Of a DNA stretch of 50,547 bases, positions 1 to 50,547 are shown in pieces. Made by a program: the position numbers and the translations under genes. The DNA lies in the IMG/VR virus record IMGVR_UViG_3300030329_004012, positions 1 through 50,547 of that record; one strand, written 5' to 3'. The first letter of the stretch is position 1, and every line of letters begins with the position of its first letter. The notes under the pieces were generated by a model. That model saw nothing but the letters and a program-made list of their open reading frames with translations, was not told the origin of the DNA and did no database searches. This stretch comes from a virus. Lineage: Duplodnaviria > Caudoviricetes.

Positions 1-98
1 ATTTGGTACAAGAAGTAGAAAGAATTTAGCAACTTGCGATGAAAGGTTGCAAAAAATATTAAATGAAGTAATTAAATATGTTGATTGTAGTGTAATAG
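1..98. repeat. Terminal direct repeat, left copy (identical to 50449-50546); most likely the circular assembly overlap
   Basis: ATTTGGTACAAGAAGTAG...GATTGTAGTGTAATAG occurs at both ends; the next base differs (A at 99, G at 50547); the repeat lies inside a gene. Confidence 0.95.
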
Positions 99-394
99 AG
101 GGGCACAGAAGTGAAGAAAGGCAAAATAAGCTTTATGATGAAGGAAAAACTAAAGTTAGGTACCCAAGTGGTCGTCATAACGATTATCCTAGCAGGGCTG
201 TTGATGTGGTCCCTTATCCTATTGATTGGAATGACCGCGAGCGTTTCCACCTTTTTGCTGGATTTGTCTTGGGCATTGCTCAGTCTATGGGAATAAAACT
301 ACGTTGGGGAGGAGATTGGAATCAAAACTTTGAAGTTGATGACAATAATTTTGATGACTTTCCTCACTTTGAACTAAATAAAAAAGGAAAATAA
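2..394 (+). CDS. Endolysin, M15-family (L-Ala-D-Glu-type) peptidase; 3' part of a gene starting at 50441 (about 133 aa in total)
   Basis: Motifs GHRSEERQ, SGRHN, AVDVVP, RWGGDW, DFPHFEL are typical of M15C phage endolysins; the frame is open from base 2 and joins ATG CCT AGA at 50441. Confidence 0.9.
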   Translation, partial: FGTRSRKNLATCDERLQKILNEVIKYVDCSVIEGHRSEERQNKLYDEGKTKVRYPSGRHNDYPSRAVDVVPYPIDWNDRERFHLFAGFVLGIAQSMGIKLRWGGDWNQNFEVDDNNFDDFPHFELNKKGK

Positions 395-395
395 T

Positions 396-866
396 ATGGC
401 AATTACAAATAGAGGTCTTTTAGGTCTTGTAGGAATGGACGGAGCTGGTGCAAGCCAAACTCCTGCTGGATTAGGACCAGAAGCAACAAGATTGTTTCAT
501 AATCCTTCAGCTTATAATTGGGGAAAATACGCAATAGCCAATCCATACTTTACTCCTGAAGATGAAATTTTAGATTCAGCACTTGGTCAGCAAGGTTATG
601 ATATGTATGAGAATGCATATGACTGGGATGAAGATTGGCGTGTAGGCTCTGGAATAGCTAATTTGACAGAATCAGCTTTAGCTGGTCGTTACCAAAGTTA
701 TAGACAGCATCCTAGTACAACTGCTGGCTATACTTCTGATGAAGGTTGGGATGCTCCTAGAGGTTATGGAATGAACGCGAATATTCAAGATATAGTACAA
801 GCACAACATGGTATGTCTTCAGGAGCAGCTAATGTTGCGCGAGCATTATTAGAAGAACCTTACTAA
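396..866 (+). CDS. Hypothetical protein (Gly/Ala/Asp-rich, possibly virion-associated)
   Basis: 156-aa ORF with AAGGA RBS, tightly packed; no motif recognised. Confidence 0.6.
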   Translation: MAITNRGLLGLVGMDGAGASQTPAGLGPEATRLFHNPSAYNWGKYAIANPYFTPEDEILDSALGQQGYDMYENAYDWDEDWRVGSGIANLTESALAGRYQSYRQHPSTTAGYTSDEGWDAPRGYGMNANIQDIVQAQHGMSSGAANVARALLEEPY

Positions 867-867
867 T

Positions 868-1626
868 TTGTATACTATTAATATAGACCATAAAGATAAA
901 GGTCTTACAACATATACAGTTTATAGAAAAGAAGAAGCTGATAAACAAGGAATAGAGTATGTTTACTGGAAATTGGCTCAAGTGGGAGACTATGCTATAT
1001 CTGACGATGACTATGTTGCTAAGGTCATTAAAAGAAAAAAGTATCCTTCTAATCACAACAAAGAGAATGTATATCTCAGATTTCCATGGGGTTACACTTT
1101 TTTTAATCCTAAATATGCTTCTAAACAATTAAAGGTATCAGGTAGGAAGACTAACACAACCTTATCAGGCAAACCAGCTTTGGAGGTTAAGTCTAAGCAA
1201 GATATGATGAAGAATCTTGCAAAAGCCTACTCTGTTACTTGGGACTATAACTTAGCACTTGATATGGTCTTAGGTAGTTATACACCCACTGAATTTAAAA
1301 AGTGGAAACGAATGATGAAAACGGAGGTTTTTGATAAAATGATTAAGGAAGAACTTGCAGACTTATTATCTGACCATGGGCTAGATAAAACCTATACTTT
1401 AGAACTATTTTCTAAAGTAATAGAAATGGCTCAGGATAAAAAAGATGTTACTAATCTTATGCGTGCTGTAGAGAATCTACAAGGTATGCACGGTATGAAA
1501 GAGAAGCAACTTATTAAAACAACAGAGAGTATTGAGGCTGTAAGCAATACTAAGTTAATAGATGAACTGAGAGAAGAAGAAGATAAGCTTATAGCTACTA
1601 AGACTACAACTAAAGAGAGTCAATGA
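868..1626 (+). CDS. Probable terminase small subunit / DNA-binding protein
   Basis: 252-aa ORF upstream of terL with a helical C-terminal half; positional inference. Confidence 0.5.
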   Translation: MYTINIDHKDKGLTTYTVYRKEEADKQGIEYVYWKLAQVGDYAISDDDYVAKVIKRKKYPSNHNKENVYLRFPWGYTFFNPKYASKQLKVSGRKTNTTLSGKPALEVKSKQDMMKNLAKAYSVTWDYNLALDMVLGSYTPTEFKKWKRMMKTEVFDKMIKEELADLLSDHGLDKTYTLELFSKVIEMAQDKKDVTNLMRAVENLQGMHGMKEKQLIKTTESIEAVSNTKLIDELREEEDKLIATKTTTKESQ

Positions 1627-1766
1627 ACAAAACTGAAAGTATAAAACTTGAGACTCCTATGGGAACTATAGAAAGCGATAGTGGAAATCATTTAATAGAT
1701 ATTGGAACTGTTATTCTATTAATATTGGTTCTTATGGTTAGTAAAAAATACATATGGAATAAGTAA
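1623..1766 (+). CDS. Small membrane protein, 47 aa (not in ORF track)
   Basis: MNKTESIKLETPMGTIESDSGNHLIDIGTVILLILVLMVSKKYIWNK*; ATGA overlap with the upstream stop, TAATG overlap with terL. Confidence 0.65.
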   Translation: MNKTESIKLETPMGTIESDSGNHLIDIGTVILLILVLMVSKKYIWNK

Positions 1767-3259
1767 TGGACTTTGAAGCTCAATATGAGCAAATGCAGGC
1801 TTTAAAGAAGCTTCGTAATAATATGGCTCTGTTCGGAAGGCACTGCTTCCCTACAGCCCTTAGAAAGAGTACGCCACCGTTTCATAATGAGGTATACTCT
1901 TCTCTAGCTAACGACAACAAAAGGAGGGTGTTAATTGCAGCTCCCCGTGGTACAGCTAAGTCTACAGTTACCACCCTCATCTTCCCTTTATGGAAAGTAG
2001 CTTTTAAGAAAAGCGATGAAGATTTATTTATTGTTATTATATCTGAATCACAAACTCAGTCTATAAACTTCTTATCACGTATTAAATATCATCTAACTCA
2101 TTCAGATAAATTTAAAGAGATATTTGGAGACCTTGGTCCTGATACCGCTAAAAGATGGACTAATAATGATATAGTTCTTAAAAATGGAGCAAGACTTATA
2201 GCGGTAGGTACAGGACAAAGAGTAAGAGGATTTATCGAAGGTGATACTCGTCCTAATCTTATTATAGTAGATGACTTTGAATCTGAACTAAATGCATATA
2301 CTGCAGAAGCTAGAGCTAAGAATAGAAAATGGATAACTGAAGCTGTTATACCGTCATTATCAGATGAAGGCAGGATAGCTATGATTGGTACTGTAATATC
2401 TGAAGATTGCTTTTTATATTGGGCAAAAGACTCAGATGCTTGGAATACTTTATGGTATTCTATATGGGATGAAGATGAAAAAAGTATATGGCCTGAAAGA
2501 TTTCCTAAATCAAGAATAATGGAAATAAAAAAAGAATTTCAATCTGTAGGAAACTTAAATGGTTTTTATCAAGAGTATATGAATATAGCTCAATCTCCTG
2601 ATATGGCTCCATTCAAACCAGAATGGATTAAATTACATCATTACGATTTTGAAAGAATAAATGGGCAAAATTGCCTAGTAAGGACTAAAGGTGAAGAAAA
2701 AGATATTAAGCCAATTGAAGTCTACTGTGGAGTTGACCCTGCTAGTAGCCTTTCTTCCACTGCTGATTATTTTGTGGTCTCTACAATCGGTATTGATTAT
2801 GATAATAATAAGTATATTATTGATATATTTCGCGATAGAATATCTCCAGCAGAGCAGCCTACGAAACTTATTGAAGTTTATAAGAAGTTTAGGCCTAGAA
2901 GAATGAAGATTGAAACAGTTGGTTATCAAGAAGCTTTAAGAACAGCTGTTAGAGAAATTATGTTAAAAGAAAATTTATATATCCCTGGATTAGAAAAAGG
3001 TGTAAAACCTCGTACGCGTAAAAGCGAAAGGTTACTTTCATTAGTTCCTTTATTTGCTAAGGGAACTTTTTACTTTAGACCTCAAGATAATATTGCTCAA
3101 CAAGAATTTCTATCATATCCAAGAGGTAAACATGATGATGTTATGGATGCTATATGGACTGCTTTAGATGGTTCGAAACCATCAAGAAAAAAACAGTTTA
3201 ATAATTTTGATGAAAACATTCAACCAGTTCAGAAAAAGCTTGATTGGATGACTTTATAG
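1766..3259 (+). CDS. terL: Terminase large subunit
   Basis: Walker A-like APRGTAKST, Walker B IIVDDFE, coupling motif IGT, RNase H-like nuclease GVDPA...HDDVMDA. Confidence 0.95.
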   Translation: MDFEAQYEQMQALKKLRNNMALFGRHCFPTALRKSTPPFHNEVYSSLANDNKRRVLIAAPRGTAKSTVTTLIFPLWKVAFKKSDEDLFIVIISESQTQSINFLSRIKYHLTHSDKFKEIFGDLGPDTAKRWTNNDIVLKNGARLIAVGTGQRVRGFIEGDTRPNLIIVDDFESELNAYTAEARAKNRKWITEAVIPSLSDEGRIAMIGTVISEDCFLYWAKDSDAWNTLWYSIWDEDEKSIWPERFPKSRIMEIKKEFQSVGNLNGFYQEYMNIAQSPDMAPFKPEWIKLHHYDFERINGQNCLVRTKGEEKDIKPIEVYCGVDPASSLSSTADYFVVSTIGIDYDNNKYIIDIFRDRISPAEQPTKLIEVYKKFRPRRMKIETVGYQEALRTAVREIMLKENLYIPGLEKGVKPRTRKSERLLSLVPLFAKGTFYFRPQDNIAQQEFLSYPRGKHDDVMDAIWTALDGSKPSRKKQFNNFDENIQPVQKKLDWMTL

Positions 3260-3279
3260 TTGTATATTAAGTTGATAAA
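3240..3279 (+). promoter_or_regulatory. Putative sigma70-like promoter for the head operon
   Basis: TTGATT (3240-45), 17 nt, TATATT (3263-68); the 19-mer TGTATATTAAGTTGATAAA is identical at 48789-48807. Confidence 0.65.
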
Positions 3280-3291
3280 AAGTAGGTATAA

Positions 3292-5499
3292 ATGGAAGAA
3301 AATAAGACACCAGAAATAGTAACTGAGACTTTACAGTTATATAAGGATTACAGTAAAAAGAGAGACCCTTGGGCTACACAGGCAAAAGAAGATAAAGAAT
3401 TTCGTTTAGGTAGACAATGGAGTAAAGAACAATCTAAAATACTTGAATCAAGAGGACAGGCTCCAATTGTTATTAATCGTATACACCCTGCTGTTGAATC
3501 TGCAAAAGCAATGCTTACAGCTAAAAGACCTTCTTTTAGAGCAGCTCCAAGAGAAGATTCCGATAATAAAGTAGCACAAGTTTTAAGTAATCTATTATCT
3601 TATATGTATGATATATCCGATGGTGAATCTGTTATTAAACAAGCTATAGACGATTATTATGTAATGGGAATAGGTTACATAAATGTATACCAAGACCCTA
3701 TGATGGATATGGGCAAAGGTGAGGTTTGCATGCATGATATAGACCCTCTTGATGTCTATGTTGACCCTAATAGTCGAAACAAATTCTTTGATGATGCCGA
3801 AAATATAATTGTGTCACGTTTATTTAGTAGAGAGCAAGCTAAAAAGCTTTATCCTAAATATAAAAAAGAAATAGATGATGCTAATAGTGAACAAGATTTT
3901 AATATGCCAGAAACTGGAAGAGATAATAATAGTGAAATATTCTTTCCAGAAGATGTAGGATTATTACATGAACAAAGTGAATATGTAAGAGGTTATGAAA
4001 GATACTATAAAATAGAAGTTCCTAGAGTTAGAGTATTTGAAGAGTTCTCTGGAAAAGAATATTTATTCAAAGAAGAAGAGTTCAATCAATACATACAAAG
4101 ACCAGCCTGGATAATTGAGGGTAATATTATTACAGATGAAAAACAAGCTGAAAAATTAGTTCTTCAATTAGAAGAGAAAAGAGAACTAAATATATTAAAG
4201 GAACAAGCAGTTAATGAAGCACAAATGAAAGAAGCTGGTTATCCTGCAGAAAGCGAATTACCTCCTTCTCAAATACCTCCTGTTATGGCGCAAAAGATTG
4301 ACTTTCAAGAGTTGATTTTAAAACAAGCAATTAAAATTGTTAAATTAATGGCTACAAGAATTAAGCAATGTATCATTGTTGGAGAAACACTATTATATTC
4401 AAGAATACTTCCTTGTGAAGATTATCCTATAGTTCCTTTATGTAATCTGCATACTAGAACTCCTTATCCTACTTCTGATGTTAGAATGGTAAAAGGTTTA
4501 CAAGAATACATAAATAAAACTCGTTCTTTAATAATAGCACATGCTACTACAAGTACTAATACTAAAATATTAGTTCCAGAAGGCAGTATTGATATGCAAG
4601 AGTTTGAAGAAAAATGGGCACAGCCTGGTGTTGCTATACCTTATGACCCAACAGATGGAGCTCCTGTAACAGTTCAACCTAGTCCGTTACCTAATGAGCT
4701 ATACTCAAATGAACAGACTGCTAAAAACGATATTGACCATCAATTAGGATTATATGAATTAATGCAAGGAAATACTGCTGCAGCTCCAGAAACATATAAA
4801 GCAACTATTGCTTTAGATGAATTTGGTCAAAGAAAAATAAAATCTAAATTAGCAGATGTAGAAGCCGCATTAGTTAGAGTAGGACAAGTAGCAATCCCAT
4901 TAATGCAACAATTATATAGCACTCAAAAAGTGTTTAGAGTCATTCAACCAAATAACTCTATAAACGAATATGTTATTAATAAAAAACTAGTTGATGATAA
5001 AACTGGTGAAATAAAAATTATTAATGATATTACAGTTGGTAAATACGATATTACAGTTGTAAGCGGAGGTACATTACCAACTAATAGATATGCAGAATTA
5101 GAATTTTATATGGATGCTTATGCTAAAGGACTTGTTGATAAGGTTGAAGTTCTTAAGAAAACAGAAGTGTTCGATATGGAAGGGGTCATGCAAAGGACCG
5201 ATGCTATTACCCAATTACAACAACAATTACAAGCAGCTCAAGAAAATATTAAAAAGCTTCAAGGTGACTTGCAAACTAGAGATAGAGAAGCAGTTAACCT
5301 TAGGAAAAGAGTTGAGGTTGAGAAATTTAAAGCCGACCTTGATAAAATCCAAAATAAAGCTCAATCTTCTGGGACCTTGTATGAGAAAAGATTGGATGAT
5401 AGCTTAGCTACAGTTAAGCGTCAGATTTCTGAGGCAACTAAAAATCCTAGTTCACCTCCTGGTAGCGAAGGAGCAACTAAAACAAAAGGAAAGAAATAA
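3292..5499 (+). CDS. Portal protein (P22-like, with C-terminal coiled-coil barrel)
   Basis: Follows terL; GRQW, RGQAPIVINRI, DPLDVYVDP, DMVKGLQ-like and GKYDI segments; Gln-rich coiled C-terminus. Confidence 0.9.
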   Translation: MEENKTPEIVTETLQLYKDYSKKRDPWATQAKEDKEFRLGRQWSKEQSKILESRGQAPIVINRIHPAVESAKAMLTAKRPSFRAAPREDSDNKVAQVLSNLLSYMYDISDGESVIKQAIDDYYVMGIGYINVYQDPMMDMGKGEVCMHDIDPLDVYVDPNSRNKFFDDAENIIVSRLFSREQAKKLYPKYKKEIDDANSEQDFNMPETGRDNNSEIFFPEDVGLLHEQSEYVRGYERYYKIEVPRVRVFEEFSGKEYLFKEEEFNQYIQRPAWIIEGNIITDEKQAEKLVLQLEEKRELNILKEQAVNEAQMKEAGYPAESELPPSQIPPVMAQKIDFQELILKQAIKIVKLMATRIKQCIIVGETLLYSRILPCEDYPIVPLCNLHTRTPYPTSDVRMVKGLQEYINKTRSLIIAHATTSTNTKILVPEGSIDMQEFEEKWAQPGVAIPYDPTDGAPVTVQPSPLPNELYSNEQTAKNDIDHQLGLYELMQGNTAAAPETYKATIALDEFGQRKIKSKLADVEAALVRVGQVAIPLMQQLYSTQKVFRVIQPNNSINEYVINKKLVDDKTGEIKIINDITVGKYDITVVSGGTLPTNRYAELEFYMDAYAKGLVDKVEVLKKTEVFDMEGVMQRTDAITQLQQQLQAAQENIKKLQGDLQTRDREAVNLRKRVEVEKFKADLDKIQNKAQSSGTLYEKRLDDSLATVKRQISEATKNPSSPPGSEGATKTKGKK

Positions 5500-6410
5500 T
5501 GGCACAAATAGACGAAACAAATGTGGATACCCCTAGTGGACACCAAGAGGGCTCCAGTTTATCAATTGAAGATGCGTTTTTTTCAGATAGTATTGAAGGT
5601 ACAACCACTGAAGAAACTAATGTAGTTCAAGAAGCGGTAAGTGAGGATGGTAGTAAACCTGTTTCAAACCCTGTGACTTCTAACGATAATGATGAGAGAA
5701 GATACCAGTATTGGCAATCTCAGGCAGATAAAGTTAAAAATGAAAACAGCGCTTTGAAACAGCAGTTAAATACTATGCAATCTCAGATTAATAATGTACA
5801 GCAAGCTCAAGCTCCTGTGCAAGAACAACCTGCAGAAGAATTCCCTCCACCTCCAGATAGACCTGAAAAACCATCAGGGTTTACCAGAGCCGATGCTTTG
5901 GAAGACCCAAGTAGTCCTAGTGCAAGATATCTTGATGAAGTTGAAACTTGGCGTGATAAAATGACTGAATATTCAGCAATGAAAAGCGAATATAACAATG
6001 CAGTATTACAAGAAAGACTTGATAAAGAGGAGCAGGTTAGAGTTGAGAACATAAAAAGAGCTCAAGCTCAACAACAAGCAAATCAACAGCTTCGTGGAAT
6101 ATACGAAGAAGTCCAAGGACATCATGGTCTTTCTGAACAAGAAGCTCAGTCTTTTATATCAGATATGTCAAAACCAGATTCTTTAAATATAGATAACCTA
6201 GTTGAACTTTGGAGAATTAAAAACGGTAGTGGTGCAGCAATGAATCAAGCTCCTGCCCAACCTAGTGAAACTTTTAATCAGCAAGCTAGAGCACAGCAAG
6301 TAGCTTCACCTATGGGTGTATTGCCTTCACAGCAACCTGTTCAAAAATCTTCCGAAGAATCAATTATGGATTCAATGATAAATGATTACAAGAAAAGTAA
6401 TCCTTGGTAA
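5499..6410 (+). CDS. Capsid scaffolding protein
   Basis: Between portal and capsid; acidic, low complexity, coiled-coil (YWQSQADK), Pro/Gln-rich. Confidence 0.75.
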   Translation: MAQIDETNVDTPSGHQEGSSLSIEDAFFSDSIEGTTTEETNVVQEAVSEDGSKPVSNPVTSNDNDERRYQYWQSQADKVKNENSALKQQLNTMQSQINNVQQAQAPVQEQPAEEFPPPPDRPEKPSGFTRADALEDPSSPSARYLDEVETWRDKMTEYSAMKSEYNNAVLQERLDKEEQVRVENIKRAQAQQQANQQLRGIYEEVQGHHGLSEQEAQSFISDMSKPDSLNIDNLVELWRIKNGSGAAMNQAPAQPSETFNQQARAQQVASPMGVLPSQQPVQKSSEESIMDSMINDYKKSNPW

Positions 6411-6475
6411 ATTAAACTAATTCTTACTCGAAGGTCTACGCGACAGCTGAGAGAAGAATATAATTGGAGATTGAA

Positions 6476-7807
6476 ATGGCTAACTTTTATAGTGGTCAGG
6501 GTAGTAATGCGCCTCAAGGTGTTTCAATCGATAGTACTCGTAGATTATTTAACTTTGGGGAAAGAGTTGCAGAACTTGCTCCTCAACAAAGTCCATTTTT
6601 CGTTTACTTATCGAAAGTTGCCAAAAAAGCGACAAACGACCCTGTTTTTAAATGGCTAGAACAACGTCACCAATGGCAAAGAAGAAATTTTGTAGTTAGT
6701 GAAGCTGTAGCAAGTAATGCTTATACAGCTGGAACTGAGTATATAAATGATTCAGGTGATGATTTGGTAGAACTAGCTTGTTATTATGATGAATACGGTA
6801 GTATTCAATCAGCAGAACAAAAACCTAACTTTTTAGTTCAAGGTTTGATAGTAGCAATTGAGGACACAACTGGAACTCCTCGTAGATTTCTTGTAGATGC
6901 AACTCCGTCTGTAACTTCAGGCGCTGGTGTAGTAGATACAAAACTTAAATTCTACGATACAGCTGATGCGACTTTTGCTATTGCAGACCAAGCTAGAGGT
7001 CAGGTTATAGGTAGTGCTTATGCAGAGGGAACTGATACTCCTGATGGATGGCAAGATAAAATGTACGATAGAGAAGGCTATTGCCAGATATTTAAAACTG
7101 GTATGAGCATATTCTCTGGTACAGCTTTAGCTACTGAGTATAGAGGTATTAAAAATGAGTTTCAAAGAGTTTGGACAGAAAAACTAATGGAACACAAAAT
7201 GGATATTGAGCAAGCAATGTTGTTCGGTAACGGTACTTCAAGTAACGAAGCTAGTAGTAGTGCTCCTTTAAGGAGAACTCATGGTATCCTACCTTATGCT
7301 GAGACATACGGAAAAGTCTATAATATGACATATGATTCATCTGGTTATGATGCTTTCTTAGATGCGATGGAAGATTACTTCGCTCCTGAAGGTGGAAATA
7401 GTGGAAATAAACTTGTATTAGCTTCAAGAAAAGTTATCACATATCTAAATAAATTAGGTTCTGGTGGCTTTATGAATAATACAGTTGGAAGTTCACAATA
7501 CAGATTAAATGTGGATAACGTTCCTGGTCAATTTGGACATACAGTAACAAAAGTAAATACTATATTTGGTAATTTACATTTTGTAGCAGAACCTTTATTA
7601 AGAGGTGTTTGGGAAAATTACTGTGTTGCAGTTGATTTAAAGAATGTTGCTTATCGTCCATTAATGGGTAATGGTATTAGTCGAGATACCTATATAGAAA
7701 CTAATGTTCAAGACAACGGTGTTGATGGTCGACAAGACCAAATCATTACTGAAGCTGGCTTGGAAATTCAGTTACCTGAAACCCATGCAGTTCTTAAGTT
7801 TTCTTAA
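6476..7807 (+). CDS. Major capsid protein (SU10/DUF5309-like)
   Basis: Position after scaffold; SPFFVYL, FKWLE, GSAYAEG, YCQIF, DIEQAMLFG, TEAGLE motifs; GGAG RBS favours ATG 6476 over TTG 6464. Confidence 0.88.
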   Translation: MANFYSGQGSNAPQGVSIDSTRRLFNFGERVAELAPQQSPFFVYLSKVAKKATNDPVFKWLEQRHQWQRRNFVVSEAVASNAYTAGTEYINDSGDDLVELACYYDEYGSIQSAEQKPNFLVQGLIVAIEDTTGTPRRFLVDATPSVTSGAGVVDTKLKFYDTADATFAIADQARGQVIGSAYAEGTDTPDGWQDKMYDREGYCQIFKTGMSIFSGTALATEYRGIKNEFQRVWTEKLMEHKMDIEQAMLFGNGTSSNEASSSAPLRRTHGILPYAETYGKVYNMTYDSSGYDAFLDAMEDYFAPEGGNSGNKLVLASRKVITYLNKLGSGGFMNNTVGSSQYRLNVDNVPGQFGHTVTKVNTIFGNLHFVAEPLLRGVWENYCVAVDLKNVAYRPLMGNGISRDTYIETNVQDNGVDGRQDQIITEAGLEIQLPETHAVLKFS

Positions 7808-7821
7808 GTAGGAGGTAGATT

Positions 7822-8382
7822 ATGGCTTTATTAGGTATAAGTGCATCTGGCTCCACTGGAGCTGAGATAACTGATGGTACAACTCATGCTACAGATTCTG
7901 AGTATGGGAAATGGAAGTTTGATAATGAAAATGGTATAGGTTATCTTTATACTAGTGAAACTGACCCTTCTGATACTGATGCTGAATTTATCAGTCCAGC
8001 TTTAAGAGGGACTTGGGTTAACGGTAGAAAGATAATTGTTGGATTTAATATTACTACAGCAGGTGCAGATGTTGCATCTGGCTTTAGTATTGATGGTTCA
8101 CATGACGGTAAAAATTGGGTTATGATTGGCTCTGAATTAGATGCTGATATAACACCTGATGCTACTGGCGTACAACTCTATACAGTTGATTTATCTGACT
8201 ATACATTACCTTGGTATAGACTAACAATGAATGATGATACTCATAATGCAGTAAATATTAAGTATCAATTTTATTGTTCAGGTATTGACCCTACATATTA
8301 TGTTGGTATGGATGTTAATGCAACTACCAATTCTATGATTGGTGGTGTAGGTCCAGACCCATCTCACGGTCAAACAAACTAA
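7822..8382 (+). CDS. Virion structural protein (capsid decoration candidate)
   Basis: AGGAGG RBS; directly after the capsid gene and before the hairpin; beta-rich (GSHDGKNW). Confidence 0.6.
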   Translation: MALLGISASGSTGAEITDGTTHATDSEYGKWKFDNENGIGYLYTSETDPSDTDAEFISPALRGTWVNGRKIIVGFNITTAGADVASGFSIDGSHDGKNWVMIGSELDADITPDATGVQLYTVDLSDYTLPWYRLTMNDDTHNAVNIKYQFYCSGIDPTYYVGMDVNATTNSMIGGVGPDPSHGQTN

Positions 8383-8405
8383 TAATAGTATTTAATATAC
8401 TAAAT

Positions 8406-8431
8406 TATAGGGGGCCTTCGGGCCCCTTATA
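8406..8431 (+). terminator. Strong hairpin with a C(UUCG)G tetraloop after the capsid/decoration genes
   Basis: TATAGGGGGCC-TTCG-GGCCCCTTATA; weak U tail, so probably a leaky terminator or stabiliser. Confidence 0.7.
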
Positions 8432-8441
8432 AGGAGATAAA

Positions 8442-8546
8442 ATGGCAAAAAAAGTTTATAGTGGTAGTATAGGAAATAAATATAATTCTAGTGTTAAACC
8501 AAGTACTAGAAGAAAGCATAGTAAAAAAAATAAAAAGGGTAAATAA
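8442..8546 (+). CDS. Small basic peptide, 34 aa (not in ORF track)
   Basis: AAGGAG RBS; MAKKVYSGSIGNKYNSSVKPSTRRKHSKKNKKGK*; TAATG coupling to the next gene. Confidence 0.65.
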   Translation: MAKKVYSGSIGNKYNSSVKPSTRRKHSKKNKKGK

Positions 8547-9439
8547 TGGCTGGTAATAATGGTGGCAACTTAAATATTGATGACATAGGTTCTAATATTG
8601 GATTATCTCCATATGGAGATGATGTTGGCACAATGTCAATGTCTGTTGGTGGAGGTAAAGCTCCAATAGATTATTTAAAATTTATTTTAAGTGATGCAGT
8701 TTTTGATATGTTTGGAGATTTTGTAGTAAATAACGCTTTTGAAGAAGCATTTATAGAGATTTCAGACTTAATATTAGATGATATAATATTAGATAACTTA
8801 TATGAAAGATATTCAATAACAGCTAATTCAACATATAATGATGGAGCTTTTACTAAAACGCATAAAAAAAGAATTTTAAAAGTAGTAAGACAAAATACTA
8901 CAGCTGAAGATACCGTAAATGATAATCAATATTATTATAACTGTAGAAAAGTTTTTAACTATGATGGCCAAGCTGTAAATCCAAATAGTTTATATTTTGA
9001 AAATGACCCATTTAATCCTGCATGGTATGTTAACTCATCAGGAGGTATAAATATTCTTCCTAAAAATTCATCTTCTGAACCTACTGGAAAAATTTATTAT
9101 ATGTCTTTTCCAAAGTTTGGAGTAGGAGTAAATATAGATTCATATCAAACACACAATTTAGATGAAGCTTCTGGATTACAAAATTTTGTTTTAATTGGAG
9201 CAAGTGATGAAAAAGAATTATTTTATGGTATTCCTGATGATTGTAGAAAAGCTGTATATGTATCAATGGCTTTAAATTTAGTAGAAGGATATTTAAGTGA
9301 CTTTATTCATGACGATGAAGATTTAGAATTGGTTGAATTATTAACAAAACAATCTAACACATTAGTTGGAATAAAAGCTATTCTTATAAATAATGTTAGA
9401 AGTAAATATGGCATTCCTGCAGAAAGAAGTCAAAACTAA
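8546..9439 (+). CDS. Virion protein, head-tail adaptor candidate
   Basis: Position in the structural operon; PAWY...INILP segment resembles podoviral adaptors. Confidence 0.55.
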   Translation: MAGNNGGNLNIDDIGSNIGLSPYGDDVGTMSMSVGGGKAPIDYLKFILSDAVFDMFGDFVVNNAFEEAFIEISDLILDDIILDNLYERYSITANSTYNDGAFTKTHKKRILKVVRQNTTAEDTVNDNQYYYNCRKVFNYDGQAVNPNSLYFENDPFNPAWYVNSSGGINILPKNSSSEPTGKIYYMSFPKFGVGVNIDSYQTHNLDEASGLQNFVLIGASDEKELFYGIPDDCRKAVYVSMALNLVEGYLSDFIHDDEDLELVELLTKQSNTLVGIKAILINNVRSKYGIPAERSQN

Positions 9440-10218
9440 TGAATAAAGTACAATTAACAGAAATAATGAAACTGCATCATCCTGATTTATCAGGAAGGCA
9501 ATATGAGTTATTTATTGAAATGGCAGCAGACAGAATAGCAGAAGAAACTAATATTTATAAAAGAACAGAAATAATAAGCAGTATAGCTGGGCAAAGATTT
9601 TATAATTTTCCAAGACATCTTTTACAAATAGATAAAGTATCATTTAATGATGTTTTTATTCCAAGACTAGTTGGAGAAGTATTAATAGATGATGATGAGT
9701 TTGGAACAAATTCAGAAGATACAGCTGATACAGCATTAGCAACTCCTTCTGCGAATGCTGAAAATGAAAGATTTTGGTTTCTTAGTCCTTATAAAAAATA
9801 TACAGCAGCAAGTACTTCAGCAGAAAAAGTATTCTCTAGAATTGGTATTGTAGAAAAAGTAAAAAATGCAGTTTCTAGAGATGGAAGAACTAGCGATTAT
9901 CAAACTTGCTCTATTACTGGAACATATAATATAAGAGTATATGGTTCATGGATTCCAGAACGATTTACTCAATCTGCAGCTGGTACAGACCAAACTGATG
10001 CTATGTTAGATTATCATGGTCCTTTATCAGCTATTCCAGAACAATTTCATGAAATTTTAGTTATGGGAGCAATAGCTTATGCTTATAAATTTCCTCCTAA
10101 AATAGATATGAAAATACATCAAGTTTTTATGGATGATTTTTTACAAGGTATAAAAAGAATAAGAAAGTGGACAAGGACTAAACAAGCAAGTGGATTTATT
10201 AAAGCACAGGACTTTTAA
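9439..10218 (+). CDS. Head-tail adaptor / tail tubular protein candidate
   Basis: AGQRFYNFP and IPEQFHEILVMGA motifs typical of podoviral adaptor proteins. Confidence 0.65.
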   Translation: MNKVQLTEIMKLHHPDLSGRQYELFIEMAADRIAEETNIYKRTEIISSIAGQRFYNFPRHLLQIDKVSFNDVFIPRLVGEVLIDDDEFGTNSEDTADTALATPSANAENERFWFLSPYKKYTAASTSAEKVFSRIGIVEKVKNAVSRDGRTSDYQTCSITGTYNIRVYGSWIPERFTQSAAGTDQTDAMLDYHGPLSAIPEQFHEILVMGAIAYAYKFPPKIDMKIHQVFMDDFLQGIKRIRKWTRTKQASGFIKAQDF

Positions 10219-10430
10219 TGGAAAAACAAGTTATAGAAAAATTAACTCATATTACTGCTGTTCAAGAAAGAACATTAGAAGATGTAAAAGAAATAAAGTC
10301 TTTATTAAAAGAGCAGAATGGTAGAGTTAGAACAAACGAAAGTGCTATAGCAAGATTAAATGTTATAGCTTCATTAATGGTAACAATAATAGCTGGGTTT
10401 ATAACTTGGTTATTTGGATTTAAACTATAG
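10218..10430 (+). CDS. Small coiled-coil protein with C-terminal TM helix (XhlA/holin-like)
   Basis: EQNGRVRTNE coiled segment plus hydrophobic C-terminus. Confidence 0.6.
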   Translation: MEKQVIEKLTHITAVQERTLEDVKEIKSLLKEQNGRVRTNESAIARLNVIASLMVTIIAGFITWLFGFKL

Positions 10431-10439
10431 GAGAACAAA

Positions 10440-10619
10440 GTGGATATAAAACAAATGATAGTAGGTTATATATTTAATGATGAAATGAAAGCTAAAATTG
10501 TCAAAGAATTAAATGATAATGTTGATATACCTTTTATTTCTGAGAAAACAGAAGGTAAAATATTAGATGCTGTTTATGATTCTGTTGAAGATGTGATTAA
10601 AAAAGCTATCTTAAAATAA
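10440..10619 (+). CDS. Hypothetical protein, 59 aa (GTG start, not in ORF track)
   Basis: AGGAG RBS; MDIKQMIVGYIFNDEMKAKIVKELNDNVDIPFISEKTEGKILDAVYDSVEDVIKKAILK*; TAATG coupling. Confidence 0.7.
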   Translation: MDIKQMIVGYIFNDEMKAKIVKELNDNVDIPFISEKTEGKILDAVYDSVEDVIKKAILK

Positions 10620-10933
10620 TGATAAATAAACTATTTGTTCTACTTAATGATATAACTGATAAAAAAAAGGGAGATATAGTTGAGAGAATCGGTATTGAAA
10701 ATGATAAATCGTATAAAACAAGGCCTAAAAAATGTCCTTCTTGCAGTAAAAAATCTATTGCAGGTCTGGAAATAATAGGAGCTTATGATAGTGAACTATT
10801 ATGGCAATGTTTAAAATGTGGTAGTAGATTTTTGAAATTAAGTAGAATAGAGACCTTAGAACTTTTGGAGAACGCGACCTCCGCTTGGACTAACCCAAAT
10901 GATTGGGGGGAAGTAGACAAACTAATGAATTAG
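10619..10933 (+). CDS. Zn-ribbon protein
   Basis: CPSC...CLKC. Confidence 0.7.
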   Translation: MINKLFVLLNDITDKKKGDIVERIGIENDKSYKTRPKKCPSCSKKSIAGLEIIGAYDSELLWQCLKCGSRFLKLSRIETLELLENATSAWTNPNDWGEVDKLMN

Positions 10934-10940
10934 GAGAGTT

Positions 10941-11732
10941 ATGGCAAAAGATAAGGGCGTGTTAAAACGTGCAATTGTCACACCAGACAAACATGCACCG
11001 ATACATGATAAAGCGGCAATAAATGTCGTTAAGAAAGCAATAGAAATAATAAAACCTGATATTTATGTAGATTTAGGTGACTTTGGAGAATGGCACAGTG
11101 TATCACACTGGCAGTGGAAAAGAAAGAAAAAACCACCACTAGAGTACATTATACCAAGGATTGATAAGGATATTATAGGTGTTAATGAGCTTTTTGACAG
11201 TATTGATGAATCTTTAGATAAAGTAAATTGTAAAGAAAAATATATTACAGCAGGTAATCATGATGAATGGTGTAATATGTTTGTTGAAGAACATCCGTAT
11301 TTACCACAATATAAATTTGAAAATTGCACTAACCTAGAAGAAAGAGGTTATAAGTATTACTCAAATACTCTTTTTGCAGAAAAGTGGCTAAAAATAGGTA
11401 AATTAAGGTTCTATCACGGAGATAAGAAAAAGGGTATGCATCATGCAAAAGCACATTTAGCATATGGAAAAAGTGTTATGTATGGTCATCATCACGGATT
11501 ACAACAAGCTTCGTCTACTATAATAGGTGGACCAATATCAGCTTGGAGTGTTGGATGTTTAAAAGATATGAGCCCTGAAAAAAACAAATGGTTAAAAGGT
11601 AATTTAACAAATTGGTCTCATGCCTTTGCAGTAGTAGATTACTTTAGAGGAGGTTTGTTTACTGTGCATATAGTACAAATAATAAATGGTAAAACCTCAT
11701 TATGGGGGGAACTAATAGATGGGAATAAATAA
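10941..11732 (+). CDS. Calcineurin-like metallophosphoesterase
   Basis: DxH (PDKH), GD (LGDF), GNHD, HG and GHxH motifs. Confidence 0.88.
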   Translation: MAKDKGVLKRAIVTPDKHAPIHDKAAINVVKKAIEIIKPDIYVDLGDFGEWHSVSHWQWKRKKKPPLEYIIPRIDKDIIGVNELFDSIDESLDKVNCKEKYITAGNHDEWCNMFVEEHPYLPQYKFENCTNLEERGYKYYSNTLFAEKWLKIGKLRFYHGDKKKGMHHAKAHLAYGKSVMYGHHHGLQQASSTIIGGPISAWSVGCLKDMSPEKNKWLKGNLTNWSHAFAVVDYFRGGLFTVHIVQIINGKTSLWGELIDGNK

Positions 11733-12079
11733 TGGCTGGATATAGTAGCAATAGAAGAGTATGGTATTCTGATACCAAACCAAAAGGCGAAGGCGCTTTA
11801 GACCCTAGTAATTATAATTATGATATGGCAAAAAAGATGGATGAAGTGTATTATAATAATCCATCTATACTGTCTCTTTTAATGGGAGGTAAAGGAGAAA
11901 ATCCCAGAGATAAAAAAGAAGTATATCAAATACAGCAATTTTTAGGTGATATTGGATATCTCGATAATCAATCAGAACTTGATAGTTTATGGGGACCTAA
12001 AACAGCTGGTGCTTCACATAGATATATATTAAATAAACCAAGTCCTATTTCTAGATTGTTGGATTGGATAGATGGTTAA
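11732..12079 (+). CDS. Protein with a putative peptidoglycan-binding (PGBD-like) domain
   Basis: VYQIQQFLGDIGY...DSLWGPKT resembles the PGBD consensus V..LQ..L...GY...DG.FG..T. Confidence 0.6.
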   Translation: MAGYSSNRRVWYSDTKPKGEGALDPSNYNYDMAKKMDEVYYNNPSILSLLMGGKGENPRDKKEVYQIQQFLGDIGYLDNQSELDSLWGPKTAGASHRYILNKPSPISRLLDWIDG

Positions 12080-12384
12080 TGGACGTACTTACAATATTGG
12101 AACAATTTGGAATACCAGTAGCGGTAGCAATGGCATTCGGATTTTTCATTTGGAAACAAAACAGGTTCATCCAATCTACTCTTATGACAGAACTAGACCA
12201 AGACTTCAAGAGGTTGGAAGGTATTATTATTAAGTTGATTGACCAACAGAAATTAGTGCAAATGGAACAGAAAAAATTAAATGGAATATTTAGAGCTCAA
12301 GTGGAAATAATAGCTAGATTAAGCGGAAATGGATTAAAGGATAAATTTATGAGAATGATGGAAAGAGATAATGATACTATCTAA
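12079..12384 (+). CDS. Holin-like membrane protein (N-terminal TM helix plus coiled coil)
   Basis: ILEQFGIPVAVAMAFGFFIWK; likely start is ATG 12079, coupled to the upstream TAA. Confidence 0.55.
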   Translation: MDVLTILEQFGIPVAVAMAFGFFIWKQNRFIQSTLMTELDQDFKRLEGIIIKLIDQQKLVQMEQKKLNGIFRAQVEIIARLSGNGLKDKFMRMMERDNDTI

Positions 12385-12586
12385 AATGTTAATCAATCAA
12401 ATGGCAAGTTATTTAACTAAGCATTTTAAATTAGATAAAATGATGTCGTATGTTTTTGATGATAATGAATTAGATGAGAAAGTTAAACAACTAGAAAAAA
12501 GGTTGGATTTAATAGAGCAAATTGCTCATCCACCTAAAGATTTTGAATGTAAGTATAAAGAAAAAAAGGAGATAAAATATGGCTAG
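12371..12586 (+). CDS. Hypothetical protein
   Basis: 71-aa ORF overlapping both neighbours. Confidence 0.6.
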   Translation: MILSKMLINQMASYLTKHFKLDKMMSYVFDDNELDEKVKQLEKRLDLIEQIAHPPKDFECKYKEKKEIKYG

Positions 12587-13328
12587 GTCTTTTTCAACTA
12601 GCACATTAACTGTTAAAATACAAGAAGGTATAGTACTTGGTGGAATGAATATGGGAGCTGTAAACTCATTTTCTATCACAGGAATAAAGAATGTTGTAAA
12701 GCGTTTAATGACAGCCACAACTACAGAAGCTGATATTGTTAAATTTTCTACGACAGAAGCTTCAGGTCAGTATATTGCTGCTAATGTAAGATATTTAAGA
12801 ATAACAAATCTTGATGATACAAACTTTTGTTACTTAGTATTTAAAAATGAATATAGTAATGAAGTATGTTTTAAATTAGATAAAGGGCAATCATTTATTT
12901 ATAATGCCGATTCATCATCTGGAGTTATTGATACAATGTTAGCAAACCAAGTTCCATTAGGATTTACTGAAGCTACTGGAGATACAGCTGATGGTAGCGA
13001 TGATATAACTAATATTACAGCTACAAATAAAATAATTCCAGGATTACGATTTTCGCATGATAACGCAAATCCAGTATCAGGTAGTAGTGTAGGGGCAGTA
13101 ACAGGTGGAGATTCTACTGATGGATATAGAGCAACAGCGCATACTCTTGTTACTAGAAACGCAACAACAGGAGCGGAAACTACAGCTAATATAGCTGACC
13201 ATACATCAGGAAGTTCTGATACAAATGGTACAAGTACATACAAAGCTGGATTTGGTGATTTATCAGAAATAACAGTTGAAGCTGATACAGCTTCTTGTGA
13301 TATAGAATTTTATATAGCGACCACTTAG
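12579..13328 (+). CDS. Virion structural protein
   Basis: AAGGAG RBS; Thr/Ser/Gly-rich; VRYLRITNLDD. Confidence 0.65.
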   Translation: MARSFSTSTLTVKIQEGIVLGGMNMGAVNSFSITGIKNVVKRLMTATTTEADIVKFSTTEASGQYIAANVRYLRITNLDDTNFCYLVFKNEYSNEVCFKLDKGQSFIYNADSSSGVIDTMLANQVPLGFTEATGDTADGSDDITNITATNKIIPGLRFSHDNANPVSGSSVGAVTGGDSTDGYRATAHTLVTRNATTGAETTANIADHTSGSSDTNGTSTYKAGFGDLSEITVEADTASCDIEFYIATT

Positions 13329-13329
13329 T

Positions 13330-16300
13330 ATGGCAAAAGAATTTGAAGAAATAAAAGCCTTTCATACTGGGATAATAGGCTCTCCTTCTGGAGTTGATGT
13401 GCCTAAAGAAGCAGCAGTCTACTCTTCTAATGTAGACGCAACTCTTCAACAAGGTTCTTTAATAGGTGTTCAAGACGATTTAATATTAAGTGATGGTGGG
13501 TGGAAAAATAAAAGAACAACATCAAGTTATATAGCATTTAATTATTCAGAAGCAGATTGGACTTCAGTAGTATATCCTCAACTAACAAATAAATATTTTA
13601 TAATTCCTACTTATAAATCTCATTGGCTTGTATATTTTAGTGAAGACTCTACTAAAACCTCTTACAATTTAATTGATTCTGATGCATATGACTACTGGAA
13701 TGAAGAATCTCCTGATTTACGAGAATATAGAATATCTTCATACGCTACTCTTGCATTTTTTTGGGTTAGTTTAAAAGCTTTTGTTGAAAATTCTATGAAA
13801 CCTCGTGAAGATACTTTCGAATACAAAGAAATAAATACAAATTATATGACCCTAACATGGGAAGGTTTAGACCAAAATGAAATGGATTGGACTAATGGTA
13901 TATTTGCAGTAAGATTTACAAATAATTTTTATGGACCAATACCTAATATAAATGTTTATCATGATAGTAATATAAGTTCAACTTATATAAAACACTACCC
14001 TGCAAATGCTACGCATGGAGTTGGGCAAATCGGTAATTTCTTTCAACTAAATTGGATAAAAGTTTTAGAGGATAATGAAGGGCATACATTAGCATTTATA
14101 AATAATGCTGGACAATTCGGTGCATATGAAAATTTTTATACAGAAACTTCTAGTTCTACTACTGTAGCATCAGGTGTAGAAAATGCTGGTAGAAATAAGA
14201 TTACTGCAGAACAAAGAAATAATGATTTATATATAGGTGTAGGAGGTTTATCTACAACTCCTTCAAGATGGTATGGAAAAATAAATAGAAGGCAACTAGA
14301 AAGAACTTTAAGCGGAAGTTATCTTGATGAACTACGTTTACAGTCTCCTCCAAAATTAGATAGATTTTATGAGTTTGATAAAGTAGTAGTTCCTACTTTA
14401 AATAGAGATATGAATAGTGATAATAGTATGATAGCTGGTGCAGCTAGTTTGTATTGCGGAGGAACAGTTGGTACAGACTTTGGTGGAGCAGACGTAGAAG
14501 CTGATGCTTCCATTAATGACTATAGAAGTTTAAATGGTTGGGTAATGAAATGTTTAGCAAATGCTGGGCATGCGTTTCAAGATGATTATACAGCTGCTAC
14601 AGATGATGGACATTTTGATTGGACCTTAAGTTGCAAAAGAGGTATGATATTTAGAGTGTCTATAGGTAATGAAGCTAATGCTCAAGCATTTTCAGTTATA
14701 CAAGATAGTACCTTAGGAGCGCCTGCTGCAGGAGAAGCTATTTTTGAATTAAGAAAAATAAAAGAAATAGGATTTGGAGATACCTCAGCTGTAACAGCTT
14801 CTGCAGAAGGTGTAGAACTTCATGATGGAGATTTATTTCAAGTAGTCGCAGCTCCTAAAACTGGAACTGACTCCTTAGCTCAATCTAATGGTAATGTTAA
14901 TACATATCCAAGATTATTATATGTAGGGTCTTTATCTGGAACTAGTACACATCATGATAGTACTACAGCAGATTTTCCTGCTCCAGCCTGGTCTTATGGA
15001 ATGTTTAATGATTCTTCTATGCTATATAGAATAGCTTTATCTGAATGTAATGATGATAACATATCTAGTGCTGAAACTCAATATACATTTTCAAAAGAAG
15101 GTGCTACTGGTAACACTACTTCTTCTACAGAATTTACAAAAAGAATTACATCATATGATTTAGCTCATTATATAAGTGGTGTTTCAGATTTTAAAATAGG
15201 TACAATTGCAGAATGTATGAGTACTGATGGTTTAGGAGGTATAGGAGGAAGAACATCTACACAAAATTTATTAACTGTTGATACAGTTACTAGGTGTAAT
15301 TCAGTAGGTACTACTGGAGGAACAGATGATACTATAGATAAATATGTAAAATTTCATACTACTGCTAATCATAGCTATATAGTTGGTGATTGGGTTAGAA
15401 TTACAAATAGTGACCACCATAATGGAACCCATCAAATTGTTTGGGCTGATGCTGATGAATTTGTTATTTTAAATAATGTTTATACTGATTCAGATAATAG
15501 TTGTAATGTTATAGGAATTAGTAGAAATTATTATGCTGGTCATGGTAAATTATGGGTAACTTCTTCTAATCCTGAACATTATGATAAACTTTGGCTTGTT
15601 GATGTAGTGAATTGGCATGGTCAAGATAATGATTCTAAAAGAATAACTGCACAAGAATTTAAAATGGATTTTGATAGAATTCATTCTTCATTAACAAGTA
15701 GCGATTCAGGAGAAGGTTTGTTAGAAATACCATGGTGGGATAGAACAGAAAATGGTGGTCAGCCATGGACTGACCCATATTGGACTCCAAATCCAAAAGG
15801 TTTTCCTTCTTCTATTTGTGAAACTCACTCTCATAGACCTCATCTAGATGATGGAGCTTATAATGCAAGCGGTCTTGGTAGATGGAGAGTATGGGTTATG
15901 TACTCTCAAGATAGCGAAGCGACTTTTAATAATTGGGATTTATTTTTATTTAATTTTAGGCCCACAGATACAGGGAATGATGATAATAAATTATGGATGT
16001 ATGATAAAACTCCTCCGTTTCAAGAATGCGGTAAGATTCTAGATACTGCTTATGCTCCTAAAGACAAATTTATGATAACAAGAGGAATACCTCATGGAGG
16101 GGGAAATAATGAAAAATATTTAGGTAATGGAACAGATGAGGCTATTAATAGTGGCTCAGGTATTACATATACAGACTCTGCAAGACAATTTTGGAACGAT
16201 ACTACAGATTTATTTAGTGATAGTAATATGACTAATATTCCAGGTGATTTTGTTCTTAACGCTGGTGAAATATATGATACAAAAACTGGTGGAACTAATA

Positions 16301-19300
16301 CAACTCCTAGTAATGCTAAACTAAGAAGAAATGGTGGACATCTTATAATAAGAGATATTTTACACACTTATTGGGACCAGGGCACTACTCTTGGTCGGCC
16401 TATAAGTAGCGGTGTTCAAGGTCATGTAGACCATACTAGAGAACATGGACATATAGATGCTGTTCAAGGTGGGCTCTGTTATAAAGACCCTAGTGGAATG
16501 TGGCATATGATAGAACTTCCTTTCTATAGAGGAGATTCATCAGGATTTAATAATGCTACTTATGGAGACGATACACATCGTGCTCAGTATAGTTTACGTA
16601 TGGGATATAATATTGGATGGTATAGAGACAATATTACAGAAGATAACGCAAGGTCTCATGCCCCTACTAGACATTGTTTAATTCCTTATTATTCACAATG
16701 GTGGAGTGTTAAAGCATTAGAAGTAGAAGATATACCTGGCGATAATGATGAAGATGTAGCTCATATAGTAACTTTTTCTTCAGAAGTAAGTGGAAAATTT
16801 GTACAAGATGGTGGATATATAGTAGCAAATTATAATGCATTTAATAAAGTTTTGCATTGGCAGGGAAATCCTGGCGAAAGTGCATCAGGTGCAACTTTAG
16901 GTATTCAAAATTATGATAAAAAACAGGTTTTATGTACTATGCATGATTCTCCAGTTGCATTTACTTCATCAGATGCTTATGGTAATATAGGTTTTGAAAC
17001 TGATTCAGTTAGCGATTTAGATTCAGTTACAGATTGGAGTGGTAATGGAAATACTTTCACAGATAGTACATGCGATTATGACAATGACCCAACAGTAACT
17101 TGTAATGCTAATTCTCAGATAATGCCTGATATGTCAGTAAGTGGTACAGGCATACCAACTGGAGCATATGTTGATAGTGTTGATACTCCTGGAGCAGTTA
17201 CTTCATTTGAATTAAGAAATTTAAATGGTACTGCATTATCTACAACAGGCGGAGCTGTTACTGATGGCACTTTAACATTTAGTAAGGGTATACCAGAAGT
17301 TCAAGGAAGACCAACAAAAGCGGCTAATGATGCAGGAGTTATAGATGTAGAAGCTGGTCGTGATACGCAAAATGGTGTAAGAGCTACTTTAGGTTATTCA
17401 AAATATAATCAATATCGTTGGGGACATGATTTTAATGGAACTCATGACTTACATGTTGATGATTATACGACTACTAATCCATGGAATACTTGGGATAGTT
17501 ATAAAGGTCAAGATGGTTATGGTCATTATAATATGATTACAACAACATGGTGTTCTAATGCATATAGTTCTTCTTCTGGATTTGAAAACGAAGATAAAGA
17601 TTATCTTGATGGAAATAATAAATGGACTTATGGTCAATTGCGTTGTAGACATTTTAATGTAGACCACGGTGGACCAAATGATTACTCTAAAGGAGCGGGA
17701 ACATTTTCTGGTTCACGTGGTGAAGGGACAGGATATTTTACATGGTATACTAATATGGATAACACCCAAACTTCTATTGCGTCTTTATATGCTACAGAAT
17801 TTGGTGATAGACCAGTTGGAGATAATGCAGGTGGTAACTATGAAATAGATGACCCAGAAATTATTCAATGGGGTAGATATTATTGGAATGGTATGGATAG
17901 AGGATATTATGCTTCTGATATTGCTTTTCAAAAAAATATATCTGGAAACGTTGTAATGAATTCAGTTGTTGATGGTGGAGAAGATGAAGTTCCTGGTGGA
18001 AAACAGTGGCAAAACAGAAGGATTGTCTGGTGTTGGAGTGTTATGCCCTTTATAACAGGAGGAACTAAAAATTCATCTGCTAGTCCATATGTTTTTTTAA
18101 AAGCTCCAAGAGTTACACAAAGACCAATAAATGCTTATTTTACATATACTGAATCTGGAACTGATGAAAGAACTTATGATATAAAAGTACATGCTTTAGA
18201 TAATTATGCAACTTATTATGATTTGAATAGTTTAAATACTTACTCAAGTTGTACTATGATATACGCAACAGCTCCTGATTTGTCAGGTACTAAAAGAACT
18301 ATGATATTAGTTGTTATTCCTGTTCATGGAAATGGTGATAATGAAGATAGTAGTAATTTTAAAATTAGGTTAGCATATAAATGGAATCAAGGCATTAGAC
18401 CTCTTAGGCTTGGTTCTACTGAGCAAGCTAGAAGAATGTTTTATAATGAAAAACTTACAGGTAAAAATCTTTGTCATGGATTATTACATAAAGGGAATAC
18501 TTATGATGTTTATTGTCCTATTATGTGGGGAAGTAGTAAGGATAATGATAATCAAATGGTTTTACATTATAGAAGAAGTCAATGGCCAACTATGTCAACT
18601 AGTGCAGCAGGTCCAACTGATTTACATTATTTATTCGATAAATTTTATGATTATGAAGATGTTGCTAATTGTTTCGGAGGATTTGATAATGCTGATGGAG
18701 CTTTAAGTACTAGATTTCCTCTTGAACAATTAGGTTCTTATCAAGGAACAGGAACAGGTACTAGTAGCACTGTATCAGGAGATAATGATGATGATGGTTG
18801 TCATTTGAAAACTTCTATACAAATGGGATTTTCAGCAGCAACAGGCGGAGCTGCTTCTGGAACTACAGATTTTCATACAGGTGATGTGGTTGAATATAAA
18901 TTATCTTATTTATATGATGGATATCAAGATGGTCCATTATCTGATTGGGTTTATCAATATGATAATGGAACTGCTTTAACTGGAGATTTGGACCACTTAA
19001 TTTGTACTTTAGAATTAGCTAGAGCTGAATTATTAGGCTTAAGCCCTAGAGTAACTGATGTTGTTGTATGGAGAAGAAATAACGAAACTGATGAATTCAG
19101 ATATGTACATCAAGTAAATTTAGAAGAATTAGGAAATGGGCCTGAAACTACCAATGAAACATATGTTGCTACTTTTAAAGATAGAGTTGCTATGCAAAGT
19201 TATCAAGCTACAACTGGATTAAGTGAAACACTAAAGTCATCAGAAATGAATTTTGCAACTTCAGCTCAATTAGCAGACTTTTTATTTGTGGCAGATGTTT

Positions 19301-20739
19301 GGAATAGAAACTTTACAGATACTACTAATATGATATTTAGGTCTATGCCTGGTAGATTTAGTCAATTTAATTGGGCAGAAGACTTTTTAGCTCTTCCATC
19401 AAAACCTATAGCTTTAGCTAGTTTTGCTGGTAAATTATGGGCATTTGGTAGAGAAAAGATATATAGAATAAATCCTGAACAATTTTATATTGAATCAATT
19501 CAAGAAGGTGTAGGAATTCTTAATCAAAACTCATTAGTAGTTACTGATTTTGGTATGTTCTTTTGTGATAAAAATAGTATGTATCAACATGATGGAACAA
19601 AACCTGTAGATATAGGTGGAACAGTTTTATTTAATAATGATAATCCAGAAACAACAGTTGGTTATAGAGCTGCCTTAGACAAGTGTATATTAGAAGGTAT
19701 TGACCCAATAGTTGCATATGACGGAAGAAATAAGTGTGTTTATTTTATGGTCCAAGGTGTTAAAGAAGTTAATTCTAATGATTATACAAAAACAAAAACT
19801 GCGATGTATACTTATTATCCTAAAACAGGTAGGTTTGATTATTTACTTCTAGATTACCCAGCTAAATTTGCTGTATTAGGAAGAGATGGAGATACTTTAT
19901 TATCTACACAATACCAACTTTTTTCTTTAAGAAGAAGTAACTTAAATTCTAAAGCTTGGGATTGGACTAGTAAAGAATTTGATATGGGAACTTTAAACGT
20001 AGATAAAGTTTGGAAATCTGTAAAATTAACTGGTGCTCCTTCTTTTTCAAATTGGTCAACTACACATTTTTCCAGCATTACTGATGATGTCCAAGTTTTT
20101 ATAGATGGACATCAAAAAAAGCTTACTATTGATAATAAAAATTATAGTATATCAAAACCGATAGCAAGTTCAAATGTTAAAATGGCTAAAGGGGCAGGAC
20201 GTGATGAAGGAACAGTTTATGGTATTAAATATCCCTTGCCATCTCCTGGTTCAATAGGTAATATTAACCAAACTTTACCAGATGCATTTACTTTATATAC
20301 TTCAACTATGCCAGAGTTTAATACAGGTACAGATACATTTCAAAAAGATTACGTACAAAAAGGTGATATGCTACCAAATAACCCTTTAAAGTATATTTCT
20401 AAAGGTCAATATTTATATTTTGAAGTTTACAATGAAGTTTCTAATCAATCATTTCATGAAATAGTTAAGGTTAAAGAAATTAAACTTACATGGGATTTTT
20501 CTACAGATGAAATTAGTAAAGTAGATATTGCTTGTGATAGAGGACAATTAGGAACAACTGCTGTAGATTTTACTCAATTTATTTCAACTGATTGGGTTCA
20601 TGCTCCAATAAGATATGTTGGACCTTCTCTTAAATTACCTGGAAGAACTAAAGGTAAAAAATTACAAGTTGTATTAAAAAATCAAAGAGGTACTGTAGAT
20701 TCAGTATCATTTATTTATCGCCTAAAAACACTTAAATAA
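13330..20739 (+). CDS. Giant tail protein, 2469 aa (tail nozzle/stabilisation-like ends with a large inserted receptor-binding region)
   Basis: N-terminal FHTGII...DVP; C-terminal propeller-like GVGILNQNS...FFCDKN...WDWTSKEFDMG...KVWKSV typical of podoviral tail tubular B/stabilisation proteins. Confidence 0.7.
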   Translation: MAKEFEEIKAFHTGIIGSPSGVDVPKEAAVYSSNVDATLQQGSLIGVQDDLILSDGGWKNKRTTSSYIAFNYSEADWTSVVYPQLTNKYFIIPTYKSHWLVYFSEDSTKTSYNLIDSDAYDYWNEESPDLREYRISSYATLAFFWVSLKAFVENSMKPREDTFEYKEINTNYMTLTWEGLDQNEMDWTNGIFAVRFTNNFYGPIPNINVYHDSNISSTYIKHYPANATHGVGQIGNFFQLNWIKVLEDNEGHTLAFINNAGQFGAYENFYTETSSSTTVASGVENAGRNKITAEQRNNDLYIGVGGLSTTPSRWYGKINRRQLERTLSGSYLDELRLQSPPKLDRFYEFDKVVVPTLNRDMNSDNSMIAGAASLYCGGTVGTDFGGADVEADASINDYRSLNGWVMKCLANAGHAFQDDYTAATDDGHFDWTLSCKRGMIFRVSIGNEANAQAFSVIQDSTLGAPAAGEAIFELRKIKEIGFGDTSAVTASAEGVELHDGDLFQVVAAPKTGTDSLAQSNGNVNTYPRLLYVGSLSGTSTHHDSTTADFPAPAWSYGMFNDSSMLYRIALSECNDDNISSAETQYTFSKEGATGNTTSSTEFTKRITSYDLAHYISGVSDFKIGTIAECMSTDGLGGIGGRTSTQNLLTVDTVTRCNSVGTTGGTDDTIDKYVKFHTTANHSYIVGDWVRITNSDHHNGTHQIVWADADEFVILNNVYTDSDNSCNVIGISRNYYAGHGKLWVTSSNPEHYDKLWLVDVVNWHGQDNDSKRITAQEFKMDFDRIHSSLTSSDSGEGLLEIPWWDRTENGGQPWTDPYWTPNPKGFPSSICETHSHRPHLDDGAYNASGLGRWRVWVMYSQDSEATFNNWDLFLFNFRPTDTGNDDNKLWMYDKTPPFQECGKILDTAYAPKDKFMITRGIPHGGGNNEKYLGNGTDEAINSGSGITYTDSARQFWNDTTDLFSDSNMTNIPGDFVLNAGEIYDTKTGGTNTTPSNAKLRRNGGHLIIRDILHTYWDQGTTLGRPISSGVQGHVDHTREHGHIDAVQGGLCYKDPSGMWHMIELPFYRGDSSGFNNATYGDDTHRAQYSLRMGYNIGWYRDNITEDNARSHAPTRHCLIPYYSQWWSVKALEVEDIPGDNDEDVAHIVTFSSEVSGKFVQDGGYIVANYNAFNKVLHWQGNPGESASGATLGIQNYDKKQVLCTMHDSPVAFTSSDAYGNIGFETDSVSDLDSVTDWSGNGNTFTDSTCDYDNDPTVTCNANSQIMPDMSVSGTGIPTGAYVDSVDTPGAVTSFELRNLNGTALSTTGGAVTDGTLTFSKGIPEVQGRPTKAANDAGVIDVEAGRDTQNGVRATLGYSKYNQYRWGHDFNGTHDLHVDDYTTTNPWNTWDSYKGQDGYGHYNMITTTWCSNAYSSSSGFENEDKDYLDGNNKWTYGQLRCRHFNVDHGGPNDYSKGAGTFSGSRGEGTGYFTWYTNMDNTQTSIASLYATEFGDRPVGDNAGGNYEIDDPEIIQWGRYYWNGMDRGYYASDIAFQKNISGNVVMNSVVDGGEDEVPGGKQWQNRRIVWCWSVMPFITGGTKNSSASPYVFLKAPRVTQRPINAYFTYTESGTDERTYDIKVHALDNYATYYDLNSLNTYSSCTMIYATAPDLSGTKRTMILVVIPVHGNGDNEDSSNFKIRLAYKWNQGIRPLRLGSTEQARRMFYNEKLTGKNLCHGLLHKGNTYDVYCPIMWGSSKDNDNQMVLHYRRSQWPTMSTSAAGPTDLHYLFDKFYDYEDVANCFGGFDNADGALSTRFPLEQLGSYQGTGTGTSSTVSGDNDDDGCHLKTSIQMGFSAATGGAASGTTDFHTGDVVEYKLSYLYDGYQDGPLSDWVYQYDNGTALTGDLDHLICTLELARAELLGLSPRVTDVVVWRRNNETDEFRYVHQVNLEELGNGPETTNETYVATFKDRVAMQSYQATTGLSETLKSSEMNFATSAQLADFLFVADVWNRNFTDTTNMIFRSMPGRFSQFNWAEDFLALPSKPIALASFAGKLWAFGREKIYRINPEQFYIESIQEGVGILNQNSLVVTDFGMFFCDKNSMYQHDGTKPVDIGGTVLFNNDNPETTVGYRAALDKCILEGIDPIVAYDGRNKCVYFMVQGVKEVNSNDYTKTKTAMYTYYPKTGRFDYLLLDYPAKFAVLGRDGDTLLSTQYQLFSLRRSNLNSKAWDWTSKEFDMGTLNVDKVWKSVKLTGAPSFSNWSTTHFSSITDDVQVFIDGHQKKLTIDNKNYSISKPIASSNVKMAKGAGRDEGTVYGIKYPLPSPGSIGNINQTLPDAFTLYTSTMPEFNTGTDTFQKDYVQKGDMLPNNPLKYISKGQYLYFEVYNEVSNQSFHEIVKVKEIKLTWDFSTDEISKVDIACDRGQLGTTAVDFTQFISTDWVHAPIRYVGPSLKLPGRTKGKKLQVVLKNQRGTVDSVSFIYRLKTLK

Positions 20740-22061
20740 TGAAAAATAAAATTATACCTCCATATTTAAGAGATTTAGATTTATCTTTGTTAAATGATAT
20801 AATTATAGACATTTATAAACATCTTAGCAGAATAGCAGATAGTGCTGATGAAATTACTTTTAGACCTAAACAAGATGGAACTAGAGAACTTATTTTAAGA
20901 GAAGGGCGAGGAGAGCTTGTTGATGTTTCTAATACAATTAGATTTAGTTCTAATTCTAGCTCTATAAAAACAATAGTACAAGGTAAATTAAAAGAAGATT
21001 TAGAATTAGATAAAGTAACTAATGAGTCTAAAGCTACTATGTTTACTAATCCTTCGTTTACTGGAGATGATAAATTAAATACTTCTACTTCTAATACATT
21101 TAAATTTAATCCTGATGATGAAGATAATAACACACTAGTTGATGTGGTTACAGCTTTAAAATCTCCTATAATAAGATTTATGTCTGGAGCAACTCCTCGT
21201 TGGAAAATTGGATTTGATACAGATGATACTATTAATAAATTTAAAATAGATAATGGGACAGGAAGTACACTAGCTGACCCTAGTGAATTTGAATTAGATA
21301 ATAGTGGTAATTTAGAGTTAGCTGGAACAATAAAAGCAAGTATTTCTAGCGTAGGTAGTGATACAGATAAATTTTTAGTTTCTGATAGTGGAACTGTTAA
21401 ATATAGAACAGGTGCTGAAGTATTAAGTGATATAGGAGCAGGTGCTGTAGCAGGTAGTTCTAGTATAGTTACTACAGGAGCATTAGATGCTGGTAGTATT
21501 ACTAGTGGGTTTGGAGCAATAGATAATGGAAGCTCAAATATAACTACCACAGGAACAATTAGTGGAGGAACTATAACTGGTTCAGTAATTTGGCAATCAT
21601 TTCCATTTTATGCTTTAACTCTTACACATAGTAGGTATTATTATATAGATGTAGATGATACTGCAAATTCTCTTAGAAGATGGGATGATTATGATGTTGA
21701 CCCAACAGGATTTAATTATAGAGATGTAGCAGGACAATTTGTTGTTCCAGAAAACTGTACATTAAAAGGTATGCACGGAGTTATCTCAAATCAGTCTTCA
21801 ACAAATAATCCTACTATAGGGATTTACCATGGAACAGTTACAGAAGGAACAGGTGATACTACACTTGCCTTAGCTGCTGGAGCTGGCGGAGCTGCTAAAA
21901 CAGTAACAATAAGCACTCTAAGAGTTCCTTATAAATTTAATGATACATATAGTGTTAATTTAGATGCAGGAGATATAATAGTTCCAACTATTTATCATGC
22001 AGATAGTGGTGGGACTAGAACATTCCAAGGAAGTTTAACATTGAAATTTATAACAAGATAA
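20739..22061 (+). CDS. Tail fibre-like protein
   Basis: LDKVTNESK, TGALDAGSITSGFGAIDNG and GTVKYRTGAEVLSDIG fibre-type segments. Confidence 0.7.
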   Translation: MKNKIIPPYLRDLDLSLLNDIIIDIYKHLSRIADSADEITFRPKQDGTRELILREGRGELVDVSNTIRFSSNSSSIKTIVQGKLKEDLELDKVTNESKATMFTNPSFTGDDKLNTSTSNTFKFNPDDEDNNTLVDVVTALKSPIIRFMSGATPRWKIGFDTDDTINKFKIDNGTGSTLADPSEFELDNSGNLELAGTIKASISSVGSDTDKFLVSDSGTVKYRTGAEVLSDIGAGAVAGSSSIVTTGALDAGSITSGFGAIDNGSSNITTTGTISGGTITGSVIWQSFPFYALTLTHSRYYYIDVDDTANSLRRWDDYDVDPTGFNYRDVAGQFVVPENCTLKGMHGVISNQSSTNNPTIGIYHGTVTEGTGDTTLALAAGAGGAAKTVTISTLRVPYKFNDTYSVNLDAGDIIVPTIYHADSGGTRTFQGSLTLKFITR

Positions 22062-22096
22062 TTCTTGGAAAATTATTAAAAATTACTTATATTAAA
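22062..22096 (+). promoter_or_regulatory. Putative sigma70-like promoter for the ejection-protein/RNAP operon
   Basis: TTGGAA (22065-70), 17 nt, TATATT (22088-93); TTCTTGGAAAATT also at 48639-48651. Confidence 0.6.
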
Positions 22097-22125
22097 ATGA
22101 TGAATTATATTCAAAAAGGAACTGT

Positions 22126-22875
22126 ATGCAATTAAAAGATTATGGAAGATTTGGTGATACTGAGATTCGTAATATTGATGGTGAACCAAATCACGTAAAC
22201 GAAGTTGAAGCTCATTGGATAGATAACTATGGTTTATTAGGACAATTAGCTACTAAAGCATCTGGTTCTGGAACTACTAATCCTCATACTGGATATACAG
22301 AAAGATTCCCTTGGATACAAGCTGCTATAGCAGTTGGTTCCTATCTTTTAAATGATTCTGCTAGTGATAAAGCTGCAGATACTATGGCTGGAGTTTCAGG
22401 TAGAGTTGAAGAACATTTGGAACCATGGAAAAGTTCTATAAGTGAATACCAAAATATGTCTAAAGAATATATAGACCCTTTTAGTGTTGCAAATCAATCC
22501 CAGCGTCAAGATATAAGAAATCAAGCTATGGATTTTGTAGGTATGCAAGATGTAATGAATAGGCGTAATTTGGCTAGTGGTGGATTAGGTGGATTTAGTG
22601 GTGTTGCAAATCAGAATTTAGCCTCTGCAACACAAGCTGCTTCTGTTCAATCAGAGCAAGCATTTCAAGACCAATTTTTGCAAAATAAAAAATTCGGAAC
22701 ATCTTTAATGGATAGTTACATCCAAAACTTAAGAGCTTACGGAGAAACAATGGCTCAAGGACAAATTCAAAATGATGCTATGTTAGCACAACAACAGCAA
22801 CAATCTGGTTCAGGAATGGCTATGGGCCTTTTAAATGCTGGATTGAATATTTTTGGTGGTGGAGGCGCAGCATAA
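22126..22875 (+). CDS. Internal virion / DNA ejection (pilot) protein
   Basis: GRFGDT...HVN..EA...GSGTTNPHTG..E motif; Gln/Ala/Gly-rich helical body; hydrophobic Gly-rich tail. Confidence 0.65.
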   Translation: MQLKDYGRFGDTEIRNIDGEPNHVNEVEAHWIDNYGLLGQLATKASGSGTTNPHTGYTERFPWIQAAIAVGSYLLNDSASDKAADTMAGVSGRVEEHLEPWKSSISEYQNMSKEYIDPFSVANQSQRQDIRNQAMDFVGMQDVMNRRNLASGGLGGFSGVANQNLASATQAASVQSEQAFQDQFLQNKKFGTSLMDSYIQNLRAYGETMAQGQIQNDAMLAQQQQQSGSGMAMGLLNAGLNIFGGGGAA

Positions 22876-22878
22876 AAA

Positions 22879-23343
22879 ATGGCATATAATGATAATAATT
22901 TTTCAATAGCAAATAGTCAAAATGTTCCAGCAGGAACATTCGGAATATCACAAACTGATAATCCATTCTCTGTAGGAACTAACGCAGGAATGAACAATAC
23001 ACCAGCTAACAACCCATTTTCTATAGGAAATTCTCCTAATTTAATTTCAAGAGGTGTTGATGAATTTAGTCAGAGAATAATGCCTACATCTAATTTTTCT
23101 ATGCCTGGCATTAATCCATCTACTGATGATGGTACTAATTGGGATAAAGTAATGACAGGTGTTAGTGAAGCTTTAAGTAACTATCGTTTTCCATCTCCTT
23201 CTGCAGCTCAAAGACAAGTTCAGAAGGCAAATCCTATAAATACTCGTACAGATTTTTTATCTCCTCCACAAAGAGGTGGTCTTTTACAAGAATTGATGAT
23301 GAAGAATTATATGCAAAATAAAAATATGAGAGGATTAGGTTAA
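22879..23343 (+). CDS. Internal virion protein candidate (Asn/Pro-rich, repeated NPFS)
   Basis: NNFSI, DNPFSV, NNPFSI repeats; located in the ejection cluster. Confidence 0.55.
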   Translation: MAYNDNNFSIANSQNVPAGTFGISQTDNPFSVGTNAGMNNTPANNPFSIGNSPNLISRGVDEFSQRIMPTSNFSMPGINPSTDDGTNWDKVMTGVSEALSNYRFPSPSAAQRQVQKANPINTRTDFLSPPQRGGLLQELMMKNYMQNKNMRGLG

Positions 23344-24500
23344 TGGCGTTAGATTGGACACCTTTACAAACTCCTGCTCTTCAAAGAGCTCAGAATACAT
23401 ATGATATGAATGCAATGATGACTGAAATGGCAGCATTAGGATTGCATGAAATTACTCGTAGGCCAGATATATCAACAAAAGATGCTGATGAATTTATTAG
23501 AGGTTATGGTAGAAGTTGGTATAAAGACGAAGGTAAAGGTACTTATGATACTTATGAAGATTTTGTAGCTGATAATCCTCTTTTACAACTAGCTGAAACA
23601 GGAACTCAAATGAGGTATGATTCTAGTGGTAAACTAGAATATAAAGAAGGTGATAAATGGAGTTCAGATTTATCTGCTATAACTGGAGGACAATCAGACC
23701 AGGCATATGGAGGCGGAACAGGAGAAGAAATATTTTCACCTTTTGGGATAAAAACTGATACAGGAGTTTCAGGAACAGGAGATGCTTCAATTTTTGAGAC
23801 AGATTTAGATAACGCTTGGAGACTTGGTATAAAAGGTCCAGAAGGGTTGCAATATAAAGCTCCAAAAAGTATGTTAGGTGCTTTATTTCATAGAGATACT
23901 TATAGACCTACAGGTGGAACTTATCAAACAGATAAAGGTACTGTTTCAAGAAAACTTCCAGGACAAAATATATTTCAACAAGTAGGAAAAGGAGTATCAA
24001 ATGTTGCAAGTAATGTTTATCAAAAAGGGGCTGGATTAGTAACTGGAGTAGGCGATGAACTAAAAGGGGCAGGCTCTCAATTAAAAGGAGCTATTGGAGA
24101 TTTACTAAGTAATCGAACTAAACAAGATGAGGTTGCTAATTATAGTTTTAGCGATGATGGTACAGTTATAGCTACGAATAAACCTGATACATACGTGTTA
24201 CAACCAGGAGATACTCTAGATGCAATCGGTAGAAAATGGGGTGTTCATTGGCCAAAGATTCTTGAATGGAATAATTTAACTGAAGAAGATGCATATAAAC
24301 TTCCTGTAGGATATAAACTAAGACTAACTGCTCCTTCTTCAAAAGAAGGCAGTGACCAATCAGGAACTTTAGCTAGTGATGATTTAGCAAATGAAACTGA
24401 CCCTACATTAAGTGGAAATTATACTCCTAAATGGTACGAAAGTGCTTACGGTTTAGCAACAGAAAATAAATGGCCAGGTCCATATGGAGATAGAAAATAA
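23343..24500 (+). CDS. Internal virion protein with a LysM domain
   Basis: YVLQPGDTLDAIGRKWGV...ILEWNNL...LPVGYKLRL matches the LysM consensus. Confidence 0.8.
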   Translation: MALDWTPLQTPALQRAQNTYDMNAMMTEMAALGLHEITRRPDISTKDADEFIRGYGRSWYKDEGKGTYDTYEDFVADNPLLQLAETGTQMRYDSSGKLEYKEGDKWSSDLSAITGGQSDQAYGGGTGEEIFSPFGIKTDTGVSGTGDASIFETDLDNAWRLGIKGPEGLQYKAPKSMLGALFHRDTYRPTGGTYQTDKGTVSRKLPGQNIFQQVGKGVSNVASNVYQKGAGLVTGVGDELKGAGSQLKGAIGDLLSNRTKQDEVANYSFSDDGTVIATNKPDTYVLQPGDTLDAIGRKWGVHWPKILEWNNLTEEDAYKLPVGYKLRLTAPSSKEGSDQSGTLASDDLANETDPTLSGNYTPKWYESAYGLATENKWPGPYGDRK

Positions 24501-25609
24501 TGTCATACTTTCAACAAATAAATCAATTAAAAGAGCAACAAGCTCAAAGATATATGGAAAATTACTGGGGTCAACAGCAAGCTTTATACGGTGGTAACAG
24601 TGGAAAATTTATAGAAAACGATGCAGGTAAAGTTGTTTATACTGGAAGAGGCAATGAACTTCCTTCATTAAACGAATTATGGTCAAAATTTCAAAGGGGA
24701 GCTCAATCGAGAGGATTAAAAGCTAATTATTTAACTTTTAAAAATAACTATGATATGATGAAAAAGGTTCAAGATAATCAGTATTTAGGTCACTTACAAA
24801 ATGCTGAGCTAAGAGGTATCCCTTTAGATAAAATTCATGATGCATTACAAGAAAATCCTAAACTAAGGAATAAACTTATAACTGCTGCTGGCGATGGTTC
24901 TCCTGAAGGTAATCAATTTATATCTCATTATAATCCTGAAAGAGAAACTAGTATAAGTGATATGATAGGAGAAAAAAGTTGGTTAGCAGCTCCTTTATTG
25001 TTTGGTGGTAAAGCCGCTTATGACTTTGCTATGTCTCCAACAAAAGAGGCTAAAGATATTTATGAAGCTTCTAAATCTAAATCACAGAAACTTCTTGATG
25101 ATGCAAAGAAAAAATTAGCTGATTCTGAAAAAAAACAAAAAAGAGCTAGAACGGACAAATCAAAAAAGAAACACACTAAAGATATAGCAACTCATAAGAA
25201 AGCTGTCACAAAATACACAAATCAAATATCTAAAATAAAAGAACCTCCTACTAGATGGAGTGCTAGAAAATGGTTTAAACCAGGTGGTGGTAAAATGGGT
25301 GGCTATGGTGATATAGCAGCTTATGTTGCTCCTGGAATTGTTGAAACAGCCTTAAAGAAGGTAGGTGTTAAAGATAAAGAAGCAGAGATAGCTGGTGATG
25401 TTACTGGAGTTGGTACTGGAGGCTACTTACTTACAAGAGGTATTCTTGGTCTTATTAGAAGCAAAGGTCTAAGTCCAGCTGCTTGGATGCAAACTGCAGG
25501 TGGAGCACAGCAATTATACGGAGCAGGTAAGGAGTACGCGACAGGATTATTCTCAGGAGATGAACCAGATGCTGAAGTTCCAGAATCCCAAACTCCAACA
25601 GTTTATTAA
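24500..25609 (+). CDS. Internal virion / ejection protein candidate
   Basis: Lys-rich coiled coil plus Gly-rich hydrophobic segments; directly upstream of the giant protein. Confidence 0.55.
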   Translation: MSYFQQINQLKEQQAQRYMENYWGQQQALYGGNSGKFIENDAGKVVYTGRGNELPSLNELWSKFQRGAQSRGLKANYLTFKNNYDMMKKVQDNQYLGHLQNAELRGIPLDKIHDALQENPKLRNKLITAAGDGSPEGNQFISHYNPERETSISDMIGEKSWLAAPLLFGGKAAYDFAMSPTKEAKDIYEASKSKSQKLLDDAKKKLADSEKKQKRARTDKSKKKHTKDIATHKKAVTKYTNQISKIKEPPTRWSARKWFKPGGGKMGGYGDIAAYVAPGIVETALKKVGVKDKEAEIAGDVTGVGTGGYLLTRGILGLIRSKGLSPAAWMQTAGGAQQLYGAGKEYATGLFSGDEPDAEVPESQTPTVY

Positions 25610-25618
25610 GAGGTTCTT

Positions 25619-28600
25619 ATGCCTATAAATCTTGGGTATCAATATCCAAACTTTTCTTCACAACCTAATACGTATACTCCTATAGGTGATAATGCTGCAA
25701 CTGAAGAAGGATTTCAACCTAATTTAAGTGAAAAAAATCTAAAGGATTTAATTAGTTTATACAAAAAAAATCCTACATTAATACCCCCACAACAAGTAGA
25801 CAATATGCAGAAGCATGCTGTATTATATAATGTCCCTTTTCATAAGGGAGATTTTAGTATAATGGGAGCTTTGTCTGAATTTGGTAAAGGTTTCTTATCT
25901 GGTTTTACAACTATGGATATAGGAGACCCTCCTGATAATGAATATGAAGCAATCATTAGGAATATAGGGCATTTAGCAGGGTTTGCTCCAGGTATAGCTG
26001 CTGGACCTTTAAAAGCGTTAAGAGTTCCTGCTTTAGCTCAAGCTGCTATGGCTTTAAATAATAGGTCAGTTCCTATGATGGGTGCTAATTGGTTAACTAA
26101 AAAAGCTAAAAAGATTGTTAAACCTGCTTTAGAAACAGCTATAAAAGGTAAGGGAGATGCTACAAAAACAATCACCAAATTCTTATTAGGTCCTAAAGCA
26201 AAGCATATGGCTGAAGGTGCATTTCATCTTGGAGCTGCTAGTGCTATTAGTTCTTGGACACAAGGAGTTGATGCTATGATGCATTCGGCTTTTGGTGGAG
26301 CTGTTGCTGGTGGTGCATTCAGAGCTATGGGTAATTTTGTAAACACAGGAAGTAAAGATGCTGATAAAATAGTAAGAGGTTTAGCAGGTTCTTTATTTAT
26401 GGGTTTACCTGCTACTGCAAGAGGAGCAACTACTGCTGAGCAAGTATATGAATATTTATTAGGTGCTTATTTTGGTGGTAAAGAAATGCCTTGGTATAAA
26501 GCTAAGGGAGCTAAAACTATGGCATCCTTAGAAAAACAAGCTCAGAAGAATCCAGAACTAGCTATTACTAGAGACCCACGTCTTTTAAAGGAATGGAAAA
26601 GTTTAGAGCCTGAAGTTCAAAAAGAAGTTAAAGAACTAGCAGAAAAAGCATATGGAAATGCTGATGAAAGAAGTGCTGCTGCTCATTTATTAATGAAAGA
26701 AATGGGTATATTAGATAAGAATACTAAACTACCTACTCCACAAGGATTTACCGAATTAAAGAAAGTTGTTGGCGGTCAAGAACTTATTAGATTAACCGAC
26801 CCTAACCAAGTTCTTCATCATGGTATATCTGGAGCATCAAGAGGTTCTGATGCTTATTGGGCTATAGTTGGAAAAAATTATCAAGTTCCATTTGTTCACT
26901 ACTCTTTTAAAGGGCAAAAAACTAGTAGAGGCGCTGGAAAAATAAGAGAATTAAATCAAGCTGAACTTGCAGAAGCTAATATAAAAATTAAAAAGGCAGA
27001 TGAAAGTTTAAATAGATTAAAAGGGAAACAAGCTAAAGGGTTTACACAAAAACTTTTACAAAGAAATTGGTGGCAAGTAAAGACATCTAGAGGAATTTAT
27101 GCTTTAGGTAAAATTATTAAAGGAGGAACTGAACTACAAGGCGGTAGTGGTTGGGCTACTCAAATGGCTATCGATGCAAGAAAAAAACATGTTTATGCTT
27201 GGGACACAGCTTCAAAGAAATGGCATAGATATGATTATAAACTTAAAAAGTTTAGAATGCTTGATAGGACACCTAAACTTGTAAAGCGTTTTGCTGGTAT
27301 AGGTACAAGAAAATTAAGTAACGAAGGTAGAAAAGCAATAGAAGATATATATGCGGTTACTTTTGGAAAGAAAAAACCTTTAGTTACTAGAAAAGCTGAA
27401 GCAATTTCTGAAAAAGATATATCAGTTATACCTGCAGAACGTTTAAAAAGACTAAACGAATTATCAGAACAAGAAGTTATTTTAGATAAAGAGTTAGATA
27501 TTCATATTCAAGATTCTAAGAATCCAGATTTATCTAATTCTCAAAGAATTTCTGCTAAAAAAGAAGCGCAAAAAGTTGCAGCACAACTTAATGAAATTAG
27601 AAAAGAAATGAAAGATGAAGCCTATTCAACAGTAAAGGAAGAAGAATTACAATCTTCTGAAACTCAAGATGGCAATGATATTGGAATGATATCTGGTAGG
27701 GAATTAGAAAAGAAATCTGTTTATTTTATAGATAAATACGCAAAAAAACTTTGGGACGATGCAGGGTACACACCTGTAATGAAACTCACTAAAAAGGCCC
27801 AATTTGCGAGTATTTTACAAGATATAGTAAATAAACCTAAATATTCTAAAAAAGGTTCAAGGGTTAAAGTTGAAGAAATAATTAATGAATTTGAGTCAAC
27901 AATAAAAAAACAAGGCGAAGATATATCTATAAGAGCTGAAGGAAAAAGAAATTTAAGACAATGGTTAACTTTAAAAAGCTTTGGTAAACAAGTTAGATAT
28001 TTAAGAGCAGATGATAGAGGTATATATATTGCCCCCTTAGATAGAGTTATTACAAGGGCTGGTAATAAAAAATTAGTTAATGAACCTACTAAACGATTAG
28101 AGGAAGTATTTTTAGAATTAGGAGGCAAGGAAACAGATAAAGAACCTCCTATTGTTATTTTTGATACTATAACCTCTGGTAAGGATGGCGCTTATAAAGA
28201 CTTAAGCCTATCTAGATATAGACAAATGGAAGAAAGAGATGACTTTACTGGTACTCCTTATTATTCTTATATAAAGAAAGTTTTTAAGAAGATGTTAGGT
28301 AAAGGTTACTATCCTTTTGGAGGTAGAGGAGATGCTGATGCTATAACATTTGTTAAAATGAATCCTATGCTAACTAATAAATCTGAAATGAGATTATTTA
28401 AAAGAGCTGTTGAAAAATCTTTAGGACAAAAAGGGATAAAACAAATAAAAGATGGAATGGCTTTATTTAAAAAGACATATGGATTAAGTAATAAAGTTCA
28501 GGATATGTATTATTCTAACCTTCTTTATGATATTCAAATGAATGGATTTAGACCTGACTTACAAGTTGGTACTAGATTAGAAAAAGCAAAGATATGGAAT

Positions 28601-31600
28601 GATACAGTTTCTAAATTTTTTAGAGACAATAAAACGTTTATTCCTAATGCAACTGCTTTAAACAAAAGAAATCAAATATGGTTTACTCCTGGATGGAAAG
28701 CAGACCGTGAATTTGTTAAAGACTTTATGAAAACTAGGTCAGGTAAAAAAGGTTTTATAAATGATTTGATAACAAAATTAGACGAATTAAATATACCTGT
28801 TATTTATAAGACTAAAATTACTTCAGCCCTTCAGCCTGATGTATATACCGCAGCAAGAACAAACCGTAAAACTCGTGAAATATATATAGATAAAGATTTA
28901 ATGAAAAAGAAATTCAAGGAAAAAGCTTGGACAAAACCTAGGATGAAAGGTGTTGACCCTTTACCTGAAGATGCTTTTAAAACTTATAAGCAATGGGAAA
29001 ACTTTGTAATCGCTCATGAAAGAGCTCATTTTACTAAAGAAAATCAAGCTTTACCTAAAGGTCCTGAAAGAGAAAATCATGCTAATAAAGTTGCTTTAGA
29101 TGTTGTTCAAGGTAAACAAGATTCATTTAAATATATTATAGTTAAAGATGTTGATAAAGAATTAGGGAGAAGAATAAAGCTAACTGATAAAAATAGTGAC
29201 GACCCTACAAGTGTAGATGGTATGATTATAGTTAGAGATGATATTGTTGATGCTATAAATGCAGATGCTGGACAACCACCTTCTGGGCAAAATAAATCAT
29301 TTATTGTTAGTCCTGATAGTAATAATGGAGCATTGCTTGGTAAATATATGATGCATTCTGCTGGCCGAGAAGCAACTAGAGCTATGCAAAAGAAGGGATT
29401 ACATTTTATAATGCAAGAATCAGCAGTTAAACAAGCTGGTGATAGAAAAATAGGTTCATATAGTTATGATGGAAAGTCTTTAAAATATAGCTCTCCTGAG
29501 TATTCCCTTCCTATAGAGCATATAAAATATAACTACTCAGTTAAACAAGATGCTCATATGTTAGACCCTAAACGTATTCCTAAGCAGCTATTTATGGCTA
29601 TGGGTAAGAATGCTTTCTCAGAGTTCTCTAATGATTTAATAAATGATTTCTTTACTGAAACAGTTTATAAAAGATTTAGGGGAGAAGATGCTTATAATAA
29701 TATGTTAGACAACTATATAAATAATCCTAGGAAAGAAAAGTTAAATGAATTACTAGACAATATTGACAAAGTAGGAATAGATAATTTGTTACATGCTATT
29801 AAACATGGTCATAATGATTTTACTGATTTGGCTTATGCTAAGCTAATGAAATTTAATAGAGAAGCTTTACGTGAAATGGTAGCTTCTGGAGAAATGTCTG
29901 CTGAAAGAATGCAAGAAGTAGAAAATAATTTACTTGAATTTAATACTGCAACAGATAGATTAATTAAAGAATCTGATATATGGTCTACAAAAGAGAAGGC
30001 TGCAGGTCGTGATGGAGATATTACTCCTATATTTTTACATAAATATGTCAGACCTTTTAGAGTTCAGGTTATTAGAAATTATATAATGGAAAATTTATCA
30101 AAACCTAAGATAAAAAATTCAGCTGTAGCTCGTATGAGAGGTTATGATAAGTTTTTTCAATCTAAAAAAGAATTTAAAGAACTTGAAACAAGAGATGATA
30201 TATTCTTTTTAGATGAGTCTTATAGAGATTTAAAACTAGATACTCATTTAGGAAAGGAATTTAATACTTTAGGTAAATTATGGGAAGCATATGTTAGTAA
30301 GGGTAAAAAATGGGTTCATAGAGCTGATGCTAAAGAAATATTAAGAGCTGCTACTGTTCGTGTTCCTATGGATTCTACTAGTGGTGCTCAAGTAATGCAT
30401 TTTGGAGGATTTACTGGAAGAAAAGGTCATGGTATAATGATGCATTCAAGAGCTATGAAAGCTGAAGGTGGTGCTGACCTTGATGGAGATGAAGCGTTTA
30501 TCTTCTTTGGTGGTAGAAAAGGCGGAAAAGGTGATGGATTTAAAAAGTCTTGGAAAGATGCATTTAGAGCTAATAAAGAAGAGTTTTATGAAGGTGGAGA
30601 ATTAGAAACTATCTCACGATTTTCTCCTTCATTATTAAAAGCAAATCCAGATAAAGTGTATTTGTTTGGAGATAATTTAGCAAAAGTTGGAAGAGGACCT
30701 GGGGCTGGTCAAGCTATTATAAGAGATGAGCCTAATGCTTATGGTATTCCGACTAAAAAAAGTCCACGAGTATTTATGACTGACAAAGAATATGATGCTA
30801 ATATAAAAGCTATAGATAAAGCTTTTAATTCTGTGCCTAAGGATAAAACTGTAGTTCTTCCAAAAGATGGGCTTGGTACTGGTAGAGCTCAATTAAAAAC
30901 TAAAGCGCCTAAAACTTGGGCTTATTTACAAAAGAAACTGAATGAACTAAAATCTAGCCGAGGTCAAGCTGAATATACTTACGATAATAAAAATGAAAAA
31001 GTAAGAAAAGAATTAACGCTTCAAGATAGTATATCAGAAACTGGTATAGACCCTAAAGTAAGAGATAGTGCTGCTTGGAAATACATGCCTGGTTGGAGAG
31101 TTATGATTTCAGAAAGAGCTAGAGATGGAAGGAATCAATTGGGTTCAGCTTCTAATAATGTTCAATTATTAAAAGCATTTCATAATTCTTTATTAGAAAA
31201 AGGGCAAGATAGATACTTTATAGGTAAAGGGAAAAATAAAAAAGAGATTATTGTAACACCTAAAAAGGATATAACCAAAGCAAGAAAGCTAGCCTCTTCT
31301 ATGATAGCTTTTGCATCTGACCCTTTAGATGAAGCAGGATTAAGAAACTATAAAAATTGGTATGTTAAATTATATGATTCCTATTTTAACGTAACTAAAG
31401 ATGGTAAAAAAGTTAGATTAACTGAAAAAGATTTTAATTCTTTATCTTATAATGGTATGTATAATCAGTTAAGAAAAATGAACCAAGGTATGTTCAGTAG
31501 AAATTGGTCTGCTGATAGAAATTTCAATATGCATGAAATTAATATGATGACAGCAGGTGTAACAGATAAAACTACATTTGGTAATGAGTCTTTTAGAAAT

Positions 31601-34600
31601 ACAATGTTACCTAAATTAGCTAGTATCGCTAATAAGATAGACTATTCTGATTCGGTTTATCGTAGAGCTCACCTTACATCATTAGAAAATATGTATAAAG
31701 AACATACTGAATTAATTAAAAAATATCCTGATTTGGTTAAATTATTAGGAAGAAGTACTATAGATGTTCCATTAAATAACTACGTAAAAAATGTTAAAGA
31801 ATTTTATTTATACAATGACAATGCTATTGATATTGTTTCAAAGAATTATACAACTTTTGTTAAAGCATTAAAGGGGACTCATTTTTCTCATAAGCTTAAA
31901 GCAGGTGAACTTAAAGATAATACTTGGAAGAATATTCAAAAAAGAAAATTTGTTCTAGAGAAATTAAGAGACCTTTCAGAAGACTTTTTAGTAAATGATA
32001 TAACAGATATGGTTACAGTTAAACTATTAGCTAAAGATGCTGGTAAAGTTTCTAAAAATGAATTTAAAGAGATACATAGATTCACAGATAAATTAAAGAA
32101 ACAAAGTTATTTAATGGCTAAAAATAGACGTAATTTTATGGACTCCTTTAATCGATTAGATAAAATGGACCCTGAGCATAGAGAATTTTTTAGAGAAATG
32201 TATAATGCTCATGAGAAACTTTATGGGAAAGAAGAAACAAAGAAAGTTTTTCCTGGGGGAAGAAAACAATTTGAAACTCCTGTTGAAGATATATCTGCAT
32301 TAAAAGACCAGCTTGAAATAGATGCTGAACTTAAAACCTTTAAACAAAAGTTAAGTCCTGAAGGGAAAAGACTTACAGATATACTTATGTTAGGTTCTTT
32401 AAGAAGAGGAAAGCTTAGTGAAATAAATAAGCTAGATAAAGAATGGGGTAAGAAACTTAGAAAAGACCCTTTATATGAAGATTTATTGCATAGTTTAAAA
32501 ATGAAAGGTTCAAAGACTGGTGTTTCTAAACTAGGACTATCTTCTCAGGAAGTTGATGGTAAAGTTTTAAGAGAATTTTTTGGAGAGTTTTCTAAAGTTA
32601 TGCGTAAATCTTGGGATAAACCAACTGAACTTGATGCTGAAGTAAAGGATGCGAATAAACGTAAAGAAGGAACTGTTAATGAAGAGTTTATTGATAAGAA
32701 AGTAGAAGGAACTGAAGTTGATGAAATATATTCAGGTTTTGAAGGTTTAGAAAAAGCTGATTTATCTGTATTAACTCCTGAAAAAAGGCAAATAATTACA
32801 GAACTTGCAGAGAATCTAAAGTTTTATAATAATAAAATGGGGAAAGACTTAAATGCTTTAACTAGAGGAATGTTCGAAAAAGATTTAAATGCTATGAACT
32901 TAGCTGATTTTGCTGATATGAATGCTTACTTTAAAGAAGTTAGAGGTGGAACTATATGGCAAAAGTTATTTAATGAGAAAACTCCTGATATGAGAAAAAG
33001 ATATTGGTGGCAATTTCCAGCTACTGTTGGAAGAGAAATGATGAAGTATGAGATAATGTTCTTAAAGAGTAAAGGTATATTTAAAACACAAAAAGGATTA
33101 GTGCCTGAAAAAGGTGGTGTAATAATGAAGCCTACCAATGTAATATCAGCAGCTCAAAAAATTCTTGGAAGAATGTCAGAACAAGGTGTTCAAGAAGGTG
33201 AAAGACTTGTTGGTGACTTAAGAAAAAAACTTGGATTTTTAGAAGGACTATCAGATGGTGAAGCATTAAGAAGACTTGCTGTAGCTAAAGCTGAAACAGC
33301 TGAAATAGAAAGAATATTCAATAGTGAACATATACCAAATGAACTAAAAGGTATTCAAGCTGATGAGTATAGATTAAGATACAAGGAAGAATTAAAAAAA
33401 TCTGATTATATAAATAAAAAAGATAAGAAGTATATCGTAACTAATACTAAAGGTGAAAGAGAAACTTTAAAGGGAAGTGATATAGTTAAAAGAGTTGAAG
33501 AAGTCTATGATGCTCATTTTAAGGAAATGTTTAAAACAATTGAAGGTGAATCAGGTGTTCTTGATAAATATACCTTAGGTTATTATGATAAAAATATAAA
33601 AGAAAAGCCTATAATTGACCATAAAGCTTTTATAAAGGATGTGTTAAAAGACTTTAATGCAGGTAAAGGTATCTCTCTTAAATATGGTCTAACTCCATTA
33701 AGACATATTTCTAGGTCTATGATGATTGAACAAGCTAAAATCTTAGGCAATCAAAAGCTTTTAACTAAGCTATTAAAATTTGAAATACCTACTGTTCGTA
33801 GAATTAGAGAAGGTTATTATCCTCATATGTTCTTTAGCAAATCTAAAGCTATGGATGCTTTGAAAAGGGCTCATGACTATATAAAGAATTTACCTGAAAA
33901 TGTTATGTCAAAAGAAGATAAGATTGTTCAAATACAAAAGCTACTTACTAAACACAAGACTCTTACTGGTGATTGGATGGAAGGGATAGAAAATTGGGAT
34001 GCTTTTGATAAAGCTGTCCAAAATATAAAAGAGAAAAAAAGTACTGACCCTATTAGTGCATTTGATAATGCTAATCAAATGACAGGTTCTATGCATCATA
34101 GAATGTCTCATGTTGGAGGATGGTCTATTGATGCGGCTGCTGCTGAATCATATACTCGTAATCAAATAAACACTTACTATAAACAATTCTCTCAAATTAT
34201 GTCTCGTGATTTATTAAATAAATTTACTGAAAAGGCTATGTCTAAGCCTCATGAATGGCATAAAATTAAAGATTATGGCGATAATACATCTTTATTAACC
34301 AGATGGCAAAATTGGTTAAAACTTTATATATCTGAATCTATGGGAAGTCCTAGTATTATACCTGACTTTATATTAAATGACCCTAAAATGAAAGTAAAAG
34401 GTACTCCTTATGCTTGGTGGGCTGATAATAAAGTTAAAGAAAAAGCTAATAAAATAGCTAAAAAGCTAGGATTAAGAGGTAAAAATTTACTTACTGTTAA
34501 AGAAGACCTTGAAAGAATTGACTATAATGATATACGACATTGGTCTAATCTTGAAGCTAAATTCGAATTAATGTCTTTACTTGCTCATCCAAAGTCTGCT

Positions 34601-35704
34601 GTAGCTAATATATTTGGTGGTTCTTTACATACTGTACAATCAACGGGTTTAGAATATTTAAGAAAAGCAAGAAGTATAAGTGATTTACAAAAAATAAATC
34701 CTAATTGGGAATCTTTAACTGATGTTGATAAGTTTGTTGTAAAGCATGGTGTATTACCAGAATTCATTATTGCTGAACTAGGTTTGTCTAGAGAAGCTCA
34801 AGCTACTAATGTAAAAGCATTTATTAAAGATTTATCTGCTAAAATAACTAAAACTGGTGAAGTTGATAAGGAAACTTTAAGAGATATAAATCGTAAACAT
34901 AAAGTTAGTGAAAGTATAATGAATAAAGCAGCTAAATTTATGTCTGTTCCTGAAAGAGCTCTTCGTAGAGATGCGTTTATGGCTCATTATATTAAAGCTT
35001 GGGAAAGATTTGGTGGAGCTATAAAAAATCCAGACCATCCATTCTTAATTGAAATGGCTAAGAAAGGTGTTAAAGCTACACAGTTCTTATATAGTGCTCC
35101 ATATAGACCAGCTTTTGCCAGAACAGCTCTTGGTAAGGTGATGACTCGTTTCCAATTGTGGTCTTGGAATGCTGTAAGGTTTAGAAATGATGTTATAAGA
35201 GAAGCTAAAGTAAGGGGATATAGAAGAGGTACTGCTGAATTTGAGAGGTTTAAGAGAACAATGCAAACAGACTTGTTTGTTTTAGCTCTTGCTAATGCAT
35301 TTGCTTATTCTTTATTTGATAGTGCTTTACCAGCTCCTTACAACTGGTTAAAGGATACTTCTGAATGGATATTCGGTGATGAAAAAGAGAGAAACAAAGC
35401 CTTTTTTGGAACTTGGCCTAGTGCTATAGCTCCCTTACAAATTGTTACTCCTCCTATAATGAGACTTCCTGTTGCGGGATTAAGAGCATTTTTAGATAAT
35501 GACTATGAAAAATTAGCTCATTATCATGTGTATACTATGTTACCATTTGGAAGAATGGTAAGAGATGTATCTCCACTTGCTAAAGGTAATTTGATAGAAA
35601 ACCCTAGTAGAATACTAGAGAAATCAATGGGATTTCCGTTAGGGGATTTACAAGGTATGGCAAAGAAAATAAAAGAGGGTGATGCCTATCATCCTAGATA
35701 TTAA
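25619..35704 (+). CDS. Giant virion protein, 3361 aa: putative two-barrel (DPBB) virion RNA polymerase with accessory domains
   Basis: R1581-V-P and GGAD1620LDGD motif; upstream DG (D1200), LLGK1242 and SAVK1271; SLOG-like (about aa 400-580), HExxH (H1133) and macro-like (about aa 1680-1775) inserts. Confidence 0.78.
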   Translation: MPINLGYQYPNFSSQPNTYTPIGDNAATEEGFQPNLSEKNLKDLISLYKKNPTLIPPQQVDNMQKHAVLYNVPFHKGDFSIMGALSEFGKGFLSGFTTMDIGDPPDNEYEAIIRNIGHLAGFAPGIAAGPLKALRVPALAQAAMALNNRSVPMMGANWLTKKAKKIVKPALETAIKGKGDATKTITKFLLGPKAKHMAEGAFHLGAASAISSWTQGVDAMMHSAFGGAVAGGAFRAMGNFVNTGSKDADKIVRGLAGSLFMGLPATARGATTAEQVYEYLLGAYFGGKEMPWYKAKGAKTMASLEKQAQKNPELAITRDPRLLKEWKSLEPEVQKEVKELAEKAYGNADERSAAAHLLMKEMGILDKNTKLPTPQGFTELKKVVGGQELIRLTDPNQVLHHGISGASRGSDAYWAIVGKNYQVPFVHYSFKGQKTSRGAGKIRELNQAELAEANIKIKKADESLNRLKGKQAKGFTQKLLQRNWWQVKTSRGIYALGKIIKGGTELQGGSGWATQMAIDARKKHVYAWDTASKKWHRYDYKLKKFRMLDRTPKLVKRFAGIGTRKLSNEGRKAIEDIYAVTFGKKKPLVTRKAEAISEKDISVIPAERLKRLNELSEQEVILDKELDIHIQDSKNPDLSNSQRISAKKEAQKVAAQLNEIRKEMKDEAYSTVKEEELQSSETQDGNDIGMISGRELEKKSVYFIDKYAKKLWDDAGYTPVMKLTKKAQFASILQDIVNKPKYSKKGSRVKVEEIINEFESTIKKQGEDISIRAEGKRNLRQWLTLKSFGKQVRYLRADDRGIYIAPLDRVITRAGNKKLVNEPTKRLEEVFLELGGKETDKEPPIVIFDTITSGKDGAYKDLSLSRYRQMEERDDFTGTPYYSYIKKVFKKMLGKGYYPFGGRGDADAITFVKMNPMLTNKSEMRLFKRAVEKSLGQKGIKQIKDGMALFKKTYGLSNKVQDMYYSNLLYDIQMNGFRPDLQVGTRLEKAKIWNDTVSKFFRDNKTFIPNATALNKRNQIWFTPGWKADREFVKDFMKTRSGKKGFINDLITKLDELNIPVIYKTKITSALQPDVYTAARTNRKTREIYIDKDLMKKKFKEKAWTKPRMKGVDPLPEDAFKTYKQWENFVIAHERAHFTKENQALPKGPERENHANKVALDVVQGKQDSFKYIIVKDVDKELGRRIKLTDKNSDDPTSVDGMIIVRDDIVDAINADAGQPPSGQNKSFIVSPDSNNGALLGKYMMHSAGREATRAMQKKGLHFIMQESAVKQAGDRKIGSYSYDGKSLKYSSPEYSLPIEHIKYNYSVKQDAHMLDPKRIPKQLFMAMGKNAFSEFSNDLINDFFTETVYKRFRGEDAYNNMLDNYINNPRKEKLNELLDNIDKVGIDNLLHAIKHGHNDFTDLAYAKLMKFNREALREMVASGEMSAERMQEVENNLLEFNTATDRLIKESDIWSTKEKAAGRDGDITPIFLHKYVRPFRVQVIRNYIMENLSKPKIKNSAVARMRGYDKFFQSKKEFKELETRDDIFFLDESYRDLKLDTHLGKEFNTLGKLWEAYVSKGKKWVHRADAKEILRAATVRVPMDSTSGAQVMHFGGFTGRKGHGIMMHSRAMKAEGGADLDGDEAFIFFGGRKGGKGDGFKKSWKDAFRANKEEFYEGGELETISRFSPSLLKANPDKVYLFGDNLAKVGRGPGAGQAIIRDEPNAYGIPTKKSPRVFMTDKEYDANIKAIDKAFNSVPKDKTVVLPKDGLGTGRAQLKTKAPKTWAYLQKKLNELKSSRGQAEYTYDNKNEKVRKELTLQDSISETGIDPKVRDSAAWKYMPGWRVMISERARDGRNQLGSASNNVQLLKAFHNSLLEKGQDRYFIGKGKNKKEIIVTPKKDITKARKLASSMIAFASDPLDEAGLRNYKNWYVKLYDSYFNVTKDGKKVRLTEKDFNSLSYNGMYNQLRKMNQGMFSRNWSADRNFNMHEINMMTAGVTDKTTFGNESFRNTMLPKLASIANKIDYSDSVYRRAHLTSLENMYKEHTELIKKYPDLVKLLGRSTIDVPLNNYVKNVKEFYLYNDNAIDIVSKNYTTFVKALKGTHFSHKLKAGELKDNTWKNIQKRKFVLEKLRDLSEDFLVNDITDMVTVKLLAKDAGKVSKNEFKEIHRFTDKLKKQSYLMAKNRRNFMDSFNRLDKMDPEHREFFREMYNAHEKLYGKEETKKVFPGGRKQFETPVEDISALKDQLEIDAELKTFKQKLSPEGKRLTDILMLGSLRRGKLSEINKLDKEWGKKLRKDPLYEDLLHSLKMKGSKTGVSKLGLSSQEVDGKVLREFFGEFSKVMRKSWDKPTELDAEVKDANKRKEGTVNEEFIDKKVEGTEVDEIYSGFEGLEKADLSVLTPEKRQIITELAENLKFYNNKMGKDLNALTRGMFEKDLNAMNLADFADMNAYFKEVRGGTIWQKLFNEKTPDMRKRYWWQFPATVGREMMKYEIMFLKSKGIFKTQKGLVPEKGGVIMKPTNVISAAQKILGRMSEQGVQEGERLVGDLRKKLGFLEGLSDGEALRRLAVAKAETAEIERIFNSEHIPNELKGIQADEYRLRYKEELKKSDYINKKDKKYIVTNTKGERETLKGSDIVKRVEEVYDAHFKEMFKTIEGESGVLDKYTLGYYDKNIKEKPIIDHKAFIKDVLKDFNAGKGISLKYGLTPLRHISRSMMIEQAKILGNQKLLTKLLKFEIPTVRRIREGYYPHMFFSKSKAMDALKRAHDYIKNLPENVMSKEDKIVQIQKLLTKHKTLTGDWMEGIENWDAFDKAVQNIKEKKSTDPISAFDNANQMTGSMHHRMSHVGGWSIDAAAAESYTRNQINTYYKQFSQIMSRDLLNKFTEKAMSKPHEWHKIKDYGDNTSLLTRWQNWLKLYISESMGSPSIIPDFILNDPKMKVKGTPYAWWADNKVKEKANKIAKKLGLRGKNLLTVKEDLERIDYNDIRHWSNLEAKFELMSLLAHPKSAVANIFGGSLHTVQSTGLEYLRKARSISDLQKINPNWESLTDVDKFVVKHGVLPEFIIAELGLSREAQATNVKAFIKDLSAKITKTGEVDKETLRDINRKHKVSESIMNKAAKFMSVPERALRRDAFMAHYIKAWERFGGAIKNPDHPFLIEMAKKGVKATQFLYSAPYRPAFARTALGKVMTRFQLWSWNAVRFRNDVIREAKVRGYRRGTAEFERFKRTMQTDLFVLALANAFAYSLFDSALPAPYNWLKDTSEWIFGDEKERNKAFFGTWPSAIAPLQIVTPPIMRLPVAGLRAFLDNDYEKLAHYHVYTMLPFGRMVRDVSPLAKGNLIENPSRILEKSMGFPLGDLQGMAKKIKEGDAYHPRY

Positions 35705-35718
35705 AGTGTATTTGAAAG

Positions 35719-35898
35719 TTAATTTTTTCTTATATGCTCTAATGTTTTAGCTACAAGCATATCGTCTGATATACAATCTAAATGTATTACTAAGAAACTG
35801 TCTTCCATAAAAGTTTCATCGTGACAAAATCCATAAGTCAATTTAAAACAAGGTTCTAAATTATTTATTTCTTCACCACATTTATCACAAAATTCCAT
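35719..35898 (-). CDS. Small Zn-finger protein, 59 aa (not in ORF track)
   Basis: MEFCDKCGEEI...VIHLDCISDD...RKN*; CxxC plus HxxC. Confidence 0.65.
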   Translation of the reverse strand: MEFCDKCGEEINNLEPCFKLTYGFCHDETFMEDSFLVIHLDCISDDMLVAKTLEHIRKN

Positions 35899-35918
35899 AA
35901 TTTAATATAAGTATAAAA

Positions 35919-36272
35919 TTATTTTTTTGCTACATTTTTTTCTACAGGATTACCTATTGCTTCTGTATGGTCTAAATTTTCTTTAGGTTCTTGAATACTT
36001 AATTTTTTATTTGCTTCTTTTTTAGCTGATTCACCTAGTTCTTTTTGAGCTTTTTCTTCTTGCTCTTTATTCCATTGTTCTATATAGTCTTTAAACTTAT
36101 CTGAATCATTATTATATTTAACATATAATTCAAGTGCTAAATCTGTAGACTTAGCAAATGTATCTAAGTAATCTATTTTAGAACCTATATAATTTATAGT
36201 TTCAAAGATTTTTTGAATAGCTGTATCTATATCTTTTCTAGTTGGTTTGCCTTTACTTCCTTTTCTTGCCAT
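35919..36272 (-). CDS. Hypothetical protein
   Basis: 117-aa ORF with AGGAG RBS. Confidence 0.7.
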   Translation of the reverse strand: MARKGSKGKPTRKDIDTAIQKIFETINYIGSKIDYLDTFAKSTDLALELYVKYNNDSDKFKDYIEQWNKEQEEKAQKELGESAKKEANKKLSIQEPKENLDHTEAIGNPVEKNVAKK

Positions 36273-36390
36273 TTGACTTCTCCTTCTTCCATAATTGTTT
36301 TTCTTCTAATACTGGTTTTAAAATTAGTGTCCATAATATAAAACCAGAGATTGAAGTTACTGCTGTTATTAAAAATATGTCTAGTAACAT
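36253..36390 (-). CDS. Small membrane protein, 45 aa (not in ORF track)
   Basis: MLLDIFLITAVTSISGFILWTLILKPVLEEKQLWKKEKSNGKKRK*; AGGAG RBS. Confidence 0.6.
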   Translation of the reverse strand: MLLDIFLITAVTSISGFILWTLILKPVLEEKQLWKKEKSNGKKRK

Positions 36391-36618
36391 TTACTCTCCT
36401 TGTTCTTTCGCCAAAAAGCCTTCGAGTTCTTTTGTATACTCTTCGGCTTTTTTGCGAAGTTGTTTTTCACCTTTTAGTTCTTTTTCAAGAGAGCTAACTT
36501 GTTTTGCCAGCTCTCTTACTTTTCTACAGCATTTGTTCAATGCTTTTTCTACTATTTGTATCTCCAAGTTTAAACACCTCCTTAAGCTTAGCTTTTTGTT
36601 TAGGCTTAGGTTTACCAT
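36391..36618 (-). CDS. Small coiled-coil protein (true start probably a downstream TTG after AGGAGG)
   Basis: Heptad-rich ORF in the operon. Confidence 0.55.
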   Translation of the reverse strand: MVNLSLNKKLSLRRCLNLEIQIVEKALNKCCRKVRELAKQVSSLEKELKGEKQLRKKAEEYTKELEGFLAKEQGE

Positions 36619-37276
36619 AAGGGAAGTTTAAAAAGCACCATAAATCATATACTTTATGATGTATTTTATTCTTTTTATCAAACTTTCTAAACCCATAGTT
36701 AGGTTCTTTTATCCATTTACCTTTTAAGTAAAGTCCGTATATCTCTTCTATTTGACATTCAGGGAATATTAAGTTCCATAAGTCCATGTACATTAGTTGC
36801 TGTATCTCATGTGTCTTACGATAGTCTCCTGTTTTAATATCTATTATAGATAAACGTCCATTGATTGTCGCTATTATATCTGGAGTACCTGCCCAAGGTA
36901 AGTCTTTGTGATATAGGAATAGTTCTTTCGTTATCACTGTAGGCTTAATTTCTTCATACCATCTTTCGAAAGACATTAATGACTTCTGAATAAATTCATC
37001 ATTAATGATTATTTCTTCTCTGTCTAGTAAAAGTTCTATGTTTTCGTGTACGGATGTACCTCGTGCAGCTGCATCATCTCTTAGTTTGATAGCGTTCAAA
37101 CCATTCTTCATTAACCATTCATCAAAGAATTTACCTTTAGAACAGGTTTCTCCTATGATTGTTGTTACTGAAGGCTTCCAGTTATTGCTTTGTCCTTGTG
37201 AATACCAACGCCCTTCTCCTTCGTGTCTTTTAATCTTCGTCTTTTGTAGGTATTCGTCTATTAATAGTTTTCTCAT
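36524..37276 (-). CDS. PD-(D/E)XK exonuclease (lambda-exo/Cas4-like recombination nuclease)
   Basis: PSVTTII, RGTSVH, AGTPD, IIDIKTG, QQLMY motifs; AGGAG RBS favours ATG at 37276. Confidence 0.88.
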   Translation of the reverse strand: MRKLLIDEYLQKTKIKRHEGEGRWYSQGQSNNWKPSVTTIIGETCSKGKFFDEWLMKNGLNAIKLRDDAAARGTSVHENIELLLDREEIIINDEFIQKSLMSFERWYEEIKPTVITKELFLYHKDLPWAGTPDIIATINGRLSIIDIKTGDYRKTHEIQQLMYMDLWNLIFPECQIEEIYGLYLKGKWIKEPNYGFRKFDKKNKIHHKVYDLWCFLNFPYGKPKPKQKAKLKEVFKLGDTNSRKSIEQML

Positions 37277-37439
37277 TAAGTCTCCTGACCCATTGTTTGC
37301 TAACACCATTTGTTTTGATTGAACTCAATCTTGGTGTAATATCGCTTCAAGTTTCGCTATAACCACATGTCGAACATGTGTAACCACAGTCGCCACCTGA
37401 AACGATATTTCCACATTGTAAACAGTCAGTTATTTCCAT
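37230..37439 (-). CDS. Small Cys-rich Zn-finger protein with in-frame TGA at codon 31 (candidate selenoprotein, 69 aa; 30 aa if TGA is a stop)
   Basis: MEITDCLQCGNIVSGGDCGYTCSTCGYSET-TGA-SDITPRL...KDED*; hairpin directly downstream of the TGA. Confidence 0.55.
37303..37337 (-). promoter_or_regulatory. SECIS-like hairpin
   Basis: Begins 9 nt after the UGA: ACACCA-A-GAUUG-[AGUU]-CAAUC-AAAACAAA-UGGUGU. Confidence 0.45.
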
Positions 37440-37558
37440 AAATGCCTATAAATTGTCCTTATTGATACTTTGAATAGATTAGCTAATTTAGCAGGTTTAT
37501 ATCCAAAAAACCAAAGGAAATTTATAACCATTGTATCTAACTTGTTTAATTTCTTCAT
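37430..37558 (-). CDS. Small helix-turn-helix protein, 42 aa (not in ORF track)
   Basis: PAKLANLFKVSIRTIYRHL is a Hin-like HTH; ATGA coupling. Confidence 0.7.
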   Translation of the reverse strand: MKKLNKLDTMVINFLWFFGYKPAKLANLFKVSIRTIYRHLWK

Positions 37559-37701
37559 TTACTAGTCCTACATTGTCTAGAATTATGTATTAGCATTTGA
37601 TATAGCCACCAACATCGACCATCATTGGTTGCTTCTAGTATTTTTTTCTTTCTTTTTGCGTTTAGTTTACGCATATATTCCTTCTGACTTGGTCTCTTCA
37701 T
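37555..37701 (-). CDS. Small basic protein, 48 aa (not in ORF track)
   Basis: AGGAG RBS; MKRPSQKEYMRKLNAKRKKKILEATNDGRCWWLYQMLIHNSRQCRTSK*. Confidence 0.6.
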   Translation of the reverse strand: MKRPSQKEYMRKLNAKRKKKILEATNDGRCWWLYQMLIHNSRQCRTSK

Positions 37702-37709
37702 TTTATCTC

Positions 37710-38189
37710 CTAATTAAAAACATCTGATTTTGCTAATTTTCTAAGTATGTAATTTTTTACTTGTTCATCTTGTTTACCTATCCACTTAAGAAATATTTTA
37801 TATTGTTTATCTGTAAGTGGACCTTTCTTAGTATTGCAAGATGCACATATCATTTGAAGGTTTCTCTTGAACGAGCCTCCTCCACTAGATAATGGAAGTT
37901 TATGGTCACATACCATATTAGTAACATCTAGTTTCTTTTTGCAGTATCTGCAAGGTTTACTGTATGCAAAGTATAACATTTGACGTATTTCAGTTAAAGA
38001 TATGTTAAACTCTACTTCATATTCTTTACTTCGTTTTTTTAGTGAAGATTTTAAAGTAGATGATTTCTTCATTAATCTGTGAAACATTCTCTTTGCATGC
38101 GTTCCGTGAGCAGGGAGAAGTTTCTTCATGAATTTCTCCTCCCATACTCTTGGACTACGCGACTTCCGAATGGAATTTTTGGTATTCAT
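37710..38189 (-). CDS. HNH endonuclease
   Basis: CRYC...DHKLPLSSGG...NLQMICASCNTKKG. Confidence 0.9.
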   Translation of the reverse strand: MNTKNSIRKSRSPRVWEEKFMKKLLPAHGTHAKRMFHRLMKKSSTLKSSLKKRSKEYEVEFNISLTEIRQMLYFAYSKPCRYCKKKLDVTNMVCDHKLPLSSGGGSFKRNLQMICASCNTKKGPLTDKQYKIFLKWIGKQDEQVKNYILRKLAKSDVFN

Positions 38190-38199
38190 AACTAGGTTG

Positions 38200-38445
38200 T
38201 TATTTACCTACTTTTTGTCCAGTCGGAGTTTTAACCATTTGGTATCTACCAAAGCCTTTATGTATACCTCTAGTATTCTGGGTTGTGACAATGTCAAAAC
38301 CTTTCTTTCTAAGGTTAAATATAATAGCTGATAGTCTCCAAGCTCCAAATAGTTTAGCTGCTTGTGCTTGATTTAAAGTTTTACCTTTAAGCAAATGCAT
38401 CATAACTTTTTGACTCTTTGAGTTTCTGTTTGGTCTTCTCGGCAT
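38200..38445 (-). CDS. Winged helix-turn-helix DNA-binding protein
   Basis: HLLKGKTLNQAQAAKLFGAWRLSAIIFNLRKKGFDI; probable start MPRRPN at 38445. Confidence 0.8.
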   Translation of the reverse strand: MPRRPNRNSKSQKVMMHLLKGKTLNQAQAAKLFGAWRLSAIIFNLRKKGFDIVTTQNTRGIHKGFGRYQMVKTPTGQKVGK

Positions 38446-38551
38446 TACTTTTTTCCTTTCCCAAATAAATAGCAAACTGAAATTTCCATATCTTTATTAT
38501 CATAGATACGGTATCTATAAGCATACCTTTATTTGAATTAAATGAAATCAT
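38387..38551 (-). CDS. Hypothetical protein, 54 aa (not in ORF track)
   Basis: AGGAG RBS; ATGA coupling with the helicase stop; MISFNSNKGMLIDTVSMIIKIWKFQFAIYLGKEK... Confidence 0.5.
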   Translation of the reverse strand: MISFNSNKGMLIDTVSMIIKIWKFQFAIYLGKEKSNAEKTKQKLKESKSYDAFA

Positions 38552-40323
38552 ACTTTTCTCCTTAATCTAAAGCTTGGCTGCCATTCTAAATCAGTTTTAA
38601 ATAATTCTCCGTCAGTATTCTTTAATACTTCAAGTGTTTTATCTGATGAATTAGCTTGGCCATTTAAGCCTATCACTTTACGAGATGCGTTTTCTATTGC
38701 TCCAGAACCTTTACCAGCATATAAGTCAAGAACTTCGTTTCTAGAATATTCTCTTGAAACTTGGGATACCTGAATTATAATCAAATCATTATTTACAGCC
38801 ATACTTGATAGTGAATGTGATATATATTTAATTTGTTCATACTCTCCTCTAACGTGAGGTGGAGTTTCTACTAAATCAATATAATCAACTACTACTAATG
38901 CTGGTCTTAATTCTTTGACTTTTGCTTGTATTTGTTCTAGATTAGGAGGTATTGTTTGAATGGCCATATGATTTAACTTATCTTTATGTTCAGTATAAAC
39001 TTGTTTAGGATTATCGTTTATCTGTTCTTTAGTTAAGCCTGATACTATTTGCATGTTTCTTCTATGCATATACCAAGCTGATAACTCTAAAGATAAATAC
39101 AATGTAGGTATTTGCCAATCTGGATTTACATCATCATTAAGAAAATCAACTCCTAATGCTATGCACTGAGCTAGTGTAGTTTTACTTGAACCTGTAGGTC
39201 CAAATATAGTTACTAACTCTCCTGGATATATTTCTGTATCCGATTCACTTATACCTAACATTTCAGCTAAAGGTAAAGAACGTCCATCAAAATCTGCTGA
39301 CATTCTTTCTTCTAACTTTTCTTGTAAATCATCTGAACTCATAACGTCTATAAGGTAGTCTTTTCTTTTGAAATGTATGCATCTAGTTTTACAATGCTTT
39401 AACATTATCTCATCTTGACAACCAAATCTATACCCTCTATTGTAAACATACTCAACTTTTTCGACCACACTATTTTCATTTAAACTATTATTGTTCCAAT
39501 GTAAAATAGCAGTTTTAGCATATTCACTAGGTATACCATGTCTGAAGAAATGACTAGCTATTCTAAGTAGCGTTTGGTTTCTAGAGCCCTCTTGGGGCCC
39601 ATTTGACAACATTTCTTGTACACACGGTATAACGTCCTTTGGTTCTACTACTTTTCGTATTTGGGTCATTCTAGGGGCTCTAGTGAGTATTTTGCTTTCT
39701 AGCTCTCCATTTCCTACTAGTTCACTATAAGCATATTCTATCCTTGGTGTTTTAGCTAGTTCTTTAATAGTTTCTGAATCTTTATTTAAGATTTCAGCTA
39801 CTGTTAAAGGTATTTTATGAAGGTTTGTTTTCTTGTTTATTGTATGTTGAATACGATAAATACCTGTCCTCATAAATATACTACTGTCTATTATATCTCC
39901 AAAGATATTCTTAAGAGTCCCTTTTACCAAATAATGGATGTTATCACTATTTGGAAAGTTAAATACACTATTAGGTAAAGCTAAATGATAACCGCTGCCA
40001 CTAAAATATGGCTGAATAGAATAGTTTATATCTACTCCTAGTTCATCTATTTGGTTTATTACATTTCTAGCTTTATTTAATGTGTATTCATCACTATTGT
40101 CAGCTTTGTCTATATCTAATAAAATCCAGTCAATTGCTCTTTCGCCAAAGTAATTCTTTAGCCCACCGTTAGACTCGGCATAGTCTACTGCTTTTTTAGT
40201 ATATAAATAAACTGACCTAAATAAAGGTGTATCGTGATTTATATATTTAACTAAATCTTTCTTTGCAATAAGTCGCCCTCTATTACGAGGGCTACCTACT
40301 GCTATTTCAATATAGTCAAACAC
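38548..40323 (-). CDS. Primase-helicase fusion (AEP primase, Cys-containing PriL/PriCT-like domain, SF4/DnaB-like helicase)
   Basis: LLDID and SGSGYH AEP motifs; EGSRN and several Cys; Walker A GPTGSSKT, Walker B VVVDY, QVSR, GSGAIE. Confidence 0.88.
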   Translation of the reverse strand: MFDYIEIAVGSPRNRGRLIAKKDLVKYINHDTPLFRSVYLYTKKAVDYAESNGGLKNYFGERAIDWILLDIDKADNSDEYTLNKARNVINQIDELGVDINYSIQPYFSGSGYHLALPNSVFNFPNSDNIHYLVKGTLKNIFGDIIDSSIFMRTGIYRIQHTINKKTNLHKIPLTVAEILNKDSETIKELAKTPRIEYAYSELVGNGELESKILTRAPRMTQIRKVVEPKDVIPCVQEMLSNGPQEGSRNQTLLRIASHFFRHGIPSEYAKTAILHWNNNSLNENSVVEKVEYVYNRGYRFGCQDEIMLKHCKTRCIHFKRKDYLIDVMSSDDLQEKLEERMSADFDGRSLPLAEMLGISESDTEIYPGELVTIFGPTGSSKTTLAQCIALGVDFLNDDVNPDWQIPTLYLSLELSAWYMHRRNMQIVSGLTKEQINDNPKQVYTEHKDKLNHMAIQTIPPNLEQIQAKVKELRPALVVVDYIDLVETPPHVRGEYEQIKYISHSLSSMAVNNDLIIIQVSQVSREYSRNEVLDLYAGKGSGAIENASRKVIGLNGQANSSDKTLEVLKNTDGELFKTDLEWQPSFRLRRKV

Positions 40324-40937
40324 TATAAATTTCCGATTCCTTCTGATGACATTTCAACATTTTGAGTTGGAGTAACGTCTTCTTCATTAGCTTCTTTTAA
40401 GAAACTTTTATCTTTAAACCATTTTACATCCGAATCAAGTTGTTTTTTACCATTATCATCATTGGTTTGTATTCTGTGGAATACTCTAGTATAGACTTTG
40501 CCACCTTTTTGTTTAGGTTTTTCTTTATAAACATAAGCAACATAGTTAAAGTCTGGGTCAGTATCTGGTATTACTTCTGATGCGTGTTTTTGATTTAAAT
40601 ATCTTGCAATATCATGAATCTCTTCACCATCTTCAGTTTCCCATTTACCGTCTACTGTTAATCCAGCTTTTTCTCCAATAATGTCAAAGAAATTATACAG
40701 TCTTTTAAGAACTGAGCCACCACTAATTTTACCATTAGTTTTTTCTAAGTCTCCTACTATTCTTAATTGTTTTGTATAATCACTTCCTTTTTGTTTAACT
40801 TCTATATCTAAGTAAATATCAGCCCATTTAAATTCTGAAGACCTATCTTCAAAACCTATAATGGCTATTTCACATATTCCATAAAAGCTATTACTTGACG
40901 AGCTTCCGCTCTCTGGCCTAAATATCGCCATCTTCAC
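40323..40937 (-). CDS. Putative single-stranded DNA-binding protein
   Basis: Between the Sak4-like ATPase and primase-helicase; beta-rich with an acidic tail. Confidence 0.5.
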   Translation of the reverse strand: MKMAIFRPESGSSSSNSFYGICEIAIIGFEDRSSEFKWADIYLDIEVKQKGSDYTKQLRIVGDLEKTNGKISGGSVLKRLYNFFDIIGEKAGLTVDGKWETEDGEEIHDIARYLNQKHASEVIPDTDPDFNYVAYVYKEKPKQKGGKVYTRVFHRIQTNDDNGKKQLDSDVKWFKDKSFLKEANEEDVTPTQNVEMSSEGIGNL

Positions 40938-41103
40938 CTCTTCTTTCTATTCTTATTGTTATTAGGTTATTTTCTACATCGGGATTTAATACAATCTTAT
41001 CTCCAATTTTCCAACCCATTATATCATTCCATACTTCAGGTGGTAAATTAGTGCAATGAGGATTGCTTCTGAGTGTTGATTTAAAACCTTTTATCGTACT
41101 CAT
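40918..41103 (-). CDS. AbrB/SpoVT-like small DNA-binding protein
   Basis: NLPPEV...MGWKIGDKIVL...ITI swapped-hairpin pattern. Confidence 0.6.
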   Translation of the reverse strand: MSTIKGFKSTLRSNPHCTNLPPEVWNDIMGWKIGDKIVLNPDVENNLITIRIERRGEDGDI

Positions 41104-41768
41104 TTCTTACCCTCCTTTTTATATATTTTATCCCATTCAAAAGGTATACATTTACCTCGTAAGTGTTCACATCTACTACCTGCTTCTACAGATTCGTCTG
41201 CTTTAAATGAAATCATTAGTTTATCGTCTTCTCTTAAGACATAACCGATAGCATCACAATCTGACATAATCAGATTCTTCAGCTTACCAGTTATATCTAA
41301 AGATTCAGGTTCAACTAGGGCTTTGCCATCTATGACTGCCCTAGCAACCTTTCTATGTCCAACGATTATTAAATGGTCACAAACATCTCTAAAAGCATTG
41401 ATAGTATTCATTACTTTTTCACGAGCTAACGCATAACCTTTACCAAAAGTTAAATCTGCTATTGATGCAACTTCATACTCTGCACAAACAGCTTTTTCAG
41501 CCCATTCTACTACTTTGTCAATAGTATCTAAAGCTATATATTTAAACTCATGGCCTTCCATAACATCTTTAAGAGTTTGGATTAACTCTTCTCTGTTATT
41601 TACTTCTTGAACGTATGCTTCTAGCATTTGCGTTCCTTTTTCAGTATCTACAATCAAACAGTCCTCTAACTGAGAGAGCATAGTAGTTTTACCTACTTTG
41701 GGTGCTCCATACAGAAGAAGTACCTTCGGATTCAGAGACACTGGTTTGCGTTTCTGTTTCTTTATCAC
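41100..41768 (-). CDS. AAA_24 / Sak4-like ssDNA-annealing ATPase
   Basis: YGAPKVGKTT, DTEKG, IALDTI, IIVGH, CDAIGY. Confidence 0.85.
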   Translation of the reverse strand: MIKKQKRKPVSLNPKVLLLYGAPKVGKTTMLSQLEDCLIVDTEKGTQMLEAYVQEVNNREELIQTLKDVMEGHEFKYIALDTIDKVVEWAEKAVCAEYEVASIADLTFGKGYALAREKVMNTINAFRDVCDHLIIVGHRKVARAVIDGKALVEPESLDITGKLKNLIMSDCDAIGYVLREDDKLMISFKADESVEAGSRCEHLRGKCIPFEWDKIYKKEGKK

Positions 41769-42435
41769 TTGTTTTCTCCATGTTTATTGGTAATACTAGC
41801 CCTTCTTCTTTCGACATATAAGGGGCTAACGACTTCCAAATATACGAATGATAAGACCTTTTATGCAAGACATTAAATGCTTGTGACAACATTATGCCAG
41901 CTACTATATTAGCTGTAAATATTGTATGCTTTGCAGTACAAGGTTCATCCTCTATTTCAGAGCTAGGTTTCCAAGTATTTATGTAGTTATCGTTTAAATA
42001 GTCACAAGTTATGACTTCCATTGACAATGCTCCCATACGTCCATCAACAAGCACTTTTCTATTTCTTTGTCTTGTCCATGTTCTCCATATAATCTTACGT
42101 ATTTCCATGTTATCTGGAGCCATCATCACACAAGGTGATAACGGGTCAAGTGGTCCCCATTGTTTGTGTTCTATTATTTCTGTTGGGCAACCAAAGTATT
42201 TTACTAATTCTTTAGCTGCCTTTGTTTTAGATAAACCTAAAAAACTTTCTGGGTACATAGTTGTACTTAGATTATGTTCTTCAAGTTCATCAAAATCCCA
42301 TAAATGTATCTTTTTAAAGCCCATTATAGAGGCTGCTAGTATTAGGCAAGACCCAACACCACCAGCTCCTATAATAGTAACTTCATTAAGATTCTTTTGC
42401 GAGATTATATCTTTATTGCGTAAGAATCTATTCAT
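41689..42435 (-). CDS. ThiF/E1-like ubiquitin-like-protein activating enzyme
   Basis: IIGAGGVGS Rossmann loop, DFDELEEHNL, DN..IR, DGRMG, candidate catalytic Cys in EPCTAK. Confidence 0.9.
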   Translation of the reverse strand: MNRFLRNKDIISQKNLNEVTIIGAGGVGSCLILAASIMGFKKIHLWDFDELEEHNLSTTMYPESFLGLSKTKAAKELVKYFGCPTEIIEHKQWGPLDPLSPCVMMAPDNMEIRKIIWRTWTRQRNRKVLVDGRMGALSMEVITCDYLNDNYINTWKPSSEIEDEPCTAKHTIFTANIVAGIMLSQAFNVLHKRSYHSYIWKSLAPYMSKEEGLVLPINMEKTSDKETETQTSVSESEGTSSVWSTQSR

Positions 42436-43320
42436 TTATAACCATCCTCCCTCTTCTTTGTTAAAACCTTTTTCAATACAATAATTATCTAGAGCTGTTT
42501 CAGTATCTATAGCTCTTTGTTCTATTAATTCATAATTAGGACTACCTACAGTAACAGACATCCAATTTTCTTCTGCTTTTTTATAGGCTTTTAATAACTT
42601 TTGATACTTTTTATCTTTGATATTCTCATCGTAATCATAGATTTGACCTGTATGTTTTTGTTCTATAACTTTATGTGCATTATTATGAAACAAACCTATT
42701 TGTCTTGGGTCTTGTCTAAAATATCCCATATGCATACCAAAACCACTGTATGTTTTAACTTTCTTTGCCTCTTTCTCTTGCTTTTTAAGGCTTTCTATAC
42801 AATCTTTAAATAAAGATGTTGGTTTATAGTCAGGTACATCTATTATAACTTTAGCATCTTTTGCTTCTGTCATACTTATTTTACCAAATTGGTCTTCCCA
42901 GCTTACAGCAAATGCAAAAGGGCTACCTGTTTCTTGTAAAGCTACAACAAGTGAAGGATAACCTACTTGATTAGCACATTCTTTTAAATGTTCTTTATCA
43001 GTTCCACTAAAGAATGCACCTCCACTTAATGAATGGTGACTATGAATTAAACCTCGATAACATTCCCTTAATTCAGGAAATTTCTTATAAGCTTTATCTA
43101 GAAATTTAATTTCATCTTCTCCACTAAATTCAGTAGCTGCTGTACTGCCTAAGTCAAGTGGGAAAAATGCTTTTAATTCCCATTTAGTAGTCCAGTTTCT
43201 TTTATTTGTTTCTACTTTTTTATAAAATGCTACTCCACTCCATTCTGTATTAGGATATAATCCTAGCAAGTGTTGTATTTGTTTATAAATTAAGCGTGTC
43301 AATTTTAGTTGTATTTTCAT
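42436..43320 (-). CDS. JAB/JAMM metallo-isopeptidase (prokaryotic deubiquitinase-like)
   Basis: N-terminal EWSG Glu plus HSH-x-FSGTD (HSHHSLSGGAFFSGTD) JAMM motif. Confidence 0.88.
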   Translation of the reverse strand: MKIQLKLTRLIYKQIQHLLGLYPNTEWSGVAFYKKVETNKRNWTTKWELKAFFPLDLGSTAATEFSGEDEIKFLDKAYKKFPELRECYRGLIHSHHSLSGGAFFSGTDKEHLKECANQVGYPSLVVALQETGSPFAFAVSWEDQFGKISMTEAKDAKVIIDVPDYKPTSLFKDCIESLKKQEKEAKKVKTYSGFGMHMGYFRQDPRQIGLFHNNAHKVIEQKHTGQIYDYDENIKDKKYQKLLKAYKKAEENWMSVTVGSPNYELIEQRAIDTETALDNYCIEKGFNKEEGGWL

Positions 43321-44812
43321 TTTCTGTGAGCCTCCTTAACTCTTCTTTGTAATGTTCTATTTTCTTATCTTTAAGTATTTTGTTTAATATAGGTATTAGA
43401 TTTCGATATTCTAGTTCAATCTCTTTAATCCTATTTTTCTTATTACATTCTTTATCATTATCAGTAGGTAAGTTTGCAGCTTTAACTAATAAATCATTAA
43501 TTGATATAGGTTCAGAATGTTCTGGTTTTAGTAATTCAAACCAAAGTTTTTGCATATCTTCAAACCTTATCATACCAGAATGTTCATAATCACATTTATC
43601 TCTTATAGATACTAGTTCTTTAGTTAGATTATCTAAAAGAAGTGTTTTTGTTATAATATCATCTTCAAGACTAATATCATCATGTAAATAATATAAATAA
43701 TAGTCAGCACCAATAATTTCTGGATGTTCTTCATATTTAAATGTTTTATGTTTATAAAATTTTAAACTATCTTTAAACTTCATCATTTCTGAAAGAAGAT
43801 TTTTATCATCATCAGAAAAAGTAGGATTATTTTGTTCTTGTCTTTCTAGTCCTATATGATATAATAACTCATGTAATTCTCTAAGTAATACTATTGAATC
43901 ATGGTTATGTTCAAAAGTAAAGTTATTTCTTAGATAAGATTCTATGTTATAAGATAACATATTGCTTCTATAATGAGAGCTACTATTAGGAAAATGTCTA
44001 TTTCCTTCTATATCTCTCCACTGAGTTGATTCAAACATTATTCTAGATAAAGGTTCTGTATCATATGCTTTACATCTAGCTGATGGAAATATTTTTCTTT
44101 TATTAGTAACAAAATCATTTCCAGATTCAATGTCAAATGTAGTTAAGCACGATTCTTTATAATCAAATGTATTAGTTATCATACCTAAACTTAAACTATT
44201 TAATAAATGAGGTTCATCCCATTCAAGATAACTATTAAATTCAAATCTTTCAGGTGTATGATAAGGACTTCGATAATTCCATTTATCTAAGTATAATTTA
44301 AAATTCCACATAAATCCTGTTATATTATAATTAGTTATACTAGCTCTTATTGGAGTTTCGAAACTTGAAAGACAAGGTCTTCCATTCTGAATATGAGGAT
44401 GTTGTGCTGGATAGAACATATCTGCAAATTCTCCAGCAAGCATTATTCTTGATTTAGTTAATACAAGAAAATCCCATTTATTTAGTCCAGAATGAAATAG
44501 TTTTATATAGTAGTCTCCAAATCTAAATATTTTCCTTCTTTTAATTCTTATATCTTTAAATCTAAAGAATAATACATTACTACCTTTTTCTATAGTTTTT
44601 CTAGCATATATTTCATCTTCTTCGCAAGTATACGCATCAATAATTTCAGCATTATCATCTTTTAATATTCTATTTGATAATTCTTCTATATTTTCAGGAG
44701 GAGCTGGATAATTCTCTGCAGCATTTTCTCCTATGTTTTGTTTTATTATTTGTATTGATTCTCTATCACTTTCAAAGATAGTTAATAATACATTTTTTAA
44801 TCTTTCTAACAT
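43283..44812 (-). CDS. Prokaryotic E2-like conjugating enzyme with a long C-terminal extension
   Basis: HPHIQNGRPCL resembles the E2 HPN/H...C signature; sits between Ubl and JAB; GAGGT RBS favours ATG 44812 (MLERLK) over GTG 44851. Confidence 0.72.
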   Translation of the reverse strand: MLERLKNVLLTIFESDRESIQIIKQNIGENAAENYPAPPENIEELSNRILKDDNAEIIDAYTCEEDEIYARKTIEKGSNVLFFRFKDIRIKRRKIFRFGDYYIKLFHSGLNKWDFLVLTKSRIMLAGEFADMFYPAQHPHIQNGRPCLSSFETPIRASITNYNITGFMWNFKLYLDKWNYRSPYHTPERFEFNSYLEWDEPHLLNSLSLGMITNTFDYKESCLTTFDIESGNDFVTNKRKIFPSARCKAYDTEPLSRIMFESTQWRDIEGNRHFPNSSSHYRSNMLSYNIESYLRNNFTFEHNHDSIVLLRELHELLYHIGLERQEQNNPTFSDDDKNLLSEMMKFKDSLKFYKHKTFKYEEHPEIIGADYYLYYLHDDISLEDDIITKTLLLDNLTKELVSIRDKCDYEHSGMIRFEDMQKLWFELLKPEHSEPISINDLLVKAANLPTDNDKECNKKNRIKEIELEYRNLIPILNKILKDKKIEHYKEELRRLTENENTTKIDTLNL

Positions 44813-44833
44813 TGTTACCTCGTTTCTTTGTTT

Positions 44834-44929
44834 ATTAAAAGAGAGCCTCACATATTCCTTTGCCTAACCCAGGCTTAGCGAAGGATTTTTACAAGGACTT
44901 ATAGGACCAGTTATTGGCTCTCTTTTAAT
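44834..44929 (-). ncRNA. Candidate structured RNA between Ubl and E2
   Basis: 14-bp perfect closing stem ATTAAAAGAGAGCC/GGCTCTCTTTTAAT; inner stems UCCUU/AAGGA and CUAA/UUAG. Confidence 0.5.
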
Positions 44930-44949
44930 TGTTAACTTATCTGTTATTA

Positions 44950-45186
44950 CTATCCTGATTTATTACTTTTATTAGCAATTTGAATTGAATCGCCTTCTTC
45001 TATAGTTGTAGAAGGTTCCTCTGATTTAGTATTACCATTCTTATCTTTGAATACTATAACAACATTATTCATTTCAACCATTTCCTTTTGTAATAAATCT
45101 CCTAGATTTGTGTAATCATTTACATTTAAGGTGGCTAGTGCGCCTCCTCTTTTGTATGAATCTAGGAAAAACGTAGCTACACTCAT
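44950..45186 (-). CDS. Ubiquitin-like beta-grasp protein (ThiS/MoaD/Ub-like) ending in Gly
   Basis: 78 aa; TNLGDLL helix, TIEEGDSIQI terminal strand motif, C-terminus NKSG*; AAGGAG RBS; adjacent to E2/JAB/E1. Confidence 0.82.
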   Translation of the reverse strand: MSVATFFLDSYKRGGALATLNVNDYTNLGDLLQKEMVEMNNVVIVFKDKNGNTKSEEPSTTIEEGDSIQIANKSNKSG

Positions 45187-45220
45187 TTAAGTCTCCTTTA
45201 TTGATGTTATTTATTAAGTA

Positions 45221-45258
45221 GACCTGACAAGCAACACCAATATTTAACTTGTCAGGTC
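45221..45258. repeat. 11-bp perfect inverted repeat upstream of the Ubl gene
   Basis: GACCTGACAAG-16 nt-CTTGTCAGGTC. Confidence 0.75.
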
Positions 45259-45955
45259 CTGAGGTAAACTAGGTTGTTCACCTATTAATTTTTTTGATAA
45301 CTCCTGCAACTTCCAGCCAGGCAATGAGTAATTAGCTAGGAAATCATTCGTTTATAGCTCTAAAACGAACTCATCATATTATTATAAAAAAGAGTTTTTA
45401 TGCTGTTATCAATTTTTTGGGAACTTTAATGGTGCTCATTTATCCATATTTCGGTAAATAGCTAATTCACGGAGCTTTTTCATGTTAATTCATGTCGTTC
45501 CCTTGGTACCAAATATTAAAAGAAAGATTACACTCATCCTTTTTTTCAAAGATGACCCTTTTGTACTTTAGTCCATACTTATCTGGTTGCGCATTAGAGT
45601 ACCATATTGATAGTATACCACCGTACTTACCCTACAATCCAGCCTATGTCGTCACATAGCGCCTCATCTTTCTTTAATTATCGTCAAAACTCTCTTATTT
45701 AATTTTTGGCATACATTGCATAATAGACCACTAGTGTCTTAATCTTTCTGCCTTGAGTATGCCAGCCAAGTTTATAGAGGGTCTATAGCATATTACATTA
45801 ATAACCTCTAATTTTTGAGGCTACACTTACAACTGAATGAACCATTACATGTGCGGTATGTAGGAAGTGTGTAAGCATAGCCTCTGTGAGTCTATAAATA
45901 GGACATAAACGCTATGTAATTAGAACTAAAGGATTAGACCGAAAAAGAATAAAAG

Positions 45956-46297
45956 TCATTTAGTTCTATTGCCCTTGTGAGACCTCACGGTATCTCCTCT
46001 CAACTCAATATTAATCTCATCAAAGGGATGTATATTATCTTTTGCTAATTCTATAAAAGGTAATAATCCCATTCTTTTTCTTCTAAGGTAGTCTTCATCT
46101 GGTTCATCGATGAATCTGAAAGGTACTCCAAATATCTCTTCAAAAGGCTTGAGATACTTCTCCCATCTTTTATACTCCGAATAATAAGAAGTCCATTCAC
46201 AGTGAGATTTATCTGTTAGGAATCCTTCAGAGTTTATTATCTTTTTAGAAGGCGGATTGGGAGGAAACCCGCCCTCTTTTTTTATGTTGCATCTCAC
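45956..46297 (-). CDS. Hypothetical early protein (start uncertain)
   Basis: 113-aa ORF; its 5' part overlaps the hairpin at 46247-46277. Confidence 0.45.
   Translation of the reverse strand: MRCNIKKEGGFPPNPPSKKIINSEGFLTDKSHCEWTSYYSEYKRWEKYLKPFEEIFGVPFRFIDEPDEDYLRRKRMGLLPFIELAKDNIHPFDEINIELRGDTVRSHKGNRTK
46247..46283. terminator. GC-rich hairpin flanked by T runs on the + strand
   Basis: AGAAGGCGG...CCGCCCTCT followed by TTTTTT on +; the stem pairs fully (one G-U) on the - strand, so orientation is ambiguous. Confidence 0.45.
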
Positions 46298-46398
46298 AGG
46301 ATAGCTCTTAACATAAATATAATTAGTTTAATTGTAAAATAAGATGTTATTATCATTATAATCCAAGTAATTAAGAATGGCCAATTGAAATCTTGCAT
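46294..46398 (-). CDS. Small membrane protein, 34 aa (not in ORF track)
   Basis: GGGAG RBS; MQDFNWPFLITWIIMIITSYFTIKLIIFMLRAIL*. Confidence 0.55.
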   Translation of the reverse strand: MQDFNWPFLITWIIMIITSYFTIKLIIFMLRAIL

Positions 46399-46505
46399 TT
46401 ATTTTCTCCCTTTTTCTTTTTGTGTTCTTTTCTAATTAATGGTAGTTTATAACAAAAACAACTCTTACACAAGAATTGTTTGCTATAATAAGATTTGCAA
46501 GGCAT
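46371..46505 (-). CDS. Small Cys/Lys-rich protein, 44 aa (not in ORF track)
   Basis: GGAGG RBS; MPCKSYYSKQFLCKSCFCYKLPLIRKEHKKKK... Confidence 0.5.
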   Translation of the reverse strand: MPCKSYYSKQFLCKSCFCYKLPLIRKEHKKKKGENKCKISIGHS

Positions 46506-46506
46506 A

Positions 46507-46632
46507 TTAATCCCTCCACCATAAGAATTTATGTCCATCAGTATAAGACATAAAACATAAAAATAAGGATACTATTAGTGTAATACCTATTATAGTTCCT
46601 GATAACATTAATACTAGCACTATAAATTCCAT
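46507..46632 (-). CDS. Small membrane protein, 41 aa (not in ORF track)
   Basis: AAGGAG RBS; MEFIVLVLMLSGTIIGITLIVSLFLCFMSYTDGHKFLWWRD*. Confidence 0.6.
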   Translation of the reverse strand: MEFIVLVLMLSGTIIGITLIVSLFLCFMSYTDGHKFLWWRD

Positions 46633-46813
46633 TTATTTCTCCTTTTTTCTTAATAGATTGTCGTTATTATTACTGTTATATCTCTACATAATAACATATT
46701 GTCTCCTTTTTCTATGAGGAACAGTAATAATACCTATTACGGTCAAACTTAATTGACTCTTCAGGTTTCCTATTTATAATAGATACTATTACCGTCTGTT
46801 TTACTCCTCGTTA

Positions 46814-47365
46814 TTAATCTACGAATGTATAACCTTCTTTCTTGTCTTCTTCAGCTCTTTTAGATAATTGTTTAGCCAAAGCTTTTTGTTCAGCTTTAAA
46901 ATCAGGTTCTTTACGCTTAGGTTTAACTACTTCAAAGTCACTAGAATATCTAGCATCAGCTTCAATAGCTTCTAGCTCTGCATCAGTAGCTTGAACTATC
47001 AGTTCAATATCATTTATAATGCCTGCTTCTTTTAGCCTTTTATTGATAGATTGAATTCTAACTTCAAGAGCCTTTAATCTATTGTTAATTCTATCTTCTG
47101 ATGCTAATTTACTTAATTTATTATCAAGTGTTACTTCAGCTTCAAGAGCATTTAAGCTTTTATAATGATTTGTTGTTATTTCTTCAAGAGTATGTATCTT
47201 TCTAAGAGCATCATTATTTAGAAGATGAAGAGATTTAAGACTTCTCTCTACTTCTTTAAACTTATTGTATACATCTTTATCTAGTCTAGGATATCTCTGT
47301 CTTGGAAAAAACACTGCCCCTAGCGCATAAAATGGTGATAATAATAATTTAATTAACTTTTTCAT
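46814..47365 (-). CDS. Early coiled-coil protein with a hydrophobic N-terminus
   Basis: MKKLIKLLLSPFYALGAVFF followed by heptad repeats. Confidence 0.65.
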   Translation of the reverse strand: MKKLIKLLLSPFYALGAVFFPRQRYPRLDKDVYNKFKEVERSLKSLHLLNNDALRKIHTLEEITTNHYKSLNALEAEVTLDNKLSKLASEDRINNRLKALEVRIQSINKRLKEAGIINDIELIVQATDAELEAIEADARYSSDFEVVKPKRKEPDFKAEQKALAKQLSKRAEEDKKEGYTFVD

Positions 47366-47401
47366 TGTTTCTCTTTCTGTGCCTGTGAGCACTGTTTGGT
47401 G

Positions 47402-47530
47402 TTATTTATTTAATTTAAACTTAAGTCTACTGATAATAAAGCGATATGCTATAATAATCAGTAGTGACTTAATAGTTATGTTAAGTAGTGTTTCTATTAT
47501 GTAAATTGTATCATATATCCAATTTGCCAT
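47402..47530 (-). CDS. Small membrane protein, 42 aa (not in ORF track)
   Basis: GGAGG RBS; MANWIYDTIYIIETLLNITIKSLLIIIAYRFIISRLKFKLNK*. Confidence 0.55.
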   Translation of the reverse strand: MANWIYDTIYIIETLLNITIKSLLIIIAYRFIISRLKFKLNK

Positions 47531-47947
47531 ATGCCTCCCTGTATTCTAAAAGAGCACTATCAACTAATCAGCAAGCATTGACTAATACAGGGTCCGTGTG
47601 TTACGGCTATTATGTCCGCCATGTCCTTCTATTAGTTGCCACTAATCAATTGATAGTCTTTATATAATCCTATTATGCCCAGCCTACACCATAGTAGACC
47701 ACAAAGGCCAAGAATTATATGCTCTATGTTATAGAACCTCAATTATTTGCAAAGCAAGATGTTACGCGGTCTCGCAGAGGATAGCAGTCGTAATCTGATT
47801 TATTTTATCACAACTATACGGATTGCTAGTTAAAGCTCATCCATCACCTTCTCGGCTTGTATCGTGAGCCATCATCTCACATAATTGAGGTTCTTATTAA
47901 TGGTTTATGTGTAGTAATATATATAATACCGCTGTTTCTACACACTA

Positions 47948-47981
47948 ATTAAAGACAGACCTAGCATAAGCTAGGCCTGTC
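47948..47981 (-). terminator. Intrinsic terminator-like hairpin after the first early gene
   Basis: On - strand: GACAGGCCTAGC-TTAT-GCTAGGTCTGTC-TTTAAT (12 bp, one G-U). Confidence 0.65.
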
Positions 47982-48000
47982 AAACACCTGTAAAGTTAGG

Positions 48001-48315
48001 TTACTCTTGGTAAGATGACATCAGGCTTGTTAGTTCTTCATCTGAACTACTAGCTAGTTCTGATGGAGGACCAACATAAACTGATGCATCTTTGGTTGTC
48101 CAAGAGTCACCTGGCTTTGCAGGTGGCACATCTTCTTCAGGGAAATGAACTGCTTCCATAGCAATTCCTTGCTCTGTAAGCAGGGCATTTATCGCTCGAA
48201 TATCGAGAGTGTCAGGGTTTAAACCGAAAAGGTTGTAACCCTTACCACTCTTCGATATGACGATACGCCCTGAAGAAGATAGCATTGACTTAAGTAATTT
48301 AATTAATTGATTCAT
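48001..48315 (-). CDS. First early gene, hypothetical protein
   Basis: 104-aa ORF, first on the - strand, followed by a terminator hairpin. Confidence 0.7.
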   Translation of the reverse strand: MNQLIKLLKSMLSSSGRIVISKSGKGYNLFGLNPDTLDIRAINALLTEQGIAMEAVHFPEEDVPPAKPGDSWTTKDASVYVGPPSELASSSDEELTSLMSSYQE

Positions 48316-48403
48316 TTTGAAAGCTCGCTTTCTGAATGAGTTAATTCATTCAATTGGTTAATTCAATGCAAGCATTGTGCTTGCACAATGAGCGGGGGCA
48401 GAC

Positions 48404-48522
48404 GACCCCACCGTTCAAGCTCACGCTGTTGCTGTATCAGTGTGAGTGGTTTCTGACCTATGGCGTAAGTAGCTTTCAACGTAGTAGCGTCGCCATAGGG
48501 CGGAAATGAACGGGTGCGGGTC
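48404..48522 (+). other. GC-rich three-way-junction structure at the divergence point of the two modules
   Basis: GACCC-CAC-CGTTCA pairs with TGAACG-G-GTG-C-GGGTC; inner arms CTCACGCTG/CAGTGTGAG and CCTATGGCG/CGCCATAGG. Confidence 0.65.
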
Positions 48523-48638
48523 AACGTATCTCTCCCACACGCATTCTCGTGCCAATTTTTTGAAAATCAACCTAAATAGTGGGTTTATCCTCAGGAAACG
48601 TAGTAACTGGGACCCCTATTGGTAATTATTTTATTTTT

Positions 48639-48807
48639 TTCTTGGAAAATTGGTTGATATATACTAAGTTTATCCCGCGCTTTTGCGGTAACTAACTCAG
48701 TTACTGCTATCTGAGTCTATATAGTAGGTGGTAGTAAGGGGTAAATAGACTCTACTTAATAAACTGTTTGGAATATAGCAGTAACTTATGTATATTAAGT
48801 TGATAAA
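48639..48807 (+). promoter_or_regulatory. Tandem putative sigma70-like promoters for the + strand module
   Basis: TTGGAA(48642)-17-TAAGTT and TTGGAA(48768)-17-TATATT(48791); sequence shared with the promoters at 22062 and 3240. Confidence 0.6.
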
Positions 48808-48837
48808 TTTTATAAAATTCTAACAATTGGGGAATAT

Positions 48838-49437
48838 ATGAGTGATTTAACAATAACACATGCAGGTAGTACAGTAACTCAACTACGCCCTGGCATGAAA
48901 TCAGACAATAATAAGCTAAATGATATGCAAGCTGTTACTATAGATGTTACAGCAACACTTACAGGAGACGGAACTTCTGGTGATGTGATGTTTGTAACTA
49001 CAGAACTTCCAAAAGCAATAGCTAAAAAGGGTGGAAAAGCCATTCTTCAGTCTGTAACAGCTGTTTTAACTGATAATAGTACTGATGCAAGTGGTACTGG
49101 TTCTAACTGTACAGGCGCTTTTAAGCTTGTTTTTACGTCAAATAGCCAAGTTTTAGGTACTGTAAGTGATGCTTTAGGTACTAGAGCAGTAGATGGTGGC
49201 GGTGCTGGAGATATAGATAACTGGTCAAGAGCGATTTTAGATGATACATCTGCTATAGTAGATGTTACTAATGTTGTAGACATGGGAGAACTAGCAGTAG
49301 CTCATAAAAGTAACATTGGAGCTGTGGTAGAAGCAGCATCTGATTCTAGAAGTTTGTACGTATGGGGCATTACTAACTCAGCTAATGACTATAATGGTGC
49401 AACTATTAGTTTAAAAGTTGGCTTAGTTCAAGATTAA
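48838..49437 (+). CDS. Virion structural protein candidate
   Basis: Thr/Gly/Ala/Asp-rich beta protein (GDVMF, SRSLYVWGI); first + strand gene. Confidence 0.6.
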   Translation: MSDLTITHAGSTVTQLRPGMKSDNNKLNDMQAVTIDVTATLTGDGTSGDVMFVTTELPKAIAKKGGKAILQSVTAVLTDNSTDASGTGSNCTGAFKLVFTSNSQVLGTVSDALGTRAVDGGGAGDIDNWSRAILDDTSAIVDVTNVVDMGELAVAHKSNIGAVVEAASDSRSLYVWGITNSANDYNGATISLKVGLVQD

Positions 49438-50204
49438 TGTTTCCAAGTAGAAAAGCTACTATATTAGGTGGTGCAGAAGAAAATACTCGTTATGCACTAC
49501 AATTTGATGGTACCGATGATTACGTTACCATGGGTGATATTACATTAATGGATGGTTATGATGTGTATTCCTTGTCATATTGGATGAAGACAGTGGGAAC
49601 TACCACTCAGCAGCCGATGGGTATAAATAAGGGTGCATATAATATTGCTGGTGATACATTTGGTGGATATTGGGATAGTACAGCTAATACTGGCACAGGA
49701 AGATTTAGATTAGGGCATGCAAAGAATTTTTGGTATACGAATGGAACCTATGCTAACGGGCATTTTGTTCATGATAAGTGGATTCACCATGTTATAACTT
49801 GGTCTAATACAAATGATAGAGTATTCTTCTATGCTAATGGAGTACAAATAGGGATAGATGCTGATGGAGGAGACGGAAGTTCAGACCCAACTTATGAAAG
49901 TCTTCCAAATACCGATGAAGAATTAACGATAGGAAGACAAGCAACCGTCTATTTACATGGAATGATAACTGATGTAGCTGTATATAATTCAGAACTATCC
50001 CAAGCAGAAGTTACTACTATATATAATAATGGTAAACCCTATGACCATGCAAATGGAGTAGGGACCAATCTTGTTGGATGGTGGAGAATGGGAGATGGTA
50101 CTGAAAAAGGCGCAGGTTCTACAATTTATGATATGTCTACAAATTCAAATAATGGTACACTAACTAATATGGTTGGTAACGAATATGTTTTAGTTGATTT
50201 TTAA
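49437..50204 (+). CDS. LamG / concanavalin A-like lectin domain protein
   Basis: ALQFDGTDDYV, WIHHVITW, FYANG, LTIG, ITDVAVYNSELS, LVGWWRMGDG. Confidence 0.88.
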   Translation: MFPSRKATILGGAEENTRYALQFDGTDDYVTMGDITLMDGYDVYSLSYWMKTVGTTTQQPMGINKGAYNIAGDTFGGYWDSTANTGTGRFRLGHAKNFWYTNGTYANGHFVHDKWIHHVITWSNTNDRVFFYANGVQIGIDADGGDGSSDPTYESLPNTDEELTIGRQATVYLHGMITDVAVYNSELSQAEVTTIYNNGKPYDHANGVGTNLVGWWRMGDGTEKGAGSTIYDMSTNSNNGTLTNMVGNEYVLVDF

Positions 50205-50214
50205 GGGGTATTGA

Positions 50215-50448
50215 ATGTTTGAAGATAGAAAATGGGTAATAGTTAATGTATCTGATATAACAGATGAAATGATAGAAAATGCAATGCAAACATCTGTAGA
50301 TACACTAAGAAAAACACTAGATGGTAGTAAAGCCTTGTTAAAATGGGAAGGTAACACACCTTCTTGCTTTGATGATATGGATATTTATAACCATAGTGAA
50401 ATACTAGCTGAATTATCAGGCAGTGATTGGACTGAATCAGATGCCTAG
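50215..50448 (+). CDS. Small acidic hypothetical protein following the LamG gene
   Basis: 77 aa; LRKTLDGSKALLKWEG...YNHSEIL. Confidence 0.7.
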   Translation: MFEDRKWVIVNVSDITDEMIENAMQTSVDTLRKTLDGSKALLKWEGNTPSCFDDMDIYNHSEILAELSGSDWTESDA

Positions 50449-50547
50449 ATTTGGTACAAGAAGTAGAAAGAATTTAGCAACTTGCGATGAAAGGTTGCAA
50501 AAAATATTAAATGAAGTAATTAAATATGTTGATTGTAGTGTAATAGG
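50441..50547 (+). CDS. 5' part of the endolysin gene (continues at the window start)
   Basis: ATG CCT AGA TTT GGT ACA encodes MPRFGTRSRKNLATCDERLQKIL, in frame with ORF 47..394. Confidence 0.85.
   Translation, partial: MPRFGTRSRKNLATCDERLQKILNEVIKYVDCSVI
50449..50546. repeat. Terminal direct repeat, right copy
   Basis: Identical to 1-98. Confidence 0.95.

Follow-up and report, generated by a model that had tools for sequence, protein, structure and literature searches.

The largest gene of this phage encodes a giant protein which we read as a single-chain, two-barrel DNA-dependent RNA polymerase (RNAP) set inside a multi-domain "polyvalent" virion protein that would be packaged, injected and would transcribe the first phage genes; we give this reading a probability of about 70%. 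The window, i.e., the whole stretch of DNA that was analysed (50,547 nucleotides), holds a complete marine phage genome of about 50.4 kb. The 3,361-aa ORF starts with ATG and has no internal stop. Regular-expression searches of its translation placed RVP at aa 1581 and showed D.DGD to occur once in the entire protein, as DLDGD at aa 1620-1624. An earlier note on this DNA, made from the letters and the translated ORFs, had placed R1581 of an RVP motif ahead of a GGADLDGD stretch with D1620, D1622 and D1624 at nt 30476-30490 (+), and had named DG, LLGK and SAVK motifs upstream of them. These positions agree with the translation and all three upstream motifs were found (D1200 and G1201, K1242, and K1271, respectively). 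The features of the gene and of its neighbours are collected in Table 1.

Table 1. Features of the giant gene and of the genes directly upstream (positions in the window; aa numbering of the 3,361-aa protein).
Feature	Position	Strand	Basis
Four upstream cysteine-free genes (249, 154, 385 with LysM, and 369 aa)	22126..25609	+	0 Cys each; relatives have homologues on the same strand, also upstream
Whole gene: 3,361-aa cysteine-free polyvalent protein with predicted two-barrel RNA polymerase core	25619..35704	+	ORF, 0 Cys, predicted fold
Conserved N-terminal region, aa 50-350, Gly/Ala-rich (23% G+A), mildly hydrophobic stretches	25766..26668	+	Conservation over 35 sequences, composition, hydropathy
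Accessory domain, aa 404-633, resembling phage proteins annotated "DprA-like"	26828..27517	+	tblastn, 30-38% identity, E to 2e-23
Insert with HERAH (HExxH, aa 1133-1137), aa about 1050-1150	28766..29068	+	97% gaps in 35 aligned members; regular expression
Predicted first barrel, beta-like, DPBB-B, aa about 1169-1305, with invariant K1242 and K1271	29123..29533	+	Model strands 19-154
Predicted helical connector between barrels, aa about 1310-1495	29546..30103	+	Model helices 162-344
Predicted second barrel, beta-prime-like, DPBB-A, aa about 1500-1632, with R1581-V-P and metal-binding loop	30116..30514	+	Model strands 351-480
Catalytic loop DLDGD (D1620, D1622, D1624)	30476..30490	+	Asp triad in 121/121 homologues
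DUF7831 insert, aa 1671-1772, directly after the catalytic barrel	30629..30934	+	PF25176, E 8.4e-29; PHROG 2072
Predicted rest of polymerase module, aa about 1818-2328	31070..32602	+	Model; gp66 alignment to residue 1178, QDE-1 to 859
C-terminal 1,011 aa, predicted all-helical	32669..35701	+	AF2, pLDDT 70
Partial PLxRFG domain match (NCBIfam NF032893)	34901..35179	+	24-25 bits, E 9.6e-8, profile positions 296-382 of 681
Most hydrophobic segment, aa 3219-3237, LFVLALANAFAYSLFDSAL	35273..35329	+	Kyte-Doolittle 19-residue window, mean 1.62

The structure of the core was modelled with AlphaFold (AF2) over aa 1151-2350 (pLDDT 81.2, pTM 0.78). Foldseek comparison of this model with the PDB returned phi14:2 gp66 as the top match (6vr4_A, E 1.5e-7), followed by QDE-1, maize RDR2 and then bacterial beta-prime. 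In VIA-align, QDE-1 scored highest (Z 18.2, 432 residues aligned, rmsd 4.8; model residues 5-859 against QDE-1 residues 680-1179), followed by RDR2 (Z 13.9), gp66 (Z 12.4, 554 aligned), P74-26 gp62 (Z 11.6) and P23-45 gp96 (Z 9.3); multisubunit RNAPs of cells or viruses reached Z 8-9. The alignments of the predicted structure to QDE-1, RDR2, gp66, gp62 and gp96 (Z 9-18) covered both barrels, so that the DPBB pair expected by the earlier note is present in the model. The second barrel alone was also aligned with isolated DPBB proteins (Z 5.8-6.8, model residues 346-504). In BFVD, two unnamed family members ranked first and the next 21 matches at E<=1e-3 included named crAss-like giant proteins and phi14:2, nine of them being unnamed.

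The alignments to QDE-1, RDR2, gp66 and gp62 begin at model residues 4-17. In the first barrel, the profile alignment pairs SAVKQ with K1271 with GVKVG, carrying the conserved lysine of crAss-like RNAPs; K1242 and K1271 may correspond to the lysines of the beta subunit. The connector between the barrels is roughly twice as long as that of gp66 and QDE-1, for which the gp66 preprint gives 140 residues. In the second barrel, matched by hhalign to gp66 residues 1313-1373, the DLDGD loop is flanked in the model by helix 460-465 and strand 475-480. Two long paired helices (aa 1824-1861, model helices 674-711) carry R1827 and R1838 (R677 and R688 of alignment A2), both invariant, and may represent the bridge helix; the alignments with QDE-1 and gp66 reach past them. 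The proposed active-site geometry and the placement of bridge helix and trigger loop were derived from the alignment ranges and the secondary structure of the model.

At the profile level, hhalign comparison of the family with nine crAss-like RNAP segments gave E 1.8e-5 and a probability of 78% over 421 columns, the E value being that of a one-to-one profile comparison in which one of the nine crAss rows contained a stop codon. In this alignment RVP...GGADLDGD is paired with RIP...GSDFDID of the crAss-like enzymes. The comparison with the gp66 sequence alone was weak (E 0.14). This similarity indicates remote homology to crAss-like RNAPs and not orthology. The AlphaFold fold matches together with the profile match with aligned catalytic loops support the reading of the core as a two-barrel RNA polymerase.

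The order of the structural matches raises the question of the template. QDE-1 (7Y7P, 2J7N) and RDR2 (7W84) had the highest VIA Z values (18.2 and 13.9, above 12.4 for gp66), and the likeness to eukaryotic RdRPs pointed out earlier holds at the level of the fold as well as of the motif, DLDGD being identical to the catalytic loop of Arabidopsis RDR2 (residues 830-834). Identity to QDE-1 and RDR2 is 10-12%, and the flanking modules of the phage giant protein are unrelated. The structural matches and the shared loop would fit an RNA-dependent RNA polymerase of the QDE-1/RDR kind that copies phage or host transcripts. However, the gp66 preprint reports transcription by QDE-1 itself to be more robust on single-stranded DNA than on RNA, and gp66, the nearest phage relative, which Foldseek places first, is DNA-dependent. 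The Pfam RdRP family (PF05183) did not match the protein at E<=1 in the Pfam scan nor the genome at E<=10 in a six-frame search, and dsRNA synthesis has no apparent role in a DNA phage. We therefore regard an RNA-dependent enzyme as very unlikely.

Current annotation libraries leave the gene blank except for DUF7831. No polymerase family of Pfam, PHROGs or NCBIfam matched the protein, whether it was scanned whole or in pieces, and PF00623 had no match in the genome at E<=10. Against PDB sequences, phmmer with the protein and hmmsearch with the core profile gave one chance-level row (E 1.6), and the ESM Atlas yielded no usable match. The first 3,000 aa, compared by tblastn with 50,697 phage records, were covered to at most 13% in any record, with matches to accessory domains only, and megablast of 24 kb matched no phage record. 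No published work on this polymerase family was found; the 23 RNAP families of PMC10770324 might already include it.

The conservation of the catalytic residues was assessed in a set of 121 proteins (query included) gathered by word and HMM similarity without selection for the motif. G[AGS]D.D[GA]D was present in 119 of them (118 GADLDGD and one GADLDAD) and the other two carried GGADLDID with Ile at the fourth loop position, so that all three aspartates are kept in 121/121. The DxDGD motif, whose conservation the earlier note had treated as decisive, thus varies only at its fourth position (G in 118, A in 1, I in 2). At the sequence level, such conservation in similarity-collected homologues is not chance. 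In an alignment of 70 sequences K1242, K1271, R1276, R1581, P1583, D1585, D1620, D1622 and D1624 were invariant; these 70 are IMG/VR loci picked by GGADLDGD and RVPMD patterns, and only the 121-protein set tests the motif without bias.

These figures bear on whether the protein still polymerises. It could be a structural or ejection protein which kept a polymerase-like fold and lost the activity: two thirds of the protein are not polymerase, conservation in the family peaks in the last 460 aa, above the polymerase core, and the catalytic loop adopts an inactive conformation in the gp66 crystal. Yet the Asp triad is retained by every homologue while core identity among the 121 drops to 38%, and the nearby Lys, Arg and Pro residues are invariant. 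Such conservation is not expected of a relic, which makes a loss of activity very improbable.

The family is large: clustering at 90% identity gave 390 clusters, 409 representatives were counted at 50% identity, and contigs of 40-57 kb are seen repeatedly among its members. The 150 best matches of a remote HMMER profile search all showed a strong match to the core; most were about 3,000 aa long and the rest were shorter pieces. Related loci were retrieved with an alignment as query, whereas a single-protein query gave none. No relative turned up in a pattern scan of a genome collection that represents 185,579 species by one genome each, which hence gave no clue to the host.

Several observations concern the delivery of the protein. 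The earlier note had called the gene the last of its cluster, and it is indeed the final gene of the + strand, convergent with a - strand block beginning at 35719. It ends the structural strand after a gene with LysM and transglycosylase-like matches (23343-24500). In 80 related loci, an HNH gene lies downstream on the opposite strand in 55, a primase-helicase was found in 42 and the 2,469-aa ORF lies upstream in 39. Cysteine is absent from the 3,361-aa protein and from all 4,518 aa encoded by the genes at 22126-35704; the other 31 ORFs contain 93 Cys in 10,474 aa, from which about 40 would be expected in 4,518 aa (Poisson about 4e-18). Among homologues longer than 2,800 aa, 106/107 have no cysteine, and in none of the 107 homologues does a Cys occur within the final 10 aa. 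The known comparators are similar: the N4-like virion RNAP of Klebsiella phage Pylas has 0 Cys in 3,819 aa, the PLxRFG protein of SopranoGao 0 in 4,369 aa, and gp65, gp66 and gp67 of phi14:2, which are annotated from MS/MS proteomics in the phi14:2 record, have 1-2 each. The four cysteine-free proteins encoded upstream are candidate fellow ejection proteins. An absence of cysteine could also have causes besides ejection.

The phage probably packs the polymerase into its virion and, in the manner of crAss-like phages, injects it so that expression of its own genes can begin. The roles in packaging and injection, the template, the timing and the functions of the accessory modules are what we infer from gene position, synteny, cysteine absence, the PLxRFG-like C-terminus and the shared accessory domain. 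The fold and the catalytic residues would fit equally well an active two-barrel RNAP that is not injected and, outside the virion, transcribes middle or late genes or makes primers for replication. Non-virion single-chain two-barrel phage RNAPs exist, such as P74-26 gp62 (Z 11.6 to our model) and gp64, which the P23-45 paper describes, and a primer maker would suit a genome in which no DNA polymerase family was found (Pfam, PHROGs). But the gene closes the late structural strand and is not among early genes, and a polymerase made only late could not start the cycle. Its total lack of cysteine is common to known packaged proteins, it has a PLxRFG-like C-terminus as well as an accessory domain known from virion RNAPs, and the genome already has a primase-helicase. 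We consider a non-injected enzyme unlikely.

The statement of the earlier note that the genome has no DNA polymerase stands in so far as no polymerase family of Pfam or PHROGs was detected on ORFs of at least 100 aa; it is weakened by the fact that 19 of the 35 scanned ORFs had no family in either library. A 522-aa ORF at 43283-44851 was considered as a hidden polymerase and matched nothing in PDB sequences. Archaeal PolD DP2 is a member of the same two-barrel superfamily, and the giant protein could in principle be a PolD-like two-barrel DNA polymerase supplying the apparently missing replicase, in line with the lack of a recognised DNA polymerase family. No PolD chain was present among the 50 best VIA and the 50 best Foldseek rows, all of which were RNA polymerases or isolated barrels; this is weak evidence, and we hold a DNA polymerase to be the most improbable of the readings considered.

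For the preferred reading, an injected RNA polymerase, we propose the following course of events. The giant protein would be made late, together with the structural genes, and then packaged in the capsid. On infection it would be threaded through the short tail, at least partly unfolded, along with the four small cysteine-free upstream proteins, with the conserved N- and C-terminal modules, the latter PLxRFG-like and bearing a hydrophobic helix, serving packaging or ejection. In the cell, the central core (aa about 1170-2330) would refold, D1620, D1622 and D1624 of the second barrel would bind Mg2+ and K1242 and K1271 of the first barrel would face them. Transcription of the first phage genes by this enzyme, with the - strand block starting at 48315 as the most likely template, would then proceed without the host RNA polymerase. 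The swappable inserts (DprA-like, HExxH, DUF7831) would probably be accessory or counter-defence enzymes in the same polypeptide. A 10-mer search of the - strand intergenic regions for a repeated early-promoter motif returned only two pairs of TGAATTAAC-like words, so no promoter is claimed. Rfam (E<=0.1) and tRNA scans of the genome were empty, and a conserved intergenic element was not found in 5/5 more distant relatives.

At the N-terminus, aa 50-350 matched no family and possibly have a role in packaging or ejection. For the C-terminal 1,011 aa, the best E was 0.062 in Foldseek and the best Z was 5.5 in VIA; two candidates considered for this part, N4 vRNAP at E 0.58 and the PhiM1 ejectosome at Z 4.7, are at noise level, and hence no fold was assigned. 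The C-terminal 462 aa found nothing among phages by tblastn. The only family matched in this region was NF032893 (PLxRFG), with all scores below the cut-off: the partial match recurs in 37/44 relatives with 18-35 bits, at positions within about 257-445, against a curated cut-off of 100 bits. BLASTP of aa 3076-3186 against the PLxRFG protein of Klebsiella phage SopranoGao showed 27% identity over 112 aa (E 0.006). The most hydrophobic segment, aa 3219-3237, is a candidate membrane-inserting helix.

Comparison with known systems shows phi14:2 gp66 (6VR4, Crassvirales) to be likewise a single chain with two DPBB barrels and a helical connector. The gp66 gene is also located at the end of the structural strand, both structural blocks include a metallophosphoesterase, both proteins are nearly or fully cysteine-free, and some crAss RNAP proteins also exceed 4,000 aa and carry the same DprA-like domain or NADAR. 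However, no ORF of this genome had a BLAST-level match to the phi14:2 structural region (E<1e-2), and the polymerase had no PHROG or tblastn match. The catalytic loop is DLDGD here and DFDID, DFDVD or DYDID in the crAss-like segments, Ile being found only in the 2/121 family members. The Crassvirales backbone is also absent: the genome has about 50.4 kb instead of about 90-105 kb, and it has a P22-like portal together with an SU10-like capsid and adaptor. The PLxRFG-like C-terminal module distinguishes the protein from the crAss-like enzymes, and no counterparts of gp65 and gp67, the separate partners of gp66, were recognised in this genome.

P23-45 gp96 is, in the P23-45 paper, a giant virion RNAP fused to the tape measure protein that exits through the tail, and is a single-chain two-barrel enzyme as proposed here; P23-45 and P74-26 are Thermus siphoviruses, that account describes gp96 as lacking a clamp, and their Z values are below those of QDE-1 and gp66. 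The N4-like virion RNAP of Klebsiella phage Pylas (gp65, 3,819 aa) is packaged, injected, longer than 3,000 aa, free of cysteine and has the same domain as aa 404-633. N4 vRNAP transcribes early genes, and the catalytic domain of N4-like vRNAPs is of the T7 type, unrelated to the two-barrel enzymes. No T7-type structure was among the Foldseek and VIA matches listed for the core model. SopranoGao gp6 (Klebsiella Lastavirus, 4,369 aa) is the largest and last gene of the structural block in a podovirus of roughly 60 kb, before the lysis genes, and also has swappable enzyme domains; its payload comprises an SLT transglycosylase, an Eco57I-type methylase, a helicase and LPD39 instead of a polymerase. 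A hidden RNAP core in this protein was considered and none was found (hhalign E 0.65).

Virion two-barrel RNAPs are known from experiments only for crAss-like phages and the Thermus phage P23-45. Our analysis points to the same strategy in a lineage that is unrelated to these, with phage genomes of roughly 50 kb, several of which come from records with Tara Oceans labels. If true, infection would start independently of the host polymerase, and the family would add sequence diversity on the origin of eukaryotic RNAi polymerases. We also put forward, as a possible but doubtful extension, that this marine podovirus family and not the crAss-like phages is the closest known viral relative of eukaryotic RNAi polymerases, and that the five-gene cysteine-free run at 22126-35704 is the complete ejected set; the closest-relative part follows from the exact plant-RDR loop DLDGD and the higher Z for QDE-1 and RDR2 than for gp66. 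In that case the family would be a better model for the proposed phage origin of RdRPs, and total cysteine absence would be a simple genomic signature of ejected "cargo" proteins in uncultured phages.

If the main reading is right, the injected protein would moreover be modular, with the polymerase as one payload and with other slots that are filled by different enzymes from relative to relative. The domain at aa 404-633 is missing from about a quarter of relatives, is found within the Pylas virion RNAP and is located at the C-end of the RNAP-bearing protein of crAss cr113_1. Its identity as DprA was not borne out, since PF02481 had no match at E<=10 and "DprA-like" is a borrowed annotation only. 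The HExxH insert, a possible zinc peptidase by its motif, matched no family and no phage. DUF7831 (PF25176) scored 100.3 bits against a gathering cut-off of 27; relatives have 72-91% gaps across aa 1651-1750, where this insert lies, and the domain occurs as a stand-alone gene of about 115 aa in 100 phage records (tblastn). Other slots in relatives are occupied by SLOG, AlkB-like, NADAR and DUF7831 domains.

The 3,361-aa giant protein is encoded by a stop-free open reading frame starting with ATG. A regular-expression search of the translation found RVP as well as D.DGD, the latter only once, as DLDGD, and the placing of its aspartates at nt 30476-30490 in the earlier note agrees with this match. 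With aa 1150-1670 as the query, a search of 5.8 billion proteins gave 390 matches (E<=1e-3). Of the 120 that were listed, almost all are 2,000-3,650 aa long; the contigs that carry them reach 57 kb, and several have Tara Oceans labels. An exhaustive HMMER profile search yielded 409 representatives at 50% identity (E<=1e-3), 364 of them at E<=1e-10. The query and the 120 listed proteins, a set chosen without use of the motif, contained GADLDGD in 118 of the 121 sequences, GADLDAD in one and GGADLDID in two. Because all 121 loop variants keep the three aspartates, the acidic triad is universal in the family, and the rare isoleucine at the fourth loop position is reminiscent of DFDID, the loop found in crAss-like phages. 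A further 80 IMG/VR loci were found via the patterns GGADLDGD and RVPMD and hence do not count towards the motif; when 70 sequences from these pattern-found loci were aligned, K1242, K1271, R1276, R1581, P1583, D1585, D1620, D1622 and D1624 proved invariant. We consider it very improbable that a protein with such a triad is an inactive relic.

Standard libraries recognised no polymerase family in the giant protein. Alignment of the family profile by hhalign with gp66 alone, the virion RNA polymerase of phi14:2, a crAss-like phage, gave an E-value of 0.14 and paired LRAATVRVP...GGADLDGD with LRAIGYRIP...GSDFDID of gp66 (residues 1313-1373). Against a profile of nine crAss-like RNA polymerase segments, cut from GenBank records and aligned with MAFFT (one of the nine rows containing a stop codon), the probability was 78% and the E-value 1.8e-5 over 421 columns, and SAVKQ of the first barrel paired with GVKVG of the crAss-like polymerases.

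The structure of aa 1151-2350 was predicted with AlphaFold2 using the 70-sequence alignment (pLDDT 81.2, pTM 0.78), and confidence was low only near the DUF7831 insert. Foldseek against the PDB returned gp66 as the top match (6vr4_A, E 1.5e-7), followed by entries of the RNAi polymerase QDE-1 (from 6.6e-4), maize RDR2 and then bacterial beta-prime subunits (E 0.1-0.5). In the BFVD, the model matched best a pair of unnamed proteins of the family (E 1e-50 and 8e-47), and the next 21 (E<=1e-3) comprised named crAss-like giant proteins, with phi14:2 at 1.4e-4, and nine unnamed proteins. VIA-align, run against 48,161 representative chains, ranked QDE-1 highest (Z 18.2, 432 residues aligned, model 5-859 with chain 680-1179, rmsd 4.8), followed by RDR2 (Z 13.9, 366 residues), gp66 (Z 12.4, 554 residues, model 4-1178 with chain 902-1981), P74-26 gp62 (Z 11.6, 380 residues), P23-45 gp96 (Z 9.3, 299-300 residues) and Pol I, Pol II, vaccinia, AR9 and ASFV (Z 8-9, 193-279 residues). 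Moreover, model residues 346-504 aligned with isolated domains of the double-psi beta-barrel (DPBB) type (VAT-N and designed DPBBs, Z about 6). The pair of DPBBs that the earlier note had required of a predicted structure was thus borne out by the Foldseek and VIA-align matches. From alignment ranges and secondary structure, a putative bridge helix was placed in a segment with two invariant arginines, R1827 and R1838, and the proposed active-site geometry of the polymerase core has the same basis. Although eukaryotic RNA-dependent RNA polymerases have the fold and the loop in common with the giant protein, their Pfam profile was not matched, and an RNA-templated enzyme appears highly unlikely.

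Four independent lines, namely gene position, cysteine content, the C-terminus and an accessory domain, point to packaging and injection of the giant protein. The polymerase gene closes a + strand block with terminase, P22-like portal, SU10-like capsid and adaptor and a LysM/transglycosylase-like protein, and its neighbourhood is kept in relatives. This order mirrors phi14:2, where g067, g066 (the RNA polymerase) and g065 end the structural strand. Cysteine is absent from all 4,518 residues of the giant protein and its four immediate upstream neighbours, whereas the other 31 ORFs of the window have 93 in 10,474 residues, so that 40 would be expected (Poisson probability about 4e-18); cysteine is likewise missing in 106 of the 107 long homologues and at 77 of the 80 loci. 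The N4-like virion RNA polymerase of Klebsiella phage Pylas (gp65, 0 of 3,819 residues) and the PLxRFG protein of Klebsiella phage SopranoGao (gp6, 0 of 4,369) resemble the giant protein in this respect, and gp65, gp66 and gp67 of phi14:2 have one or two cysteines each per 1,400-2,200 aa; known or annotated virion-delivered giant proteins of these three phages are cysteine-free or almost so, against 0.25-0.64% cysteine in the portals and capsids that these phages encode. The last 460 aa are the best-conserved part of the family, and in an NCBIfam scan 'PLxRFG' was the sole family matched in 37 of 44 relatives and in the window, at 18-35 bits, under the cut-off. BLASTP related aa 3076-3186 of this part to the SopranoGao PLxRFG protein (27% identity over 112 aa, E 0.006), which is polyvalent (SLT, methylase, helicase and LPD39 domains) and is encoded by the end gene of its structural block, directly before the lysis genes. 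Finally, a domain like the optional domain of the giant protein, which Pfam DprA itself did not match, occurs in the Pylas virion RNA polymerase and at the C-end of a 4,328-aa protein of crAss cr113_1 that also has a gp66-like region.

The most likely account, to which we assign a probability of about 70%, is that the giant protein follows the strategy of crAss-like phages and N4: the polymerase would be made late and packaged, would be ejected together with the DNA and would then transcribe the first phage genes. It would work like gp66, yet its loop type, its genome backbone and the lack of a BLAST-level match set it apart from the crAss family. A literature search, whose reach stopped short of the '23 RNAP families' alignments and the 2021 Nature paper on gp66, returned no paper on this polymerase family. 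Among the scanned ORFs, 19 of 35 of which match no family, none hit a family of DNA polymerases or sigma factors, and there was no hit to a second RNA polymerase. A non-virion RNA polymerase or primer synthase, set against the four lines pointing to packaging, is unlikely, and a PolD-like DNA polymerase, in a genome with no detected DNA polymerase family, is very unlikely.

A Pfam scan of 13 relatives showed other inserts, namely cpYpsA SLOG (2), AlkB-like 2OG-Fe(II) oxygenase (2), NADAR (1), DUF1848 (1) and DUF7831 (2). Enzymes in variable slots were carried by the family members P0032, P0041, P0186, P0243 and P0245, and NADAR adjoins DUF7831. This distribution suggests, from sequence, that the slots may hold a swappable counter-defence payload. 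The HERAH insert had neither a family nor a phage match, and a peptidase function would be only a guess from its HExxH.

Coordinates of the features in the window and in the giant protein (aa)
Feature	Position	Remarks
Terminal repeat	1-98; 50449-50546	exact
Metallophosphoesterase	10941-11732 (+)	PHROG 221
Second giant ORF	13330-20739 (+)	2,469 aa
Polymerase gene	25619-35704 (+)
N-terminus	aa 50-350	conserved, Gly/Ala-rich
Optional domain	aa 404-633	resembles phage proteins annotated 'DprA-like'
Stretch	aa 700-1050	moderate conservation
HExxH motif (HERAH)	29015-29029 (+); aa 1133-1137	in an insert of ~100 aa missing from the 34 other aligned family members
Polymerase	aa about 1170-2330	split directly after catalytic barrel by DUF7831 (E 8e-29)
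DG	aa 1200-1201	upstream motif
LLGK	K1242	upstream motif
SAVK	K1271	upstream motif
RVP	aa 1581
DLDGD	aa 1620
Bridge helix (putative)	aa 1824-1861
C-terminal region	last 1,011 aa	helical; no known fold in fold searches
Hydrophobic helix	aa 3219-3237	sole strongly hydrophobic helix; lies in last 460 aa
PLxRFG match	within last 460 aa	partial
Sak4-like annealing protein	41100-41768 (-)
ThiF-family (E1-like) ORF	41689-42435 (-)
Gene-free stretch	45187-45955 (- strand sense)	769 nt
TGAATTAAC-like words, pair 1	about 45469 and 45492	within 769-nt stretch
Gene-free stretch	48316-48837 (- strand sense)	522 nt
TGAATTAAC-like words, pair 2	about 48348 and 48365	just upstream of first - strand gene
Conserved block	48527-48570	44 nt

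The terminal repeat and a CheckV completeness of 100% show that the record covers the entire genome, which measures about 50.4 kb (~50,448 bp) and is closed, either circular or terminally redundant; an endolysin gene spans the end-to-start junction. Two gene blocks diverge from the 522-nt stretch, the + strand block for structure and lysis and the - strand block with small ORFs followed by ThiF-like, Sak4-like, primase-helicase, HNH and exonuclease genes. The ThiF-family ORF extends 80 nt into the start of the Sak4-like gene, and one of the two genes was probably given too early a start codon. The metallophosphoesterase gene lies midway along the structural block, and phi14:2 has metallophosphatase genes at a comparable place. 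The second giant ORF, presumably a tail fibre or spike, matched no Pfam, PHROGs or NCBIfam family, contains direct repeats and, unlike the polymerase gene, encodes 27 cysteines; of the 80 related loci, 39 have a homologue of it upstream of the polymerase gene.

The 522-nt stretch between the divergent blocks looks GC-richer than its surroundings. It was found at full length with 71% identity in one relative and as two blocks of 86% identity in another with just some 55% identity in the polymerase core, and had no match in Rfam or in five more distant relatives. The 44-nt block within it is single-copy in the window and near-identical in two closer relatives, and the 189 nt adjoining it have a folding z of -2.95. 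Possible roles of the stretch are promoter or leader, origin, and small RNA. No convincing repeated promoter was found in the search; TGAATTAAC-like words occur as one pair in the second long gene-free stretch, inside the - strand block, and as another in the 522-nt stretch.
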